A stretch of 59,577 bases of DNA from contig CAYNMM010000120.1 of NCBI GenBank assembly GCA_964398355.1, forward strand, positions 1 to 59,577, given 5' to 3'. Positions 1 to 59,577 of this stretch are shown in pieces. The notes under the pieces are model-generated. The model saw only the letters and a list, made by a program, of their open reading frames with translations. It was not told where the DNA came from and searched no databases. Position numbers and translations under genes: made by a program. This DNA comes from an uncultured bacterium (GTDB lineage: Bacteria > Hydrothermota > Hydrothermia > B15-G9 > WFZT01). Positions within the stretch are counted from its first letter, which is position 1. The number at the start of each line of letters is the position of its first letter.

Positions 1-335
1 CCACCCCGCAGAGCAGGAGAGAAAATTGAGGATGAAGTCTTATGCAAAGTAGATGAGGGAAATAATGGATATTACTTTTAATCCTGAGGATAAACCCATT
101 TGCTTCAATCATGAATTCTGTATAATTTTTGCATTCTGAGGACAAAGATTTGTGTAATACCTTTCCTCTCAACATACGACCGTTTTGATGTAATTTTCAA
201 AATTTTCAAGGGGAAAGTCAGCCTTTCAATCCTCTCTCACAAAGTGGAGGGAAGAGTGTAGGTGCATTTTTTCGCAATCAGGAGGGGAAAATTATAGAGA
301 GTTTTTCTGCAAAGTGAAAGGGGAAATGTTTATTG
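1..335. repeat. Degenerate ~35-bp-period imperfect-palindrome repeat region (may extend upstream of the window)
   Basis: Unit cores at 7 (cgcagagc), 43 (tgcaaagt), 238 (cacaaagt), 273 (cgcaatca) and 308 (tgcaaagt), each followed by a purine run. Positions 5-29 match the reverse complement of 53388-53412 at 23/25. Confidence 0.6.
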
Positions 336-366
336 GTAAAATAATTTTAACCTTTTGTAATTTCCC

Positions 367-395
367 TTGTTACGTCACGGAGTTGACTATATAAT
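367..395 (+). promoter_or_regulatory. Sigma70-type promoter for the 51-aa gene
   Basis: TTGTTA (367-372), 17 nt spacer, TATAAT (390-395); SD AAGGAGGT at 411-418. Confidence 0.6.
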
Positions 396-424
396 GAAAA
401 ATAACATAAAAAGGAGGTCTGAAG

Positions 425-580
425 ATGTGGCAAGATTGGGTTAATTTCATAATTGGTGTGATTATATTTGTTGCCGCAGTTGCAGGAGCGCAGTCACATA
501 TAATATTCTGGCTCGGTGGTTTACTTGTAGCCTTTTTTTCAGTTTGGTCGGCACTGGCCAAACAGTCTGGAGGTCATTAG
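425..580 (+). CDS. 51-aa two-helix membrane protein with an SPW-repeat-like N-terminus (not in the ORF track)
   Basis: Translated by hand: MWQDWVNFIIGVIIFVAAVAGAQSHIIFWLGGLLVAFFSVWSALAKQSGGH. Strong SD, own promoter and downstream hairpin. Confidence 0.8.
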   Translation: MWQDWVNFIIGVIIFVAAVAGAQSHIIFWLGGLLVAFFSVWSALAKQSGGH

Positions 581-601
581 AGTATATATGGTGTTATAAA
601 G

Positions 602-628
602 GGGGGGCCGCGCTTCGCGCGGCCCCCC
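602..628. terminator. GC-rich hairpin between convergent genes
   Basis: ggggggccgcgc-ttc-gcgcggcccccc, 12-bp stem. Confidence 0.7.
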
Positions 629-693
629 TTATGCATTCTTAACTTATTTTCACTTTTTCAATCCTATTCCCGAGTTTCTTGATACTTGCCTTT

Positions 694-2679
694 TTACCGT
701 GATTTACCCAACGATCTTTTACAGTTGGCTTCAAGGGAAACAAATTTTCCATTGTTTTTAACGTACTGGATAAGGTCATGGAAAAAGGAGTTGGAAGTGA
801 GGGTCTCGGCATCCCCGATAATTATTAATTTCCTTTTTGCTCTTGTTAGAGCAACGTTAATTCTCCTCAGATCATTTAAAAAACCAATCTCCTGTTCCTG
901 GTTAGAGCGCACAAGAGATAAAATAATTATTTCTTTTTCCCTGCCCTGAAAGCCATCAACTGTATGTATTTCCACACCTGGTATTTTATCTTTTAGATAA
1001 TCCTCGTGATCTTTATAGGGTGTTATGATACCAACTGCGTTTTTTATAACACCTGAACCAATTAATTTATCGACAAGCTTTTTTACAAACTCAGCTTCAC
1101 GAGGATTGTATTTAGAAAAACTCCCTCTCTTGACTTTTTCCTTAAACATTCGGCACGTATCAACAAACACGACAGGTGTGTCATCGAGAATGGGATCACG
1201 TATTTCACTTCCAACAATCTGGGATAACGTAATATTCCTCACGGACGGATGGGCAATAAGCTTACCATCGTAGAATTTTATTGACGGGAACATCATAATT
1301 TTTTCGTTCATTCTGTACTGTATTCTCAGCATGTATGAGGCCTCCGGGTAATTTTCAAGGAATCTTTCGAAGAGTGTGAAAGAGAGGGCCTGGGCCTCAG
1401 GATTTAAAATCGTGGGAGGAAGTTGTTTATGATCACCGGCCATTATCAATTTTTTTGCTTTAATCAAAGGGATCAAGCTGGAAGGTTCTGTTGCTTGAGT
1501 AGCCTCGTCAATCACTGCAACATCAAAAGTTATTCCTAACAAAAGGTCGCTTCCTGCAGTTGAATTGGTAGTACACACAACATCAGTTCGAGAAAGAATC
1601 TCCTCTACAATTTTGTTGTAAATCTGAATCTTTTCACTGACAAGAGAATTAATTTCCCGTTGCATATCTATCCATTTGGCCATTGATTTTATAATCTCGA
1701 AGGATACTCCACGTGCTCCTTTCCCCTTTTGAGCCAGGTTAAATATCTCCTCGTCTGTCAGACCTCTTTTTAAAGAGGGTATTGGTTTTTTAAATTCTGT
1801 CTGTTTTGACCTAATTTTTTCGACTTTTTCATCTATTTTCTTTATCTCTTCATACTTATCATGGTGTTCCACCATATAATCAAGGGAGACTTTTAACAAA
1901 GCTGGATCAAGCCGAGCTGGATGTCCGAGCCTTACTACTTTTAATCCTTCTTTGATCAATCCAACTACGAGATTATCAACTGCATTGTTGCTATCTGCAG
2001 TAGCAAGGATTTTATTCCTCCTTTCAACAAGTTCTTTTATTATCTTAACAAGTGTAGTGGTTTTTCCCGTGCCTGGTGGTCCGTGAACAAGAAACACAGG
2101 TGTAGAGCCCAGAGCAAGTTGTGCTGCTTTCACCTGAGACTCGTTGAGATCATCACTTTCGAATTCCACGGAATTTACCTCAACTTCACCTCTACCAAGA
2201 AGGACTTCAAGAGGGAACTTTGAAACTCTGTTCTCAATTAATGTCAGGGTATCAAGCATTCTTCTGAATGTTATGTCATTAATGTAGAGATCGATTCGAA
2301 AAGATCCCTTGGCTTTTTTGAATGGGAATTCACGGTCAAAGGCAACGGTTATATAATTCTGTCCCTTCTCGTAAACCGTACCCTCAATTCCATCTTTAAG
2401 GGGTGATTTCTTACTGAGCAGTACGACATCACCAACGCTTATCTGATGATCTGGCATATCTCTCCTGTAAAATTTTATCAACTTGTAACCACCTATGAGT
2501 TCTCCTGCTGGTCTGGCAGACAATTTTAAAATTGCTCTTCCGACTTTCTCCCTTTCGTGACCAGTTAAATTTTTAATTTCTTTTAGATGAAAATTCTTCT
2601 CCGCTTCCCTTTCAAGTTTTACAAGTCTTCGGAAATAAGCAACATAAGACTCAAGTGATTGGAACTGGATCTTTTTCAA
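694..2679 (-). CDS. SF1B Upf1/IGHMBP2-like helicase
   Basis: GPPGTGKT, DEATQ, GDHKQLPP, QYRMN, TVDGFQGREK and RRINVALTRAK motifs; TTG start overlapping the purN stop. Confidence 0.9.
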   Translation of the reverse strand: MKKIQFQSLESYVAYFRRLVKLEREAEKNFHLKEIKNLTGHEREKVGRAILKLSARPAGELIGGYKLIKFYRRDMPDHQISVGDVVLLSKKSPLKDGIEGTVYEKGQNYITVAFDREFPFKKAKGSFRIDLYINDITFRRMLDTLTLIENRVSKFPLEVLLGRGEVEVNSVEFESDDLNESQVKAAQLALGSTPVFLVHGPPGTGKTTTLVKIIKELVERRNKILATADSNNAVDNLVVGLIKEGLKVVRLGHPARLDPALLKVSLDYMVEHHDKYEEIKKIDEKVEKIRSKQTEFKKPIPSLKRGLTDEEIFNLAQKGKGARGVSFEIIKSMAKWIDMQREINSLVSEKIQIYNKIVEEILSRTDVVCTTNSTAGSDLLLGITFDVAVIDEATQATEPSSLIPLIKAKKLIMAGDHKQLPPTILNPEAQALSFTLFERFLENYPEASYMLRIQYRMNEKIMMFPSIKFYDGKLIAHPSVRNITLSQIVGSEIRDPILDDTPVVFVDTCRMFKEKVKRGSFSKYNPREAEFVKKLVDKLIGSGVIKNAVGIITPYKDHEDYLKDKIPGVEIHTVDGFQGREKEIIILSLVRSNQEQEIGFLNDLRRINVALTRAKRKLIIIGDAETLTSNSFFHDLIQYVKNNGKFVSLEANCKRSLGKSR

Positions 2680-3263
2680 AGCTGGAAGAGCACTTTTTTT
2701 ATCGCCTCAAAATAGATTTTGTGTTCAACCTTATGAATCTTCTCTTCAAGCGTTTCGAGGGTATCATCTTCCTCAACTTTCACACACTCCTGAGCAATTA
2801 TGGGTCCGGTATCTACTCCCTCATCCACAAAATGCACTGTCACACCAGTTACCTTAACTCCGTAATTGAAAGCCTTCTCTATAGCATGGAGACCTGGAAA
2901 GGACGGAAGTAAAGAAGGGTGAATGTTGACAATCCTTCTCCAGTATTTTCGGACAATAAAAGCTGGCAGGATCTTCATGTATCCTGCGAGTACCATGAGA
3001 TCAAATTCGATAGAAGAAAGAAATCTATCCAGGGCTTTATTATACTCAGACCGGTTTTCAAATTTCTTATAGTCAATGACTTTGTAAGGTATTCCGAGTC
3101 GCTCTGCCCTCTGAATAGCAAAAGCACCTGGGTTGTCTGTTATCAGGAATTTCACATTTATTGGAAGACTTTCCTTCCTTATATGATTTACAATTGCCTC
3201 AAAATTTGATCCATTCCCTGAGGCAAGGATCACGATATTTTTATTTTCCAGCTGTCTTTTCAT
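2676..3263 (-). CDS. purN: Phosphoribosylglycinamide formyltransferase
   Basis: SGNGSNFEA, LAGYMKIL, NIHPSLLPSFPG, HFVDEGVDTGPII. Confidence 0.95.
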   Translation of the reverse strand: MKRQLENKNIVILASGNGSNFEAIVNHIRKESLPINVKFLITDNPGAFAIQRAERLGIPYKVIDYKKFENRSEYNKALDRFLSSIEFDLMVLAGYMKILPAFIVRKYWRRIVNIHPSLLPSFPGLHAIEKAFNYGVKVTGVTVHFVDEGVDTGPIIAQECVKVEEDDTLETLEEKIHKVEHKIYFEAIKKVLFQL

Positions 3264-3987
3264 ATCTATCCTTCAGCAAGAGTGTAAAACTCAAATAAGC
3301 TCCTATAAAGGTTGTAAAAACATAAATCGAGGCGATTGAATATGCAACTATTAACTGGTAAAATGCAGCGTCAATGGGTTTGACACCGCCGATCAAAAGA
3401 CCTGCCATTGTCCCTGGAATGTGGACTATTCCGAGTATTTTTAAGCCATCAATTTGCGGGATCAGAGTCACATTCATTACATCGATCATGAAAATTTTTG
3501 ATGCCTCTATATAACCTGCACCATCAAGAAAAGCAGCTTCAATAACCTCATGATTTTCTTCAACCTGTTTCTTTGTTCTATTGAAAACGAGGGAGAGTGC
3601 CTTGGTGGCGTTTCCAAGCAACATCCCGGATATTGGCACAAACACGTTAGGTACGAGCTTTAATACACCAGTAAAAAAAAGCAAAGCAAATACAGGTAAA
3701 AAACTGACAAACATGGATATAAAGGAAATCCAGAAAGAATGAGGAACTCCCTTACCCCGCTCCATCGCAATGATACATCCTGATACGAGCATTATGAAAA
3801 CGAACAGGATGTTGAAAATGACTGGTAGTTTGAAAAAATACAGGATGACTGATGATAGAATCAAAAGCTGGACAAACGCTCTCAAACTCGAAATTATGAT
3901 CTCTTTCTCGAGACGAAGTTTTTCGATCCAGGAAATGACTGCGGGAATCAATAGCAAAAGATATGCAGCTAAGACACTCTTTATCAT
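3241..3987 (-). CDS. UPF0014 (FetB/YbbM-like) ABC permease
   Basis: RAFVQL, PISGMLLGNA and LGIVHIPGTMAGLLIGG motifs; multi-TM. Confidence 0.85.
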   Translation of the reverse strand: MIKSVLAAYLLLLIPAVISWIEKLRLEKEIIISSLRAFVQLLILSSVILYFFKLPVIFNILFVFIMLVSGCIIAMERGKGVPHSFWISFISMFVSFLPVFALLFFTGVLKLVPNVFVPISGMLLGNATKALSLVFNRTKKQVEENHEVIEAAFLDGAGYIEASKIFMIDVMNVTLIPQIDGLKILGIVHIPGTMAGLLIGGVKPIDAAFYQLIVAYSIASIYVFTTFIGAYLSFTLLLKDRYEKTAGK

Positions 3988-4211
3988 GACTTTCTATAAA
4001 AATTCTTGAAAACGTAATAAATTATCGCCGCCAGGATAACACCACCAATCAGACCCGATCTGAAAGCAATACCAACCAGCATGGCTATTCTCAATGCAAT
4101 CCAGATAAGCAATGGTATCGCAAGAATATACAGCAATGTTCGAATAAGCGAGGAATTTCCTGACAGAATAATTAGAAAAAGAATGAAACCAATAACTACA
4201 ATAAGGTACAT
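3984..4211 (-). CDS. 75-aa hydrophobic hypothetical membrane protein
   Basis: Almost entirely hydrophobic with a basic C-terminus; stop overlaps the next start. Confidence 0.65.
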   Translation of the reverse strand: MYLIVVIGFILFLIILSGNSSLIRTLLYILAIPLLIWIALRIAMLVGIAFRSGLIGGVILAAIIYYVFKNFYRKS

Positions 4212-4327
4212 GAAAGAATTTTAAAGCATACTTCGCGTCCCCAAAAATATATTCTTTGAGACATTCTTTGAGTTAGAAAATTCTATCTGTAAATTTAAGA
4301 TCTGACCATGAATCTGTAATTAATATT

Positions 4328-4861
4328 CTATAATCGGGGATTATTAAAGTACCATTCATCGTTTAAAAATGGAACAAGGGCCATAATCACCCCCATTTTA
4401 TAAAGCTCCACACGATTAATGACACCTTTTGAGAGGTATCCAATTGCACCCTGCTTCTGTTTGGAATTATGTTCATTGATCAATTCATCTATAACATCCC
4501 CAAGCTCAATTCTTGTCTGTAATTTCTTTATCACAAAATCAGGCAGCGTAAACATGGGAGATGTACCCCAACCAACTCTTCCGTTCCTGTCCATTATGCA
4601 AACTGCACCGAAGGAAAACCAATTCCCCGAAATTTTGTATATACCACCTTCAATCCCAACGTAAAAATCAGCAATATAGCGTCTTGAAATATCTTTAACC
4701 CGATTAAGAGCTCCTTCAAAGGTTTCTTTTCCAATTGGTTGATCAGGAACTTTTGAATTTGATTCCGCCCCCACAACTTCCACAAAATTATAATAATGTT
4801 TGAATGCTTGCAACGTTGCGTTAATTTTAACAGGATTTAATGAACCGACGACAATCTTCAC
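4328..4861 (-). CDS. yjjX: Inosine/xanthosine triphosphatase (DUF84 family)
   Basis: [40 protein letters not shown]; GTG start. Confidence 0.9.
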
Positions 4862-5580
4862 AGGATTTTACTCATAAACAATTTTGTTCTTGGATGGTCT
4901 GGATTTGTGAAAATCTTGGTGGCAGGTCCTTCTTCAACAATCTTTCCATCGTCCATAAAAATTACCCTTGTAGCAACTTCACGTGCAAATCCCATCTCAT
5001 GAGAGACCACAATCATAGTCATACCTTCGCGTGCGAGCTCTATCATTACGTCGAGCACCTCTTTAATCATCTCCGGATCAAGTGCACTCGTAGGTTCATC
5101 AAAGAGCATTACCTTTGGTTTCATGGCAAGTGCACGCGCAATTGCAACTCTCTGCTGCTGTCCACCTGAGAGCTGAGAAGGATAACTATTTGCTTTGTCT
5201 TTAATACCAACTTTATCAAGAAGTTCAAGAGCAAGTTCTCTCACCTTGTCTTTGGGCTCTTTTTTAACTACCACAGGACCAAGCATCACATTCTGCAACG
5301 CGGTTAAATGCGGAAAAAGATTAAAATGCTGGAAAACCATTCCAACTTCTGCACGAATTTTATTTTTATCCACTCTCTTGTCGGTTATATCCTGGTCTTC
5401 GATATAAATATGTCCACTATCAACTCTCTCAAGCGCATTAATGCAACGCAACATCGTACTTTTTCCTGCACCTGAAGGCCCAACGACAACCACGACTTCT
5501 CCCTTTTTCACCTCAAAACTTATGCCTTTCAAAACATGCAGATGCCCAAACTTTTTATGAATATCAACCACTCTTACCAT
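4858..5580 (-). CDS. Polar amino acid ABC transporter ATPase (GlnQ-like)
   Basis: [35 protein letters not shown]. Confidence 0.95.
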
Positions 5581-6325
5581 TGACCCTCATCCTTCTTTCA
5601 AGATAATGAGTAAACACTGAAAGGGTTGTCGTCATTATGAAATACAAGGCAGCGACTGTAAACCACACTTCAAAGGGTCTGAATATTCTCGAATTAATCT
5701 GACGTCCGGTTAATGTCAACTCCGGTAGAGACATGACCGAGACCAGTGACGAGTCCTTTATAAGGGAAATAAACTGGCCTGCAAGTGGAGGTATGATGAT
5801 TCTAAAAGCTTGTGGAAGAATAATGTATCTCATCACCTGAAAGTAATTCATCCCGAGAGATTGGGCAGCTTCCCACTGACCTTTCGGTATACTCTGAATC
5901 CCCGCCCTGACAATTTCTGTAACATAGGCACCTTCAAAAATGGATAACGCGAACACGGCTGCTTGAAATGCTGTCATTCGAAAAATTGTCGCTACGAAAA
6001 AGTAAACTATAAAAATCTGGATAAGAAGTGGTGTATTCCTGATAGACTCTACATAGATAGATGCAAGCAATCTAAGAGCTGGCTCACTTGAAATTTTCAT
6101 CAATCCGGCAACTATTCCAATAATGATTGCGACAATGGTTGAAACTGCCGAAACTTCAAGTGTAAGAAGGGCAGCTTTCAGGAAAACTGGCATAACTGGA
6201 GGAATATCCTGCCAGTGCCAGTTGTAAATCTGCTTTGCCTGAATGATATAGGCTCCTGCAAATAGAACAAGGAAGAATACACCGAGTATTATGAATGATC
6301 TTAGTGTAAATCTTGATTCACTAAT
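5564..6325 (-). CDS. Polar amino acid ABC permease; probable ATT start giving 253 aa (track start 6193)
   Basis: RNTPLLIQ and [18 protein letters not shown]. The frame is open 44 codons upstream to an ATT behind AGGAGG, adding a TM helix and YNWHW. Confidence 0.85.
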
Positions 6326-6359
6326 GGTATCACTCCTCCTTTATGTTAAATTTTTCAAA

Positions 6360-6387
6360 GGGGGCGCCGCCTTAAGGCGGCGCCCCC
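6360..6387. terminator. Perfect 28-bp palindrome between binding-protein and permease genes
   Basis: gggggcgccgccttaaggcggcgccccc; only a weak U tail on the minus strand. Confidence 0.6.
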
Positions 6388-6397
6388 TACAACATCA

Positions 6398-7225
6398 TTA
6401 CTCCTTCACCTTCTCCAGCCAGGGCATATCTACAAACCACTTTTTGAATAACTTGTCATACGTGGTCTGCCCTGGAGGTCCGTCATGCTTTATCTGGAAT
6501 ATGAACTCGTTTATCCATCTCAGAAAATCTACATCACCCTTACGAATCGCAAATCCAAAATATTCATAGGTGAATGGCTCAAGAATCGCTCTTACCTGCT
6601 TCCTGTGTCTACCCGCCCATATTGCAAGGAAAGGCTGATCGAATACCATCAGGTCTGCTTTACCCTGAGTCACTGCCATTGCAGCTTCGACTTCTTTTTC
6701 ATATCTCTTAAATTTCGCCTTCGGGAACATTTTAGTTGCAGCAAAATCTCCAGTCGTACCCGTCTGAACCGCAATTGTATATCCTGAACCATCACCAAGG
6801 TCTTTATAGCTTTTAATGTGAGCCGCCTTTCCCTTCAAATTGACGAGAATCGCCTGTCCTGTTTTAAAGTATGGGTCAGAGAAATTCACTGCAAGTGCTC
6901 TTTTCAAGGTTATTGTCATTCCAGATGCAATGATATCAAATTTCCCAGTATTAAGAGCCGGAATGATACCATCCCAATCTGTGTTTACTATCTTAAGCTT
7001 AACGCCCATTTCTTTCGCCATAAGTTTAACAAGATCAATATCAAAGCCAATGATACTACCATCTTTTGCCACCATTTCGAAAGGAGCATACCCTGCATTT
7101 AAACCAACACGCAGTTCTCCCCTCTTGAGAATTTGCTCGAGGTACGAGTTTCTGGCAATCTCCTGAGGTGAGATTGCCATCAACAACATTGGCACTATCG
7201 CCAGTGTCATTACAATTTTCTTCAT
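6398..7225 (-). CDS. Polar amino acid ABC substrate-binding protein
   Basis: Signal peptide, GELRVG, GFDIDL, WDGIIPALNTGKFDII, FSDPY. Confidence 0.95.
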   Translation of the reverse strand: MKKIVMTLAIVPMLLMAISPQEIARNSYLEQILKRGELRVGLNAGYAPFEMVAKDGSIIGFDIDLVKLMAKEMGVKLKIVNTDWDGIIPALNTGKFDIIASGMTITLKRALAVNFSDPYFKTGQAILVNLKGKAAHIKSYKDLGDGSGYTIAVQTGTTGDFAATKMFPKAKFKRYEKEVEAAMAVTQGKADLMVFDQPFLAIWAGRHRKQVRAILEPFTYEYFGFAIRKGDVDFLRWINEFIFQIKHDGPPGQTTYDKLFKKWFVDMPWLEKVKE

Positions 7226-7420
7226 ACTACACCTCCCTTGGTTTGTTCTTGGGAATTGTATATTTTTTCAATTGTGGGAAAGATCTTTTGGTATGCTTAC
7301 CTGGTTTTAAATGTAACAAAGTGTGTATATTGTAATATCGAGTGAAAAAATTTTCAATTTTGAAACGCGTATTACTTTCACGTATTTCAATATAGAAGGT
7401 TATCCACCTCCAGGGAGGTT

Positions 7421-8125
7421 TTAGCCTCCGAGATAAGCTCTTTTTACATCCTCGTTGTGCAGAAGATCCTGTCCAGTTCCTTCCAGTACAATTTTACCAG
7501 TTTCAAGGACGTATCCATAATCAGCAATCTGAAGTGCTGCCATTGCATTCTGCTCGATCAAAAGAATTGTTGTGCCATTGTTATGAATTTCCTGAATAGA
7601 TTTAAAAACATCTTCCACAAGTTTTGGGGCAAGACCGAGAGAGGGCTCGTCAAGCATCATGAGTTTCGGTCTTGACATGAGTGCACGTCCAAGTGCAAGC
7701 ATCTGTTGCTCTCCACCGGATAACGTCCCGGCAAGCTGATTCTTTCTCTCAAGTAACCTGGGAAACAATGAGAAAACGTAATCGAGATCCTTTTTAAACT
7801 CCTCGTCTTCAGGTCTGTTATAACCTCCCATCAAAAGATTCTCGTACACTGTAAGATTGGCAAATACTTTACGGCCTTCTGGAACAAGTGCTATACCTTT
7901 TCTCACTATATAATGTGACGGTTTCCCGGTTATATCCTCGTCCTGGTAGTATATTTTCCCTTCTTTGGGTTTAACAAGTCCAACTATAGTTCTAAGGGTA
8001 GTACTTTTCCCAGCTCCATTAGCACCAATCAAAGTAACAATTTTTCCTTCAGGTACTTCCATTGAAATGCCCTTTAGGGCATGGATTCCACCATAAAATA
8101 CGTGTAAGTTTTCTATTCTAAGCAA
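7421..8125 (-). CDS. livF: Branched-chain amino acid ABC ATPase
   Basis: GANGAGKST, LSGGEQQMLA, DEPSLGLAP. Confidence 0.92.
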   Translation of the reverse strand: MLRIENLHVFYGGIHALKGISMEVPEGKIVTLIGANGAGKSTTLRTIVGLVKPKEGKIYYQDEDITGKPSHYIVRKGIALVPEGRKVFANLTVYENLLMGGYNRPEDEEFKKDLDYVFSLFPRLLERKNQLAGTLSGGEQQMLALGRALMSRPKLMMLDEPSLGLAPKLVEDVFKSIQEIHNNGTTILLIEQNAMAALQIADYGYVLETGKIVLEGTGQDLLHNEDVKRAYLGG

Positions 8126-8894
8126 CTTTTTTCGCCTCCCCTAAGTATGCTTCAATAACACTTGGATTATTTCTAATTTCTTCTGGCGTTCCCTCAGCTA
8201 TTTCTTCACCATGATCAAGAACCTTGATTCTCTCACAGATTCCCATAACAACCTTCATGTCGTGCTCGATAAGGAGTACGGTCAAATTCATCTCATCTCT
8301 TAATTTTCTAATAAGATCCATCAACTCTGTAGACTCCTGTGGATTCATCCCTGCGGCAGGCTCATCAAGCAGAAGCATTGTTGGTGCTGTTGCGAGGGCC
8401 CTTGCTATCTCCAGCTTCCTCTGATGACCGTATGGTAAACTTCCAGCCTGATCACTTGCAAATTGAGTTAGACCAACAAGATCAAGGAGTTCCATACCTT
8501 TTCTGTACATCTTCGCTTCATCTTTAAAAAACCGCGGAAGTCTGAACATCGCCTCAAAGAAATTAAATTTTCTATGAATATGAAAACCTGTCATCACGTT
8601 TTCAATAACACTCATCTCCGGAAATAATTTGATATTCTGAAATGTCCTTGCAATTCCCCTTTTTGTGATATGATTGGGTTTTAGACCGGTTATATCCTCT
8701 CCTTTGAAATACACTTTTCCTTCTGTAGGAACAAGAAATCCCGTTATAACATTAAAAGCCGTGGTCTTTCCGGCTCCGTTTGGACCAATCAGACCGAAGA
8801 TCTGATGTTCATGAATTTCAAGGTTAAGATTGTTAATAGCTGTTAGACCTTCAAATTTCATCACAATATTTTCGGTTTTTAGCAATGTGGCCAT
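8118..8894 (-). CDS. livG: Branched-chain amino acid ABC ATPase
   Basis: GPNGAGKTT, LPYGHQRKLEIARAL, DEPAAGMN, IEAYLG. Confidence 0.92.
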   Translation of the reverse strand: MATLLKTENIVMKFEGLTAINNLNLEIHEHQIFGLIGPNGAGKTTAFNVITGFLVPTEGKVYFKGEDITGLKPNHITKRGIARTFQNIKLFPEMSVIENVMTGFHIHRKFNFFEAMFRLPRFFKDEAKMYRKGMELLDLVGLTQFASDQAGSLPYGHQRKLEIARALATAPTMLLLDEPAAGMNPQESTELMDLIRKLRDEMNLTVLLIEHDMKVVMGICERIKVLDHGEEIAEGTPEEIRNNPSVIEAYLGEAKKVA

Positions 8895-8896
8895 AT

Positions 8897-9952
8897 TTAT
8901 GCCCTCCTAAGAATCTTTTTATTAAAGAAATTAAATATCCCGTCCCAGGAGAATTCCTTTCTTCCCATAATTCCATTTCTTGCAAAAATCATGAGGAGAA
9001 TGAGAAGAATTGAGAAAGTGACCATTCTCATACCCGGAATACCTGGAACATGAAGACCGAAGAAAACATGCGGTTCTTCCATCCATCTGAGAATCTCAGA
9101 TCCCCATGCAAAGAGAATAGCACCGATAATAGCCCCTGTGGTACTTCCAAGTCCTCCAGCTACAATCATGATTAAAAGGTTAAATGTCAGGAAGAAAGTG
9201 AACAATCGTGGATCTATTGTTGTAAGAAGATGGGCAAGAAGACCACCGCCAACACCTTCAAAGAATGCTGCAACAACGAAGGCGAGCATCTTGTGCCAGA
9301 ATGTATTGATCCCCATTGCCTGGGCCGCTGCTTCATCTTCTCTTATAGCTTTCATTGCCCTCCCGTAACTCGAGTTAACAAGCCCTACTATGAAAAACAC
9401 CACAACAGCGGCTGTACCCCATGACCACCAGATGTTAGTGTATTGGTGTAAACCTTTAAGGCCGAGCGCACCGTTCGTTATCGGAATTGCATTCGTGGCA
9501 AACACCCTGACAATCTCACCGAAACCCAGAGTCACGATAGCAAGATAGTCACCCCTGACACGGAACACAGGAATTCCCATTAAAAAAGCAAGAATCGCTG
9601 TGACTACACCACCTATCAATATAGCAGGTAGAAATGGGATAGATATATGATTGAGTGGAGAAATACAGGGTTGAATGATAAATGTCATGGCTTTTTCCTG
9701 AGGTGTCATCGTTAGGAGGGCAGCTGTATAGGCTCCAATAGCAACAAATGCATTAGGCTCCAGTGAGAACTGTCCTGTTATCCCGTTGATCAGGTTATAC
9801 GATACTGTTAGGATGATGTAAATCGCTGTAACGTTCAGAATCTGGATCACGTAACTCGATGCATGTTTGTTAAGATATCCCAATAATAAAAACAGTAAAA
9901 CGACACTGATACCGGTGAGTATCCAGTTTCTAATTCTCCTCTTATCAATCAT
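8897..9952 (-). CDS. livM: Branched-chain amino acid ABC permease
   Basis: RVRGDYLAIVTLGFGEI, GRAMKAIREDE. Confidence 0.9.
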   Translation of the reverse strand: MIDKRRIRNWILTGISVVLLFLLLGYLNKHASSYVIQILNVTAIYIILTVSYNLINGITGQFSLEPNAFVAIGAYTAALLTMTPQEKAMTFIIQPCISPLNHISIPFLPAILIGGVVTAILAFLMGIPVFRVRGDYLAIVTLGFGEIVRVFATNAIPITNGALGLKGLHQYTNIWWSWGTAAVVVFFIVGLVNSSYGRAMKAIREDEAAAQAMGINTFWHKMLAFVVAAFFEGVGGGLLAHLLTTIDPRLFTFFLTFNLLIMIVAGGLGSTTGAIIGAILFAWGSEILRWMEEPHVFFGLHVPGIPGMRMVTFSILLILLMIFARNGIMGRKEFSWDGIFNFFNKKILRRA

Positions 9953-10836
9953 TCTGGCAATACCTCCCCCATGATACCAGTAGGTTTGAAAATCAAGACC
10001 CCGATCAGCAGGAAAAATGCGACAGCATCCCTGTATCCTGCGAGCTGAGGGAAGAAAGCAACAAACATAATCTCAATGATTCCAAGGAGAATTCCTCCAA
10101 TAGCGGCACCAACGACATTTCCTATTCCACCAAACACAGCGGCTACAAAGGCTTTCAATCCAGGAATAATACCCATGAGAGGATTTATCTGTGGATACTT
10201 CATGGCCCACATAATACCACCAGCAGCTGCGAGGAATGAACCAAGTGCAAAGGTGAAAGATATGATACCATCCACATCCACACCCATAATCCTTGTAGTG
10301 TCCATATCACGAGAAATTGCTCTCATTGCCATTCCCCTTCTCGTCCTATAGACGATATAGAATGTCAGGAATAGGAAAACTGCTGTGAAGAATGGAATCC
10401 AGAGGCTCAGAGCGGGAATGGTGATGCCTTTTACATTGAAAATGGCACCAAAAAGTTTTGGTATTTTAAATCCTTTGGGCCTGCCACCGAACACAACAAT
10501 TCCAAAGTTTTCAAGGAAGAAGGATACACCGATAGCGGTGATCAGTGCAGATATCCTTGGAGCATTCCTGACCGGTTTGTATGCTCCTCTATCTATGAGA
10601 ACACCGAGGATGGCTGTCAGGATCATTGCGATGGGAAAGCTTATGTACCAGGGAATGCGAAAAATAAGGTATCCGAAGAACGCAAAGTACGTACTCATCA
10701 TCATAACGTCGCCGTGGGCGAAGTTGATCAACCTGATGATTCCATATACCATTGTGTACCCAATGGCTATGAGCGCATACAGACTACCCAGAGAAAATCC
10801 ATTTATCAACTGCTGTATAAATGTTGATAGGGTCAT
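9949..10836 (-). CDS. livH: Branched-chain amino acid ABC permease
   Basis: YALIAIGYTMVYG, INFAHG, KAFVAAVFGGIG. Confidence 0.92.
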   Translation of the reverse strand: MTLSTFIQQLINGFSLGSLYALIAIGYTMVYGIIRLINFAHGDVMMMSTYFAFFGYLIFRIPWYISFPIAMILTAILGVLIDRGAYKPVRNAPRISALITAIGVSFFLENFGIVVFGGRPKGFKIPKLFGAIFNVKGITIPALSLWIPFFTAVFLFLTFYIVYRTRRGMAMRAISRDMDTTRIMGVDVDGIISFTFALGSFLAAAGGIMWAMKYPQINPLMGIIPGLKAFVAAVFGGIGNVVGAAIGGILLGIIEIMFVAFFPQLAGYRDAVAFFLLIGVLIFKPTGIMGEVLPE

Positions 10837-10963
10837 ATCTTTTACACCTCTAATAAGATTTTTTTAATTTTTCGATTTACCCCCAATTTAAGGAACAGAT
10901 AAAGCCAGGAGTTATAAGGTTTTTGTAAATAGCAAAAAATCTTGAAAAGGATTTAAAAAATTT

Positions 10964-11007
10964 TTTTGTGAGGGCGGCGCTTTTTAAAAAGCGCCGCCCT
11001 CACAAAA
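10964..11007. terminator. Perfect 44-bp palindrome downstream of livK
   Basis: ttttgtgagggcggcgctttttaaaaagcgccgccctcacaaaa; U run follows on the minus strand. Confidence 0.7.
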
Positions 11008-11022
11008 TTAAATCTCTTTTTC

Positions 11023-12144
11023 TCAGTCAGGCTTAATCGTTGTTACATACACGAATTTTCCATTCTTAACAACTCTGATAACACCACTCTTCACAGCGTT
11101 ACCGTTGACGAGAGTGATAATTCCTGTAACGCCCTCAAAGTTCTTTGTATGGTCAAGAGCATCTCTGATCTTTGCAGGATCAGTACTTCCGGCTCTCTTT
11201 ATGGCATCCATGAGCAACATGTATGCATCGAAACCGAGCGCTCCAAGGGCGTCAGGAGCCTTATGATACTTCTTTCTAAAGATCTTTACGTACTTTTTAC
11301 CCAGTTCGGTCTCAGCGGCCTTTTCATCAAAGTGTGTGGAGTAGTAAAGTCCTTCAACGGCTTTTCCACCGATTTTAACCAGTTCAGGTGCCTCTGCACC
11401 GTCACCGGCAAGCAGTGTGGATTTGATTCCAAGCTCTCTTGCCTGACGGGCAATGAGAGCAATCTCTGTGTAATATCCGGGAATAACGATTACATCAGGA
11501 TGAAGCTTCTTGATAGCAGTCAACTGAGCCGTGAAATCCTGGTCACCTGTCTGATAGAACGCATGTGAAACCACCTTACCACCAAGTTGGGTGAATTTTT
11601 TAATAAAGAAGTTAGAAAGTCCAACAGAATAGTCCTGAGCAATATCAGTCAAAACAGCTGCTGTTTTTGCATGGAGGTAATTGACAGCAAATTTTGCAAG
11701 CATGTCACCCTGGAATGGGTCAATGAAGCATGCTCTAAAGACCCATTTCCTATTCTGTGTAACAAGGGGGTTTGTTGAAGAAGGGGTAATTTGAGGGACA
11801 TGATTCTCCTCGCAAATCGGTGCAATTGCAAGTGAGTGGGAAGAAGCTACGGCACCGATTATAGCAACAACATGATCTTTTTTGATCAATCTCTGGGCAA
11901 CATTCGCTGCCTCAATTTTATCAGACTTGTTATCACCAAGTACAAGTTTGACTTTCTTTCCAAGAACTGTAGGCTGCATTTCATGGGCAATCTGGATACC
12001 AGTCCAGGTCATCTGCCCAAATGCAGCCACTGCCCCGGTCATCTCAAGGTCAACACCGACCTTCACCACATCTTGAGCTTTAGCGTTACCGCCCAAGACG
12101 AGCAACCCTATGAGTATATATACCAGCGTAAGCAACCTCTTCAT
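11023..12144 (-). CDS. Branched-chain amino acid ABC substrate-binding protein (start revised to ATG 12144)
   Basis: Signal peptide MKRLL..., DNKSD, FRACFIDPFQG, DFTAQLT; SD AGGAGG upstream of 12144. Confidence 0.9.
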   Translation of the reverse strand: MKRLLTLVYILIGLLVLGGNAKAQDVVKVGVDLEMTGAVAAFGQMTWTGIQIAHEMQPTVLGKKVKLVLGDNKSDKIEAANVAQRLIKKDHVVAIIGAVASSHSLAIAPICEENHVPQITPSSTNPLVTQNRKWVFRACFIDPFQGDMLAKFAVNYLHAKTAAVLTDIAQDYSVGLSNFFIKKFTQLGGKVVSHAFYQTGDQDFTAQLTAIKKLHPDVIVIPGYYTEIALIARQARELGIKSTLLAGDGAEAPELVKIGGKAVEGLYYSTHFDEKAAETELGKKYVKIFRKKYHKAPDALGALGFDAYMLLMDAIKRAGSTDPAKIRDALDHTKNFEGVTGIITLVNGNAVKSGVIRVVKNGKFVYVTTIKPD

Positions 12145-12264
12145 ACGACACACCTCCTTTTATTTAATGCTGAAATATATTGTTTTATATATCGATCTGT
12201 CAACCTACTTTTCATGTTTCGAACTGAATATGAATCTTATAAATATTAGATTTTGCTGGATTTT

Positions 12265-13614
12265 TTATACAGAAAGGCTTAATTTATTATAAATTTCAAA
12301 TTTGTCAATAATTTTAACAGGTTTAACTATAGGTGCCAGGCCTCTAACATCGATAACCTTACCTATTAAATATGTTCCAGGAGGGTAATTCCCCAAAATT
12401 ACAGCTTTTATAAATCCTCTATTCCGGCCTGCCGAAAGGGACTTATCTTTCCTGGATTCACCTTCAACAAGAAAATCATAAAATTTCCCTATCATCTTTG
12501 TCCTCTGGTTATATGCTACCCTATTAATCTCTTCAATCAACGTTCTGAGGCGCTTGCCTTTAACTTCATTAGGCGTGTCATCTCTAAATTTTGACGCAAG
12601 AGTACCGGGCCTCGGACTGTAAATAAAAGTGAACGCATGATCAAATTTAACTTTTCTCACTACATCAAGTGTCTCCTCGAAATCATCATCCGTTTCCCCA
12701 GGGAAACCCACCATTATGTCAGTTGTTATCGTAGCCTCAGGAAGAACTTTTCTTATCGTTGAGACAATCTCGATATACTCATCTTTTGTATACCCTCTCC
12801 TCATGGCCTTCAGGATTGGAGTTGATCCCGCCTGGAGTGGGAGATGAATCCAATCAGTTATTCTCTTTGAATTTGCAATTACATTTAAAACCTTATAGGT
12901 TAAATCTCGTGGATGAGAAGTTGTAAAACGGATTCTTAAAAAATTCGTACTTTTATCAAGTAGCTCAAGAAGCTGGTAAAATTGTAGTTTACCATCGAAG
13001 TATGAATTCACATTTTGACCAAGTAGTGTTACCTCAACAACTCCCTGGCTCTGTAGATGAGTAAGCTCTTTCAATATATGTTCCGATGGTCGAGAAATTT
13101 CTCTCCCTCTTGTAAACGGGACAATACAGTACGAACAGAAGTTATCACACCCTTGCATGATATTCACATATTCTTGTATCCAAGTCGCCTGTCTTTTTAA
13201 CGGGACATCTGTCAGTTCAAGTAATCCAAAATCACCGCCGAGGATTCTTGTATCAGGCACGTTTCCTTCTAACAAGTTAAGGAGATAGTGTGGAAGTAAG
13301 GTATAACTTCTTGTGCCGAAAGCGAGATCGACACCGGGAATCGCGTCTTCTCCTTTGTGCTGCTGAGCAACACATCCGAGCATAACTGTAATCTTTCCGT
13401 ATTTCTTATAATCCCTAAGAAATTTAACGCCCCTTTCTTCAGCCTTATGTCTGACAGAACAGGTATTGGAAAGAACAATTTCCGCCTCTTCTGGGGATTT
13501 TACTTCCTCAAATCCAGCCAATTTAAGTGTTTCCGAAATAAGACGCGAGTCGTACACGTTCATCTGACATCCAAATGTCCTAATATAAAATCTTCTTTTA
13601 TTATGCCCGATCAT
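12265..13614 (-). CDS. miaB: tRNA methylthiotransferase
   Basis: TFGCQMNVYDS, radical-SAM CDNFCSYC, IVPFTRGRE, C-terminal TRAM-like region. Confidence 0.92.
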   Translation of the reverse strand: MIGHNKRRFYIRTFGCQMNVYDSRLISETLKLAGFEEVKSPEEAEIVLSNTCSVRHKAEERGVKFLRDYKKYGKITVMLGCVAQQHKGEDAIPGVDLAFGTRSYTLLPHYLLNLLEGNVPDTRILGGDFGLLELTDVPLKRQATWIQEYVNIMQGCDNFCSYCIVPFTRGREISRPSEHILKELTHLQSQGVVEVTLLGQNVNSYFDGKLQFYQLLELLDKSTNFLRIRFTTSHPRDLTYKVLNVIANSKRITDWIHLPLQAGSTPILKAMRRGYTKDEYIEIVSTIRKVLPEATITTDIMVGFPGETDDDFEETLDVVRKVKFDHAFTFIYSPRPGTLASKFRDDTPNEVKGKRLRTLIEEINRVAYNQRTKMIGKFYDFLVEGESRKDKSLSAGRNRGFIKAVILGNYPPGTYLIGKVIDVRGLAPIVKPVKIIDKFEIYNKLSLSV

Positions 13615-14336
13615 AACAAAATTTTATCTGCCCTGAATATAGGTCCCTCAGAGCAAACACGATAGTAACCACTTTTATCGGCTTTCTTTACAGCACATCC
13701 CATGCAAATCCCGATCCCACATCCCATATAACTTTCCAATGAAAAATATAATTTATTTGATGATATTAATTTATTCAAGGCTTTCATCATTGGAGTTGGT
13801 CCACATGCCAGATGAGGATAATTTGGACTCTCGATAAAATCAGTGACAACACCAGGAAATTCAGACGAGCCATCTTCGGTAATTAATTTCAACTTGTCAG
13901 ATGGTATCAGTTCAAACAAATTAAATTCAGGCAGTGTTTTAAAACCAAATAGAACCTCTTTCACCTTCTCTGGATACTTCTTAAAATAAAAAATCAGTGG
14001 AGCAATTCCAGATCCACCCCCAACAAGAACAGTTTTATCAAGGACCGGGAAACCGTTTCCAAGAGGACCCATTATTTCAAGCTCATCCGAATTTGCAATT
14101 ATTTTTGAACCTCTTCCTCTGATTTGAATAAGGAGCCAGATAGAGTTTTCTTCAGTGAAAGCTACACTAAAAGGTCTTCTTAATAAAGGATCGAGTCCAT
14201 TACCAACCCGGATTTCAACAAACTGACCTGGTTGAGCATTTCTCCAGATTTGATTACTCTTCACTTTAAGTAATACCTTATCAATGTCGAAAGTAGCTCT
14301 TTTGAGGATTCTACCCGTCTCAAAATATATCATCAA
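13611..14336 (-). CDS. pyrK: Dihydroorotate dehydrogenase electron-transfer subunit (PyrK-like)
   Basis: PGQF, LRRPFS, GGGSGIAPL, ACGPTPM, MGCGIGICMGC...RVCSEGP. Confidence 0.85.
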   Translation of the reverse strand: MMIYFETGRILKRATFDIDKVLLKVKSNQIWRNAQPGQFVEIRVGNGLDPLLRRPFSVAFTEENSIWLLIQIRGRGSKIIANSDELEIMGPLGNGFPVLDKTVLVGGGSGIAPLIFYFKKYPEKVKEVLFGFKTLPEFNLFELIPSDKLKLITEDGSSEFPGVVTDFIESPNYPHLACGPTPMMKALNKLISSNKLYFSLESYMGCGIGICMGCAVKKADKSGYYRVCSEGPIFRADKILL

Positions 14337-14977
14337 TAGGCCCCTGTCCCTTTAACTATTACAAAGAGTGTTTTAAAAAGTATCTTCAAATCCAGAGGGA
14401 ATGAGAGATGGTCTACATAGTATCTATCAAGCTTAACCCTTTCTTCAATTGGAAGATCATTCCTTCCTGACACCTGCCAGAGACCAGTCAAACCAGGAGG
14501 TAGCTTTGTTATATAATCGAGATTCGTAAGATATATGTAAATATCTCTATCAGTGATCGGCCGTGGGCCTATGATACTCATTTCACCCTTCAGCACATTT
14601 ATGAATTGTGGCAATTCATCGAGACTTGTTTTCCTCAATATTTTACCAATTTTCGTAATCCTTGGATCGTGAGTCAATTTATTAAGGGTTAAAAATTCCT
14701 CCCTCATTTTTGGATTTTCCCGGAGTACACTTTCAAGTACCTCATCTGCATTTATTACCATAGTGCGAAATTTATACAGATAAAAATATTTACCTTTATA
14801 TCCAATTCTTTTTTGCCTGTAGAATACAGGTCCTTTAGATGTAAGCTTAATGAGAACCGCAATGAGGAGAAAAAACGGAAATAGCATTAACAAAATACTG
14901 AAAGAAAAAACTTTGTCAAAAATCTTCTTCCATATTGGTATGGCGATCGGTTTTGAATTTCCTGACGTATTTCTCAT
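14333..14977 (-). CDS. Bacterial sugar transferase (polyprenyl phosphoglycosyltransferase), catalytic domain only
   Basis: FYRQKRIG, KFRTM, DPRIT, LDELPQFINVLKGEMSIIGPRP, PGLTGLWQVSGRN. Confidence 0.92.
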   Translation of the reverse strand: MRNTSGNSKPIAIPIWKKIFDKVFSFSILLMLFPFFLLIAVLIKLTSKGPVFYRQKRIGYKGKYFYLYKFRTMVINADEVLESVLRENPKMREEFLTLNKLTHDPRITKIGKILRKTSLDELPQFINVLKGEMSIIGPRPITDRDIYIYLTNLDYITKLPPGLTGLWQVSGRNDLPIEERVKLDRYYVDHLSFPLDLKILFKTLFVIVKGTGAY

Positions 14978-15252
14978 TAACCTGAATTATTCCTATAAAG
15001 GTCACCTCCCATATAGGGATTTCTATTATAAGCTATTTTTCGGGTTTGAGAAATACGAAATAATTCGTTGAGTAGATAGAAAATTTTTGAACCAGAATTT
15101 CATAACTAAAAAGCAGGTTAAACATTATCTGGGACAAAGTAAATGTACGGAATATTTACACCGGGATTATAGGGAAAAGAAACGAATAAATTTTCAAATC
15201 TGGAGTTCATTGAAATTTCAGGGATTTTCTTTACTTACGTTACCTTAGTCAC

Positions 15253-15281
15253 TTGACTGTTTCATACTCAATGAATAAAAT
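15253..15281 (+). promoter_or_regulatory. Sigma70-type promoter of the peptide ABC operon
   Basis: TTGACT (15253-15258), 17 nt spacer, TAAAAT (15276-15281). Confidence 0.65.
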
Positions 15282-15298
15282 TCCAGCCATTCATTGTC

Positions 15299-16264
15299 AT
15301 GTTAGAGATAATCCTAAGAAGACTCTGGCAAAGCATAATTGTACTGCTGGCGGTTTCAATACTTGTATTTGTAATGGTATACGTATCAGGAGATCCAGTT
15401 GAGCTACTTGCGCCGCCGGATGCAACAGAGGTGGAGGTTGCTCAACTTAGAAAAGCTCTTGGTCTGGACAAACCTCTTCACGTTCAATATCTGCAATTTC
15501 TCAAGCACGCCCTACATGGGAACCTTGGATATTCCTATGTAAATAATGCACCAGCAGTGGAACTAATTTTTGAACGTATGCCAGCGACATTTGAACTCGC
15601 TATGATGGCTACAATTATAGCAGTAATCTTCGGGATCCCATTCGGTATCATAGCTGCAGTAAATCCAAAAAAGATATACAGCAAGGCTATAATGATAGGT
15701 TCACTTTTTGGTATTTCATTTCCAACTTTCTGGGTTGGGGTTATGTTAATCCTGATTTTTGCAGTAACTCTTGGATGGTTACCCTCATCGGGCAGAGGTG
15801 AAACTGTCAAAGTTTTTGGTATCCCCTGGAGTTTTCTCACGTGGGACGGCATCAAACATCTTATTTTGCCATCAGTAACACTTGCAGGTTACCATCTCGC
15901 TTTGATCGTCCGTCTTGTCCGTGCAGGGATGATGGAGGTATTACTTCAGGACTACATAAAATTTGCGAAAATTAAAGGGGTATCTAAACGGAAAATAATT
16001 TTTGTTCATGCTCTAAAGAATATTATGATCCCCGTTATAACAATTATTGGTTTGAACTTTGGTGGAATCCTTGCATTTGCAGTAGTAACAGAGACTATCT
16101 TTGCATGGCCTGGCATGGGAAAGCTTGTTATTGACTCAATCCATCTGCTCGATAGACCCGTCGTGGTTGCGTATCTTATGATAGTAGCAGTCATATTTGT
16201 CATCATTAATCTCCTCGTTGATATCGCATACACATTTCTTGATCCAAGGATAAGATTGAAATGA
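15299..16264 (+). CDS. Peptide/nickel ABC permease (DppB/OppB-like)
   Basis: GDPV, LGLDKPL, PATFELA, HALKN, ETIFAWPGMG. Confidence 0.93.
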   Translation: MLEIILRRLWQSIIVLLAVSILVFVMVYVSGDPVELLAPPDATEVEVAQLRKALGLDKPLHVQYLQFLKHALHGNLGYSYVNNAPAVELIFERMPATFELAMMATIIAVIFGIPFGIIAAVNPKKIYSKAIMIGSLFGISFPTFWVGVMLILIFAVTLGWLPSSGRGETVKVFGIPWSFLTWDGIKHLILPSVTLAGYHLALIVRLVRAGMMEVLLQDYIKFAKIKGVSKRKIIFVHALKNIMIPVITIIGLNFGGILAFAVVTETIFAWPGMGKLVIDSIHLLDRPVVVAYLMIVAVIFVIINLLVDIAYTFLDPRIRLK

Positions 16265-17133
16265 AGCGAATTTTTAAGAATGAAACTGTTCAGGAATTTT
16301 TCGAAAGTAAAGAAGCAGTATTTGGTCTTGTCTTAATAATAGTACTCACACTGGCCGCAATTTTTGCAAATTTTATCGCCCCACAGAATCCCTATGATCT
16401 AAAGGAACTAAATCTCCAAAATGCATACAAACCACCTGGTTATGTTGCCAATGGTATCAGGTTTTTACTTGGGACCGATGACCAGGGAAGAGGGGTTTTT
16501 TCAACTATTCTTTATGGGATGAGAATATCGTTATTTGTTGGAGTTGTCAGCACAGTTTTTTCGGCTATTATCGGGACAATCCTCGGACTAATAGCTGGTT
16601 ACTTCGGTGGAAAAGTTGACATGCTCATTATGAGACTGGCTGATATTCAACTTTCCTTCCCTGCCCTTTTAATTGCATTAATGATTATGGCTATCTGGGG
16701 ACAAGGACTTGATAAGATTATCATTGCTATTACAGTCGTTGGATGGGTTTATTACGCCAGAACAGTTAGAGGCTCGACTCTTGCCGAAAGGGAAAAGGAG
16801 TATGTTGACTCAGCACGAGTAGTTGGTGTCGGCCATTTAGGTATTATGTTTAAACACATACTACCAAATGTCCTCGCACCAGTTATAGTGATAGGAACGG
16901 TAAGAATAGCAAACGCCATCATTCTCGAAGCAACTCTTTCATTCCTTGGCCTTGGTGTTCCTGTGACCAAACCGTCACTCGGTTCTATGATTGCTTCAGG
17001 GTATCAGGTTTTATTTTCTGGATACTGGTGGGTTTCTGTTTTTCCAGGAATAGCCCTTATGTTAATTGTTATGGGAATTAACCTCGTAGGTGATAGGTTA
17101 AGAGATATTTTGAACCCAAAATTGAAAAGATGA
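16261..17133 (+). CDS. Peptide/nickel ABC permease (DppC/OppC-like)
   Basis: LGTDDQGR, HILPN, EATLSFLGLG. Confidence 0.93.
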   Translation: MKRIFKNETVQEFFESKEAVFGLVLIIVLTLAAIFANFIAPQNPYDLKELNLQNAYKPPGYVANGIRFLLGTDDQGRGVFSTILYGMRISLFVGVVSTVFSAIIGTILGLIAGYFGGKVDMLIMRLADIQLSFPALLIALMIMAIWGQGLDKIIIAITVVGWVYYARTVRGSTLAEREKEYVDSARVVGVGHLGIMFKHILPNVLAPVIVIGTVRIANAIILEATLSFLGLGVPVTKPSLGSMIASGYQVLFSGYWWVSVFPGIALMLIVMGINLVGDRLRDILNPKLKR

Positions 17134-18131
17134 CAGCAATTTTAGAAGTTAAAAACCTGAAAACATATTTTTTCACAAAGAGAGGAGTTGTAAAAGCAGT
17201 TGACGATGTAAGTTTTGAAGTATATGAAAAAGAAATCCTCGGGATTGTTGGTGAATCTGGCGCAGGAAAATCTATAACGGGATTCTCCATTCTCAAGGCA
17301 ATAGACCCACCTGGCAGGATAGTCGATGGGCATATTTATTTCAGAGGTGATGATCTTGTACCGAAGTCTGATGAGGAAATGAGAAAAATACGAGGCAATA
17401 AAATCAGCATGGTTTTTCAAGACCCACTGACATCATTAAATCCGGTTTTTACCATTGGCTACCAGCTTGAAGAGGCTATAAAGGTTCACAACCCACACAT
17501 GTCCAGAAGTGAAATAAGAGAACGTAGCATTGATTTGTTAAAAAGTGTAGGAATTCCTTCACCGGAGAAAAGACTGAGAGATTATCCTCATCAATTTTCA
17601 GGGGGTATGAGACAGAGGGTTGTTATTGCTATCGCTCTTGCGAACAATCCCGATCTTGTAATAGCAGACGAGCCCACCACTGCTCTCGATGTTACAATCC
17701 AGGCACAGGTTTTAAACCTGATGAAGCGTCTATCCCGGGAAAAAGGGTCATCCATAATTTTAATTACACATGATATGGGAGTCGTAGCCCAAATGGCAGA
17801 TAGAATCGCTGTTATGTACGCAGGGAAAATGGTTGAAATAGGCCCAACTGAAGAAATCATTTTTAACCCCAAACACCCTTATACAATTGGTTTGATAAGA
17901 TCCATACCTAAACTCTCAGGTAGAACAGAAAAACGGTTATATCAAATTCCGGGCATCATGCCAAGTTTATTGAATTTACCTCCTGGATGTGCCTTTGCGC
18001 CAAGATGTTTTTGCAAAACAGATATCTGTGAAAAGGATATGCCACAGTTTGAAAAAGTTGGAGAAAATCATTACGTTAGATGCTTTAATTTCAGGAGAAT
18101 AGCTGATGACAGAAAGTCTTGTAAAAGTTGA
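17130..18131 (+). CDS. Peptide ABC ATPase (DppD/OppD-like)
   Basis: GESGAGKS, YPHQFSGGMRQR, HPYT, GCAFAPRC. Confidence 0.93.
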   Translation: MTAILEVKNLKTYFFTKRGVVKAVDDVSFEVYEKEILGIVGESGAGKSITGFSILKAIDPPGRIVDGHIYFRGDDLVPKSDEEMRKIRGNKISMVFQDPLTSLNPVFTIGYQLEEAIKVHNPHMSRSEIRERSIDLLKSVGIPSPEKRLRDYPHQFSGGMRQRVVIAIALANNPDLVIADEPTTALDVTIQAQVLNLMKRLSREKGSSIILITHDMGVVAQMADRIAVMYAGKMVEIGPTEEIIFNPKHPYTIGLIRSIPKLSGRTEKRLYQIPGIMPSLLNLPPGCAFAPRCFCKTDICEKDMPQFEKVGENHYVRCFNFRRIADDRKSCKS

Positions 18132-19104
18132 AAATCTGAGAAAATATTTCCCTGTAAAATTGGGGATGTTTGAAGGTTGGCATTTTGAAAACGGAAAACT
18201 TAAGAGAAAGAGACTGTATGTTAAAGCAATAGATGGTGTATCTTTTGAGATTAATAAAGGTGACACCTTCGCACTTGTTGGCGAAAGCGGGTGCGGTAAA
18301 ACAACAACAGGTAGAACAATAGTTGGACTCTATAAACAAACCGAGGGTAGAATTTTCTTTAAAGGCAAATCCGTTGACGAAGTCTTGAAAACCTCACCTA
18401 AGGATTTTAAGAAGAATGTTCAAATGATATTTCAGGATCCATATTCATCGTTAAATCCGAGGATGAAGGTTTATAATCTCATTAGTGAGCCTTTAAGAGT
18501 TCACAAACTTGTTTCAACAAAAGCTGAAGAGAGAGAAAGAGTTGAAGAAATAATGGTAAATGTAGGACTTGAACCTGAATATATGAGTAGATATCCACAT
18601 CAGTTTTCAGGCGGTCAGAGGCAGAGGATTGCAATAGCAAGGGCTCTTGCAACAGAGCCTGAATTTATAGTGGCTGATGAGCCTATATCTGCTCTCGACG
18701 TCTCTATCCGGGCACAGATTTTGAATCTCATGGAAGATTTGCAAGAAAAATTTGGTCTCACATACCTTTTTATAGCCCACGATCTCAGCGTGGTCAGGCA
18801 TATTTCCAACAAAACTGCAGTCATGTATCTCGGCCGGATTGTGGAAATGGGGAAAACTGACGAAATCTTCTCTAATCCACTTCATCCTTACACAAAAACC
18901 CTGTTCGATTCAATCCCTTCTGTCGAGAAGGTAAAGCAGCCATTAAAAGTCACTATTGAAGGTGAGGTTCCTTCCCCAATAAATCCACCACCCGGTTGTC
19001 CATTCCATCCAAGATGTCCACATGCTACTGAAAGATGTAAGAAAGAAAGGCCTGAGTTGAAAGAAGCATCACCGGGCCATTTTGTGTCATGTTTTCTTTA
19101 TTGA
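18106..19104 (+). CDS. Peptide ABC ATPase (DppF/OppF-like)
   Basis: GESGCGKTT, SGGQRQR, PPPGCPFHPRC. Confidence 0.93.
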   Translation: MTESLVKVENLRKYFPVKLGMFEGWHFENGKLKRKRLYVKAIDGVSFEINKGDTFALVGESGCGKTTTGRTIVGLYKQTEGRIFFKGKSVDEVLKTSPKDFKKNVQMIFQDPYSSLNPRMKVYNLISEPLRVHKLVSTKAEERERVEEIMVNVGLEPEYMSRYPHQFSGGQRQRIAIARALATEPEFIVADEPISALDVSIRAQILNLMEDLQEKFGLTYLFIAHDLSVVRHISNKTAVMYLGRIVEMGKTDEIFSNPLHPYTKTLFDSIPSVEKVKQPLKVTIEGEVPSPINPPPGCPFHPRCPHATERCKKERPELKEASPGHFVSCFLY

Positions 19105-19150
19105 ACAAATACGTGTTATACATTAAAAATCCAAAAAGGAGGTTAGCAGT

Positions 19151-20683
19151 ATGAAGAAGTTGTCAGTACTGCTTGCACTGTTCTTTGCAGGAACAGTGGC
19201 AGCTAAAACATTGGTGGTCGGACTTTCGTCCGAGCCAAGATCCGGCGATCCCTTCGCCTTTAATGAAACCCCGACCAACTCCTTCAATTACAATATCTAC
19301 GATGCTCTCGTGATGCTTGATGCACATCTTAGAGTCAAACCAGGTCTTGCTACATCCTGGGAGATCAAAGATCCCCGCACCATTGTCTTTCACCTCAGAA
19401 AAGGCGTTAAATTCCACGACGGGACACCTTTCGATGCCTATGATGTTAAATACACAGTCGACAGAGCTAAAAATTGGGAAAAATCTCAGTTCAAGGTTTA
19501 CTTCAAGCCGATCAAAGATGTCATCATCAAAGATAAATACACTGTGATTTTCAAACTAAGCAGACCCGCCCCCGTACTCATCAGAGATTTAAGAAGATTG
19601 AGGATTATGTCAAAAGAGTCCACGGAAGGAAAATCCCCCGATTACATAGCATTCCATCCAATGGGTACAGGCCCATACAAGTTCAAAGAATGGGTAAAAG
19701 GAGATCACATCACTCTTGTTGCTAACAAAGATTATTGGGGGCCCAAACCTTACTTTGATAAGGTTATTCTCAGACCATTAACAAATGATGCTGCAAGAAC
19801 AGCCGCTCTACTTTCGGGCGCCGTTGATGTAATCGAAGACGTGCCTCTCACAGATGCAGAAAGAATTGCCAAGAACCCCAAATTCTCATTCTTCAAAACC
19901 GACGGACTCCGACTCATCTTTGTGGGTGTTGATGTTGCAAGAGACAAGATCTTCAAAGGCAAAACTCCTCACGGTGAAAATCCGTTCAAAGACGTTAGAG
20001 TTAGAAAGGCGTTTTACTACGGAATCGATGTAAATGGGATTATCAAATATATCAACCGTGGCTATAATTCTCCGGCAAGTCAATATTTCCCAAGCACTGT
20101 ATTTGGTTATGATCCGACTATCAAGAGAGCACCTTATGATCCGGAAAAGGCGAAAGAACTCCTGAAGGAAGCTGGATATCCTAATGGCTTTGAAGTTACA
20201 CTTGATGCACCAAATGATAGATACATTAATGATGAAAAAGTTGCAGCCGCTATAGCAGCAGATCTCGCAAAAATAGGGATTAAGGTTAAAGTTAACGCAA
20301 TTCCAAAGGCCGTATTCTTCCCTATGGTAAACAGCAACAAGACCAGCTTCTTCCTTCTCGGATGGTCCTGCTCTTCAGCTGATGGTGCAGCTTTCTTTGA
20401 CAATATCCTTCACACAAGGGATAAAGAGAAGGGATACGGAAGATTCAATGATGCTGGCTACTCAAATCCGACAGTTGATAAACTGATTGAAGAGCAGGAT
20501 ACCTTAATGAATCAGGCAAAGAGAGAAAAAATCATGCACAAAATCACAAGACTGGCTCTCAAAGATATGGCCTATATACCGCTTTATTACTATGTGAACC
20601 TGTTTGCGGCGAAAAAAGGAATTGTGTTCACTCCAAGAGCCGACCACGTGATGTATTACAGAGATTTCAGAGAAGTGAAGTAA
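19151..20683 (+). CDS. Peptide ABC substrate-binding protein (family 5)
   Basis: Signal peptide, LRKGVKFHDG, GTGPYKF; SD AGGAGG. Confidence 0.93.
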   Translation: MKKLSVLLALFFAGTVAAKTLVVGLSSEPRSGDPFAFNETPTNSFNYNIYDALVMLDAHLRVKPGLATSWEIKDPRTIVFHLRKGVKFHDGTPFDAYDVKYTVDRAKNWEKSQFKVYFKPIKDVIIKDKYTVIFKLSRPAPVLIRDLRRLRIMSKESTEGKSPDYIAFHPMGTGPYKFKEWVKGDHITLVANKDYWGPKPYFDKVILRPLTNDAARTAALLSGAVDVIEDVPLTDAERIAKNPKFSFFKTDGLRLIFVGVDVARDKIFKGKTPHGENPFKDVRVRKAFYYGIDVNGIIKYINRGYNSPASQYFPSTVFGYDPTIKRAPYDPEKAKELLKEAGYPNGFEVTLDAPNDRYINDEKVAAAIAADLAKIGIKVKVNAIPKAVFFPMVNSNKTSFFLLGWSCSSADGAAFFDNILHTRDKEKGYGRFNDAGYSNPTVDKLIEEQDTLMNQAKREKIMHKITRLALKDMAYIPLYYYVNLFAAKKGIVFTPRADHVMYYRDFREVK

Positions 20684-20690
20684 GGAATTT

Positions 20691-20721
20691 TTCAGGGCGC
20701 CCCCTTCGGGGGCGCCCTGAA
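20691..20721. terminator. GC hairpin after the peptide ABC operon
   Basis: ttcagggcgccccc-ttc-gggggcgccctgaa. Confidence 0.7.
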
Positions 20722-21029
20722 TCTTATAAATAAAATCTGCTGGACTAATAACTAATTATCAGATTAAAAAAATCTCCTAAATTACCCAACCAACATAGTA
20801 TTTCACACCTAAAAAAGACAAAAAGGGCCAATTCCACTCATAAAATTCAAGCAACACGTATCTCTGAGCAATCGAAAACTCAATACTTAAATTACCATTA
20901 AAATCCTTCAAATATAAAACACTGCGAAAATTAAGAAATCCATCCACCCACTTTTCCATCCATATTCTAAAACCCTCTTGACTAAGGGGATTGACAAAGT
21001 TTATTTGCACTTTTATTTATAATAACGCT

Positions 21030-21893
21030 ATGGAAAACATTATAAAGGAAAGCGTAAAAAATTTGAGTGAGGTGGGAAAAGAAGCCCCAAGATTGGAAGG
21101 AGTACCTTCTGGAGTTGAGGGGCTTGATGATCTATTTTTCACGTCTACGATTGAGAACGGAAAGGTAAAAAAGAGATCACTGGGAGGGATTCCACGCTAT
21201 GCTGTTGTAAATCTAACGGGAATATCGGATACTGGAAAATCTCTTATGGTTGAACAATTTGCCGTCAAACAAGCATCACTTGGCAAACGAGTTGCCTTTA
21301 TTACAGTTGAGACTCCAGCAACGTTTCTCTCTATTGGTCTTAAAGAGCGGGCCAAGGCAATGGGGATAGAAGATACAAAATCTGTAGAGGACAACATTTA
21401 TATAATTGATGCAGCAAGTTATGGCGCTCTGCGCGAAGATATAAAGGTTTTACTTGATACTCTTGCTTACACTATAAAAACCTATAAAATCAAATACACA
21501 GTGATTGACTCGGTTACCGGATTATACGAAGCAAAGGAGATGCTCGCACGAACTTTTGTACGACAGATATTCAATTTCCTGAAAAAATGGTACCAAACAG
21601 CCCTTCTCGTATCTCAAAAACGGTCCGGCCATGAAGAATTCTCCGCTGAAGCGGCTGGTGGTTACGCAGTCTCACACATTGTAGATTGTACATTGGTACT
21701 AACCAAGAAAATGATTCAGAGCCAGTATGATGAGAGACTTTATAAACGCCCCATAGGTGAAATGATCCGATTCTTCCGAATAGATGGATGCCGAATGTGT
21801 GGTCACGACACCGATACACATGTAATGGAAATAACCGAAGGTGGACTTGTAAAAATAGGTCCAAGACTCAAGGATCTTTTGAGAAAAACTTGA
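21030..21893 (+). CDS. Single-domain KaiC/RecA-like ATPase, thermophile AF_0795-type family (start revised to ATG 21030)
   Basis: PSGVEGLD, variant Walker A GISDTGKS, VIDS, SQKRSGHEE, AEAAGGYAVSHIVD, RIDGCRMCGH. Confidence 0.85.
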   Translation: MENIIKESVKNLSEVGKEAPRLEGVPSGVEGLDDLFFTSTIENGKVKKRSLGGIPRYAVVNLTGISDTGKSLMVEQFAVKQASLGKRVAFITVETPATFLSIGLKERAKAMGIEDTKSVEDNIYIIDAASYGALREDIKVLLDTLAYTIKTYKIKYTVIDSVTGLYEAKEMLARTFVRQIFNFLKKWYQTALLVSQKRSGHEEFSAEAAGGYAVSHIVDCTLVLTKKMIQSQYDERLYKRPIGEMIRFFRIDGCRMCGHDTDTHVMEITEGGLVKIGPRLKDLLRKT

Positions 21894-21909
21894 AAAAGGA
21901 GGTGAGACA

Positions 21910-22524
21910 ATGCCAGTTCTTCAACCGGATGAAATCAAAACTTATGATATTGACACTCTTGCCATTAGAGTTTTTTTAAAAGCACTCGAAATCCTTGGTG
22001 GTCCGAGAAAGCTTATCGAACTTAGAAATTTAACCTGGATCACTTCCTTAATGGAAGCCTCTTATGCCATCGTACTCTCGGAGGAATCTTTTAAAACGGA
22101 GGATGAAATTGCCTCTTTCCTGGGATTAACAAGACAAACTGTCAGAAATATTTTACGTGCGGATCCCGACCTTGTAATGGCAAAAATAGAGGGAGAGTTA
22201 AAGGAAAAGACTCCAAAAGCCCATACGGCGGGTGGACTTGCAAAAATCGCATACCGAGAAATTAAAGAAGGAAGAGATAATCTCAATATTTTCATATTCG
22301 CACTTCAAAGTGCCTCTGAAACACTTGGAATTTACTGGCCAATTGAGGTTCTTAAACGTATCAAGGGGCTTAACTTTCCTGTCGATAAGGATACCCTTAT
22401 GGAAAGGCTCTCTGGACTTAAAATCAAAGACAACCCTGCTGAGCAGATTCTGGAAAACCTTAGATATCCGGTTAAAAGTCCCAGTGATCTGCTTCACCAG
22501 ATTAGGGAGAATCTGGAGCAATAG
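21910..22524 (+). CDS. KaiC-associated HTH regulator with a C-terminal DUF2795-like segment
   Basis: LGGPRKLIE, HTH-like KTEDEIASFLGLTRQTVRNIL, AHTAGGLAK; C-terminal GLNFPVDKDTLME...SPSDLL. Confidence 0.7.
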   Translation: MPVLQPDEIKTYDIDTLAIRVFLKALEILGGPRKLIELRNLTWITSLMEASYAIVLSEESFKTEDEIASFLGLTRQTVRNILRADPDLVMAKIEGELKEKTPKAHTAGGLAKIAYREIKEGRDNLNIFIFALQSASETLGIYWPIEVLKRIKGLNFPVDKDTLMERLSGLKIKDNPAEQILENLRYPVKSPSDLLHQIRENLEQ

Positions 22525-22525
22525 A

Positions 22526-22560
22526 CAGGAGAGGGGAAAATTCCCCTCCCTGAATTTTTT
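22526..22560 (+). terminator. Internal hairpin plus T run between the HTH gene and DUF505
   Basis: caggagagggg-aaaatt-cccctccctg followed by aatttttt. Confidence 0.5.
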
Positions 22561-22575
22561 AAAAGGAGGTGAGTA

Positions 22576-24303
22576 ATGGTAATACTCAAAAGGCATGCAG
22601 AACTGTTGCTTAAAGCACGAGACGAAGGTGTAAAATTTGCTGATGTTCTTGGTGATGACATTCAGTATCTTGACCATCTTGACAAGATGGGATTAATAGA
22701 ACTCGATGATGAGGGAGTTTTTACGACAACTTACTCAGGCTCCCTCCTTGCGGAAACAATAGAAAGGGTGCCTGAGTTTGGTGGATTACCTCTCTCAGAC
22801 TGGAGTGATAATTTCAGATTCCTCGGATCTGAAATTATCACAATGCTTTACACATCGAAGTATGTACAGGGTAAAACCCACAAATCTTTCAATGACGAGC
22901 TTGAAAAGAGGGGATTTGCACTGAACGGGAATTTAACTCCTCTCGCTTACAATGTTATCGAACATTATGAGAAAGCACACCCAAAATTAACAATTTCAAA
23001 AGAACTTGCAGAAGCACTTCGTAAAATTCCTCCAGGACCAGGACTTACAAAGTTCCTCAAAATAGATAAGTTTCATCTTCTTGAACTGGAGTCGATGAGG
23101 CTGTTATCTTTTAGCATACCGAAAAGCGAAGTTTATTCTCTCTCAGGCCTCGGGCAACAAATAAGGGCAGCAATTATGACCAGCGCTCCGGCCTACGATG
23201 TTGTCATTGACGACAAGGTCTTAAAGCTCTTTTATGAAGGGAATTTTAAAGATTCCCCCATTTTTAACAAACTTGTCGCAATGGCTTTCATTTCTCCGGA
23301 GGGAAAGCTTCTCCAGGCGGGAAAACATCTTCTTTCCGCAGCAAAAATTTATTTCGAAGGTCCAATTACCGTCAATCCATCTCTACACCTTGACCTCTTT
23401 GATATCTATACACTCAAGGCAATTGCAGAACTCGAATCCGAGGGAGAAACTGAAATCAATGAAGAAAAGATTCGTTTGAAAGTCAAAAAGAAATTCGAGC
23501 TCGAAGAATTCAATCCAAAGTTATATCTCCACAGATTACTGGCCGTTAGACTGATCAATGTAAACTTTTCAGAGTCTTCTGCAATTTATAATTTAACAGA
23601 TTGGGGCAAAGAGGTTTACGAACATCAGAAATTATCTGAGAAATCTGTCCCTGCCCACGGAGTAAAATCTATAACATTGACAAGAATGGAGTTCACTGCA
23701 CCAGAATATCACTGGTTTATGGACGGAGAAAAAGCTGGACTTACGGGGAACGGATTTCCCTCAAAGGCTGGATTAACCTATGCAAAAATTGGGTCAAATG
23801 CGGAGAAAATTCCATTTGTCGAGAATGTAGAAATGAAGGCTCTAAGAATTTTGCCACTTTTCAATGGGAGCTATATCGACGAGCTTGAGAGATATTGGAA
23901 AGAGGACATTCCGTTGCTTGAAGTGCTCTCTTCTCTCGATGCGGATGGCATCGTGGATCTGTTGCCTGGAAATGCGGTTGTTCTCACTGAGGCAGGGAAA
24001 TTGATTAAAAGGGCACTTCAATCGGTTCCAGATTCCGTTCAATATCCCATTCATCCATTACTTGTAAAAATTCTTGCGAAGTTGAATGACGAAATACAAT
24101 CAGGTAATGATTTAAGCTCAGCATTAAAAAAGACGGAGAAATCTCTGGGAATTCCAGCAGACCTGTTTGAGGAGCTCATACTGTTTGCGAAGAGGGTGAA
24201 GTATATAGGAGCAAGGAACATAACTCCACATGGGAAATACATTGTTGAGGCATTCCAGAGATTAAGCGAGATCAGAAAAGTTTGGGAAGAGGTAATGGTT
24301 TAA
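22576..24303 (+). CDS. DUF505-like protein with repeated winged-helix-like units
   Basis: MVILKRH N-terminus, LESMRLL, PPGPG; repeated L..G...LT..G wing-like motifs. Confidence 0.65.
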   Translation: MVILKRHAELLLKARDEGVKFADVLGDDIQYLDHLDKMGLIELDDEGVFTTTYSGSLLAETIERVPEFGGLPLSDWSDNFRFLGSEIITMLYTSKYVQGKTHKSFNDELEKRGFALNGNLTPLAYNVIEHYEKAHPKLTISKELAEALRKIPPGPGLTKFLKIDKFHLLELESMRLLSFSIPKSEVYSLSGLGQQIRAAIMTSAPAYDVVIDDKVLKLFYEGNFKDSPIFNKLVAMAFISPEGKLLQAGKHLLSAAKIYFEGPITVNPSLHLDLFDIYTLKAIAELESEGETEINEEKIRLKVKKKFELEEFNPKLYLHRLLAVRLINVNFSESSAIYNLTDWGKEVYEHQKLSEKSVPAHGVKSITLTRMEFTAPEYHWFMDGEKAGLTGNGFPSKAGLTYAKIGSNAEKIPFVENVEMKALRILPLFNGSYIDELERYWKEDIPLLEVLSSLDADGIVDLLPGNAVVLTEAGKLIKRALQSVPDSVQYPIHPLLVKILAKLNDEIQSGNDLSSALKKTEKSLGIPADLFEELILFAKRVKYIGARNITPHGKYIVEAFQRLSEIRKVWEEVMV

Positions 24304-24308
24304 GGTTA

Positions 24309-24347
24309 TTGATGGGGCCGAAGGCCAAAGGCCTTCGGCCCCATCAA
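24309..24347. terminator. 18-bp-stem hairpin
   Basis: ttgatggggccgaaggcc-aaa-ggccttcggccccatcaa. Confidence 0.7.
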
Positions 24348-24383
24348 AATTAATTTTTAAAAAATCTAAACAGGAGGTAAGTT

Positions 24384-25241
24384 ATGTACGATCCTATCTC
24401 TTTATTATTTCTAATCCTATTTTTGTTCGGGTTAATTTATCCTCAGTTACAGCATAAGTTTCTTGTAGGAGGTAGACTATCACTCATAAAAAAACTCGAG
24501 AAGAAACGCGGTTCCCGTGTCATTACAATGATCCACAGACAGGAAAAAATCGGATTATTTGGAATACCTTTCTTCAGGTTCATTGATATCGAAGATTCTG
24601 AAGAAATATTAAGAGCTATCAGAATGACCCCGAAAGACGTACCCATTGACCTTGTCCTTCATACACCCGGTGGGCTCGTCCTCGCAGCAACACAGATAGC
24701 GAGGGCCCTCAAGGATCATCCAGCAAAAACTACCGTAATCGTTCCACACTACGCAATGAGTGGTGGTACGCTCATAGCCCTTGCAGCCGATGAAATAATA
24801 ATGGACCAGCATGCCGTTCTTGGCCCGGTCGATCCTCAGTTATCAGATTCACAGGGCGCAAGTGCCGTTCCTGCCGCATCGATAGTAAAAGTTGTTGAAG
24901 AAAAAGGGAAAGAAAACGTAGAAGATGATACCCTTATCAAGGCCGATGTGGCTAAAAAGGCCTTAGAACAGGTGAGAAATATTGTGTACAACTTGCTTGA
25001 AGGAAAACTCGATGAAGAAAAGAGGAAGGAAGTCGCAGATAAATTGTCACAGGGATACTATACTCATGACTATCCGATAACGGTTGAAGAAGCCCGCGCC
25101 ATGGGTTTAAAAGTTACAACAGAGGTTCCTCAGGAAGTCTATGATCTCATGAATCTCTATCCCCAGGCTCAGCATGGAAGACCTGGAGTGGAATTCATTC
25201 CTGTCCCCTATCATAGTCCCAAAGGTACCAACCACCAATAG
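24384..25241 (+). CDS. SDH-family ClpP-fold serine protease (DUF114), membrane anchored
   Basis: LHTPGG, AMSGGTLIALAAD, LGPVDPQ, THDYPI; N-terminal TM. Confidence 0.88.
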   Translation: MYDPISLLFLILFLFGLIYPQLQHKFLVGGRLSLIKKLEKKRGSRVITMIHRQEKIGLFGIPFFRFIDIEDSEEILRAIRMTPKDVPIDLVLHTPGGLVLAATQIARALKDHPAKTTVIVPHYAMSGGTLIALAADEIIMDQHAVLGPVDPQLSDSQGASAVPAASIVKVVEEKGKENVEDDTLIKADVAKKALEQVRNIVYNLLEGKLDEEKRKEVADKLSQGYYTHDYPITVEEARAMGLKVTTEVPQEVYDLMNLYPQAQHGRPGVEFIPVPYHSPKGTNHQ

Positions 25242-25243
25242 AT

Positions 25244-25293
25244 ATAAAGAAGTGGTGGGAGGGTTTTGGAAAAACCCTCCCACCACTTCTTTA
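25244..25293. terminator. Bidirectional hairpin between convergent genes
   Basis: ataaagaagtggtgggagggtttt-gg-aaaaccctcccaccacttctttat, 24-nt arms. Confidence 0.8.
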
Positions 25294-25307
25294 TCTTAAC
25301 GATTACC

Positions 25308-28300
25308 TCACTTCAGGATAATCATCTTCCTTGTTTTTACATTGTCATCTGTACGCAACTCATAAAAGTAGATTCCGCTCCTCAGATTGCTGGTTTTCAT
25401 AGTTATGCTATGTACACCTTTCGTCATAGTTCTATCTACCAGAGTGCGAACCACTCTTCCAGTAACATCATATAATGTCAGCTTAACCCTTTCAGTTTTA
25501 GGAATAACAAAAGAAATTGTGGTCCGATCCTTCACCGGATTTGGGGAGTTCTGGAATAGTTTGAAAGTATACTCGCCAGGAACGTTTCCTTCAGAAATTC
25601 CCACACCATAAGTTCCCACAATAGCTCTGATGAAGAAATCAACGGATAGTGCGTGCCATGTTCCATTTGCAAATCTGTAAGAGCTATTGAAATTACCTGG
25701 ATTATCAAGCAGGATCGCTGGTATCGTATCTCTGAATTCAACTCCTACATAGAATGGTGTGTTACCTGACACATAAAGATTCTCATTTCTTATATCAACA
25801 GCAGTCCACGCAAACGGATTATCAAGAGTATTAACAGGATAAATCTGGATCGGCTGGATTAACTCATTGCCAAGTGAATCCCAAACATGAACAGTCACTG
25901 TATCAAGTTGATGATTGTAATCGGTATAAAAATTGTAAAGAAGCGTTGTTACCCAGAGACTACCTGCAGGTGCATAATTGAATCTAACTGCAATAGAGTC
26001 ACCCGGATCAGGAAGAGTTATGTAACCAGGCATACCATCATCGCGGTAAAGAACCTTTCCAGCGATATGTTTGTAATGATCTGATTCAGCTCTATTTCCG
26101 AACATATCAATGGCCACGAAGTAATATTCAATAAATGTTCCAGGATCAAGTCCTCTGATGGTGTAATACCAGATGCCATTTACCGAGGAATCAGATACTG
26201 TAGTACTCCAGACACCATCAAGTGAATAGTAAAGTGTATCCATGGTAATATCTGAAGCGTCCATATATTTAACACTCAAAACCATGGAATCGATTACACT
26301 TGATGTGTCTGCAAGGGGTGTATGCACTATCATAGGTGGAGACGCATCTATGTAAGTGCCGATAATTTTCACATCATCAATAAACCAGCCATCCTCATTG
26401 TACGATGCATCGGAGACGAGTCTGAATCTTATTCTAACATCACTATTTCCACAGAAAGCTCCGAGATCGATATTTTCGAGGTTCCAGTGAGGCATTTCAC
26501 CGGTAAAAGATGCAACCGTTGTCCATGTGTTTCCACCGTCAACCGAAATGTCCACGTAACCATAGTCAAATCCTTGTTCTATCCAGTAAGCATCATAAAA
26601 TTGGAGATAGGCACCAATCACTCCGTTGCTCAAGTTTATTGGTTGTGTGAGATATGCTGTTAATGTGGTATCATCCGGATAATTCCCATTTGGACTATCT
26701 GTAAAAGAGAAGTTCCCAGAATGACTAACTGCACCTGTAACCTGCCAATCACCTGCCCAGTTATTTCCTCCATTTTCAAAATCATCTTCGAAAAGAAGAG
26801 TTCCATTTATCGTTCCAGGAGTCGGAGGCAAAGGTGAAAAGTCACAATTGTTACAATCAGTGTCAGTAGAATCAGGTATTCTCGCAAGTGAATACCCGGA
26901 CCATACATCAACAGCTGGTATGTTTTCACCATAGAAGTACCAGCCCGATGTGTCCTCAGGGCCATATCCCACTGCATCAAGAATCACTGTATCATTAGCC
27001 GTGATATAGGCAAGAACAACATTATCAGGTCCGTTTTGCCAGTTAACATTTGGATCAATTAGATCTGCGGAAATGATGGAAGAGTCCTGTGCAACAACAA
27101 AATAACCTGTGAAAGGAATGGTGTCACCAGAAAGGTCAATGGTAGCATAGATTTCTCCATTGCTTCCATTGATCCCGATAAGATACACATTATCAAGTGA
27201 TGTACCAGGAGCTCCTACGAGCTCTGTAAACGTGCCGTGGTCTGTTCCTGGAGAATCGTAATAGATTTCATTGATTTTTACATTCGGTATAGAAGGCGGC
27301 TGTGCTGTTAAATCCACAACATCGTTGGAATCTCTTGGCTCTATTTTGTAATTTCCATAGGTATAAGTGAGAGGACCTTGCACCATGTACGCGTGCCCGG
27401 AGTCCGGATTATAACTGTACCCCATATCATCTACTCTTATTGGACCTGAACCATCATCAATCTCCCATTCTCCATAACCGAGATCCGGATTGGTACAAAC
27501 TGCACTGTCAACCTTCACATAAACACCTTCCCACTGCTCATCTGATAAATCCCCTGTAGAGACAACTGCTGGTTGAATGACACGTCCAGTATCATCTATA
27601 TTAATTGAGGAAATGTTCTTTATCTCTGTAAGACCATAGTGCTCTGCAACCTCACCTACAATGGTTATGTCATAACCCCGACTAACGGTAGGCGTGGAAC
27701 CTGTATAGACAAATATACCATTCCACGGCAGGGCAACATCACCACTATCTCCTGTATCCTGCAAGAAAAATCCATAAGAGTATACTCCTGTCACAACTCC
27801 CCAGGTCATCACTTTCATACCAACCATTGGAGATGTATCGGCATGTCCCTGAATCTCCTCAATTGATGCCGGTACAAACGGCAAAATTTGCAAGATATTG
27901 ATCGTGTAAAACAAGTTCTGCGGAATAACAGCAAACGAGGTATCTGTATAAGACGAAAGGAATGCCCTCTGAGAAAAACTATCTGGAGCAACTATATCGT
28001 AAATATCCGGATCGAAAATATAACTGGAACCACCTCCACCATTAGTTGAAGACGCTAATGAATCGACTTCAGCATAGAACCCACCATTTGATACACCTGC
28101 ATAGATCGCTGTATACATAAACCATCCCTGCGGCTCAGGTAAGGAATCAAGAGAAATGCCAAATTCGATAATATCATTGGTATAGTTAAAAACAACTGTG
28201 TCTCCCGTATTGAATGTCTGACCAAGAGGATTCAATACACTTATATTCCCATTATTCAAAACTATCATTATGTTCCATTTCAACCCTGTAGCCACATCGG

Positions 28301-28712
28301 ATGAGTCGAAAGCCCAGTTTGCACCGAGAGTTGTATCCACAGAAATTAAAACCGTTACTATTGTATTTGGAGTCAAATTCGCCATTCTGACAAGACCATA
28401 AAAGTAATCACTGACGGAATCAGAAGGAGTAATATCAATTGTGTATCTTACTTCTTCTATGTCTGCAATTCCTGTATCTACACTCGTTGGGTATGAGTAA
28501 GCCTCCGGATTATCTGATGCATCGGGGGCATCTCCCCCATCTCCCCAATCATCGTACAACGCATCTTCTACTATCCACTCTCCTGAGTCCACAACTGCCG
28601 TATCAGCACCTATCCCAACCCAATCCGATGGATCACCATCCACCGTTACAGGATGAGCCTTTATTAGCCCTGTTCCAAATACCAGGGCGACAATTACCAA
28701 TATTTTCTTCAT
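25308..28712 (-). CDS. Secreted 1134-aa mosaic protein with OB-fold, lamin-tail-like and beta-sandwich domains and a T9SS type A/FlgD-Ig-like C-terminal domain
   Basis: Signal peptide; SIEEIQG...GFFLQD; VKINEIYYD; DYGYVDISVDGG...GWFIDDV; QNSPNPV...YDVTGRVV...SGIYFY. Confidence 0.8.
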   Translation of the reverse strand: MKKILVIVALVFGTGLIKAHPVTVDGDPSDWVGIGADTAVVDSGEWIVEDALYDDWGDGGDAPDASDNPEAYSYPTSVDTGIADIEEVRYTIDITPSDSVSDYFYGLVRMANLTPNTIVTVLISVDTTLGANWAFDSSDVATGLKWNIMIVLNNGNISVLNPLGQTFNTGDTVVFNYTNDIIEFGISLDSLPEPQGWFMYTAIYAGVSNGGFYAEVDSLASSTNGGGGSSYIFDPDIYDIVAPDSFSQRAFLSSYTDTSFAVIPQNLFYTINILQILPFVPASIEEIQGHADTSPMVGMKVMTWGVVTGVYSYGFFLQDTGDSGDVALPWNGIFVYTGSTPTVSRGYDITIVGEVAEHYGLTEIKNISSINIDDTGRVIQPAVVSTGDLSDEQWEGVYVKVDSAVCTNPDLGYGEWEIDDGSGPIRVDDMGYSYNPDSGHAYMVQGPLTYTYGNYKIEPRDSNDVVDLTAQPPSIPNVKINEIYYDSPGTDHGTFTELVGAPGTSLDNVYLIGINGSNGEIYATIDLSGDTIPFTGYFVVAQDSSIISADLIDPNVNWQNGPDNVVLAYITANDTVILDAVGYGPEDTSGWYFYGENIPAVDVWSGYSLARIPDSTDTDCNNCDFSPLPPTPGTINGTLLFEDDFENGGNNWAGDWQVTGAVSHSGNFSFTDSPNGNYPDDTTLTAYLTQPINLSNGVIGAYLQFYDAYWIEQGFDYGYVDISVDGGNTWTTVASFTGEMPHWNLENIDLGAFCGNSDVRIRFRLVSDASYNEDGWFIDDVKIIGTYIDASPPMIVHTPLADTSSVIDSMVLSVKYMDASDITMDTLYYSLDGVWSTTVSDSSVNGIWYYTIRGLDPGTFIEYYFVAIDMFGNRAESDHYKHIAGKVLYRDDGMPGYITLPDPGDSIAVRFNYAPAGSLWVTTLLYNFYTDYNHQLDTVTVHVWDSLGNELIQPIQIYPVNTLDNPFAWTAVDIRNENLYVSGNTPFYVGVEFRDTIPAILLDNPGNFNSSYRFANGTWHALSVDFFIRAIVGTYGVGISEGNVPGEYTFKLFQNSPNPVKDRTTISFVIPKTERVKLTLYDVTGRVVRTLVDRTMTKGVHSITMKTSNLRSGIYFYELRTDDNVKTRKMIILK

Positions 28713-28731
28713 AATTCACCTCCTTGCCAAT

Positions 28732-28760
28732 ATTATCATGTAGCAGTGCAGGGAGGTCAA
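28732..28760 (-). promoter_or_regulatory. Probable promoter of the secreted protein gene
   Basis: Minus strand TTGACC, 17 nt spacer, GATAAT, then SD AGGAGGTG before the ATG at 28712. Confidence 0.5.
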
Positions 28761-29079
28761 ACTATGAATAATTATGCAAAAAGTGATGGGAACTAAGCAA
28801 AAATAAAACAGTCAGATAATTAAAATTTCCAGCTAAAGTAAAAGAATTAAAAATAAGTAATTTGAGTCACATGAACTTTTTATGAGAGCTTTTTAAGAGG
28901 ATGAAACAAAAAATCAGAATCTATAAGGAAAAATAAAAGATTCTAACGAGAGGTCAACAATTCAAATTAAGCGAGGGGACTTTTGAAGTATATTTTAACA
29001 TTAGATTGTCGAGGATCAAGTTCTTGATAGTAACTAATACTTCTGCGGGGGGTTAAGAATAATTATTTTTGAGCGAAAT

Positions 29080-29119
29080 TTAAGGGGTGGGCGGCCCTTG
29101 CGGGCCGCCCACCCCTTAA
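29080..29119. terminator. 18-bp-stem hairpin downstream of cytochrome c
   Basis: ttaaggggtgggcggccc-ttgc-gggccgcccaccccttaa (GCAA loop on the minus strand). Confidence 0.7.
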
Positions 29120-29124
29120 TTATT

Positions 29125-29673
29125 CTATCCCTTCTTCGGTACTGGATGTGCTATCTTCTTGTAAAATTCCTCAAAATTAAACGTTTTGTAATTCGCACAC
29201 TCCTCGTTGTGGCACCTCTTACATGTCTTCTCGGTCGGGATAACAAGTCCATAATCCGCTGGATTCAACTTGCCCTGATATAATTTTTTCATAACGGAAT
29301 ATCTCTTATAAGCTGAACCAGGACCGTGACATGCCTCACACTGAACACCATCTTCAATTTTAAATGTAGATGCGATGTATTTCTTGTCTACGCCATAGGC
29401 AGTCGTATGACACTTGAGACATTTAGGAGATTTTTGAGGATCCCCTGTGACTCCCATCTTTTTGGCTGTCTCTTTTGCCTTCTCTGTTGCAAGAACTTTA
29501 TATGCATTGTGATGTGGTACCTTTAACCATATACCATACTGATTTCCTCTACTCTTTGAGGAGTGACAGGATTTACATGCTTTCACTCCTACATACTTGA
29601 ATTCCTTTTTCCCCGCATGGCCTATACCAGCAAGTGCCATAATCGCTATTACAGTGATCAGATATTTTCTCAT
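29125..29673 (-). CDS. Secreted tetraheme cytochrome c (c554-like; start revised to ATG 29673)
   Basis: Four CxxCH motifs (CKSCH, CLKCH, CEACHGPG, CKRCH); signal peptide; SD AGGAGG. Confidence 0.88.
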   Translation of the reverse strand: MRKYLITVIAIMALAGIGHAGKKEFKYVGVKACKSCHSSKSRGNQYGIWLKVPHHNAYKVLATEKAKETAKKMGVTGDPQKSPKCLKCHTTAYGVDKKYIASTFKIEDGVQCEACHGPGSAYKRYSVMKKLYQGKLNPADYGLVIPTEKTCKRCHNEECANYKTFNFEEFYKKIAHPVPKKG

Positions 29674-29726
29674 CTCCTGTACCTCCTTGTTCCTTGAAAA
29701 AATTATAATTTTCAAAGTATAACCTT

Positions 29727-31208
29727 TCAAGGAGAATCTTTCTTTAATACCAAGATTCCCTCTTTCGTAGGTATCCTTTTATAATCAAATTTTAAAACTT
29801 TCAGTAATTTTATAGCTGAATCTCCGCTAATGGGAGTAAAATCATGCCACGTTGTGTCAATTAAGATATACTCTGCATCGTCTATTCTTGGGAATTGTGT
29901 GACATGCGGACGCATTGCAAGATGTGGTGAAATATGATTTCCAGCTGAAATAATCGCACTTTCAGGAAGACTTCTGATTAAATTGTCAAGATAAAGCTTT
30001 TTACTTATATTGATTTTTGATATATCGATATAGCGTGCAACGGGGTTTTTTAAAAATGAGAACGCTATCCCCAGAGCCACAAAGTACTTGACATTGTTTA
30101 ATCTTTTCCTCGAGCTAAACAATTCGATCATAACCCAGAACACAATCGGAATAAGTATTGCAGAATACTGATAGTATAGCATGAAATTCTGTGGCCTCGA
30201 ACTAAACAAATGCTCACCAAGAGGTAATATATACGCAATCATCCCTTTAGGAAACATAATGGGAATAAATCCGAAACTTGCAAAAAAACTAATTAAAGAT
30301 GAAATCTTTTTATGCGATAGGATAGCACCATTATAATGAGCTTCACGCATAAGTTCCGTATTTGAAAATTTCAACATCAGTATTAGAGCTAAAAGGCTAT
30401 AGACCAAAGTTGGAACAAAAATTATCCAGGCCTTTCTCTGATCTTTCTTTATCAAAAAGTAGAACAATCCTATAGAAATCCATCCTAACGAGATGTCCTC
30501 TTTAAAGCTGAGAGTTAATATTAAAATCAATAAAAAATGATATACTTTCTCTTTTTCCAGGAAATAGATGCCCAATGGAATCAAAGGCATGGCAAAGGTT
30601 TCCAAGTGAAAGTCAAAGCCATTAACCCAATGCACATAAATATTAGAAGCAAATAATAAAATTAGGTAAGAGGAGGTCAATTTATCAATTTTGTAAAATC
30701 TCGCTAACAGATAGATCGCTGGAATCGTCGAAGAGATGGCAAGACCCTGAAGAATCAACAGGATTCTGGGGTCCTTCCAGATATAAAGTACAGTCGAGAG
30801 AAGGAATAACGACGGCCGGATATGACCATAAAAGCCATTTACTTGATTTAAACTGTCCCATAATCTCCCGTACTCATGAATATTGAACAATATACTTGAA
30901 TAATTTCCAAGATCGTATCCTGTAGACATATAAAAGTCGTACCTTAGAAGCTTTAGAATGGTTGTGGTGAGAAAAAATACTATGGTAAACTTTTTTACGT
31001 CCAATCCACCCTTATCAAGCAGCATTAAAAATAGTCCAAGGAAAATTAGGTTTGCCCCAGTGTAAATGCCGTTTGAAACATTATGAAACTTAAATTTAAC
31101 AAACCAAAATTTAGCACTTACTCCCTGTGGATGTAGAGTAAACAAAATAACTGCGACAAAAAGTACGGTTATCCCGATTATTATTAAAATAACCCCCAAT
31201 TTTTTCAT
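29727..31208 (-). CDS. DUF2079-like multi-TM protein (GT-C glycosyltransferase-like), paralog B
   Basis: STGYDLG, GHIRP, FDFHLE, KED, YQYSA. Confidence 0.7.
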   Translation of the reverse strand: MKKLGVILIIIGITVLFVAVILFTLHPQGVSAKFWFVKFKFHNVSNGIYTGANLIFLGLFLMLLDKGGLDVKKFTIVFFLTTTILKLLRYDFYMSTGYDLGNYSSILFNIHEYGRLWDSLNQVNGFYGHIRPSLFLLSTVLYIWKDPRILLILQGLAISSTIPAIYLLARFYKIDKLTSSYLILLFASNIYVHWVNGFDFHLETFAMPLIPLGIYFLEKEKVYHFLLILILTLSFKEDISLGWISIGLFYFLIKKDQRKAWIIFVPTLVYSLLALILMLKFSNTELMREAHYNGAILSHKKISSLISFFASFGFIPIMFPKGMIAYILPLGEHLFSSRPQNFMLYYQYSAILIPIVFWVMIELFSSRKRLNNVKYFVALGIAFSFLKNPVARYIDISKINISKKLYLDNLIRSLPESAIISAGNHISPHLAMRPHVTQFPRIDDAEYILIDTTWHDFTPISGDSAIKLLKVLKFDYKRIPTKEGILVLKKDSP

Positions 31209-32623
31209 CTCATCAAAACCATAACCCCCATACTGTCTGAAACCAGCTTAAATTTCCCTGATGATATTACTTTACTGAGGGTTTTAAGACCAGAATCCAG
31301 GGATACCGGAGTAAAATCATGCCAGGTCGTGTCGACTATTATCATTTCGGCATCCTTTATTATTGGGAACTGATATACTCCATCTCTCGTTGAAAGATGA
31401 GGTGAAATGTGATTCCCAACAGACAATTTCATATTGTCAGGAATTTCTTTTATTAAAGTATCAAGATAAATCTTTTTTCGCAGGTTCAAACGCGAAAAAT
31501 TGATGTACTTTTTTACAGGTCCTTCATTTATGGAAAATAAAACAGCTATTGTAGTAAAAAAAAGCAATGTTTTCCGTGAAATTTTTCTACCATTTAACAC
31601 CTTTAAAGAAGCATAGGTTACAAGTGGAATGAGAAGAGCCGAATACTGGCATTTTAATTTATAATGAAGTGGTCTGGAACTTGAAATATGTTCCAAAAAT
31701 GGAATGAAATACACCGGGATTTCTTTTACTGAGACTACAGGTAAAAATCCGAAACTTGTAAAAAACTCCAGTGTAGGTTTAATCCTCTTTAGAATATTAA
31801 AATTACCCGAATAATGGAGACTCATCATCATTTTGATATTAACAAATTTTAGGATGAGGAATACAACAATAATGCTGTAGAGAACTGAAGGTAATACAAT
31901 TTTAATTCCTTCCTTTTTTCTACCAATTAAGAGGAAATATACACCAAGAGATAGCCATGCAAGAAATACATCCTCCTTAAAGCTCATGGAGATGAGCATT
32001 AAAAGATATAGAATACCGAATCTCCCTTCGTTTAACATCCAGATCCCCAGAAGTAACATTGGCATTGTGATTGTTTCTGGATGAAAATCGAATGCACTTA
32101 CCCAATGTAAGTATATGTTAAAAATCAGGATTATCAAAAGGGAATTAACGTATTTACGCTCAATTTTCATCTGTCTGACAAGCATACAGGTTACAGGAAA
32201 TATCATTGAAATAGCAATTGTTTGAATAAGAAGCAATACTCTCGGATCATTCCACAAAATCATAGATGGAGCAATTAAAAAAGCTCCCGGCCAAATATGA
32301 CCAGAAAAACCATGGACCTGATTCAATCCGTCAAAAATTTTCCCGTGATGTGAAATATTAAATAAAATGTTGGAAAAAATTCCAAGATCAAAACCGGTAG
32401 AGATATAAAACTCATACTGGATTAATTTCAGAGTAAAAACAATCAAAAAGAACAAAAATGACAATTTATAACAATGCTGGCACAAATCTTGAACTTGTAT
32501 TAAACTCAAAAACAATCCCAGAAGCACAACCTTGGAGATTACGACGGGAGGAATTTTTAATAGGAGCGCCACAATGGCAAACAGAAAAGTGGCCAGAAGA
32601 TAAAGAGAAATTTTATTTTTCAT
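31205..32623 (-). CDS. DUF2079-like multi-TM protein, paralog A (start revised to ATG 32623)
   Basis: STGFDLG, GHIWP, FDFHPE, KED, CQYSA; the revised start removes the overlap with the divergent cytochrome b. Confidence 0.7.
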   Translation of the reverse strand: MKNKISLYLLATFLFAIVALLLKIPPVVISKVVLLGLFLSLIQVQDLCQHCYKLSFLFFLIVFTLKLIQYEFYISTGFDLGIFSNILFNISHHGKIFDGLNQVHGFSGHIWPGAFLIAPSMILWNDPRVLLLIQTIAISMIFPVTCMLVRQMKIERKYVNSLLIILIFNIYLHWVSAFDFHPETITMPMLLLGIWMLNEGRFGILYLLMLISMSFKEDVFLAWLSLGVYFLLIGRKKEGIKIVLPSVLYSIIVVFLILKFVNIKMMMSLHYSGNFNILKRIKPTLEFFTSFGFLPVVSVKEIPVYFIPFLEHISSSRPLHYKLKCQYSALLIPLVTYASLKVLNGRKISRKTLLFFTTIAVLFSINEGPVKKYINFSRLNLRKKIYLDTLIKEIPDNMKLSVGNHISPHLSTRDGVYQFPIIKDAEMIIVDTTWHDFTPVSLDSGLKTLSKVISSGKFKLVSDSMGVMVLMR

Positions 32624-32669
32624 GATGAGAGAATATTTTAAAGCTGTAAAACTTTTAGTAAAATAGACA

Positions 32670-33518
32670 ATGCAAGGGAACAACAAACTAACATGGGGTG
32701 ATATTAGTTTCCATTCTTTCGTAATTGCAATTATTACTGGCGTCATCGTTAGTTTCAAATATTCTCCAACATCTCCATACTCGTCACTGGAAAAGCTTTC
32801 AGGGTTGTTACCCTGGGGAGAATTATTCAGAAGATTGCATTACTTCTCCGGTCAGATTTTTTTAATCTCATTAATCCTACATAAACTGGATTTTCTCAGG
32901 AATAATATCAAATATTCTGCCCGAAAGTGGTTTCTGGAGGTCATATCAATATTTCCCGTGGCCTTTCTGGTCTTATTTACAGGGTATATTTTAAGAGGGG
33001 ATAAGTCTGGCATCTTTGCAAAAGATGTAGCAATTAATCTACTCCGTTCAATCCCCCTTGGGGGAGCTATGTTGGGAAAATTGTTGTTCGGAACTATTGA
33101 TTCGAAAAGTTTGTTTATACCCTTTCTGAATCATGCCATAATACTCACCCTTATCATAATATATCTAATGTTCTGGCATAGGAGGCTCCTGATGCCGGAC
33201 ACTGAAAAATTAATTTATACCTTCATTCCGGTACTGATTGCTTCAATAATCTTCAATCCAGCGATAGGCGTATCTCCAAATTATCCAATGGACCCGGTAA
33301 AAGGTCCCTGGTTCTTTCTCGGCATTCAGGAACTTGTCTATGAGATTAATCCTCTCTGCGGGGGAATAATCTTTCCTCTAACTCTACTGATTCTCCTTGG
33401 ATTGTACAGAAATAAGAAAATTTTCAGTTTTCTTTTCTGGATAATGACTGTTTTTTATCTTGTGATGACACTGATTGCCGGGTTATTAAGGGGTCCAGGC
33501 TGGAAATTGCTGGTGTAA
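32670..33518 (+). CDS. Compact cytochrome b/b6-type protein with a fused subunit-IV-like C-terminus
   Basis: Paired His in RRLHYFSGQIFLISLILH and NHAIILTLIIIYLMFWH; FTGYILRGD; GPWFFLGIQE. Confidence 0.8.
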   Translation: MQGNNKLTWGDISFHSFVIAIITGVIVSFKYSPTSPYSSLEKLSGLLPWGELFRRLHYFSGQIFLISLILHKLDFLRNNIKYSARKWFLEVISIFPVAFLVLFTGYILRGDKSGIFAKDVAINLLRSIPLGGAMLGKLLFGTIDSKSLFIPFLNHAIILTLIIIYLMFWHRRLLMPDTEKLIYTFIPVLIASIIFNPAIGVSPNYPMDPVKGPWFFLGIQELVYEINPLCGGIIFPLTLLILLGLYRNKKIFSFLFWIMTVFYLVMTLIAGLLRGPGWKLLV

Positions 33519-33721
33519 TGTTAAAGTAACCTTGTTGCAAATTTATAGCAGTGTGGCCTTAAAACATGCTTGATGACACAGGAATAATAGAGGCGAAAGA
33601 ATATCACCCTTATCATTTAAGAGAACAGAAAGAAATGAGGAAATCATAAATGGATAATGTGAAGATAAAGAGGTAGCTGGAAACCTGTAGAGTCCCGTCC
33701 TCGTCCTTCAAGTTAGATTGA

Positions 33722-35143
33722 TTAATAGATGCCTATCACCCTATTTTTCCCAGCTTCTTTAGCTTTGAGCAAGGCAGAATCTGCTCTTTCAAGAATTTGT
33801 TCTGGCCTTTTATCTGTTGGTCTGTAGGATGTAACGCCAATACTGATAGTAGGTTTTATAACTTTTTTACCCACTCTTATTTCGAGTTCTTTATTAACTG
33901 CTCTTAAAAGCCTATGAGCAACCTGCATCGCTTCACTCATAGGCACATTGGGAAGCACAAGTACGAATTCTTCACCTCCCACTCTACCAATGATATCATA
34001 GGGACGTGTAGTTCTTTTGACAAGATCAATAAATGCTTTTAAAACTTTATCCCCAACAAGATGTCCGTAATTATCGTTTATTTTTTTAAAATCATCAAAA
34101 TCCATATACAGAATAGACAATGTTTTTTGTTCGCGACGACACTCATTTAATTCCTCTTCGATTCTCCTCAGAGTGTATTCTCTTGTAAAAGCTCCGGTTA
34201 ATGGATCTATAACCACGAGATCCTTTATCTTTCCGAGTAAAGAAATAACCTTGTCAATCTCTTTATCACTGAGTTCGTCGAGGGATCGCGACATTTTTTC
34301 AAATTCTTCAATCTTAAAAAGTGACAGATACTCAAGCAGGCTGGCAAGTGGGTGTAGCTTTCTTCTCATGTTATACTTGAAAGCCTCAATCGTAATCAGG
34401 AGAGTTACAAACATAGCAAGTACAAATACTGTAATTACCCAGCCTATATATTCTTTCAGATTTCTCAGTACGTCTCCAACACTTATGGGATTCTTGTATA
34501 GAACGAATAATTTCTCATTCAAGGGATACGATGGAGAAAGCTTTACAAATGGTCCTTTGTAATTGTTTAACTTCGTTGTCATGTAAATCCTATTCCTCAA
34601 CGCAGATGGCATATTAATGTACAGAGTGGGATAAAGTGTTTCACCGACAATTATTCCTTTACCACCGTAAGATCTAACTCCCACAAGGTAAATCGATGAC
34701 ATTGAATTTGATGTATCACCTATAAAATAAAAGAAAAAATAATTATTTTGCTTCTCCCTTAATGCCCCACCGTAATATTTCACAAGGACGTTATAAAGTT
34801 CAGTTGAATCAAATGAAAATTGGTACTTATATCTGTAAATGGCCCTCCTCTTTTTCAAATCAAATATTCCAACAAGATCCACTGTAGATGATAAAAGAGG
34901 GTCATTTTCAAATTTCTTCAATAGAGGTTTTCCCTCAGGCACATTCAAAAGAACTTTTGAAAGGAAGCTTTTTTGATTGGCAAAATAGGAAGTAATTGCC
35001 TCGTGCATATATTCGATCTCTTTTTTTTGTATTTCTGTAGAAATTTCGCGTCGCGCTGCCATCTGAATGACAACGAACACGAGGAAAACGGTAATAAACC
35101 CCCCAATAATAGGAAGGATAAGATTTTGATATAGTTTCTCCAT
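33722..35143 (-). CDS. Membrane-bound diguanylate cyclase
   Basis: Two TMs; DPLTG, DFDDFKKIND, RPYD I-site, GGEEF. Confidence 0.9.
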   Translation of the reverse strand: MEKLYQNLILPIIGGFITVFLVFVVIQMAARREISTEIQKKEIEYMHEAITSYFANQKSFLSKVLLNVPEGKPLLKKFENDPLLSSTVDLVGIFDLKKRRAIYRYKYQFSFDSTELYNVLVKYYGGALREKQNNYFFFYFIGDTSNSMSSIYLVGVRSYGGKGIIVGETLYPTLYINMPSALRNRIYMTTKLNNYKGPFVKLSPSYPLNEKLFVLYKNPISVGDVLRNLKEYIGWVITVFVLAMFVTLLITIEAFKYNMRRKLHPLASLLEYLSLFKIEEFEKMSRSLDELSDKEIDKVISLLGKIKDLVVIDPLTGAFTREYTLRRIEEELNECRREQKTLSILYMDFDDFKKINDNYGHLVGDKVLKAFIDLVKRTTRPYDIIGRVGGEEFVLVLPNVPMSEAMQVAHRLLRAVNKELEIRVGKKVIKPTISIGVTSYRPTDKRPEQILERADSALLKAKEAGKNRVIGIY

Positions 35144-35165
35144 AAATTGAATTAAACTACATCAT

Positions 35166-35462
35166 TTAATCTTCATCTTTCACAAAACCTAACTTTTTCT
35201 GTTCAATACCATGTAACTTGATCTCACCAAATCTTTCCTCATATTTTTTGATATTATCCTGGAGAGCTTTTAATAAAAGTTTTGCATGTTGTGGTGTCAT
35301 TATAATTCTTGAGACAATTTTTGCTTTCGGAAGTCCAGGCATCATTCTCGCAAAGTCAAGAATGATTTCAGAGGGTGAGTGAGTGATCATCACAAGATTA
35401 GAGTAGACTCCCTGCCCCATATTTTCATCCAGATCGAGCTGAATTTGTTGTGGTTGTTGCAT
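35166..35462 (-). CDS. DUF3467-like protein (start revised to ATG 35462)
   Basis: GVYSNLVMITHSPSEIILDF, RIIMTPQHAK, YEERFGEI; SD AGGAGG. Confidence 0.8.
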   Translation of the reverse strand: MQQPQQIQLDLDENMGQGVYSNLVMITHSPSEIILDFARMMPGLPKAKIVSRIIMTPQHAKLLLKALQDNIKKYEERFGEIKLHGIEQKKLGFVKDED

Positions 35463-35490
35463 TTTTAAATCCTCCTTTTTAAATTTTTTC

Positions 35491-36462
35491 TTAAAATTTA
35501 CTAACATCATCGAGCTCCACCATTAGTTCAGGTGGGATTTTTATCTCCACAGCTTTCAGGTTTTCCATCAGCTGCTCCACGGTATTTGCACCTATTATCG
35601 GACTTGTAATGTAGGACTTATTTAGAAGCCATGCAAGAGAAATCTGTGCTGGAGAGGCTCCAAGCTTACCGGCAACCTCAATGACCTTATTAAGAATTGA
35701 GAATGCTCTCTCATTAAAATATCTATCCTGTATGGATTTTGCCCGTGCTGAAGAAGGCAACGGAGAATCTTTCCTATACTTTCCAGTTAAAAAGCCCGCA
35801 GCAAGCGGAGAATACGGGATCACAGCCATTCCATATTTTTTCACTGCGGGTAATACGTTGCTCTCAAAATCTTCTCTGTCAACAATATTATACCGAGGTT
35901 GAATGGATACAAATTTTTCATAATTGTGCAATTGGCTAATTAACATAGCCTCTTCAATTAATTGACTGGAAAAATTTGACAACCCTATATAATTAATCTT
36001 TCCTTCAGAAATCAGGTCATCCAGGGTTCTGAGGGTTTCTTCCATAGGAGTTGATGGATCAGGCCAATGTAATTGATAAAGATCAATTATTTCTACTTTC
36101 AATCTTTTAAGACTATCTTCTACAGCCTTTCTAATATGGTAACGTGAAAGGCCCTCTCCATTGGGGCCATCCCACATCCTCCCTCTTACTTTTGTAGCAA
36201 TTACTATCTGATTTCTCACGCCCCTATCTCTCATCCACTCTCCAATAATCTCTTCGGCAACACCTCCTGGATTACCCTTGGCCCACCTTGAGTATACATC
36301 AGCTGTGTCGATAAAATTCCCACCTGATTCGAAATAAGCATCAAGTACTTCAAAAGACTGTTTTTTGTCTGCCGTCCATCCAAATTGCATTGTACCCAAA
36401 CAAATAGGAGACACTTTTAATCCACTAAAGCCGAATTTCCTTTCCTTACCTTCCAAAACCAT
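35491..36462 (-). CDS. Aldo/keto reductase
   Basis: LGTMQFG, DTADVY, IATK, DLYQLHWPD, PYSPLAAGFL. Confidence 0.93.
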   Translation of the reverse strand: MVLEGKERKFGFSGLKVSPICLGTMQFGWTADKKQSFEVLDAYFESGGNFIDTADVYSRWAKGNPGGVAEEIIGEWMRDRGVRNQIVIATKVRGRMWDGPNGEGLSRYHIRKAVEDSLKRLKVEIIDLYQLHWPDPSTPMEETLRTLDDLISEGKINYIGLSNFSSQLIEEAMLISQLHNYEKFVSIQPRYNIVDREDFESNVLPAVKKYGMAVIPYSPLAAGFLTGKYRKDSPLPSSARAKSIQDRYFNERAFSILNKVIEVAGKLGASPAQISLAWLLNKSYITSPIIGANTVEQLMENLKAVEIKIPPELMVELDDVSKF

Positions 36463-36889
36463 ATCTTTCCTCCACTCTTGTCATAATCTTTCTGTAATCT
36501 TTACCAATGATAAGGGAGACTTTTACTATAGAATCTTCATCCAGACTATAATAAATCTTTGAAACTCCTATCAACTCTGCAACAATTTTCGCATTCTTCA
36601 TAGTTGAATCCCTTCTATCAACAACATAGGTAAATCCAATTGTATCCGGGACTTTCCCCGAATACACAACATCGAAATTCATCATTGTGAAAAAGTTTTT
36701 TATGAATTTTAATACTGAATCATGTTTTTCGCCAGTTGCATCAAGAATTTCCAACTGTATATTATTAAAAACGATTTTTGACAATTTTTCCACCTTTCTC
36801 GCGTTTATATTTTGATATGCTGAATATATCATCGTCAGTGCGAAAAAGGTTAATGCCAAAATAAATGTCATCGCTACTACCTTTTTCAT
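36446..36889 (-). CDS. Single-TM protein with a LytR C-terminal-like domain
   Basis: N-terminal TM, LEILDATG, VSLIIGKDY. Confidence 0.65.
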   Translation of the reverse strand: MKKVVAMTFILALTFFALTMIYSAYQNINARKVEKLSKIVFNNIQLEILDATGEKHDSVLKFIKNFFTMMNFDVVYSGKVPDTIGFTYVVDRRDSTMKNAKIVAELIGVSKIYYSLDEDSIVKVSLIIGKDYRKIMTRVEERYGFGR

Positions 36890-38976
36890 ACCTTCCTCAA
36901 TTTGTTTGAATCTTCTCTTATTTTTTTAATTCCTACCTGAAACCTGATCTCAACCTTACCATCTGACACACTTAAAACTCTTCCAAATCCAAACAGATTA
37001 TGGTATACATTGTCACCGGCCCTGAATCTCTCGCCCTGTATATGCGATGAAGTATAAACTTCGCTATCACCATTTCTTTCCATCACATCCTCTGGAATTT
37101 CTCTCACAAATCTTGAAACTGAGAGCACGGAGTTTGGCCTGATCGATCTCCTTGAAGCAAAAGAGAGAATCACTTTTTCCTTTGCCCTTGTTAGTGCTAC
37201 ATGAAACAATCTTCTTTCTTCCTCCAATTCATAATCATTACCAAAACTCGATATATGAGGGAAAACAGTTTCCTCAAGTCCAGTAACAAAAACAATCGGG
37301 AACTCAAGTCCTTTTGCATTGTGAACAGTCATCATTGTCACTATGTTATCTTTATTATCCCATTCATCAATATCAGTTAAAAGCGAAATAGACGTAATGT
37401 AATTTTCAATTCCTGGGTCTTCAACATCTTCAACAAACCTTGCTATGGAACCAAGAAGAGCATTTATATTCTCAAGCTTACTTTCTGCCTCAATTGAGTT
37501 TCCACCAAATGTCGATATAATGTAAGAAGGATATTCCATCAAAGATACCATTTTTTTGGCAACATCATAAGCATTATGCTCTCTGGCATACTCCTTCATA
37601 AAAACCATGTTTTCATAAAATTCTCTCATTCTTATTCTTGTGTTTGCCCTTATACCTCCAAAATTTTCAGCAAACTGTAATGTTTCAAACAGGCTGAAAT
37701 TATTTCTTGAAGCAAATTCCCTCAGAAATTCAATGGTTTTCTTGCCAATTCCTCTCGGTGGGACATTTATTATTCTCAGGAGAGAAATCTCGTCCTTTGG
37801 ATTCACAAGAACTTTTAAATACGCGAGTATATCCTTTATTTCTTTCCTTTCATAGAATTTTATGCCACCAACGATTGTGTAAGGAATATTATAATTTCTC
37901 AAAACTTGCTCAAAACTTCTTGACTGAGCGTTGGTGCGGTAAAGAATTACAAAATCTTTATATGGTCTTCCGGAGTTATAGATATATTCAACAACTTTTT
38001 CTGCTTCGTCCATCTCGTCAAATGCTGAGATTAGCGTAATTTTTTCCCCTTCGGGATTTCTGGTCCACAAAGTCTTACCTCTTCTATACCTGTTTTTTGC
38101 AATAACATTTGTGGCAGCTTTCAGGATGTTTTTCGTAGATCTATAATTCTGTTCCAATCTTATTAATTTTGCCTCAGGGAAATCTTTCTCAAAGTCCAGT
38201 ATATTCCTAATATCTGCCCCCCTAAAACCATAAATGGATTGGTCTTCATCTCCAACTGCAAAAATATTCCTGTGTACTGATGCAAGGTGTAACAATAGCC
38301 TGTATTGGGTTCTGTTTGTGTCTTGATATTCGTCTACATGAACATACCTGAACTTTTCCGCATAATAACTTTTAACCTCCGGGTTCTCCTCAAAAAGCTT
38401 GATTGTTAGAAGCAAAAGATCATCGAAATCAAGGGCATTGTTTTCCTTCATCAGTTGCTCATACTTCTTTATCAAGTTCAATTCTTCTGTATCTTCCGGG
38501 ATATAGGAACCATTTTTATAGGCTGAAATATGTGCTACTAATTTTTGTGGCTTTATCTTACCATTGTTTTCAAGGAAATTTTTTATAAGATTCTTTTGAT
38601 CAGTTCTGTCGTAAATAGTAAAATTGGGGCTATATCCGAGTAATTTTGCATGTCTCCTTAAAATCCTTGCACATAAAGAGTGGAATGTGCCGATCCACAT
38701 CTGGGATATGTCTATTCCAATAAGATTCTCAATACGCTCTTTCATTTCTTGAGCAGCTTTGTTTGTAAATGTGGCTGCATAAATTTCGTAGGGATTTACT
38801 CCTAAAACCCCGATGAGGTATGCAATTCTATATGTAAGAACACGAGTTTTACCCGATCCAGCACCGGCTATTACAAGAATTGGCCCATCAACATGCAAAA
38901 CTGCCTCCTTTTGCTCTGGATTCAAGTCTTTTAAAAGTATTTCTGGATCAATCCTTCTTAAGGTAAACATCATCAA
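36886..38976 (-). CDS. pcrA: UvrD/PcrA SF1A DNA helicase
   Basis: AGAGSGKT, DEYQDTN, GDEDQSIYGFRGA, QNYRST, EEERRLFHVALTRAK; C-terminal Tudor-like tail. Confidence 0.93.
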   Translation of the reverse strand: MMMFTLRRIDPEILLKDLNPEQKEAVLHVDGPILVIAGAGSGKTRVLTYRIAYLIGVLGVNPYEIYAATFTNKAAQEMKERIENLIGIDISQMWIGTFHSLCARILRRHAKLLGYSPNFTIYDRTDQKNLIKNFLENNGKIKPQKLVAHISAYKNGSYIPEDTEELNLIKKYEQLMKENNALDFDDLLLLTIKLFEENPEVKSYYAEKFRYVHVDEYQDTNRTQYRLLLHLASVHRNIFAVGDEDQSIYGFRGADIRNILDFEKDFPEAKLIRLEQNYRSTKNILKAATNVIAKNRYRRGKTLWTRNPEGEKITLISAFDEMDEAEKVVEYIYNSGRPYKDFVILYRTNAQSRSFEQVLRNYNIPYTIVGGIKFYERKEIKDILAYLKVLVNPKDEISLLRIINVPPRGIGKKTIEFLREFASRNNFSLFETLQFAENFGGIRANTRIRMREFYENMVFMKEYAREHNAYDVAKKMVSLMEYPSYIISTFGGNSIEAESKLENINALLGSIARFVEDVEDPGIENYITSISLLTDIDEWDNKDNIVTMMTVHNAKGLEFPIVFVTGLEETVFPHISSFGNDYELEEERRLFHVALTRAKEKVILSFASRRSIRPNSVLSVSRFVREIPEDVMERNGDSEVYTSSHIQGERFRAGDNVYHNLFGFGRVLSVSDGKVEIRFQVGIKKIREDSNKLRKV

Positions 38977-39836
38977 CCTCTAACGACTGATTTAATAAAA
39001 AATTCAGCTGCTTTGTATGAGCTTCTAACAAGTGGACCTGAAGCGACATATCTAAATCCCAGAGCAAGACCAATTTCCTCGAACCTCCTGAATTCGTCTG
39101 GCGAGACAAATCTCTTTACAGGAAAATGTCTTGGTGTGGGTCTCAAATACTGTCCAAGAGTGAAAAAATCGACATCAATTTCTCGAAGATCCCTCATAGC
39201 TTCGATAACCTCTTCTTCTGTTTCTCCGAGTCCAAGCATAATACTGGATTTTGTGTAAATTTCCGGATCAAACTTTTTCGCCTGTTTCAACACCTTCAGA
39301 GATTTATCATAGGAAAATCTTTTGTCCCTCACAATGGGAGTTAATCTCCTCACTGTTTCAATGTTGTGCCCAAGCACATCAGGCCCTGCTTCAACCACAA
39401 CTCTCAATCCATCGTCTACATAGTCTGGAATTAAAACTTCGATTATAGCATCTGGTGCAGACTTCCTAATCTCTCTTATAGTTCTTGCGAAATGATTTGC
39501 TCCTCCATCCTCAAGATCATCTCGATTGACTGAGGTAAGTACAACGTAATCAAGCTCCATTTCCCTTACAGCCATTGCAACTCTTTGTGGCTCATCCTCC
39601 TCCAGAAATCCATGAGGATTACCTGTTCTTGTCGCACAGAATTTACAAGATCTTGTGCATGTATCACCAAGAATCATGAAAGTAGCAGTACCACTTCCCC
39701 AACATTCGCCGATATTGGGACATCTTGCCTCTTCACAAACCGTATGTAAATGGTAGTGTCTGATAATTGACTTTACATCCGAAAACTCGCCACTTCCAGG
39801 CAATTTGACCTTTAACCATTCAGGCTTCCTTTCCAT
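38973..39836 (-). CDS. lipA: Lipoyl synthase
   Basis: CEEARCPNIGECW, CTRSCKFC, RSSY. Confidence 0.96.
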   Translation of the reverse strand: MERKPEWLKVKLPGSGEFSDVKSIIRHYHLHTVCEEARCPNIGECWGSGTATFMILGDTCTRSCKFCATRTGNPHGFLEEDEPQRVAMAVREMELDYVVLTSVNRDDLEDGGANHFARTIREIRKSAPDAIIEVLIPDYVDDGLRVVVEAGPDVLGHNIETVRRLTPIVRDKRFSYDKSLKVLKQAKKFDPEIYTKSSIMLGLGETEEEVIEAMRDLREIDVDFFTLGQYLRPTPRHFPVKRFVSPDEFRRFEEIGLALGFRYVASGPLVRSSYKAAEFFIKSVVRG

Positions 39837-39910
39837 TTTTACACTCCTATAATTATGATAAGTCGAATACTTTGCTCGATAAAGTATGGAGTTAAAAACT
39901 GTCTAATCGA

Positions 39911-40558
39911 CTACAAAACACGAAGTGGATTGGTCTCCCAGTTCGAAATAAGAATTTCAGTCAGTTCCTTCTTAATTTTATCAAAATTTACCTTACTACC
40001 GAGTAATTGTCTCATGGAAGCTGTTCCCTTACCTCTAATGCCGCAAGGAATGATTAAATCGAAAAATCTCAAATCTGTATTTACATTCAAAGCAAATCCA
40101 TGGTAAGTAACGCTATCGCTTAGTGCAAGTCCTATAGCAGCTATTTTTTTGTTACCAACCCATACTCCGATTTCTCTGTCATTTTTACTTGCCTCAATAC
40201 CATACCGAGCAAGCAATTCGATAATCGAGTCTTCCAAATAATAAACAAACCTTCTAAGTCCGCCGATATGTCCTCTAATTTTAAATATCAGATAACCTAC
40301 AAGTTGACCAGGGCCGTGGTAAGTAACATCACCCCCACGATCTACTGAATAAATCTCCACTCCTTTATTTTTTAGAATTTCTTTTGAAACCTTTATATTA
40401 TCCTCATTTCCATGCTTGCCGAGAGTAATGACATGGGGGTGCTCAACAAGTATCAATGTATCACCAATCAGGTCTTTTTTTCTTTTATCCACAAGTTCAA
40501 GCTGAAATTTCCAAACATCCTTATAACCTGACAATCCAAGATCCAGGACATTTACCAT
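39911..40558 (-). CDS. lipB: Octanoyltransferase
   Basis: EHPHVITLG, RGGDVTYHGPGQLV, KIAAIG, HGFALN, IIPCG. Confidence 0.95.
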   Translation of the reverse strand: MVNVLDLGLSGYKDVWKFQLELVDKRKKDLIGDTLILVEHPHVITLGKHGNEDNIKVSKEILKNKGVEIYSVDRGGDVTYHGPGQLVGYLIFKIRGHIGGLRRFVYYLEDSIIELLARYGIEASKNDREIGVWVGNKKIAAIGLALSDSVTYHGFALNVNTDLRFFDLIIPCGIRGKGTASMRQLLGSKVNFDKIKKELTEILISNWETNPLRVL

Positions 40559-41871
40559 GTCTGTCTGACTCTGTACACGAGTTCCGTCTTGTCATGTGCT
40601 TTTACAGGTACCACAAATTCTACTGTATATGCATCTTTCAACTGAGGAGGATGAGTTGACTGAACAATCTCCCAGAACCCGTAAAAATGGTCAATCACGT
40701 GAACTGTCACATCTTTATCTTTGAAATTATTTATAACCACTTTGATATCTTCTTCCTGCTCTCTCTCCGACAATTTATAACGTTTCAAAATTGTTCTTTT
40801 GGCTTTAATATCGAACGCATCTCCCACGTATAAATTAACCTCACCCTTCACAGGAGTATGAGATATCCTGTCTTCACCGAGAAATTCTTTAGCTCCACTC
40901 GCTCCAACTTTGAAAATTTTGACTTTCCCCTCAGGCAATGCAACCCCAAGACCATGGATTTTTGAATTTTTAAACTTCAGAATTACCTTCACGTTCTCTC
41001 CACGACCATCGAATTGGTAAATCTTCTCAAATTTTACTTTTTTGTCTGAGATAAAATTAATTTGTTTCTTCTCATTATTTTTCAATGTTGTGGGGAAGTC
41101 TATAGAATAAGTGTGATATTCAAACATTTTTCCGGGTGTTACCGGTGGGCCACCAGCTGTTTCAGGGGCACCTGCAATTTTCATAGCTGGACCGTACACC
41201 TGACGCTTACCACCAACTCTATGAATTTTACCAGCCACCAGCATTATCTTTGCATCATTAAAATTTGTACCACTCTGATTGTCGATCGATATCCATGCAC
41301 TAAAGTCAAGACTATCCCCCTTGATAATACCAATGTACTCCGCTGCCCAGTTGAGACCTTCCGTGAGGTAAGATAATTTCATCTGTCTTGTTCCACTATC
41401 CTGTGAAACTGTTTTCAGAACTATTGTTGGTGTAGTTAGCACATCGGATGGCAAATTATCCATGTTAATTTGAACAACATTATCATGCCTGATAATTGTT
41501 GTTCTCTCCTGTTGTTTAAGAATAATCATAGAGGGATCATAGTAAATCAGGGTTCCTGTTAATACAGTACCTCCTTTTAAAATAACATCAATGGTTTTCC
41601 CCTTCAATTTGCCCAACAACTTATCGATTGTAGCGAGATCGTATTCATAGTTTTCTTCCAGAATTTTCGTCCCGGGTATCTCTACCCTCACACTCGTTGG
41701 ATCGATTTTCTGAGCAACGCCCTTTATTTCCAGAATAGATGTATCGGGTAAAACATGAATTGTTCTGGTCTCATTAACAAGACCTATACCCTGATTATAA
41801 ATTGTTAGTCTTACCCCACCAAAAAGTAGAGAAGTGGAAAGAAATAATGGTATATTTAAAAATTTTTTCAT
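40552..41871 (-). CDS. DUF4139-like exported protein (start revised to ATG 41871)
   Basis: Signal-like N-terminus, LTIYNQG, YLTEGLNW, NQSG, GEDRISHTP. Confidence 0.75.
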   Translation of the reverse strand: MKKFLNIPLFLSTSLLFGGVRLTIYNQGIGLVNETRTIHVLPDTSILEIKGVAQKIDPTSVRVEIPGTKILEENYEYDLATIDKLLGKLKGKTIDVILKGGTVLTGTLIYYDPSMIILKQQERTTIIRHDNVVQINMDNLPSDVLTTPTIVLKTVSQDSGTRQMKLSYLTEGLNWAAEYIGIIKGDSLDFSAWISIDNQSGTNFNDAKIMLVAGKIHRVGGKRQVYGPAMKIAGAPETAGGPPVTPGKMFEYHTYSIDFPTTLKNNEKKQINFISDKKVKFEKIYQFDGRGENVKVILKFKNSKIHGLGVALPEGKVKIFKVGASGAKEFLGEDRISHTPVKGEVNLYVGDAFDIKAKRTILKRYKLSEREQEEDIKVVINNFKDKDVTVHVIDHFYGFWEIVQSTHPPQLKDAYTVEFVVPVKAHDKTELVYRVRQTW

Positions 41872-41884
41872 GGTAAACACCTCC

Positions 41885-42481
41885 TTAAAGTTCACGACGA
41901 CCCTGAATAGCCTCTTTCAATGTCAGGGCATCAGAGAAAGAAAGATCTATTCCTGTGGGTAAACCTCTTGCTATCCTTGTAACTTTAACATCAACCCCTT
42001 TTAACTTTTCCTTAATGTATATAGACGTTGTATCTCCCTCAATTGTGGGAGACAGGGCAAGAATAACCTCTTTTATATGCTCTTCTTTAATTCTTTCGAC
42101 AAGGTCTTCTATATAGAGATCATCCGGGCCAATACCATGGAGAGGAGAAATTACCCCCCCGAGGACATGATATTTACCCTCAAAAAAACCAGATTTTTCA
42201 ATTAAGAACACATCCTGTGGTCTTTCTACCACGCATATTACTTCCTGGTTTCTGGTCGGATCCGTACAGATAGGACATGGATCAACATCTGTAATCACGT
42301 GACATACAGAACAAAAAGTAAGCACTTCATTGGCATCTGTTAAAACTTCTATCAGTGAATTGAGCTCATCAGGACGTTTCAGAAGATGAAAAGCTATCCT
42401 CTCTGCGGATCTTTCACCAATTCCAGGTAACTTCTTGAGAGTTTCAATTAGCTTACGAAGGGATAAGGGGACCCACATCAC
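41885..42481 (-). CDS. recR: Recombination protein RecR
   Basis: LPGIGERSA, C4 zinc finger CSVC...CPIC, YHVLGG, toprim motif, ARGLP. Confidence 0.95.
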   Translation of the reverse strand: MMWVPLSLRKLIETLKKLPGIGERSAERIAFHLLKRPDELNSLIEVLTDANEVLTFCSVCHVITDVDPCPICTDPTRNQEVICVVERPQDVFLIEKSGFFEGKYHVLGGVISPLHGIGPDDLYIEDLVERIKEEHIKEVILALSPTIEGDTTSIYIKEKLKGVDVKVTRIARGLPTGIDLSFSDALTLKEAIQGRREL

Positions 42482-42779
42482 CTAAATCTCTCCCAAGATC
42501 ACCAAGCACCTTCTGCATTTCCTCCGAAGCTGCTTCCTGAGCCTTTCTTTTTGCTTCACTCAAGGCAGACAGGAGTAAATCGTGAAGCATTTTCTTGTCA
42601 TTCAACAATTCATCATCAAAATCTATATCGAGCACGTTCTGCTGTGCATCCATCACAACCTTTACCATCCCACCTCCAACCTCAACCTCAATTTTCCTGT
42701 TTTGTAAAGCTTTCTGCAACTCATCCAGCTTACTTTTTAAAGCAAACATATTTTTCAAAGTTTCCGCAAATTTAAACAT
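42453..42779 (-). CDS. ybaB: YbaB/EbfC nucleoid-associated protein
   Basis: GGGMVKV motif and position between dnaX and recR. Confidence 0.9.
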   Translation of the reverse strand: MFKFAETLKNMFALKSKLDELQKALQNRKIEVEVGGGMVKVVMDAQQNVLDIDFDDELLNDKKMLHDLLLSALSEAKRKAQEAASEEMQKVLGDLGRDLGDVGPLIPS

Positions 42780-44421
42780 CCTTTATAACCTCCAGATCAA
42801 ACTTTTGAATCAATTTTTGAACAACAGGGGGGAACTCTCCAATTCTATCGCCCTCTACCTCATTTCTCTCCTCATTGAATTCGGAACTTCTCAAATGTAT
42901 ATTGAGTGAAAATTTTGTCTTAAACCTGTTGTAAAGAAGAAAAAGAATTTTGTTTTCGTGTCTCAAAATCAAGTCTTTTTCAAATTCATCTTCCACTCCG
43001 ATTTTCAGTGTTTTGCCTTCAACTCTCAAATAAGACTTTTCAATCACCATACTTACAAAAGGTATGTGTTTTTTTAGAACATCCATAATTTCGTTTTCTT
43101 CGATTGTAGATCTGGATTCCTGTTTTTCTGCTTCAACATTAACCTTGGGGACAAAATCCTTTTCATGTTTTTCAACAAACAAATCCTTTAGTCTTTCCCT
43201 GATCTTTTCCTCCTCCTGACTTTCTCCTGTCCTCTCGAGGCCGGTTTTTATTTCCGATAGGATCTCTTTTCTTTCTTCATCAGACGGAGGAGTGGAGCTC
43301 TCCTGGGTAGATTCCTTTTCTTCTGAAACGAGAAAAACTCCTGATTTTTCAAGAATTTCATCAACTTTCAAAATTTTATCAATGTAAGATAGTCGGATTA
43401 AGTGATAATCAATACCAACTCGAGGATTTTGAGAGTATCTGGCGACTTCTTCGATATCAAGAGCTATTTTCATTGCAGCTGTAAGCTGACCTGTTGTAAT
43501 TTCATTGGCTATCTGTGAAAATGGATTCTTTTCACCCATAAACTTCGCCCTTACAAGTTCACGGATGGCCTCACTGAAACTCCTTGAAAATTCATGTATG
43601 CTATATCCTTGCTCGAATGCCTCATTAGATATAGAAAGAACGGAACGCGTGTCACCTTTTAAAGCACTCTCTAAAAGTTTAACAAAAAACTCTTCATCAA
43701 TAATACCAAGGACCTGATTTACATCTTCCACTCTGATTCTACCACCTGAAAACACATAAAGCTGTTCCAGAAGTGCAAGGCCATCCCTCAGAGATCCATC
43801 TGCGTATTTTGCGATTCTCGCAAGTGCATTTTCATCCACCTCGATCCCCTCCCTATCTGCTACAATTTGCAGTCTTTCAGCAATCTCTCTAACAGATAAT
43901 GGCCTAAAATCAAATCTCTGAGTACGAGAAATTACTGTCTCTGGAATTTTCCTGGGTTCGGTAGTAGCAAAGATAAAAATTACATGTGGTGGAGGCTCCT
44001 CCAGTGTTTTAAGTAAAGCATTAAACGCCTCTGTCGTCAACATGTGGACCTCGTCTATGATATACACTTTATACCTGGCTCTTGTTGGAGTAAATCTTAT
44101 TTTCTCTCTAAGGTTTCGTATTTCTTCAATTCCCCTGTTAGAAGCTCCGTCAATCTCGATAACATCGAGACTTCTACCTTCGTCAATTTCTTTACAGATT
44201 TCACACTGATTACAGGGATGAGGGGTGACTCCCTTTTCACAATTCAGGCCTTTGGCAAATATCCTTGCCGTTGTAGTCTTTCCAACTCCACGAGGTCCGG
44301 CAAAAAGATAAGCCTGAGAAATACGTCCTGTGCGTAAGGCGTTTTGCAATGTACGTGTCACGTGCGCCTGTCCGGTAACTTCCTCAAACGTTTTCGGTCT
44401 ATACTTTACGGGTAAATTCAT
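42772..44421 (-). CDS. dnaX: DNA polymerase III gamma/tau subunit
   Basis: KYRPKTF, GPRGVGKTT, C4 site, EIDGASN, DEVHML, SRTQ. Confidence 0.96.
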   Translation of the reverse strand: MNLPVKYRPKTFEEVTGQAHVTRTLQNALRTGRISQAYLFAGPRGVGKTTTARIFAKGLNCEKGVTPHPCNQCEICKEIDEGRSLDVIEIDGASNRGIEEIRNLREKIRFTPTRARYKVYIIDEVHMLTTEAFNALLKTLEEPPPHVIFIFATTEPRKIPETVISRTQRFDFRPLSVREIAERLQIVADREGIEVDENALARIAKYADGSLRDGLALLEQLYVFSGGRIRVEDVNQVLGIIDEEFFVKLLESALKGDTRSVLSISNEAFEQGYSIHEFSRSFSEAIRELVRAKFMGEKNPFSQIANEITTGQLTAAMKIALDIEEVARYSQNPRVGIDYHLIRLSYIDKILKVDEILEKSGVFLVSEEKESTQESSTPPSDEERKEILSEIKTGLERTGESQEEEKIRERLKDLFVEKHEKDFVPKVNVEAEKQESRSTIEENEIMDVLKKHIPFVSMVIEKSYLRVEGKTLKIGVEDEFEKDLILRHENKILFLLYNRFKTKFSLNIHLRSSEFNEERNEVEGDRIGEFPPVVQKLIQKFDLEVIKDV

Positions 44422-44428
44422 TTCGGAA

Positions 44429-44457
44429 ATTATATTTCGAGTTCAAATTTTATTCAA
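44429..44457 (-). promoter_or_regulatory. Promoter of dnaX, probably leaderless
   Basis: Minus strand TTGAAT, 17 nt, TATAAT, 7 nt, ATG; no SD. Confidence 0.65.
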
Positions 44458-44726
44458 TCTGACTCGTCTCTGGATTTACTCTCTTGCTTTTTTGCCGGTT
44501 CCTTTTCCTTGTCTTTTCTGCCATTCCCGCCTTCAGAATAATTCTTGTGTTTGTAATCGGTGATATAAAATCCCGACCCTTTAAAGATGAATCCGACACC
44601 AAAAGAGGGCAATTTCTCAAGCTCGCCACCACATTCATCACAATATTTAGGCTCCTCTTCCCCAGGAAGAACAAGAACCTCCGTTACCTTGCCACATTTT
44701 TTACATCTGTACTCAAAAATAGGCAT
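44454..44726 (-). CDS. FmdB-family zinc-ribbon protein
   Basis: MPIFEYRCKKCG...CDECG...FKGSGFYITDY. Confidence 0.9.
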   Translation of the reverse strand: MPIFEYRCKKCGKVTEVLVLPGEEEPKYCDECGGELEKLPSFGVGFIFKGSGFYITDYKHKNYSEGGNGRKDKEKEPAKKQESKSRDESD

Positions 44727-44868
44727 TTCCTTTTCACCTCCTTGTCAACTCTTCATCTGGATAGGGATGAGTTTTATGATACTTTTCTGATATTGAACTA
44801 TCCAGTGTCCTCATCAAAATCTGTTCAATTTCTCAATTTTCGGTTCAAGACCTTATATTTAAAGCCTT

Positions 44869-45810
44869 ATGAAGTTAAAAGTATTCTTCAAACTCATATT
44901 TCTTTTACTGGCTGCGTTAATCATTTATTTCCTTTTTAAAAACATTTACACGAACTGGAATCAATTGAAGGGATATACTGTAAAAATAAACTACTTTTAT
45001 CTCTTGCTTGCGTATTTAACTTTCGTTCTTGCGAATATATTCATGACCGGTATCTGGTACATCCTCCTTAAAAAATTGAAGGCCAGAATTAATCTTCTCT
45101 CATCCATAGCAATATGGTCAGTCTCAACCCTTGGGAAATATATTCCAGGTAAGGGATGGCAATTTGTTGGGATTGTATATATTGCGAAAAAGCTCGGAGT
45201 TAATTATGAGACATCAATCTCTGCCTCATTAATAGGTCAAATCCTTGCTATTGTGGCTGGTTTGATCGTATCTTTTTCAATATTAAAAACTCATATTCCA
45301 CCAGTGTTTGTAACGTTTTTTATAGCCGTTTCTTTACTATTCATCTATCCTGTTTTTCTCAACCGATTATTAAAGTTATTTGGAAAGGTATCCGGTAAAA
45401 AAATAATGAGAATTTCTCTAACGACAAAGGACACTGTTCTGGTTACTCTTCTTTACTTTATTGGGTGGCTTGTTTTTGGAATAGCTTTCAATTTTCTTAC
45501 CCTCTCAATTTTGCCAGGTAGTGGATTTGATATTGTAAAATATGCCAAGATCTTCGTATCGTCCTATTTACTTGGACTGTTCGCCATCTTTGTTCCCGGT
45601 GGCCTGGGGATTAGAGAAGGTGTAATGGCTTTTCTGCTGGGGAAAAATATCCCATCTTATCTTGCATCTTTCATATCAATTTACGCCAGACTTGTTGTAA
45701 CCCTTGCCGAATTATCCCTAACCGCTTTTGGAATCGTTTATCTCAAAAAAATCGGCGTCTCTGTTATAAGAAGGTCAAAAGTCCCTGATGACAGCGACAG
45801 GGGCGTGTGA
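44869..45810 (+). CDS. UPF0104/lysylphosphatidylglycerol-synthase TM-domain (flippase-like) protein
   Basis: GKYIPG, VPGGLGIREG; multi-TM. Confidence 0.8.
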   Translation: MKLKVFFKLIFLLLAALIIYFLFKNIYTNWNQLKGYTVKINYFYLLLAYLTFVLANIFMTGIWYILLKKLKARINLLSSIAIWSVSTLGKYIPGKGWQFVGIVYIAKKLGVNYETSISASLIGQILAIVAGLIVSFSILKTHIPPVFVTFFIAVSLLFIYPVFLNRLLKLFGKVSGKKIMRISLTTKDTVLVTLLYFIGWLVFGIAFNFLTLSILPGSGFDIVKYAKIFVSSYLLGLFAIFVPGGLGIREGVMAFLLGKNIPSYLASFISIYARLVVTLAELSLTAFGIVYLKKIGVSVIRRSKVPDDSDRGV

Positions 45811-46674
45811 AAACTCTACTACCTGCTCTGTTACATTCCCAACAAGTAACTTTTCAGACTTGGACTTTCCTTTAATACCAAGAGCAACCATATCAAATTT
45901 GTCTTTTGAAAGCTCAACAATAACTTCAGGGGGTGTCCCTTCAATCACCTCTGTTTTAACCGACTTTATTCCAAGCTCCTTAACCAGAGATTTCAATTTC
46001 ATACCAGTTTCTTGTTCAAGGACAGAAACGAATTCCTTGTAATTAAGCCCAATCTCTTCCAGTAATTCTCTTTGAACTCTTGGAGGGTGAATAACATTAA
46101 TAGCGTGTATTCTTGCATCGTTTCTACTGGCAAGCTCGGCTGCAAATTTCAACGCACTGATAGAGTATTCCGAAAAATCCACAGGTACAAGAATCCTCTT
46201 TATATCAATTTTGTCGATTCTTGGCAAAACTTCCCCATCCACGAATATCATATTCCTGTTTAATTTTCTTAAAGCTTTGTGAGTGACACCGGGAGACAGG
46301 AATCGAATATTTTTTCGTCTGATATGGTTGGGCAAGACGACAAGACCATTGTTCGAGTGGGCATAATTAATGAATTCATCGAGTGGGTGTCCCATAGCGA
46401 GTTTCTTTCTGATCTTCACACTTTTGAAGACCTTTTGCATCTCATTGATATAATCATCCATAACAAGACGGGCATGCGCGATGGCTCGTTCATAAGCTAC
46501 CTCTATCGATTTTCCGAATCCGCCTACTTCAAAATAATCATAACCTGTGTGCAATACGTGCATAAGAGTTACCTCAGCTCCGAGAATCTCTGCAATTCTT
46601 GTTGCATACCCGATAATTTTAATCTCGTACTCGTTAAAATCCACGTACACTATAACATTTTTAATCTCGCTCAT
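45775..46674 (-). CDS. Universal stress protein with two Usp domains
   Basis: ILVPVDFSEYS, GxP motifs, LVGNVTEQV...APVAV. Confidence 0.88.
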   Translation of the reverse strand: MSEIKNVIVYVDFNEYEIKIIGYATRIAEILGAEVTLMHVLHTGYDYFEVGGFGKSIEVAYERAIAHARLVMDDYINEMQKVFKSVKIRKKLAMGHPLDEFINYAHSNNGLVVLPNHIRRKNIRFLSPGVTHKALRKLNRNMIFVDGEVLPRIDKIDIKRILVPVDFSEYSISALKFAAELASRNDARIHAINVIHPPRVQRELLEEIGLNYKEFVSVLEQETGMKLKSLVKELGIKSVKTEVIEGTPPEVIVELSKDKFDMVALGIKGKSKSEKLLVGNVTEQVVEFSHAPVAVIRDF

Positions 46675-46684
46675 ATTAACCTCC

Positions 46685-47122
46685 TTAAACTTCTATTATA
46701 AAAGTTACTGGACCATCATTGACCAGGGCAACATGCATGTGAGCTCCAAACTGGCCAGATGACACATCAACCCCCATCTCCCAGATTGTTTTTACAAATT
46801 GTGTGAACATGTGCATGGCTCTTTCTGGCGGCATTGCATTATCAAAAGATGGTCTCCTACCTTTTTTTACATGAGACGCAACCGTAAAATTCGGCACTAC
46901 CAGCACATCATAGTGTTTATCAAGTACAGAGTAATTCATTTTCCCCTGTTCATCTTCAAAAATTCTCAGATTCAAACACTTATCAACCATCTTTACAAGT
47001 TCTCTTGGCGTATCTTTCTTCTCGATACCGAGGAGGATAACTATCCCTTTTTTTATTGATGAGATCTTCTTACCGTCCACCCAAACACTTGCTTCTTTAA
47101 CTCTCTGGACAACGGCTCTCAT
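46685..47122 (-). CDS. dtd: D-aminoacyl-tRNA deacylase
   Basis: MRAVVQRV, KGRRPSF, NDGPVT. Confidence 0.95.
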   Translation of the reverse strand: MRAVVQRVKEASVWVDGKKISSIKKGIVILLGIEKKDTPRELVKMVDKCLNLRIFEDEQGKMNYSVLDKHYDVLVVPNFTVASHVKKGRRPSFDNAMPPERAMHMFTQFVKTIWEMGVDVSSGQFGAHMHVALVNDGPVTFIIEV

Positions 47123-47126
47123 AAAT

Positions 47127-49553
47127 TTACTCCATTAATTTTTTTAACCTGTTTTCAAGTTCTTCAGGTCCCACAAGAACCTGACGGGGTTTTGAACCTT
47201 CTGGAGGTCCGACAACTCCCATTTCTTCCAGCTGGTCAATAATTCTTGCGGCACGTGCAAATCCTATTTTAAGCCTTCTCTGGAGAAAAGTCGCCGATGC
47301 ATTCTTTCTCTGGACAATGAGTCGGGCGGCGTCAAAGATTAAAGGATCAAAATCCTCATTTAATCCAGCAATTTCTGCAGCTTCCTCCTCGATAAGAAGG
47401 TCAAAATCCTCAAGTTCCTTTATCTCCGGGTAATATGTACTCTTCAGAAAAGTTAACTTTTCCCTGACTGTCTCTTCTGGTAACTTTAAAAGTCTTGCAG
47501 CACGTGAAATGAGTATCTCAAATCGTTCCTTCAAACCGGGCTCATCGCTTCTTGTCAATGAAGGTATAAAGCCCTTTCTAACTATCATTTCAACCAGCTC
47601 ATTGAGTCCTGGAGTATCCGGGAAAAGTAGTTTTAATCGTGAAAGTATATAATCACTTGCGATCTTACTCGTTATCGACTTTGTCTCCTCTTCGGAAATA
47701 AATGGACCGTGCAGTCTTATTGGCTCTGACGTACCAGGTGGAATGAATAACATGTCTCCCATTCCGAGAAGCTTCTCGGCGCCTATTTCATCAAGGATTG
47801 TCTTGGAATCCACACGAGATGGAACTTTGAATGCAATCCTTACAGGGAAGTTGGCTTTTATCATTCCGGTTATAACATCAACCGACGGCCTTTGAGTTGC
47901 AACAACAAGATGTATTCCAACTGCCCTTGCCATCTGAGCAAGCTTGGCAAGAGGCTCCTCAACTTCCTTACCGATCGTTAATATTAAATCCGCAAATTCG
48001 TCTATGATTACAACAATGTATGGTAACGGCTCATCTCCAGGTCTCTCATGGACCGTTTTATTGTGACTCTCAATATCCCTCACACCATCTTTAGCAAAAT
48101 GTTTATATCTCAAATCCATCAACGCAACCATCTTTTTGAGATTCTTAGCAGCTTCCTTCCGCTCCTTTATTACCGGCATAACCAGATGTGGAATTCCCTC
48201 GTAAAATGAAAGCTCAATCCTTTTTGGATCGATCATAAGGAATCTCACTTCTTTGAAATTTGATCTAAAAAGGATACTGGTAACAAGAGTATTTATACAC
48301 ACTGACTTTCCTGACCCTGTAGCACCAGCAATTAAGAGATGAGGCATTTTTGCAAGATCAGCATACCTTGGGAAACCTGCCGTATCTACGCCGAGGGCGA
48401 ACCCAAGCTTTGACTTTAAGTTTTTAAACTCCGGACGATTAACAAGCTCCTTAAAGTAAACTATCTTCCTTTTCCGATTAGGAACTTCAATACCTATCAA
48501 TCCTTTGTCAGGAAGTGGAGCAATTATCCTGATCTTGTTAGATTTCATTCTCAATGCAAGATCATCTGAGAGACCGACGATTTTTGATAGTTTTATTCCT
48601 GGTGCAGGCTCATACTCGTATCGAGTCACTACTGGCCCAGGGTAATAATTTACTACTCTCCCCCTCACTCCAAATTCTTGCAATTTTTCCTCAATTAATC
48701 GGGCATTTCGCTCACACTCCTCCTTATTAGCCTCACTTGTGGCTACAGGTGTATCTTTCAACAATGGCATTAAGGCATCCGTCTGAGGCATAGGTGGAGA
48801 TTCAATAATTCCTTTTTTGGCATCTCGAGAATCTGAGGTATCCATCTGTCCAATCTGTCCAATCACATCCCCTCTTTTTCTCTCCTCTTTAACGTTTATC
48901 GGCTCTTTAATTTCATTCTTTAAACCATCATTTCCAGATTGAACATGTTCCACCTTTTTCTTCCTTAAACGTTTTCTCAACTTAAATAAAGAAAAAGATG
49001 GTATCCGTGGAAAATGAAAAGAAAATTTCACCTTCGGAGCCTTGAATTTAGTAACTAATGGGATAATACCAAGAATAGCAAGAACGTTAAAAAGAATGTA
49101 TGAGACCGGATCTCCTAAAATTTTTGAAATAAACTTTGATACAGATGTAATTACCTCACCTCTGGAAAAAGATTTGAAATATATGGATTGTGCCAGTGTA
49201 AAGAAAACTGTTGAAACAAACAACCCAAGTATAATAGCGAAAAATCGAAAAGTTAGAATTCCCAATATACCGAGAACCGAGTACAGGAAGAAAGAAAAGA
49301 CTACGGCGTATGAAACCACAATCCCAAGCTGAGAAGTTGACCAGGAAGCGATAGAGTAACCCAGGATACCCCCAAGATTGTTTAAAACATTCCCCTGTTT
49401 ATAGGTTAAAAGACTGAGAAAAAATGAAATACTTATTATTCCAAGAGCGACAAAGAACCCCTTCTTAAAAATTTTTTTCAAATCCACGGTCAGAAGATAA
49501 TATACGGAAAAAAGGAATGCTATAAGTATTATGAAAATCAATAGTTGAACCAT
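47127..49553 (-). CDS. ftsK: DNA translocase FtsK
   Basis: N-terminal TMs, PGPVVT, GATGSGKS, IDPKRIEL, DEFAD, ATQRPSVDVITG; gamma domain LQRRLKIGFARAARI. Confidence 0.95.
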   Translation of the reverse strand: MVQLLIFIILIAFLFSVYYLLTVDLKKIFKKGFFVALGIISISFFLSLLTYKQGNVLNNLGGILGYSIASWSTSQLGIVVSYAVVFSFFLYSVLGILGILTFRFFAIILGLFVSTVFFTLAQSIYFKSFSRGEVITSVSKFISKILGDPVSYILFNVLAILGIIPLVTKFKAPKVKFSFHFPRIPSFSLFKLRKRLRKKKVEHVQSGNDGLKNEIKEPINVKEERKRGDVIGQIGQMDTSDSRDAKKGIIESPPMPQTDALMPLLKDTPVATSEANKEECERNARLIEEKLQEFGVRGRVVNYYPGPVVTRYEYEPAPGIKLSKIVGLSDDLALRMKSNKIRIIAPLPDKGLIGIEVPNRKRKIVYFKELVNRPEFKNLKSKLGFALGVDTAGFPRYADLAKMPHLLIAGATGSGKSVCINTLVTSILFRSNFKEVRFLMIDPKRIELSFYEGIPHLVMPVIKERKEAAKNLKKMVALMDLRYKHFAKDGVRDIESHNKTVHERPGDEPLPYIVVIIDEFADLILTIGKEVEEPLAKLAQMARAVGIHLVVATQRPSVDVITGMIKANFPVRIAFKVPSRVDSKTILDEIGAEKLLGMGDMLFIPPGTSEPIRLHGPFISEEETKSITSKIASDYILSRLKLLFPDTPGLNELVEMIVRKGFIPSLTRSDEPGLKERFEILISRAARLLKLPEETVREKLTFLKSTYYPEIKELEDFDLLIEEEAAEIAGLNEDFDPLIFDAARLIVQRKNASATFLQRRLKIGFARAARIIDQLEEMGVVGPPEGSKPRQVLVGPEELENRLKKLME

Positions 49554-49560
49554 TTTGATA

Positions 49561-49590
49561 AGTATAAAAAAGGCCTTTCATTTGTGTCAA
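49561..49590 (-). promoter_or_regulatory. Promoter of ftsK, probably leaderless
   Basis: Minus strand TTGACA, 18 nt, TATACT, 7 nt, ATG; no SD. Confidence 0.65.
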
Positions 49591-49959
49591 ATTAAAAACA
49601 ACTGTATTTGGAAATTTGCTGATGAGAAAAAAATGGAATTGTATTCTCCAGCTCCATTGAAATGTTAAATACTAAAAGAAAAGGTTGGCGTTTTATGTGA
49701 TCTTACCTCCCACTCATACACTCGTACTTTATTAAAGAAGTGGCACAAAAAACATTGGCATTGCCTTTAATTTCAAAATTGAGTAAAAGACTCCTACAAC
49801 GTGGAGGCAAAAATCTGACTAATATGTACAGCTTTTTAAATCGATCTTTGCGTGCAGAGAATATATGAAAGCACTTAATACATCATTCGAAATTTTTTAA
49901 AAACCCCATTAAACATAGTCTTTCGTATTTTCAGCCTCCATGATATAAAAATTTCAGGT

Positions 49960-50928
49960 TTAAAATTCTTTCCATAATACTGTATTCCAGGGTTTTTCAC
50001 CATATTTCAGGTATTTAATGATAGCTTCAGCTGCAATCCTGGACATGGTGTTTCTCGTCCAGTAGGTTGCGCTTCCAAGATGTGGAAGCAGGATTACATT
50101 ATCAAGTTTTATCAGCTCTTTCGGAACATTGGGCTCATTTTCATAAACGTCAAGACCTGCTCCATAAATCCATTTCTCTTGTAGCGCTTTAATCAAGGCC
50201 TTTTCGTCAATTACTGGGCCACGAGCCATATTCACGATAATCGCATTGGACTTCATCATCTTCAATTCTTCTTCGCCAATCAAGTGGTAAGTTTCCTCAG
50301 TTAATGGTGTATGCAGGGTGACAAAATCAGATTCTCTAAGAAGTTCTCTGAGTTCCACATACTTTGCGCCTAATTTTTCCTCAGCATCTATTTTTCTTGA
50401 TCTGCTGTAGTACAGGATGTTCATATTAAATCCCAGAGCCCTTCGAGCGACCGCCTGTCCAATTCTACCAAACCCGATTACTCCTAACGTGCGATGAACA
50501 AAATCCTGCCCGAGAAAGAGAAACGGGCTCCAACCTCTAAATTTTCCGTCTCTTACAAATTTATCCGCTTCTACAACGTGTCTTGCAACCGAAAGAAGAA
50601 GTGCCCAGGTAAGATCTGCCGTTGCATCAGTAAGAACCTCAGGTGTGTTAGTAACGACAATCCCTTTTTCTCGCGCCGCCTCAAGATCTATGTTGTCATA
50701 TCCAACGGCGTAATTTGCAATTATCTTCAATTGTTTTGCCGCTTCTACAACTTCCCTATCGAATTTCATAGAGAGTAATGGAATAACAGCATCTGCATCC
50801 TGTATCATCTCAATCAAATTTTCTCTGGTATAATGGGCATCTTCGGGTCCAATAACTACTTCAAATCCTTCAGATCTTAAAAGGTCAGGACCTACATCGG
50901 GTATCCTTCTTGGAATAACGACTTTCAT
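49960..50928 (-). CDS. D-2-hydroxyacid dehydrogenase (glyoxylate reductase/D-glycerate dehydrogenase-like; start revised to ATG 50928)
   Basis: AVGYDNID, NTPEVL, GFGRIG, NMARGPVIDE, LPHLGSAT. Confidence 0.9.
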   Translation of the reverse strand: MKVVIPRRIPDVGPDLLRSEGFEVVIGPEDAHYTRENLIEMIQDADAVIPLLSMKFDREVVEAAKQLKIIANYAVGYDNIDLEAAREKGIVVTNTPEVLTDATADLTWALLLSVARHVVEADKFVRDGKFRGWSPFLFLGQDFVHRTLGVIGFGRIGQAVARRALGFNMNILYYSRSRKIDAEEKLGAKYVELRELLRESDFVTLHTPLTEETYHLIGEEELKMMKSNAIIVNMARGPVIDEKALIKALQEKWIYGAGLDVYENEPNVPKELIKLDNVILLPHLGSATYWTRNTMSRIAAEAIIKYLKYGEKPWNTVLWKEF

Positions 50929-50929
50929 C

Positions 50930-52600
50930 TTAAAATACCCCGAGAATTTCTCCGTCATCTGTAAGGTCAACATTTACCGCTGCCGGAACTTTTGGAAGTC
51001 CGGGCATGGTCATTATATCACCGGTGATGGGAATAACAAATCTTGAACCCGCTGCAAGTCGTACCTCTCTCACATTGATTTTGAAACCTCTGGGACGACC
51101 AAGCAACTTAGGATTGTCCGATAACGAATATTGGGTTTTTGCCATACAAATATACGCATCCTTGAAACCCATCTTCTCGTAGCGGGCAAGTGCTTTCAAT
51201 GCTTTACTTGTAAACTCTACTCCATCAGCCCCATAAATTTCAACAGCGATCTTTTCTATTTTTTCCTTTAAAGGAATATCCAGCTCGTAGATCGGATGGT
51301 AATTACTCCTTTCATCTTTCAGTGCCTCAAGAACTTTACTGGCAAGCTCAAGGCCACCTTCTCCTCCTTTAGCCCACACCTCTGAGAGTGCATATCTTAC
51401 TCCCCTGGATGATAAAAGTTCTTCCAGTTTTGAAATCTCTCCTTCTGTGTCTGTAGGGAATTTATTTATTGCTACAACAGATGGGATACCGAATTTAGAT
51501 ATATTCTCAATGTGTTTTTCGAGATTGGCAAATCCCTTTGCCACCGCCTCAACATTTTCTTCTGTGAGTTTGTCTTTGGGGACTCCGCCATGGAATTTCA
51601 ACGCTCTAATAGAGGCAACGATAACGGTCACATCCGGCGAAAATCCTCCAATTCTTGAAACTATATTGAGGAATTTTTCTGCACCGAGGTCTGCTCCAAA
51701 ACCTGCCTCAGTAACTGTAATATCTGCAAGTTTGAGAGAAAGTTTTGTTGCAAGTATGGAATTCGTTCCGTGAGCAATATTACCGAACGGCCCAATATGA
51801 ACAAAAGCAGGGGTATTCTCTATGGTTTGTACAAGATTTGGCTTTAAGGCATCACGCAGGAGGGCTGCCATAGCACCATTGGCTTTAATATCTTTTGCAG
51901 TAATAGGTTCTCTTTTCCTTGTGTAAGCTGCAATAATATTTCCAAGTCTTTCTTTCAAATCCCTATAATTCAGGGAAAGTCCCAGAATAGCCATTATTTC
52001 AGAAGCAGGTGTGATATCGAATCCATCTTCTCGAGGAAAACCGTTAGATACGCCTCCTAATCCCACAATTATGCTCCTTAGTGCTCTATCATTCATATCA
52101 ATGGCTCTTCTCCAGGCAATACGTCTCACATCAATACCGAGTTCATTACCTTGATGGACATGATTATCGATCATGGCAGAAAGAAGGTTGTGAGCGGAAT
52201 TCACTGCATGGAAATCACCTGTAAAGTGCAGGTTTATGTCTTCCATTGGTAATACCTGGGAATAACCACCACCTGCAGCGCCACCCTTTATTCCAAAAAC
52301 AGGTCCCAGAGAAGGTTCTCTCAGTGTCACTATTGATTTATGGCCAAGCCTGTTTAGTGCCATACTCAAACCTATCGATGTGGTCGTCTTCCCTTCTCCT
52401 GCGGGTGTAGGGTTTATAGCAGTTACCAGGATCAGCTTCCCCTCCGTTTTCCCCTTGAGTTTGTCGAAAATTTTCAGATTTATTTTTGCCTTGTATTTTC
52501 CATAAAGTTCAAGATACTCTTCAGATATTCCTGCCTTTTCGGCAATGTTCCTGATATCTTCTAATTTTGCTTCATGGGCAATCTCGATATCCGATTTCAT
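50930..52600 (-). CDS. fhs: Formate-tetrahydrofolate ligase
   Basis: [40 protein letters not shown]. Confidence 0.97.
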
Positions 52601-52629
52601 AGAGCGCCTCCTTCAGGTTATTCAAAAAA

Positions 52630-52658
52630 AATATAAGGGAAAAATTGAATAATGTAAA
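52630..52658 (-). promoter_or_regulatory. Probable fhs promoter, overlapped by TTGAATA inverted half-sites
   Basis: Minus strand TTTACA, 17 nt, TATATT; half-sites at 52618-52625, 52645-52652 and 52676-52682. Confidence 0.45.
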
Positions 52659-52837
52659 TTTTTATGCAAATTCCGTATTCAATTTCCCCCTGGAGTAAAG
52701 TGCATCGGTAAGAACCTAAGATAAAATTCCATTCTTTATACCAACCTCAACCGTGGCAGATTTATATATGAATGTGACCTTCTTAAGCTTGATAATTGCT
52801 TCTTCCAGCTTTAATTTATCACCATGAGGTGATTGAA

Positions 52838-53251
52838 ATGGCTAACAAGCTTGTGGAGGTTGAGGTTTATCAAATTCTAATAGATGAGTCTGTTAAAGCA
52901 CCTGTAGTGGTACTTAAGGAGAAAGGTGGGGACCGTATATTACCCATCTGGATTGGCCAGGCAGAAGCAGTTTCGATCGCTTATGCTCTTGAAGAAATAG
53001 CAACAGAAAGACCTCTTACTCACGATCTAATTAAACTCATTATTGATGGATTTGGGGCAAGACTGGAAAAAGTCGTTATTAATGATCTGAAAGAAAACAC
53101 ATATTTTGCAAGGTTAGTTTTCAAAATTGATTCAACAATTATAAGTATTGATGCGAGACCCTCTGATTCAATTGCAATTGCATTGAGAACAAAATCACCC
53201 ATATTCGTTTCCGAAAAGGTTATGAAAGAGGGGGGAGCAACAGAGCAATAG
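52838..53251 (+). CDS. Bifunctional nuclease family protein (DUF151; start revised to ATG 52838)
   Basis: LPIWIG, RPLTHDL, IDARPSDSIAIALR; SD GAGGTG. Confidence 0.88.
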   Translation: MANKLVEVEVYQILIDESVKAPVVVLKEKGGDRILPIWIGQAEAVSIAYALEEIATERPLTHDLIKLIIDGFGARLEKVVINDLKENTYFARLVFKIDSTIISIDARPSDSIAIALRTKSPIFVSEKVMKEGGATEQ

Positions 53252-53284
53252 CTGATAATGTTCGAAAAAAATATTTTACTGAGA

Positions 53285-53422
53285 TTACTTCCTCTCTCAT
53301 TTTGTGGAAGAGTTCTCTTTATTTTTCCTCTTGCTTGCGAGTAGATCCACCCACAGTTTCCTCTCATGAGGTGGGAAGAGATTATATTCAATTTACTCTC
53401 CTGCTTTGCGGGAGAAGAGGTT
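53285..53422. repeat. Four degenerate palindromic units with a 34-36-bp period; inverted homolog of the 1-335 array
   Basis: Unit centres at 53298, 53332, 53366 and 53402; collinear similarity to 228-330 with mostly transition mismatches. Confidence 0.65.
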
Positions 53423-53479
53423 AAAAAAAACATTCATCCCCTTTCTCAAAGCATTTTTTCGATCGGCCTCAGCAATAGC

Positions 53480-53508
53480 TTGACGTGTTAAAGGCACAGC
53501 CAAATAAT
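53480..53508 (+). promoter_or_regulatory. Promoter of the pyrR cluster, probably leaderless
   Basis: TTGACG, 17 nt, AATAAT, 7 nt, ATG; no SD. Confidence 0.55.
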
Positions 53509-53515
53509 TGAAAGT

Positions 53516-54061
53516 ATGGAAAAATTGATGGATTCTGATGAAATCAGAGAGGTCATTGAAAAGACTGCAAGTGAAATAGCTGGAGAGTTTAAGGATTACC
53601 ATAATCTTGGTATTATTGGAATAAAAACACGAGGAGTACCTATTGCAAAAAGACTTTCACGCAAAATAAAAGATCTTGTAGGCTTTGATGTACCTGTCGG
53701 TGAGCTTGATATAACTTTTTACAGAGATGATTTAACTTTAGTTTCAAGTGCCCCTATCGTAAAGGGCACGGATATAAAATTTGACGTCAATGGAAAGAAA
53801 ATAATACTTGTAGATGATGTTCTCTATACGGGTAGAACGGTAAGAAGCGCACTTGACGAGATTCTTGTGGACTTTGGGAGACCGGAAATTATAAGACTCT
53901 TCGTAATTGTCGATAGAGGAAACAATGAGTTACCTATCTGTGCAGATTACATTGGGAAAAAAGTCGTAGTTCCACGTGACAAGATTGTTGATGTTCTTGT
54001 AAAAGAGGTTGACGGTAGAGATGAAGTAGTTATTAGAGGAAAACAGGAGGAATTGCCATGA
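53516..54061 (+). CDS. pyrR: PyrR (pyrimidine regulator/uracil phosphoribosyltransferase)
   Basis: [44 protein letters not shown]. Confidence 0.93.
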
Positions 54062-54456
54062 TCTTTGAAATAAAGATAAGGTCATCCCGCAGAATTGAAA
54101 TGATTGATATAACGCCCCAGGTCCGTGAAATCATCAGGAAATCTGGAGTAAAGGAAGGTATCTGTGTACTTTATGTACCTCACACTACAGCGGCGGTAAC
54201 CATTAATGAGAATGCTGATCCGTCTGTGAGAGTGGACATAGAGAATACGCTCTCGAAACTTGTTCCCTACGGTGCCGGATATGCTCATCTTGAGGGAAAT
54301 GCTGATGCCCATATCAAATCAACAATGGTCGGCCCTTCCGAAAATCTCTTAATCCGAAATGGTGATATTTTACTTGGGACCTGGCAAGGGGTATTCTTTT
54401 GTGAATTTGACGGACCACGTAACAGAAGAATCTATATCAAAATTATGGAAGGCTAA
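54058..54456 (+). CDS. yjbQ: YjbQ/UPF0047 family protein
   Basis: [35 protein letters not shown]. Confidence 0.92.
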
Positions 54457-54923
54457 TGACTTACATCGCAAGTGCATGTCTCATAGGACTCTGCACAAGA
54501 TATGATGGAAAAACCAACACAGATAGTTACGTTTTGGAGCTGTTTAAAAAAGGAAAGGTTATCCCCGTTTGTCCGGAGCAGCTTGGTGGATTACCAACTC
54601 CACGAGAGCCTGTAGAGTTCAAAGGGGGAGATGCTGAGAAAGTTTTAAGAGGTGAAGCAAAATTGATAGGTATTCAGTCAGGAGAGGACAAAACAGGCCA
54701 ATTTATAAAAGGGGCAAATGAAGTTCTAAAAATCGCAAAACTTTTAAAAATAGATGCAGCTTTTTTAATGGAAAGAAGTCCATCTTGTGGAAGTACCCTT
54801 GTACATATCAATGGTGAGCTTGTCAAGGGAATCGGGGTAACTGCTTATCTTTTGAAAAAATCTGGAATCAAAATCATACCGAGAGCACCGGAGGGTTTAG
54901 ATTGCCAAGAGATAGATTTGTAA
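54456..54923 (+). CDS. DUF523/TudS-like thiouracil desulfidase family Fe-S protein
   Basis: SACLIG..RYDG, CPEQLGGLPTPR, RSPSCG. Confidence 0.88.
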   Translation: MTYIASACLIGLCTRYDGKTNTDSYVLELFKKGKVIPVCPEQLGGLPTPREPVEFKGGDAEKVLRGEAKLIGIQSGEDKTGQFIKGANEVLKIAKLLKIDAAFLMERSPSCGSTLVHINGELVKGIGVTAYLLKKSGIKIIPRAPEGLDCQEIDL

Positions 54924-55477
54924 TTGATACAAGTGTTTTCACAAATCCAGACACACGGGTTGTTTTTGGGGAATCCACACAGGAAGCCTTTCTAAATTTT
55001 ATCGATCTCGCAAGAAATGTACGAAAAAAAATAGATTTTTATATGCCACCTTCGGTTTACGAGGAGCTTTTACATTTTGTGGAAGAAAATGAACTCCCTG
55101 GAGATGCAGAGCTTGTCATTTATATCAAACCACCCAAGAGATTTGAAGTGATGGTGCCGGGTTTCCTGCTCTATGAGTTAATAGAGGAGCTTAGAGCAAG
55201 GATAGATAAGGGATTGAGGGTGGCAGAGGAAGCCGTCCGTTCCGGTGAAGAAAGTGCAAAAACCATATCAAAACTAAGAAACAAGTACAGAAATGCCGTT
55301 AGAAGTGGCATAATAGATTCCAAGGAGGACGTTGACCTGATTCTCCTTGCTATGGAATTAAATGGTGCACTTGTCACAAGTGATCACGGTATTATCAAAT
55401 GGGCTGAGAAACTTGGGGTTAGAACAGTGAATCCAAAAGCGTTCAAGTCAATCATTGATAAGTACATTAAAAAATAG
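54902..55477 (+). CDS. RNA-free ribonuclease P (HARP, Aq_880-like)
   Basis: 191 aa; [59 protein letters not shown]; TTG start with SD GGAGG. Confidence 0.9.
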
Positions 55478-55487
55478 GAGGTTTTTT

Positions 55488-56930
55488 ATGCCGGAGAAGT
55501 TAATCATTGAGCTTTCAAAAAGGGGAAGGAAGGGATATTCACTACCCCATTATGATGGTGAGAGAAGAGATTTGAAAGAATTAATCCCGGAAAAACTACT
55601 CAGGAAATCTCCTCCGGAATTGCCTGAAGTAACGGAGAATGAAGTTGTAAGACACTTTGTTAGACTTTCCAACATGAATTACAACGTTGATAAGGGTTTT
55701 TATCCTCTTGGTTCATGCACGATGAAATACAATCCCAAAATTAATGAGAAACTGGCGAGACTTGAGGGATTTTTGAATATACACCCTTTACAACCTTCAT
55801 CAACTGTCCAGGGTGCGCTTCGTTTGATGAAAACACTTGAAAATCTTCTTGCAGAAATATCTGGCTTTGATGCAGTAAGTTTACAACCTGCTGCTGGAGC
55901 CCACGGAGAACTCACGAGTATGATGATCGTCAGGAGATACCACGAGAAACAGGGAAATCCGAGAAAATACATCCTCATTCCAGATTCAGCTCATGGCACA
56001 AATCCGGCATCGGTAACAATTTCAGGATATATAGCCAAACAGATCAGGTCCAATGAACATGGAAGGGTTGATATTGAGGACCTGAAGGCAAATTTAAATG
56101 AAGAGGTCGCTGCATTCATGGTGACAAACCCTAACACTCTTGGACTGTTTGAAACAGAAATAATGGAAATTTCGCGTCTGGTACATCAGGTTGGAGGGCT
56201 CATGTATATGGATGGAGCTAATATGAATGCTCTTGTGGGATACATCAGACCGGGTGACCTTGGCTTCGATATCATGCACTTTAATTTACACAAAACCTTC
56301 TCTACACCTCATGGGGGAGGAGGACCGGGATCTGGTCCTATTGGAGTTAAAAAGTCCCTTGAGCCATTCCTTCCTGTTCCAAGAATCGTTGATGAAAACG
56401 GACAGCTCAAACTTTCCTACAATTTTCCTGATTCAATAGGCAAAGTGCACTTTTTCTATGGAAATTTTAATGTATTTATAAAAGCTTTGATTTATATTCT
56501 TATGATGGGCGAGGAAGGATTGAAGAGTGTGGCAGAAAATGCTGTTATCAATGCAAATTATTTGAAATCTCTCCTCCAAGAAGAGTACACACTCCCCTAT
56601 AAAACCCATTGCATGCACGAATTCGTGTTGTCTGGCAAGTTTTTAAGAAAGTACGGAAAGGTAAAAACACTTGATGTTGCAAAGAGATTACTTGACTATG
56701 GATTTCATGCCCCTACAATTTATTTCCCATTAATAGTATCTGAGGCATTGATGATAGAACCTACAGAAACTGAGAGTAAAGAAACTCTTGATAGATTTGC
56801 AGAAACTTTGATAAGGATCAAAAAGGAAGCTATGGAGAATCCTCAGATTTTACATGAAGCACCACACAATACACCGGTCAGGAGATTAAATGAAGTTAAG
56901 GCGGCAAGAGAATTAAAAGTGAGGTGGTGA
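55488..56930 (+). CDS. gcvPB: Glycine dehydrogenase P-protein subunit 2 (start revised to ATG 55488)
   Basis: [49 protein letters not shown]. Confidence 0.95.
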
Positions 56931-56931
56931 G

Positions 56932-59210
<2,279 letters not shown>

Positions 59211-59224
<14 letters not shown>

Positions 59225-59577
59225 CTTCAGGAGCGATACTGTTACTAAACCAACTGAAGAGATGCGGGAGGCTATGAAAAATGCGGTTGTGGGAGATGAT
59301 GTGCTTGGAGATGATCCCACAGTAAAAAGGCTGGAAGAAATAGCCGCCGAGAAGGTGGGCAAAGAGGCAGCCCTTTACGTACCATCCGGAACTATGGGAA
59401 ATGCTATAGCCGTTAAAGTATGGACTACAGAAGGTGAGGAGGTTATCGTCGAAGAAAAATCCCACATCTATAATTTTGAATCAGGTCATCTCGCTTTCAT
59501 CTCCAGAGTGATCCCCCGTCCGTTACCCTCTAATCGTGGTATTTATGACCTGGAAAAATTAAAGCTCGCAGTAAATA
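59211..59577 (+). CDS. ltaE: Low-specificity L-threonine aldolase, truncated by the window edge (not in the ORF track)
   Basis: Translated by hand: MRISDFRSDTVTKPTEEMREAM...GDDVLGDDPTV...YVPSGTMGN. Confidence 0.9.

Follow-up and report, generated by a model that had tools for sequence, protein, structure and literature searches.

The window analysed here is a complete contig of 59,577 bp from a hydrothermal-vent metagenome. Its enolase is 70-72% identical to those of the closest named relatives, which are assigned to Candidatus Hydrothermota, WOR-3 or Hydrothermia, and the host probably lies near Candidatus Hydrothermota / WOR-3. Exact-protein look-ups returned no record for the helicase and for the 181-aa PyrR ORF of the contig. 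Two intergenic regions carry arrays of short palindromic units. The left array lies at the very start of the contig and is followed by a 51-aa membrane ORF (425-580). The right array is located between a gene for a BFN-domain protein (stop codon 53249-53251) and pyrR.

Each of the five units in positions 1-345 consists of a pyrimidine tract, a (C)GCAAAG-like core and a purine tract with GGAG or GAGG, followed by AAAT. The cores (GCA(A/G)AG or CACAAAG) lie at 8, 44, 239, 274 and 309; these positions give all of the spacings of 36, 35 and 35 nt that the initial annotation of this DNA had claimed. Four further units form one contiguous run on the minus strand of 53279-53419, and all units within one copy point in the same direction. 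The relationship between the two arrays had also been described correctly. Of the 25 positions of 5-29, 23 agree with the reverse complement of 53388-53412, and a repeat search extends this match to 37 nt at 81%. Positions 228-348 are collinear with the reverse complement of 53270-53392, with 78 identical positions, 27 transitions, 9 transversions and 16 gaps, so that the mismatches are indeed mostly transitions.

Within 228-345 the lag autocorrelation is highest at 35 nt (z = 4.3); the right array has its maximum at 34-37 nt (z = 2-3.5). Shuffled sequences, proposed in the annotation as a potential refutation, did not reproduce the pattern equally well: allowing up to 3 mismatches it gave 7 matches versus 2.0 expected, a number reached in 1 of 100 shuffles, and five of the 7 matches fall inside the two loci. 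A profile of nine units, which is circular for those units themselves, scored nothing else above 5 bits in the window. The units are about 60% alike, abut each other without spacers and have positional orthologues between copies. The array was thus rightly said not to be CRISPR, and Tandem Repeats Finder reported no array. On the basis of the alignments, the two arrays are two copies of one non-coding element, at 1-357 and, on the opposite strand, at 53254-53470.

Other regions of the window are worth recording. Four GC-rich palindromes, perfect or near-perfect and with A and T runs alongside (10964-11007, 25244-25294, 601-630 and 6358-6388), lie between convergent or adjacent genes; they resemble bidirectional intrinsic terminators and have no relation to the element. 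Two tandem paralogous genes for DUF2079 membrane proteins (29727-32758), with about 72% DNA identity in blocks, are located in the part of the window with the lowest GC content (0.34). A 447-aa ORF at 40552-41895 on the minus strand has no Pfam match at E ≤ 1e-5.

The right copy and its empty sites

The right copy (53254-53470, minus strand from head to tail) is a complete short form of 217 bp, in which head and tail are homologous to those of a copy on another contig, L005. A perfect direct repeat of 10 bp, AGCAATAGCT, borders it on both sides. The first target copy (53244-53253) includes the stop codon of the BFN-domain gene; the pyrR -35 hexamer begins with the last T of the second (53471-53480). 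Between these repeats lie the terminal inverted repeat of the tail (53254-53279; GATAATGTTCGAAAAAAATATTTTAC when read on the plus strand), four contiguous modules at 53279-53419 (Z, 53312-53279; Y, 53344-53313; X, 53380-53345; U1, 53419-53381) and the terminal inverted repeat of the head (53445-53470; GAGGCCGATCGAAAAAATGCTTTGAG when read on the minus strand).

The right copy is missing at the orthologous BFN-pyrR junction of five relatives, namely L009 (GCA_053989435.1), L010 (GCA_054021575.1), L011, L012 and L014/L015, the enolases of which are up to 95-96% identical to that of the window. The spacer between the two genes measures 40-52 bp in these relatives versus 276 bp in the window. All of the empty sites contain the target once, as AGCAGTAGCT, AACAGTAGCT or AATAATAACT, directly before the same TTGACG. 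The promoter-like sequence of pyrR, TTGACG-N17-AATAAT (53480-53508, plus strand), is present there too and is an older neighbour of the element; because the empty sites carry TTGACG, the hexamer pre-exists the insertion. At the level of sequence, this pair of filled and empty sites proves that the right copy, the one insertion for which the comparison is clean, was inserted with a 10-bp target duplication. A decayed resident gene, the other refutation that the annotation had considered, and a locally evolved array are therefore ruled out.

In a close relative (L008/L016 position 1, ENA contig k131_73697) the contig stops 6 nt past the insertion position upstream of pyrR. The Logan assembly L014 of the same species has an empty site, and this may reflect a filled/empty polymorphism that breaks the assembly.

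Architecture and dispersal of the element

When a 20-mer from module U2 was searched against metagenome contigs, one real match (L005) and two chance matches in coding sequence were obtained; a 20-mer from the tail gave just two chance matches, both from Bacteroidota, in genome contigs. In L005, a complete copy of 660 bp (4990-5649) has the gene for a zinc alcohol dehydrogenase on one side and tRNA-Gln on the other. BLAST aligned window positions 1-220 with L005 5113-5334 (84% identical, E = 3e-56) and 247-348 with L005 5534-5635 (82% identical, E = 1e-19), and the right locus with the L005 tail (73%, E = 2e-15) as well as with the initial 64 bp of the L005 copy (73%, E = 2e-6). The flanks of this copy, AGTTGTGTCT and AGTTGCGTCT, form a duplication with 9 of 10 identical positions. 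In two further contigs, L017 and L018, the sequence shared with L005 begins only at the right target copy, and L017 fixes the boundary. A diverged copy of about 520 bp is present at L013 625-1144 (E = 1e-18 versus L005).

The four-way alignment of both window copies with L005 and L013 places the modules U1, (U2 + core), X, Y and Z between a conserved head and a conserved tail. The right copy has the order head-U1-X-Y-Z-tail, while the left copy represents the long form. Sizes are 217 bp for the right copy, 660 bp for L005, about 520 bp for L013 and, for the left copy, at least 357 bp plus the missing head; the optional core accounts for about 150-400 bp. The ~35-bp units which had been annotated as the repeat do exist, but it is the whole element of 217-660 bp which repeats, and the units are positional modules that are orthologous between copies. 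The terminal inverted repeats are weak and imperfect, about 17-26 bp long and alike at about 16 of 25 positions; in two copies their register agrees with both ends. The sequence of the head is GAGGCCGWTCRAAAAAA, and that of the tail, as its reverse complement, is GATRRTGTTCGAAAAA; written as a pair, the ends of the element are GAGGCCGWTCRAAAAAA ... TTTTTYGAACAYYATC. In two sets of 2000 shuffles, 55 and 10 reached the local alignment scores of these repeats. A6-7/T6-7 tracts are present at both ends, and the four located copies are all intergenic.

The left copy (1-357, plus strand from head to tail) is cut at base 1 because the end of the contig falls inside the element; compared with L005 it is without some 123 bp of the head. 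In related contigs the intergenic region before the 51-aa ORF measures 629 bp, with mnmA on its other side, and the window contig therefore starts inside the left array. The feature annotated at 1-335 is hence real, but its extent was not correct, since the copy reaches about 357 and begins before the first base of the contig. It starts with U1 (1-37; pyrimidine arm, GCAGAGC loop and purine arm), the orthologue of 53419-53381 in the right copy. U2 (38-73) and the non-repetitive core of the long form (74-229), which is also found in L005, are both missing from the right copy. The modules X (230-266), Y (267-300) and Z (301-336) follow from the four-way alignment and from profile matches, and the alignment also delimits a decayed tail (337-357) with a remnant of the right terminal repeat, starting with GGTAAAATAATTTT. 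Some metagenome contigs join position 128 straight to 302, which points to deletion variants. Multi-copy depth stops at 343-350 in the tail, where the flanks diverge, and homology to the related contig L001 restarts at about 349-352. By analogy with the other copies, the target copy would be TAATTTCCCT at 358-367 (plus strand), of which a single side is visible because the end of the contig removes the second one. It is followed directly by TGTTAC of the neighbour's -35 region. The respective promoter-like sequence, TTGTTA-N17-TATAAT (367-395, plus strand), precedes the 51-aa membrane ORF, lies outside the element and is conserved in L001/L002.

The spacer between mnmA and the 51-aa ORF of L001 has features of its own. 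On the plus strand of L001 9500-9545 it contains a terminator-like hairpin, CCCCTTCtggcGAAGGGG, ahead of T-rich sequence, with no annotated gene upstream. Hairpin units in diverged form are found there as well, and where the left copy of the window has its tail, the spacer has a tail-like ATCGCGACCCTTC.

The annotation had called the family dispersed, and the source metagenomes agree: unitig depth is about 10-20 times that of single-copy sequence, with many different flanks, and as this depth sums all organisms in a sample it shows multiplicity, not copies per genome. On the window it amounts to 86-121 over 49-72, within U2, and to 73-97 over 313-336, versus 4-10 for flanking single-copy sequence. 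Depth is in the multi-copy range over 1-176 and 289-350 and in the single-copy range beyond about 360. The values for the L005 tail are 130-198 versus 9-11, and here many distinct flanks and several deletion joints were found. No copies beyond the four were detected by BLAST and nhmmer in about 190 kb of related contigs.

One short piece of the L005 core is represented far more strongly. In X1 the stretch L005 5437-5466 (about 30 nt, TTAAGGAGGGGGCAGAAAGGGCAGACTTGA) is covered by unitigs to a depth of about 4200, and in X2 to about 970, versus 9-11 for single-copy sequence, and it occurs in 151 (X1) and 66 (X2) different short unitigs. It is conserved in the distant L013 copy and missing from the window copies. 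Either the piece exists in a very large number of copies or a dominant organism carries it.

A second dispersed intergenic family, here called 'B', consists of hairpins with pyrimidine and purine arms; it was found at L010 6200-6620 and 18330-18480 and at L020 17063-17205 and 15577-15635. One of its copies ends with TTTTTCGAACATTATC, which is identical to the tail end of the right copy, 13 nt from a TTGACA. The contig end L010 18540-18629 consists of about 90 consecutive C, most likely an assembly or sequencing artefact of the public MAG. The spacer between ftsK and a 2-hydroxyacid dehydrogenase gene (49554-49959) measures 406 bp in the window, 114 bp in L014 and 528 bp in L010. It cannot be aligned past the first ~45 bp, is hypervariable and contains TTCGAAATTTTTT; older or different insertions are possible there.

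Nature of the element

MITEs are recognised by inverted ends, a target duplication, the absence of a gene and multiple intergenic copies (PMC10969869). A decayed MITE-like element was one of three options in the annotation, and this option is supported by terminal inverted repeats within the range of about 4-30 bp, a perfect 10-bp target duplication with empty sites in five relatives, the absence of an ORF or gene and the dispersal of multiple intergenic copies. The size of MITEs is typically below 500 bp; the right copy with its 217 bp is below this norm and L005 with 660 bp is above it. The family had been described as non-coding, in agreement with a longest ORF of 34 aa in 1-345 and with the length of the right copy, which is just 217 bp; ORFs of 80 aa in the L005 copy are not conserved between copies. 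We conclude that both arrays are most probably copies of a single, non-autonomous MITE-type DNA transposon. No transposase was detected when 20 window ORFs were searched against Pfam, or in the Pfam annotation of related contigs amounting to about 190 kb. The 10-bp staggered cut would be made by a DDE-type transposase supplied in trans. The number of modules would change by internal duplication and deletion, and the differences between copies, mostly transitions, would reflect decay after insertion.

Another option of the annotation, a multi-hairpin RNA, is not supported. A family of small structured RNAs (e.g. a CsrA/RsmE-type sponge), with genes that were duplicated or mobilised around the genome, is suggested by the GGA or Shine-Dalgarno-like GGAG which every module carries in its purine arm on one strand. 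Each module can also form a small hairpin, head and tail pair in the minimum-free-energy fold, and in L005 the head is preceded, at a distance of about 60 nt, by a promoter-like site. However, neither locus on either strand, nor the complete right copy, folds clearly better than its shuffles (z-scores of -0.7 to -1.5), and the hairpins of the units have no strand asymmetry, with summed energies of -78.6 versus -79.4 kcal/mol. The GGA motifs are located in stem arms and not in loops, and a terminator-like site is predicted neither at the two loci nor in L005. The differences between copies often break pairs, giving C-A or U-G from C-G, and do not compensate, while the orientation of the copies relative to neighbouring genes varies; no RNA sequencing run contains the locus. 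A search of Rfam with the whole window at gathering thresholds, and with both loci, L005 and L013 by E-value, gave no match even at E up to 10 other than chance-level matches to miRNAs and snoRNAs, in line with the earlier remark that no named family was recognised. An RNA family is, in view of these results, very improbable. A more specific candidate, a sponge of the CsrB/RsmZ type, was rejected on the position of GGA in the 3' stem arms and the lack of a terminator and of an Rfam match. The PyrR binding site (RF00515) was considered since pyrR lies downstream. It was rejected as well: there was no match at gathering or E-value thresholds, the GAGAGG-like motifs are antisense and upstream of the promoter, and the element is missing from relatives. 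The hairpin modules of the transposon could be a structural by-product, binding sites, or RNA hairpins which form when the element is read through.

Units of BIMEs alternate in orientation, carry a conserved GTAG-type tetranucleotide and are spread by RAYTs, a kind of mobility that leaves no target duplication. If each ~35-bp unit were an independent hairpin of the REP type, spread by a RAYT (Y1 transposase), the arrays would be clusters of such units, and the clustering of ~35-bp imperfect palindromes in intergenic DNA is indeed a feature shared with REP/BIME and REPINs (PMC3184786). Near-perfect palindromes of the same build at L013 920-956 and L005 5405-5445, and the massive over-representation of the ~30-nt L005 core piece in the metagenome, point in the same direction. 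The right copy, however, was inserted as a single 217-bp block with inverted ends and a 10-bp duplication. Moreover, all units of a copy are direct and not alternating, they have positional orthologues between copies, the unit profile finds no solitary units elsewhere in the 59.6 kb, and a RAYT/Y1 transposase domain is missing from all gene tables; an origin from REP-type units is thus very improbable. Highly improbable is the remaining option of the annotation, a locally evolved and non-mobile array of protein-binding sites upstream of promoters. The recurrence of the GCAAAG-type core at about 35 bp, roughly 3.3 helical turns, and the position of the arrays just upstream of promoters would suit such sites. 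Yet the presence/absence polymorphism and the exact 10-bp duplication mean that the block was inserted, and binding sites alone cannot explain this polymorphism. The same block also stands beside unrelated genes (pyrR, the 51-aa ORF and tRNA-Gln), and no candidate binding protein is known. Protein binding could nonetheless be a secondary property of the mobile element. Finally, single units are short and degenerate and the z-scores of the periodicity are moderate (2-4), as might be found in low-complexity DNA with a purine/pyrimidine skew or in a decayed coding sequence. Such a chance resemblance has a practically negligible probability in view of BLAST E values of 1e-15 to 1e-56 against the independent contig L005 and of a pattern count above that of 99 of 100 shuffles, and the empty sites rule out a resident gene.

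The MITE-type transposon can be compared with several known families. The BOX repeats of Streptococcus pneumoniae are modular and MITE-like, with the structure boxA-boxB(n)-boxC and a length of 67-637 bp (PMC3049150). Like the element described here they are non-coding, intergenic and dispersed, have an inverted-repeat head and tail around a variable number of short direct internal modules, which can form hairpins, and they share the wide size range (217-660 bp here) and target-site duplications. In contrast to BOX, the modules here are about 35 bp long and positionally distinct (U1, U2, X, Y, Z) instead of being one repeated boxB; the duplication is 10 bp, and placement at a constant distance from -35 hexamers has not been described for BOX. 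Since the host belongs to another phylum, a sequence relationship is not expected. BrickBuilt of Porphyromonas gingivalis, a minisatellite inside a MITE (PMC4596501), also has a leader and a tail with small inverted-repeat ends that enclose tandem short repeats. It is likewise always intergenic and multi-copy and has promoter-like segments, which in our case are predicted from sequence. Its repeats are 23 nt long, near-identical and without spacers, whereas those found here are about 35 bp long, degenerate and palindromic; host lineage and sequence also differ. Correia, ERIC and RUP (PMC10969869) resemble the element in their terminal inverted repeats, flanking direct repeats, absence of a transposase gene and multiple intergenic copies that decay over time. 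They differ in that the long form of the present element exceeds 500 bp and in that the element does not fold as one long hairpin. The 10-bp duplication is unusual among named bacterial MITEs. The kind of element is known, and the family is new and unnamed; the new feature would be its placement in register with promoters, if this holds.

Placement beside -35 hexamers

At 8 of about 17 readable ends, where each insertion can show TTGAC on one side only, TGAC of a TTGAC(A/G/T) -35-like hexamer comes directly after the 10-bp target, irrespective of the orientation of the element. TTGAC is hence 9-10 nt from the end of the element, and the hexamer straddles the last base of the target. The right copy of the window has its head towards the pyrR promoter TTGACG-N17-AATAAT. 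L005 has its tail towards the promoter of tRNA-Gln, TTGACA-N18-AAAAAT. The L013 copy, from a more distant relative whose PyrR is 78% identical, also precedes pyrR. Its end is separated from TGACG by 10 bp, with the tail at the same pyrR promoter position as in the window and with the opposite element orientation; it looks like an independent hit on the same target. The other cases are unitig flanks, three on the tail side and two on the head side, with one off by one base on each side. The background frequency of TTGAC is about 0.0009 per position and strand, and the binomial P is about 1e-14 to 1e-18, for a pattern that was noticed after the fact, is based on small numbers and on 30-nt unitig flanks that do not allow pairing, and includes two cases shifted by one base.

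These data suggest that insertion is non-random and targeted next to promoters, with the element landing at about -36 to -45 of a TTGAC(A/G/T) -35-like hexamer. The choice of the target may read the TTGAC motif or the promoter architecture. The element also contains an outward promoter-like motif of its own, GTGAAA-N17-TAAAAT, which spans module Z and the tail (314-342, plus strand; 53300-53273, minus strand; L005 5601-5629) and is preceded by an upstream TG in two copies. With this motif and the A/T-tract ends, an effect of the element on the adjacent promoter is plausible. We tentatively propose, as a possibility that is still rather doubtful, a promoter-targeting transposable element, the machinery of which would recognise TTGAC(A/G/T), or sigma-70/RNA polymerase bound there, and insert with a 10-bp stagger at exactly -36 to -45 in either orientation. 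Such an element would be recognised by insertions that hit the same base in front of pyrR independently, in two lineages and with opposite orientations. A literature search on -35-targeted insertion found nothing relevant. To our knowledge, no class of bacterial transposons has been described that keeps a fixed register with the -35 box, and the promoter-adjacent placement is unusual for named bacterial MITEs.

For annotation, the element accounts for one contig break and for two intergenic regions that are hypervariable, and it is a caution against taking such arrays for RNA genes or CRISPR remnants. If promoter targeting is true, each insertion would replace the UP-element/activator region of a promoter by the A-tract ends, the hairpin modules and the outward promoter-like motif of the element. 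This would amount to a built-in device for the rewiring of transcription in the compact genome of an uncultured vent bacterium near Hydrothermota/WOR-3. The target selector of the element could be of practical interest, and the placement, if confirmed, would provide a natural system for promoter-proximal target choice by mobile DNA that reshapes the sequence upstream of promoters.

Follow-up and report, generated by a model that had tools for sequence, protein, structure and literature searches.

The window (the whole 59,577-nucleotide stretch of DNA analysed here), probably from a hot-vent bacterium of candidate division WOR-3 or the related Hydrothermota, carries a four-gene operon in which a KaiC-like ATPase gene and its helix-turn-helix (HTH) partner gene (module 1) are joined to genes for a DUF505 protein and a ClpP-fold serine protease (module 2). 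Both modules are also found separately elsewhere; the pair of module 1 has been recorded previously, and here it is joined to DUF505 and a membrane protease. We read the operon, with a probability of roughly 0.4, as an ATP-driven HTH switch coupled to a DUF505 scaffold/protease module. The features of the locus are as follows.

19151-20683: Opp/Dpp-type ABC binding-protein gene, preceding the upstream boundary hairpin
20691-20721, plus strand: upstream boundary hairpin (14-bp perfect GC-rich stem, −31.4 kcal/mol, z −6.7)
20991-21023, plus strand: promoter-like core (TTGACA at 20991-20996, TATAAT at 21018-21023)
21030-21893, plus strand: KaiC-like ATPase gene (287 aa, single-domain, RecA superfamily, TIGR03878 'thermo_KaiC_2 / AF_0795' family)
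21910-22524, plus strand: TIGR03879 HTH partner gene (204 aa, two-domain; 16-nt gap after the KaiC-like gene)
22526-22552, plus strand: internal hairpin between the HTH and DUF505 genes (−19.8 kcal/mol, z −3.5), then TTTTTT
22576-24303, plus strand: DUF505 gene (575 aa; 51-nt gap after the HTH partner gene)
24309-24347, plus strand: post-DUF505 hairpin (18-bp perfect stem, −38 kcal/mol, z −8.8)
24384-25241, plus strand: SDH-family ClpP-fold serine protease gene (285 aa, 80 nt downstream of the DUF505 gene)
25244-25294, both strands: bidirectional terminator hairpin at the operon end (−40.3 kcal/mol, z −9.9)
25308-28712, minus strand: convergent gene, sharing the hairpin at 25244-25294 with the operon

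A preliminary description of this DNA had presented the locus as three co-oriented genes with hairpins around and between them. The open reading frames and the two gaps are as described there, and its three hairpins are real, with folding energies far beyond chance (z −3.5 to −8.8). However, the fourth co-oriented gene, which encodes the protease, had been overlooked. The family calls stand as well, as examined by HMM search, with all three exceeding curated cut-offs: TIGR03878 scored 438 bits (cut-off 232), TIGR03879 115 bits (cut-off 65) and DUF505 (PF04458) 378 bits (cut-off 28.7). As had also been claimed, neither kaiA nor kaiB was found in the operon or in the flanking genes within 12265-32758.

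The KaiC-like protein, whose gene has an alternative TTG start at 20991, also matches PF06745 (181 bits); it is basic (pI 8.9) and has no membrane segment. Of the family members, 84/84 retain Walker A residues G64, K70 and S71 (S71 being Thr in 3), the catalytic residue E94 and D160 of Walker B, and by these motifs the ATPase looks active and catalytically competent. The protein shares the RecA-superfamily KaiC fold and the catalytic motifs with KaiC of the KaiABC oscillator; its closest alignment is with the CI ATPase half of the cyanobacterial protein, and CI domains of KaiC also head its sequence matches in the PDB (E 7e-10 to 1e-8). However, cyanobacterial KaiC is a CI-CII duplication, whereas the window protein has a single domain and no kaiA or kaiB nearby. 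Circadian KaiC models gave scores of 33-40 bits against cut-offs of 408-546, and the residue weakly aligned to the phosphosite S431 is unconserved in the TIGR03878 family (Ser in 37/84).

The HTH partner consists of an N-terminal TIGR03879 'near_KaiC' domain, with the HTH at about residues 63-84, and a small C-terminal DUF2795/MTH865-like domain at about 140-204. It is thus the long form (about 205 aa), in contrast to many relatives that have the N-domain only (about 120 aa). Weak HTH_23, Crp, sigma-70 r4 and ParB-HTH matches were found in 37-43 of 45 partner proteins and DUF2795 in 41/45, and the AF2 model is all-helical (pLDDT 81.5). Copies of the C-terminal domain stand by themselves in some proteins and in others are joined to nitroreductases, DUF835 or a KaiC fragment, which is expected of an adaptor-type domain. 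Note that the HTH protein and the DUF505 protein are both acidic overall (pI 5.6 and 5.7), so that DNA binding is not assured.

The suggestion that DUF505 is a multi-winged-helix protein was borne out by its AF2 model (pLDDT 93.5, pTM 0.91), by Foldseek and by hhalign between modules. The single chain consists of four homologous modules (1-135, 136-265, 266-411 and 412-575), each a double winged-helix, which align with each other at 88-97% probability (E 1e-6 to 1e-10). No global PDB match was found by Foldseek, and single winged-helix matches reached a probability of about 1. Tandem winged-helix domains in one chain also occur in RPC62/RPC3 (RNA polymerase III), MukF and TFIIH p52, which were among the best, non-significant whole-chain matches (E ≥ 0.03, TM about 0.1); unlike them, DUF505 follows a fourfold-repeated double-winged-helix plan of its own. 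Its invariant positions are occupied by Gly, Pro, Leu and Trp, plus R112 and E172, and therefore form no catalytic-looking set; judged by this pattern and the model, the protein looks non-enzymatic.

The protease matches PF01972 (443 bits) and NF047768 (422 bits), with a weak NfeD1b_N match (50.6 bits) and S49 matches as well, and its hydrophobic N-terminus, MYDPISLLFLILFLFGLIY, is a predicted membrane anchor. No solved structure related to the PF01972 protease was found by sequence. Membrane-anchored ClpP-fold serine proteases are also known from NfeD/stomatin-type operons and from S49 SppA. NfeD/stomatin-type operons encode the protease together with its partner or substrate, and likewise the protease is translationally coupled to DUF505 in three more distant relatives of the window locus (L006, L007 and L009), where the two genes overlap. 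However, the partner in NfeD/stomatin operons is an SPFH/stomatin protein, whereas here it is a winged-helix array and the protease belongs to the SDH family.

About 10 WOR-3/Hydrothermota loci share the four-gene block, with the gene order retained in L003-L006, L009, L062 and L086-L088 and truncated copies in L001, L002 and L008. Identity of all four proteins to those of the window drops together across these relatives. In L003-L005 it is 94-95% for KaiC, 90% for the HTH partner, 90-93% for the protease and 79-81% for DUF505; in L086 the values are 82%, 79%, 79% and 59%, and in L006, L009, L062, L087 and L088 they are 68-76%, 63-72%, 69-76% and 38-39%, respectively (the protease gene of L087 is cut by the contig end). 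The flanks differ: none of the 12 flanking window genes recurs at the relatives except for weak ABC ATPase matches (25-36% identical), which look like paralogues. Named relatives of the window proteins are all bacterial, with the sole exception of a distant, partial DUF505 from Korarchaeota (E 7e-7).

The claimed pairing of KaiC-like and HTH genes proved robust, with the partner directly downstream in 45/65 evaluable KaiC loci and upstream in 3 further loci (median gap −3 nt, often overlapping); in Thermocrinis albus the KaiC-like gene stands alone. TIGR03878 KaiC does not generally have DUF505 as a partner, the latter being found at 3/45 KaiC loci in the KaiC-centred census, and in the DUF505-centred census KaiC lies upstream in 6/61 loci. 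The KaiC/HTH pair is widespread, and each component is also found alone. Because most DUF505 genes (55/61) and most KaiC genes (42/45) are not adjacent to each other, any coupling would be lineage-specific.

This census bears on an unlikely yet serious alternative, in which two unrelated modules merely lie side by side, their adjacency being inherited synteny without functional coupling and DUF505 being, for example, the protease's own scaffold. Besides the low co-occurrence, each module is found alone (L007, an overlapping DUF505/protease pair without KaiC; L082; L169-L171), and the divergence rate of DUF505 is very unlike that of KaiC and the HTH protein. On the other hand, the block persists in relatives with as little as 38% DUF505 identity, whereas the flanks have been rearranged even in the nearest ones. 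Independent permutations also tie the protease to KaiC/HTH without DUF505, in the order HTH-protease-KaiC with 3-nt or overlapping junctions in L121 and in the order protease-KaiC-HTH in L127 and L130, and they tie DUF505 to KaiC in Aquificota L074 (protease-ribE-DUF505-KaiC).

The expression signals bear on the same question. The hairpin at 20691-20721 is the terminator of the preceding ABC binding-protein gene. The sequence at 20991-21023 is a candidate promoter, tentatively assigned because its 21-nt spacer is non-canonical. L003, L004 and L005 share TTGACA, TATAAT and the ATG context unchanged, with unalignable sequence upstream of them; L086 keeps TTGACA and the ATG context and has TATTAATAT as its −10 region. 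Since just 6 nt separate TATAAT from the ATG of the KaiC-like gene and a Shine-Dalgarno sequence is absent there, the KaiC-like mRNA is probably leaderless; AAGGAGGTGA is a Shine-Dalgarno sequence ahead of the HTH partner gene. A comparison of the sequences preceding KaiC at 83 loci revealed no conserved operator, and neither a CIRCE heat-shock element nor a Phr element was found in the window. Between the modules, the hairpin at 22526-22552 is probably a partial terminator or attenuator. A hairpin of other sequence occupies the same position in L005 and L002, and it is absent from L003, L004 and L086, where the HTH gene overlaps or directly adjoins the DUF505 gene. The hairpin after DUF505, in place of which the DUF505 and protease genes overlap in L006, L007 and L009, matches true gene-end terminators in strength. 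Such strong hairpins between the three units of the window fit independent expression too, which counts against the coupled reading and favours unrelated modules. However, the 27 nt from the first hairpin to the DUF505 gene leave no promoter space, nor do the 36 nt from the second to the protease ATG, and the abutting or overlapping HTH and DUF505 genes likewise argue for one unit.

We also considered whether the locus encodes a thermophile DNA- or chromosome-maintenance device, with a RecA-superfamily ATPase, a ParB-like HTH loader and a nucleoid-associated DUF505. Reverse gyrase directly adjoins the KaiC/HTH pair in L103, L129, L155 and L159 and lies about 5 kb off in L161, which together represent three divergent KaiC lineages (L103; L129; L155/L159/L161); SMC adjoins the pair in one lineage, and DnaK (L133, L140) and Macro-domain genes in others, with no gene for reverse gyrase, SMC or DnaK near the operon in the window. 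Orphan HTH genes adjoin queH-ruvBAC in a Deferribacteres MAG and lie close to rpoD and to a gene resembling that for DNA polymerase III delta-prime (PF13177) in Thermosulfurimonas marina. The HTH partner is 63-93% identical among the relatives listed, the named ones of which span at least five phyla, a conservation unusual for a transcription factor, and the KaiC-like protein is basic. In both sequence and fold, the HTH region matches ParB DNA-binding domains best, but these matches are weak and non-significant (E 0.03 to 1); RadA/RadB-specific features are absent from the KaiC-like protein, with scores far under cut-offs; DUF505 is acidic; a role on DNA is not obvious for a membrane protease partner; and two-component signalling genes (REC-HisKA) follow the pair in Kryptonia-type loci. 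Taken with these points, such a device seems improbable.

The three-gene system of the preliminary description, in which the KaiC switch acts on the HTH regulator and a DUF505 effector and the protease is irrelevant, is distinctly improbable. Its three genes do lie side by side in one orientation, separated by short gaps, and their families, including the winged-helix array, were assigned correctly. However, the protease is present in every related KaiC-HTH-DUF505 locus that extends far enough, and it lies directly downstream in 11/66 evaluable DUF505 loci, oftener than DUF505 lies beside KaiC (6/61). DUF505 and protease stay together without KaiC in L007, and the protease stands beside KaiC/HTH without DUF505 in L121, L127 and L130.

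An ATP-dependent proteolytic machine is a further alternative, in which by analogy to ClpXP or RadA/Sms (where a Lon-like domain accompanies a RecA-like ATPase) a KaiC-like ring would energise the protease with DUF505 as adaptor, gate or substrate. It would suit the protease gene lying between HTH and KaiC genes in L121 and near KaiC in L127, L130 and L074, and the fourfold repeat of DUF505 could fit the ring symmetry of S49/SppA-type proteases, which are tetramers or octamers. However, such a machine is very improbable, as the protease is carried by just 6/80 KaiC loci and is membrane-anchored unlike the KaiC-like protein, S49/SDH-type proteases are self-compartmentalised and ATP-independent, and no RecA-fold hexamer is known to be a polypeptide unfoldase.

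Among known systems, the TIGR03878/TIGR03879 gene pair is recorded in TIGRFAMs/NCBIfam, with TIGR03879 as a 'probable regulatory domain'. The window has its usual order, KaiC then partner, and extends it by DUF505 and the SDH protease; the named relatives of the pair, like the named vent MAGs, belong to thermophile or hydrothermal-vent taxa. Archaeal KaiC-like ATPases were reportedly proposed as signal-transduction hubs by Makarova, Galperin and Koonin in 2017 (mBio 8:e01959-17), a paper cited in PMC5847659. Those systems comprise a single-domain ATPase beside a small HTH/adaptor protein with variable third genes, a pattern also seen in TIGR03878 loci, where REC-HisKA genes and the fusion of DUF835 to the partner's C-terminal domain echo them; the window, however, is a bacterial case. 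In Pyrococcus furiosus, heat shock strongly induces the KaiC-domain gene PF1931 and the predicted regulator gene PF1932, both targets of Phr (PMC10746257). These consecutively numbered genes of a hyperthermophile resemble our pair in description and are archaeal members of the Phr regulon, whereas the window has no Phr or CIRCE-type element.

Returning to the switch coupled to the DUF505/protease module, we infer the physical interactions of the four products and their output as follows. The KaiC-like protein would form an NTP-driven ring whose nucleotide state sets binding or release of the HTH partner, and hence the partner's access to DNA. In the lineage of the window, this switch would be coupled to the DUF505/protease pair, where the fast-evolving DUF505, with no enzyme activity of its own, may be a scaffold or adaptor for the membrane protease, and the protease may either process a component of the system, giving input by regulated proteolysis, or be the controlled output. 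The hairpins between modules could tune their relative expression. The heat-shock induction of PF1931/PF1932 fits the stress-related neighbours of KaiC/HTH pairs (reverse gyrase, DnaK and proteases), and together with SMC, these neighbours and the Pyrococcus pair point to a role of module 1 in high-temperature stress or in genome and protein maintenance, rather than in timekeeping.

The operon consists of four co-oriented genes. The preliminary description had proposed a three-gene signalling unit of a KaiC-like ATPase, an HTH regulator and a DUF505 protein, bounded and interrupted by hairpins. These three genes were confirmed, with gaps of 16 and 51 nt, as were the hairpins, for which three stems were computed, but a fourth co-oriented gene, encoding an SDH-family ClpP-fold serine protease, had been overlooked.

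Features of the operon and its flanks
15299-20683: Opp/Dpp-type ABC transporter, flank
20691-20721: hairpin 3' of the upstream ABC binding-protein gene; 14 bp, -31.4 kcal/mol, z -6.7
21030-21893: gene 1, KaiC-like ATPase
21910-22524: gene 2, HTH partner
22526-22552: hairpin between genes 2 and 3; -19.8 kcal/mol, followed by TTTTTT, z -3.5
22576-24303: gene 3, DUF505
24309-24347: hairpin 3' of gene 3; 18 bp perfect, -38 kcal/mol, z -8.8
24384-25241: gene 4, SDH-family ClpP-fold serine protease (PF01972, NF047768), co-oriented, 80 nt beyond the DUF505 gene
25244-25294: bidirectional hairpin closing the four-gene unit; z -9.9
25308-28712, minus strand: 1134-aa protein, convergent to the operon; C-terminal sorting domain of type IX secretion, InhA-like MAM domain
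Flanks of the operon: a multihaem cytochrome and two DUF2079 membrane proteins

The internal hairpins leave 27 nt (after 22552) and 36 nt (after 24347) before the next gene, with no room for a promoter, so that a single transcript carrying attenuating hairpins is the simplest layout. A strong GGAGG ribosome-binding site precedes each of genes 2, 3 and 4. The KaiC gene (window 20991-21032) lacks a Shine-Dalgarno sequence, and a TATAAT ends 6 nt 5' of its ATG. The TTGACA and the context of the KaiC ATG are invariant in four relatives that keep the four-gene order, and the TATAAT in three of them (L003-L005), L086 differing there; the TTGACA-TATAAT spacer is 21 nt, which is unusual. Because of the missing ribosome-binding site, the position of the TATAAT and the invariant context in relatives, the KaiC mRNA is probably leaderless, as judged from sequence. 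A k-mer search of 83 loci for a conserved operator upstream of KaiC returned generic AT-rich words only. Three gene-end hairpins (20691-20721, 24309-24347 and 25244-25294) are long, perfect and GC-rich (14-24 bp, -31 to -40 kcal/mol), well beyond the usual strength of mesophile terminators; they may reflect adaptation to growth at high temperature.

The operon is flanked by ordinary chromosomal genes, and the type IX sorting-tail protein at 25308-28712 fits a WOR-3/FCB-type organism. Candidate division WOR-3 MAGs supplied the nearest DUF505 relatives (79-88% identical); remoter ones (38-40%) were found in additional WOR-3 MAGs, in Candidatus Hydrothermota MAGs and in other vent-type MAGs. A structured-RNA scan gave no Rfam family match anywhere in the window, and the window itself has no CIRCE heat-shock element, reverse gyrase, SMC or DnaK gene.

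All four operon genes clearly belong to families that are known but uncharacterised; the families of the first three had been guessed correctly in the preliminary description. The ATPase scored 438.2 bits against TIGR03878 (cut-off 232.2), covering positions 1-258 of the 259 in the model, and also matched PF06745. Its ATPase site is intact: G64 and K70 (Walker A), the catalytic E94 and D160 (Walker B) are invariant in all 84 family sequences including that of the window, and the Walker A residue S71 is kept in 81 of them and replaced by Thr in 3. Within cyanobacterial KaiC, the CI ATPase half gives the best alignment to the window protein; whereas circadian KaiC (TIGR02655/NF006799) has a CI-CII double domain, the window protein is a single domain of 287 aa, and it scored only 33.3 and 40 bits against the circadian cut-offs of 546 and 408. 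At the position weakly aligned with the KaiC phosphosite S431, 37 of the 84 sequences have Ser, 26 Gly, 15 Ala and 6 Pro. A KaiC-type autophosphorylation site was rejected, since S215 is not conserved. As had been remarked before, neither kaiA nor kaiB occurs among the neighbouring genes scanned. Membership of the RadA/RadB recombinases was likewise rejected (19-39 bits against cut-offs of 172-403), as was a zinc site at the C-terminal motif GCRxCGHDTxxH as a family feature (C257 in 62% and H264 in 71%). TIGR03878 is described as restricted to thermophiles. The relatives bearing names (Aquifex, Thermocrinis, Thermotogae, Hydrothermae, WOR-3 and Kryptobacter) fit this restriction, most matches carrying no name.

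The HTH partner matched TIGR03879 (near_KaiC_dom) over residues 27-121 with 115.4 bits (cut-off 65.1). The putative HTH at residues 63-84 gave sub-threshold Pfam matches only, covering 37-43 of 45 members, and local fold matches at E ~1; the predicted model is all-helical (pLDDT 81.5) and had no significant fold match in the PDB. This is a very small family (137 clusters at 50% identity among 1.84 billion representative proteins), and its members take three forms: full-length, N-domain-only (~120 aa) and C-domain-only (60-90 aa). Among the matches listed, full-length relatives are 63-93% identical, and the named ones come from at least five bacterial phyla. The C-terminus carries a DUF2795/MTH865-like domain, which is a mobile module. 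This domain was seen fused most often to nitroreductases (P0298, P0315, P0326 and P0318), and also to DUF835 and TPR (P0330), a KaiC fragment (P0286) and a radical SAM protein (P0222).

The third gene product matched PF04458 (DUF505) with 377.9 bits against a gathering threshold of 28.7. Its predicted structure (pLDDT 93.5, pTM 0.91) has about eight winged-helix-like units, and profile-profile comparison divided it into four homologous modules, residues 1-135, 136-265, 266-411 and 412-575 (probability 88-97%, E 1e-6 to 1e-10). Foldseek found no global match, returning single-domain winged-helix proteins only (STIV F93, AF1382, Sso10a, TubR and PadR). Except for R112 and E172, the invariant residues are Gly, Pro, Leu and Trp; the protein has an acidic pI of 5.7, and its sequence changes far faster than those of the other operon proteins, with 38-39% identity where 63-76% is retained in KaiC, the HTH partner and the protease. 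These three properties make a scaffold or adaptor look more likely than an enzyme. The literature searched held nothing relevant on DUF505, on TIGR03878 (AF_0795) and TIGR03879 or on the SDH family; in two Haloferax papers, the apparent "DUF505" is really DUF5059. In seven loci from several phyla (L037, L043, L046, L047, L064, L070 and L078), a helical protein of ~290 aa with a signal-peptide-like N-terminus is encoded on the same strand immediately upstream of DUF505.

The protease scored 442.6 bits against PF01972 and 421.7 bits against NF047768, both above the cut-offs, and begins with a hydrophobic anchor. Its core motifs are the same across phyla: HTPGG, PHYAMSGGTLIALAADEI and AVLGPVDPQ are identical in the window and in three related loci, L074, L121 and L007. 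Searching the PDB by sequence turned up no solved structure related to the HTH partner, DUF505 or the protease.

Gene neighbourhoods were compared in two censuses. The first was centred on DUF505, searched with a 9-sequence alignment, and covered 80 genome loci from WOR-3, Hydrothermota, Aquificota, Thermodesulfobacteriota, Thermotogae, Deferribacteres, Caldithrix and Campylobacterales. KaiC and a TIGR03879 gene lay directly 5' of DUF505 in 6 of 61 evaluable loci, two further truncated loci showed a TIGR03879 gene, and the protease lay directly 3' in 11 of 66; all DUF505 loci with KaiC/HTH or protease were from WOR-3 or Hydrothermota MAGs, except L002 ("uncultured bacterium"). L007 has overlapping genes for DUF505 and the protease, and KaiC is absent within 8 kb. 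The second census, of 80 metagenome loci, was centred on KaiC. The TIGR03879 gene was directly 3' of KaiC in 45 of 65 evaluable loci, as in the window, and 5' in 3 more, with a median gap of -3 nt. Of the system first proposed, the combination of ATPase and HTH partner is supported, as a conserved gene pair with intact ATPase motifs; the family descriptions already note that KaiC and TIGR03879 go together. On the other hand, the idea of DUF505 as a general effector was not supported: DUF505 followed the pair in only 3 of 45 loci (L086-L088, which belong to the lineage of the window). In the KaiC-centred census, 6 loci had the protease. Components also occur singly or in other company: a solitary KaiC in Thermocrinis albus, an orphan HTH gene in Thermosulfurimonas marina and in a Deferribacteres MAG carrying DUF505 on another contig, and KaiC and HTH genes followed by a Macro-domain gene in another WOR-3 lineage. 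Taken together, the two censuses and the single-component occurrences indicate that the operon is the junction of two modules, KaiC with HTH and DUF505 with protease.

The main rival explanation is that the two modules merely lie side by side and are functionally unlinked. The hairpin 3' of DUF505 is as strong as true gene-end terminators, and most members of each family are unlinked, both of which speak against a meaningful junction. However, the four genes co-diverge and stay linked while the flanks are not common even to the closest relatives. Identities to the window for KaiC, HTH partner, protease and DUF505 are 94-95, 90, 90-93 and 79-81% in L003-L005, 82, 79, 79 and 59% in L086, and 68-76, 63-72, 69-76 and 38-39% in L006, L009, L062, L087 and L088. 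The HTH gene of L003, L004 and L086 abuts or overlaps that for DUF505. Furthermore, the components recur in other orders elsewhere: HTH-protease-KaiC in L121, with 3-nt or overlapping junctions, protease-KaiC-HTH in L127 and L130, and protease-ribE-DUF505-KaiC in L074 (Aquificota). The KaiCs of these four loci are only 60-64% identical to that of the window, and that of L121 is 63% identical to those of L127 and L130, so that L074, L121 and L127/L130 represent independent lineages. Co-divergence without shared flanks, the HTH-DUF505 overlaps and these other orders argue that the junction is more than inherited adjacency, and we consider unlinked juxtaposition unlikely. A defence system was rejected, as none of the four operon proteins matched PADLOC-DB 2.0 at E up to 0.01 and the flanks are ordinary chromosomal genes.

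Clues to the role of the core pair came from its neighbours. The gene 3' of the HTH partner is variable, and 18 of 43 evaluable loci have no same-strand gene there. Where present, it differs by lineage and is often a stress, chromosome-maintenance or signalling gene.

Genes near the KaiC and HTH pair in related loci
L103, 2-1432: reverse gyrase, directly upstream
L129, 1877-2629: reverse gyrase, directly downstream
L155, 1814-2656: reverse gyrase, directly downstream
L159, 9426-12614: reverse gyrase, directly downstream, 6-nt gap
L161, 3-2807: reverse gyrase, 5 kb away
L108, L113, L119 and L122 (one lineage): SMC, follows or abuts
L133 and L140: DnaK, follows or abuts
L169-L171: Macro-domain protein, follows or abuts
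L092, L117 and L168: REC-HisKA, follows or abuts
L093: M54 peptidase, follows or abuts

The reverse-gyrase-linked KaiCs represent three lineages and two arrangements, with only 52-62% identity between lineages, and given one reverse gyrase gene per genome, chance adjacency would be expected in ~0.1 of 80 loci. A functional link between these two thermophile-specific systems is possible. In L169 (WOR-3 lineage), ~840 nt without a called gene (5160-6000) separate the KaiC and HTH genes, and in the related L171 a 96-aa ORF lies between them. L171, a Thermotogae-labelled MAG, also carries Cas1, Cas2, Cas4, DevR/Cas7 and Cas8-like genes (7929-12545) ~1.3 kb from its KaiC-HTH-Macro cluster, which is probably a coincidence.

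The Phr regulon of Pyrococcus furiosus is reported to include the genes for a KaiC-domain protein, PF1931, and a predicted regulator, PF1932, both strongly induced by heat shock (PMC10746257). PF1931 and PF1932 may be members of the sister families TIGR03877/TIGR03879; when names of short TIGR03879-type clusters were checked for a link to PF1932, only Caldicellulosiruptor and Tectimicrobiota names appeared. Together, the variable stress-type neighbours, the reverse gyrase adjacency and the Pyrococcus induction provide circumstantial evidence that the core pair may act in high-temperature stress or in genome or protein maintenance rather than in timekeeping.

The composition of the operon is directly observed, unlike its mechanism, for which we infer, as the best explanation, an NTP-driven KaiC/HTH switch that in this lineage would be coupled to a DUF505-scaffolded membrane protease; we place the probability of this reading at about 40%. 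A broader proposal, which we hold to be quite improbable, is that KaiC with TIGR03879 forms a thermophile-specific, ATP-driven heat-stress or temperature-sensing regulator common to bacteria and archaea, with lineage-specific maintenance outputs (reverse gyrase, DnaK, SMC and membrane proteases), and that in this WOR-3 lineage it regulates a new protease complex, or is regulated by it, with a pseudo-fourfold DUF505 capping or gating the SDH protease ring. In the literature searched, we came across neither this four-gene arrangement nor the plan of four double winged helices in DUF505, nor the links to the protease and reverse gyrase.

Among the regulators of thermophiles that still lack an explanation, single-domain KaiC-like ATPases are some of the commonest, and the TIGR03878/TIGR03879 pair has had no defined input or output. 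The present analysis supplies testable partner sets, namely a stable block of four genes in which a winged-helix scaffold and a membrane protease join the core pair, the repeated adjacency of that pair to reverse gyrase in three lineages, and the Pyrococcus heat-shock lead. If the couplings are false, the locus is an ordinary juxtaposition of conserved hypothetical genes. If they are true, they would give DUF505, TIGR03879 and the SDH protease their first functions and would amount to a new stress-response circuit of organisms living at high temperature.

Follow-up and report, generated by a model that had tools for sequence, protein, structure and literature searches.

[quoted passage not shown] The C-terminal helix of HARPs is required for their assembly into tetramers or larger forms (PMC9945441). 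A. aeolicus depends on HARP alone, and 38 of its 44 tRNA genes carry A at position -1 (Davydov et al., PMC12439589); 'some unclassified bacteria' have also been mentioned as HARP-only (Daniels et al., PMC6380272). A 'dual RNase P' state, with HARP, rnpB, and rnpA in the same genome, is on record for five bacteria from three other phyla, namely Thermodesulfatator indicus, Halorhodospira halophila, Alkalilimnicola ehrlichii, Thioalkalivibrio nitratireducens, and Methylacidiphilum infernorum, and four of these five HARPs cleaved pre-tRNA neither in vitro nor in E. coli (PMC9945441). The ligase Rnl3 (TIGR01209) is found in 89% of HARP-positive genomes (Seshadri and Gopalan, PMC12153264). In the HARP literature that we searched, no member of WOR-3/Caldifarciminota was named.

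We analyzed a window (the whole stretch of DNA under study, 59,577 nucleotides) from a WOR-3 bacterium, the present NCBI phylum name of which is Caldifarciminota. The host genome is a MAG of 129 contigs and 2.16 Mb with 40% GC, estimated as 93% complete with 3.5% contamination. The initial annotation had proposed a full-length PIN-like HARP at 54902-55477, and we found an open reading frame at exactly these coordinates, with the following features:

54902..55477, + strand: HARP coding sequence, 191 aa, TTG start and TAG stop; a PIN_5-type metallonuclease into whose fold a two-helix spike domain is inserted
54890..54895, + strand: Shine-Dalgarno sequence GGAGGG, read from the sequence, within the 3' end of the TudS gene and with a 6-nt spacer to the TTG
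54926..54934, + strand: codons of D9-T10-S11, the first acidic active-site motif (Aq880 D7-T8-S9), invariant in 31 diverse HARPs
55163..55303, + strand: spike-helix (protruding-helical) insertion, residues 88-134, a putative surface for tRNA-elbow binding and dimerization, its role assigned by homology (PMC8405995)
55316..55336, + strand: codons of D139-S-K-E-D143-V-D145, the second acidic motif (Aq880 D138, S139, E141, and D142)
55382..55384, + strand: codon of D161, the fourth catalytic aspartate (Aq880 D160), placed by alignment

The TTG start is also used by two congeneric species. Profile searches showed that the protein matched Pfam PIN_5 (PF08745) over the whole profile (positions 1-205 of 205) with 218.9 bits (cut-off 27, E=6e-65), and NCBIfam TIGR03875 'RNA ligase partner protein' with 219.9 bits (cut-off 95.3). 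The generic PIN model PF01850 gave just 24 bits, so that the best HMM match was PIN_5 and not another PIN family. Seven distinct PDB sequences, all named 'RNA-free ribonuclease P', matched with E values from 2.5e-63 to 2.4e-47, including Aq880 (7f3e, 8kd9) and the enzymes of Hydrogenobacter (8ssf, 8kda), Halorhodospira (7og5), Planctomycetes (7e8k), and Thermococcus (7e8j). The protein shares about 54-58% of its residues with the Planctomycetes HARP (7e8k/7e8o) and about 50% with Aq880. The nearest HARPs, with 89-95% identity, came from MAGs labeled 'candidate division WOR-3 bacterium', and the next relatives (52-63%) were from other WOR-3 families, anammox Planctomycetota, and Nitrospirota/Thermodesulfovibrionales. 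Close relatives are automatically named 'RNA-free ribonuclease P' or 'RNA ligase partner protein' in public databases.

All active-site residues of Aq880 have equivalents in this protein (D9, D139, D143, D161, T10, S11, S140, and E142), and the eight were invariant across the alignment of 31 diverse HARPs. The three acidic motifs pointed out in the initial annotation were located as DTS (residues 9-11), DSKEDVD (139-145), and TSD (159-161). The spike insertion carries all seven basic elbow residues (R98, R100, K103, R106, R126, R130, and R134); the six arginines were invariant in the same alignment. The AlphaFold2 model (pLDDT 85.6, pTM 0.78) has a PIN-type alpha/beta core, a helical hairpin formed by helices 88-114 and 119-134 within the 47-residue insertion, and a predicted C-terminal helix (178-190) that aligns to the end of 7e8k and 7e8j. 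A Foldseek search with the model gave 7e8o_B, the pre-tRNA-bound Planctomycetes HARP, as the best match (TM 0.94, rmsd 1.5 Å), and the top 34 matches were all HARP chains (TMq 0.67-0.94), whereas the best non-HARP PIN domain reached a TM of at most 0.45. As far as sequence and a predicted fold permit, these results establish that 54902-55477 encodes a genuine full-length HARP. Both the family assignment of the initial annotation and the background that it gave (HARPs common in archaea, sporadic in bacteria, and replacing the ribozyme in A. aeolicus) were borne out by the sequence, residue, and fold tests.

The HARP gene lies in a tightly packed run of genes on the + strand:

53480-53508, + strand: promoter-like site ahead of the pyrR-like gene, a consensus-level hint
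53516-54061, + strand: pyrR-like PRTase gene, upstream of and co-directional with HARP
54058-54456, + strand: UPF0047/YjbQ gene, upstream and co-directional
54456..54923, + strand: gene of a TudS-type 2-thiouracil desulfurase (DUF523, PF04463; Pfam 117 bits), 155 aa, overlapping the HARP start by 22 nt
from ATG at 55488, + strand: gcvPB, co-directional, 10 nt beyond the HARP stop
56932-57639, + strand: ccmC, downstream and co-directional

A scan, which yields consensus-level hints, detected no terminator-like site on the + strand between 53516 and 56930, and promoter-like sites were no more numerous than shuffling would predict. The upstream pyrR-like/UPF0047 context is kept within the genus only. 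The sole context conserved beyond the genus is the TudS–HARP pair, which recurs in family f7 as in genus g1 (loci L004/L084, L005/L085, L006, L088, and L089); the f7 TudS has 50% identity and lies 7-8 nt from HARP. Among three congeneric species, HARP showed a pN of 0.06-0.085, and the pS of 0.77-0.82 was saturated, therefore no dN/dS ratio is given. With 89-91% amino acid identity among congeners, HARP is the best-conserved gene of its neighborhood (PyrR 73-78%, TudS 64-68%, UPF0047 86%, and CcmC 86-87%), and it is conserved in single copy throughout the genus. Strong purifying selection acts on HARP, which is not decaying.

We also considered that the protein might be a VapC-like PIN toxin of a toxin–antitoxin module. 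HARPs do fall structurally within the VapC group of PIN domains, and the weak PF01850 match agrees with this. However, the gene upstream encodes the TudS protein and no antitoxin-sized gene is present there, the protein has the spike-helix insertion and the full HARP architecture instead of a compact, insertion-free PIN domain with a length near 130 aa, VapC structures did not match the model above the TM limit of 0.45 given above, and single-copy conservation in the genus also argues against a toxin. On the evidence of profile, neighborhood, and fold, we rejected this explanation as extremely improbable.

The initial annotation had raised the possibility that this organism has lost rnpB and rnpA, a question that the window by itself did not answer. 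Searches of the host genome with RF00010 and PF00825 showed that both genes are intact. A full-length class-A rnpB was found at G000:C4:1136-1518 with 288 bits (gathering score 100), covering model positions 1-367, with the P4 strands GAGGAAAGUCCG and ACAGAAC.CGGCUUA as well as the L15 GGU intact, and this score and length gave no sign of relaxed constraint. The rnpA gene (63 bits) was found on contig C64 in the canonical arrangement, between rpmH (10 nt upstream) and yidC. HARP, rnpB, rnpA, and Rnl3 occur together in all six species of the genus. The contigs carrying rnpB and rnpA are 45.6 kb and 20.8 kb long with typical GC, and rank 2nd and 35th of 129 for closeness to the tetranucleotide profile of the genome. 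Contamination is an unlikely source of the two genes, because these contigs are long and compositionally typical and the same pattern recurs in all congeners; the assignment of HARP, rnpB, and rnpA to one genome depends on binning and on this recurrence in six congeneric MAGs.

These results show that the host is a 'dual RNase P' bacterium and not an Aquifex-like case of replacement. The alternative that HARP is the sole RNase P here, the ribozyme having been replaced as in A. aeolicus, would agree with the bona fide HARP in the window and with the probable replacement in two other families of the phylum, but it is refuted by intact rnpB and rnpA in the host and all five congeners, with the canonical rpmH–rnpA junction kept. 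Barring contaminant contigs, there is next to no chance that it applies. Since rnpB and rnpA are intact, HARP is therefore accessory and has not replaced the ribozyme.

The tRNA genes of the host bear on which enzyme is the main one. U is found at position -1 in 25 of the 44 genes and A in 9, and the 3'-CCA is encoded by 14 of the 44. The tRNA 3'-CCA is the partner of L15 GGU in class-A RNase P RNA. Because the leaders are mostly of the U(-1) type and about a third of the genes encode CCA, we infer that the RNP enzyme probably acts as the housekeeping RNase P in this host. The tRNAs have an average GC content of 64% and rnpB one of 62% in a genome of 40% GC, and because of these high values the host is taken to be thermophilic by inference.

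Taken together, our analysis makes it very probable that the window encodes a functional HARP-family enzyme that is accessory to an intact RNP and serves as an auxiliary or specialized 5'-end nuclease. Judging from solved homologues (PMC8405995, PMC9945441), two HARP monomers would dimerize via the inserted helical hairpin, and the dimers would stack into tetramers and up to dodecamers. The basic face of one dimer would bind the tRNA elbow, and the Mg2+/Mn2+ site of the neighboring dimer (D9, D139, D143, and D161) would cleave the 5' leader at a point whose distance from the elbow is fixed. The RNP enzyme would carry the bulk of tRNA 5' maturation, and HARP would have tRNA or tRNA-like molecules as its targets and probably share a pathway with Rnl3. 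Four of the five HARPs from other dual bacteria are inactive on pre-tRNA, and therefore pre-tRNA cleavage should not be assumed from conservation alone.

In the host, Rnl3 (TIGR01209) was found at G000:C62:2285-3373 with 340 bits, and it has the domains RNA_ligase PF09414 and Lig_C PF18330. The loci around the HARP genes of the genus contained no match for it, the host ligase lying on another contig and not within 5 kb of HARP. Across the phylum sample, the genomes fell into three groups:

HARP-positive, RNP kept (families f1, f4, f7, f8, and f12), 22 genomes: rnpB 21/22, rnpA 21/22, Rnl3 22/22
HARP-positive, RNP absent (families f11 and f26), 14 genomes: rnpB 0/14, rnpA 0/14, Rnl3 0/14
HARP-negative (other families), 14 genomes: rnpB 12/14, rnpA 12/14, Rnl3 0/14

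Rnl3 was present in 22/22 genomes with both HARP and RNP versus 0/14 HARP-negative genomes (Fisher p=3e-10), and the three-way split gave a Fisher p of about 1e-9 to 1e-10, these counts being of species and not of independent evolutionary events. The HARP of the window belongs to the ligase-partner mode.

Families f11 (7 species, in the same class as the host) and f26 (8 species, in another class) have HARP in every species. For rnpB, a search of their 15 genomes with relaxed filters found no RF00010 match above 16 bits. The same search detects class-B and archaeal control genomes, and because of this even a divergent P RNA would be likely to show up with a weak match or better. For rnpA, no PF00825 match was found in the 14 genomes tested. 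In all 12 f11/f26 genomes with a readable locus, yidD comes directly after rpmH at a spacing of -10 to +5 nt, which indicates a clean deletion of rnpA and not a MAG gap. The two families look like independent ribozyme losses. In a HARP tree, made by a quick search with SH-aLRT as the sole support measure, f11 was placed inside the cluster of the WOR-3 class (stem of 3.5 changes per site), f26 was sister to a Nitrospirota clade (stem 2.0), and the Aquificaceae HARPs (stem 1.8) attached to the cluster of the host's WOR-3 class; all three RNP-less groups are long-branched, and their placement is to be read with caution for this reason. As a separate observation, a frameshift in a run of A9-A10 interrupts the sole HARP gene of two f11 species, which may reflect an assembly error or slippage during transcription.

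We then compared the tRNA genes of one genome from each RNP-less family with those of the host, using Infernal coordinates for G116, where ARAGORN missed 29 of the 41 tRNA genes found by Infernal. A(-1) was found in 32% (G116) and 34% (G070) of the genes versus 20% in the host, a difference that was not significant, and U was still the commonest base. An A(-1) leader signature of HARP dependence was thus not found in these families. Because this bias is absent from two RNP-less families, the Aquifex-type co-evolution of HARP and tRNA leaders is not general. The encoded CCA was found in 0/41 (G116) and 2/38 (G070) genes versus 14/44 in the host, a comparison made without an RNP-positive sister-family control.

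What the accessory HARP of the host does can be divided into two sub-cases, to which we give about equal weight. In the first, HARP is a back-up or co-working RNase P that shares the pre-tRNA load at high temperature, in a transition state before ribozyme loss. The apparent thermophily of the host suits this proposal, as does the fact that the sole active HARP of a dual bacterium is that of a thermophile, such a role having been proposed for T. indicus (PMC9945441). The attachment of Aquificaceae HARPs to the cluster of the host's class, and f11, a family of that class which lost RNP and kept HARP, point the same way. However, the host rnpB shows no relaxed constraint, and the leaders are of the RNP type, U(-1) and not A(-1). 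Moreover, cleavage by the Hydrogenobacter HARP is about ten-fold slower when CCA is encoded, according to a result cited second-hand in PMC12153264, and a third of the host tRNA genes encode it; archaeal HARP knock-outs are described without a tRNA phenotype (PMC12153264). We regard this back-up role as possible and hold it tentatively.

In the second sub-case, HARP is a nuclease of RNA repair or processing linked to Rnl3, which would produce defined 5'-phosphate ends on small RNAs, tRNA-like or other, for the ligase to seal or circularize, perhaps with a link to 4-thiouridine (s4U). Rnl3 is present in every HARP-positive genome that keeps RNP, both being absent together elsewhere. HARP and Rnl3 are also convergent neighbors in f4, in f8, at 23 of the 32 Planctomycetota loci, and at 17 of the 40 Nitrospirota loci. 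ThiI is the tRNA s4U synthase; a full-length ThiI gene (THUMP, PP-loop, and rhodanese domains) directly follows Rnl3 in all six genomes of the genus, and rnpB is directly upstream of Rnl3 in two of its species. TudS precedes HARP in f1 and f7, and a ThiI homologue abuts HARP in f12. These neighborhoods tie HARP and Rnl3 to ThiI, a TudS-family desulfurase, and rnpB, which suggests, as far as gene order can, a shared tRNA-centered pathway. On the other side, the support for a role alongside Rnl3 comes from gene neighborhoods, HARP and Rnl3 lie on different contigs in the host, C/D-box RNAs (the substrates proposed in archaea) are not known in bacteria, and the HARP-only families manage without Rnl3. 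A repair or processing role of this kind is therefore a candidate of the same tentative standing as the back-up role, and an accessory 5'-end nuclease beside RNP is what we consider very probable in both cases.

Three RNase P states are found within the WOR-3 phylum: RNP only, RNP with HARP and Rnl3 (the state of the host), and HARP only. In f11 and f26, the probable loss of the ribozyme would coincide with the loss of the ligase partner, a long HARP stem, and the loss of encoded CCA. It is conceivable, although we think it rather doubtful, that the phylum represents a series of such states, in which the HARP of the window would be the ancestral 'ligase-partner' form within a network for tRNA repair or quality control that includes Rnl3, ThiI, and TudS (s4U), and would have been recruited as sole RNase P at least twice. 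The gene itself adds one bacterial phylum to the short 'dual RNase P' list, a useful and unsurprising addition, and what is mainly of interest is the phylum context and the web of TudS, ThiI, Rnl3, and rnpB neighborhoods. With three RNase P states in one phylum, the replacement of a ribozyme by a protein can be approached by comparing relatives, and the same comparison approaches the job of HARP where the ribozyme persists. The links of HARP and Rnl3 to the s4U genes TudS and ThiI and to rnpB are testable leads for the accessory function.

In comparison with known systems, the host resembles the published TIGR03875/Rnl3 pair (Pab1020, TIGR01209) in having both genes in its genome, and the co-occurrence matches that in PMC12153264. 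The two genes are not co-located in the host, however, and the phylum, unlike the published pair, includes HARP-only families without the ligase, therefore the HARP–Rnl3 partnership is not obligatory. With the HARPs of A. aeolicus and Hydrogenobacter thermophilus (7f3e, 8kd9, 8kda, 8ssf), the protein shares about 46-50% identity, a TM of 0.89-0.91, and the residues essential in Aq880, but the Aquificaceae have lost rnpB and rnpA and carry the A(-1) leaders described above, whereas the host keeps RNP and mostly U(-1). The best match in both sequence (E=2.5e-63) and fold (TM 0.94) is the HARP of Planctomycetes bacterium GWF2_40_8 (7e8k apo, 7e8o with pre-tRNA), which has the same length and the same catalytic and basic residues, and whose lineage commonly has Rnl3 adjacent; unlike that HARP, the one described here is from another host phylum and is paired with a TudS desulfurase instead of an adjacent ligase. 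The state of the five dual bacteria (PMC9945441), HARP with rnpB and rnpA that look functional, is the same as that of the host, which differs from them in its rnpB without a P12 expansion. Like T. indicus, the host appears to be thermophilic and has a compact genome of about 2.2 Mb, and it places the dual state in a phylum that is new for it within the HARP literature searched.

HARP, the small protein-only RNase P, was present in every species of two WOR-3 families: f11 (genomes G088, G112, G116, G122, G138, G154 and G164), from the same class as the window's organism, and f26 (G022, G034, G060, G065, G070, G085, G090 and G100), from another class. Searches of these families detected no rnpB using RF00010 (15 genomes), no rnpA using PF00825 (14 genomes) and no Rnl3, the RNA ligase that often co-occurs with HARP (14 genomes). 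The rpmH loci (L104, L106-L115 and L117) showed that yidD directly followed rpmH in all 12 of the 12 readable cases, with a gap of -10 to +5 nt. It looks as if the RNase P ribozyme was lost twice outside the Aquificaceae, independently in each family.

The sole HARP gene is frameshifted in two f11 species without rnpB and rnpA:
G112, contig C22, about 1444-1453 (L129): HARP frameshift at an A9-A10 homopolymer
G154, contig C5, about 1016-1040 (L130): HARP frameshift at an A9-A10 homopolymer
The run lies within a KKK stretch at codons about 35-40, and each of the two halves shares 62-83% identity with intact orthologues, which do not contain it. Either an error in assembly or slippage during transcription could account for the frameshift.

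Next to HARP, the window carries the following gene:
54456-54923: TudS (DUF523, thiouracil desulfurase), overlapping the HARP start by 22 nt
Of this neighbourhood, the TudS-HARP pair alone is also conserved in a second family (f7; L088 and L089), and in f12 a ThiI homologue abuts HARP in place of TudS. Within the window organism's genus, full-length ThiI (tRNA s4U synthase) was found immediately 3' of Rnl3 in 6/6 genomes:
Window's genome G000, contig C62, 853-3424 (L128): Rnl3-ThiI
Congeners, L118-L122: Rnl3-ThiI
In G182 and G194, rnpB immediately precedes the ligase gene and runs in the same direction, giving the order rnpB-Rnl3-ThiI.

Two further observations were made in this genus. In the window's genome, rpmH-rnpA is immediately preceded by a tRNA-Val gene in the same orientation (G000:C64:18302-18857). 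The congeneric MAG G176 has two full-length rnpB matches of 275-277 bits:
C43:13824-14227: rnpB, 404 nt
C33:69646-70022: rnpB, 377 nt
This could reflect duplication, strain heterogeneity or contamination (4% in G176).

The tRNA genes of G116 and G070, both without rnpB and rnpA (L131-L184), were compared with those of the window's genome. The 3'-CCA was encoded in 0/41, 2/38 and 14/44 genes, respectively. For 29 of the 41 G116 tRNAs detected by Infernal RF00005 (L135, L138 and 27 further loci), ARAGORN called no gene; these scored 56-79 bits with Infernal and have perfect 7-bp acceptor stems. At position -1, U was the commonest base in all three genomes, and therefore the A(-1) co-evolution described in Aquifex was not seen in their tRNA genes.
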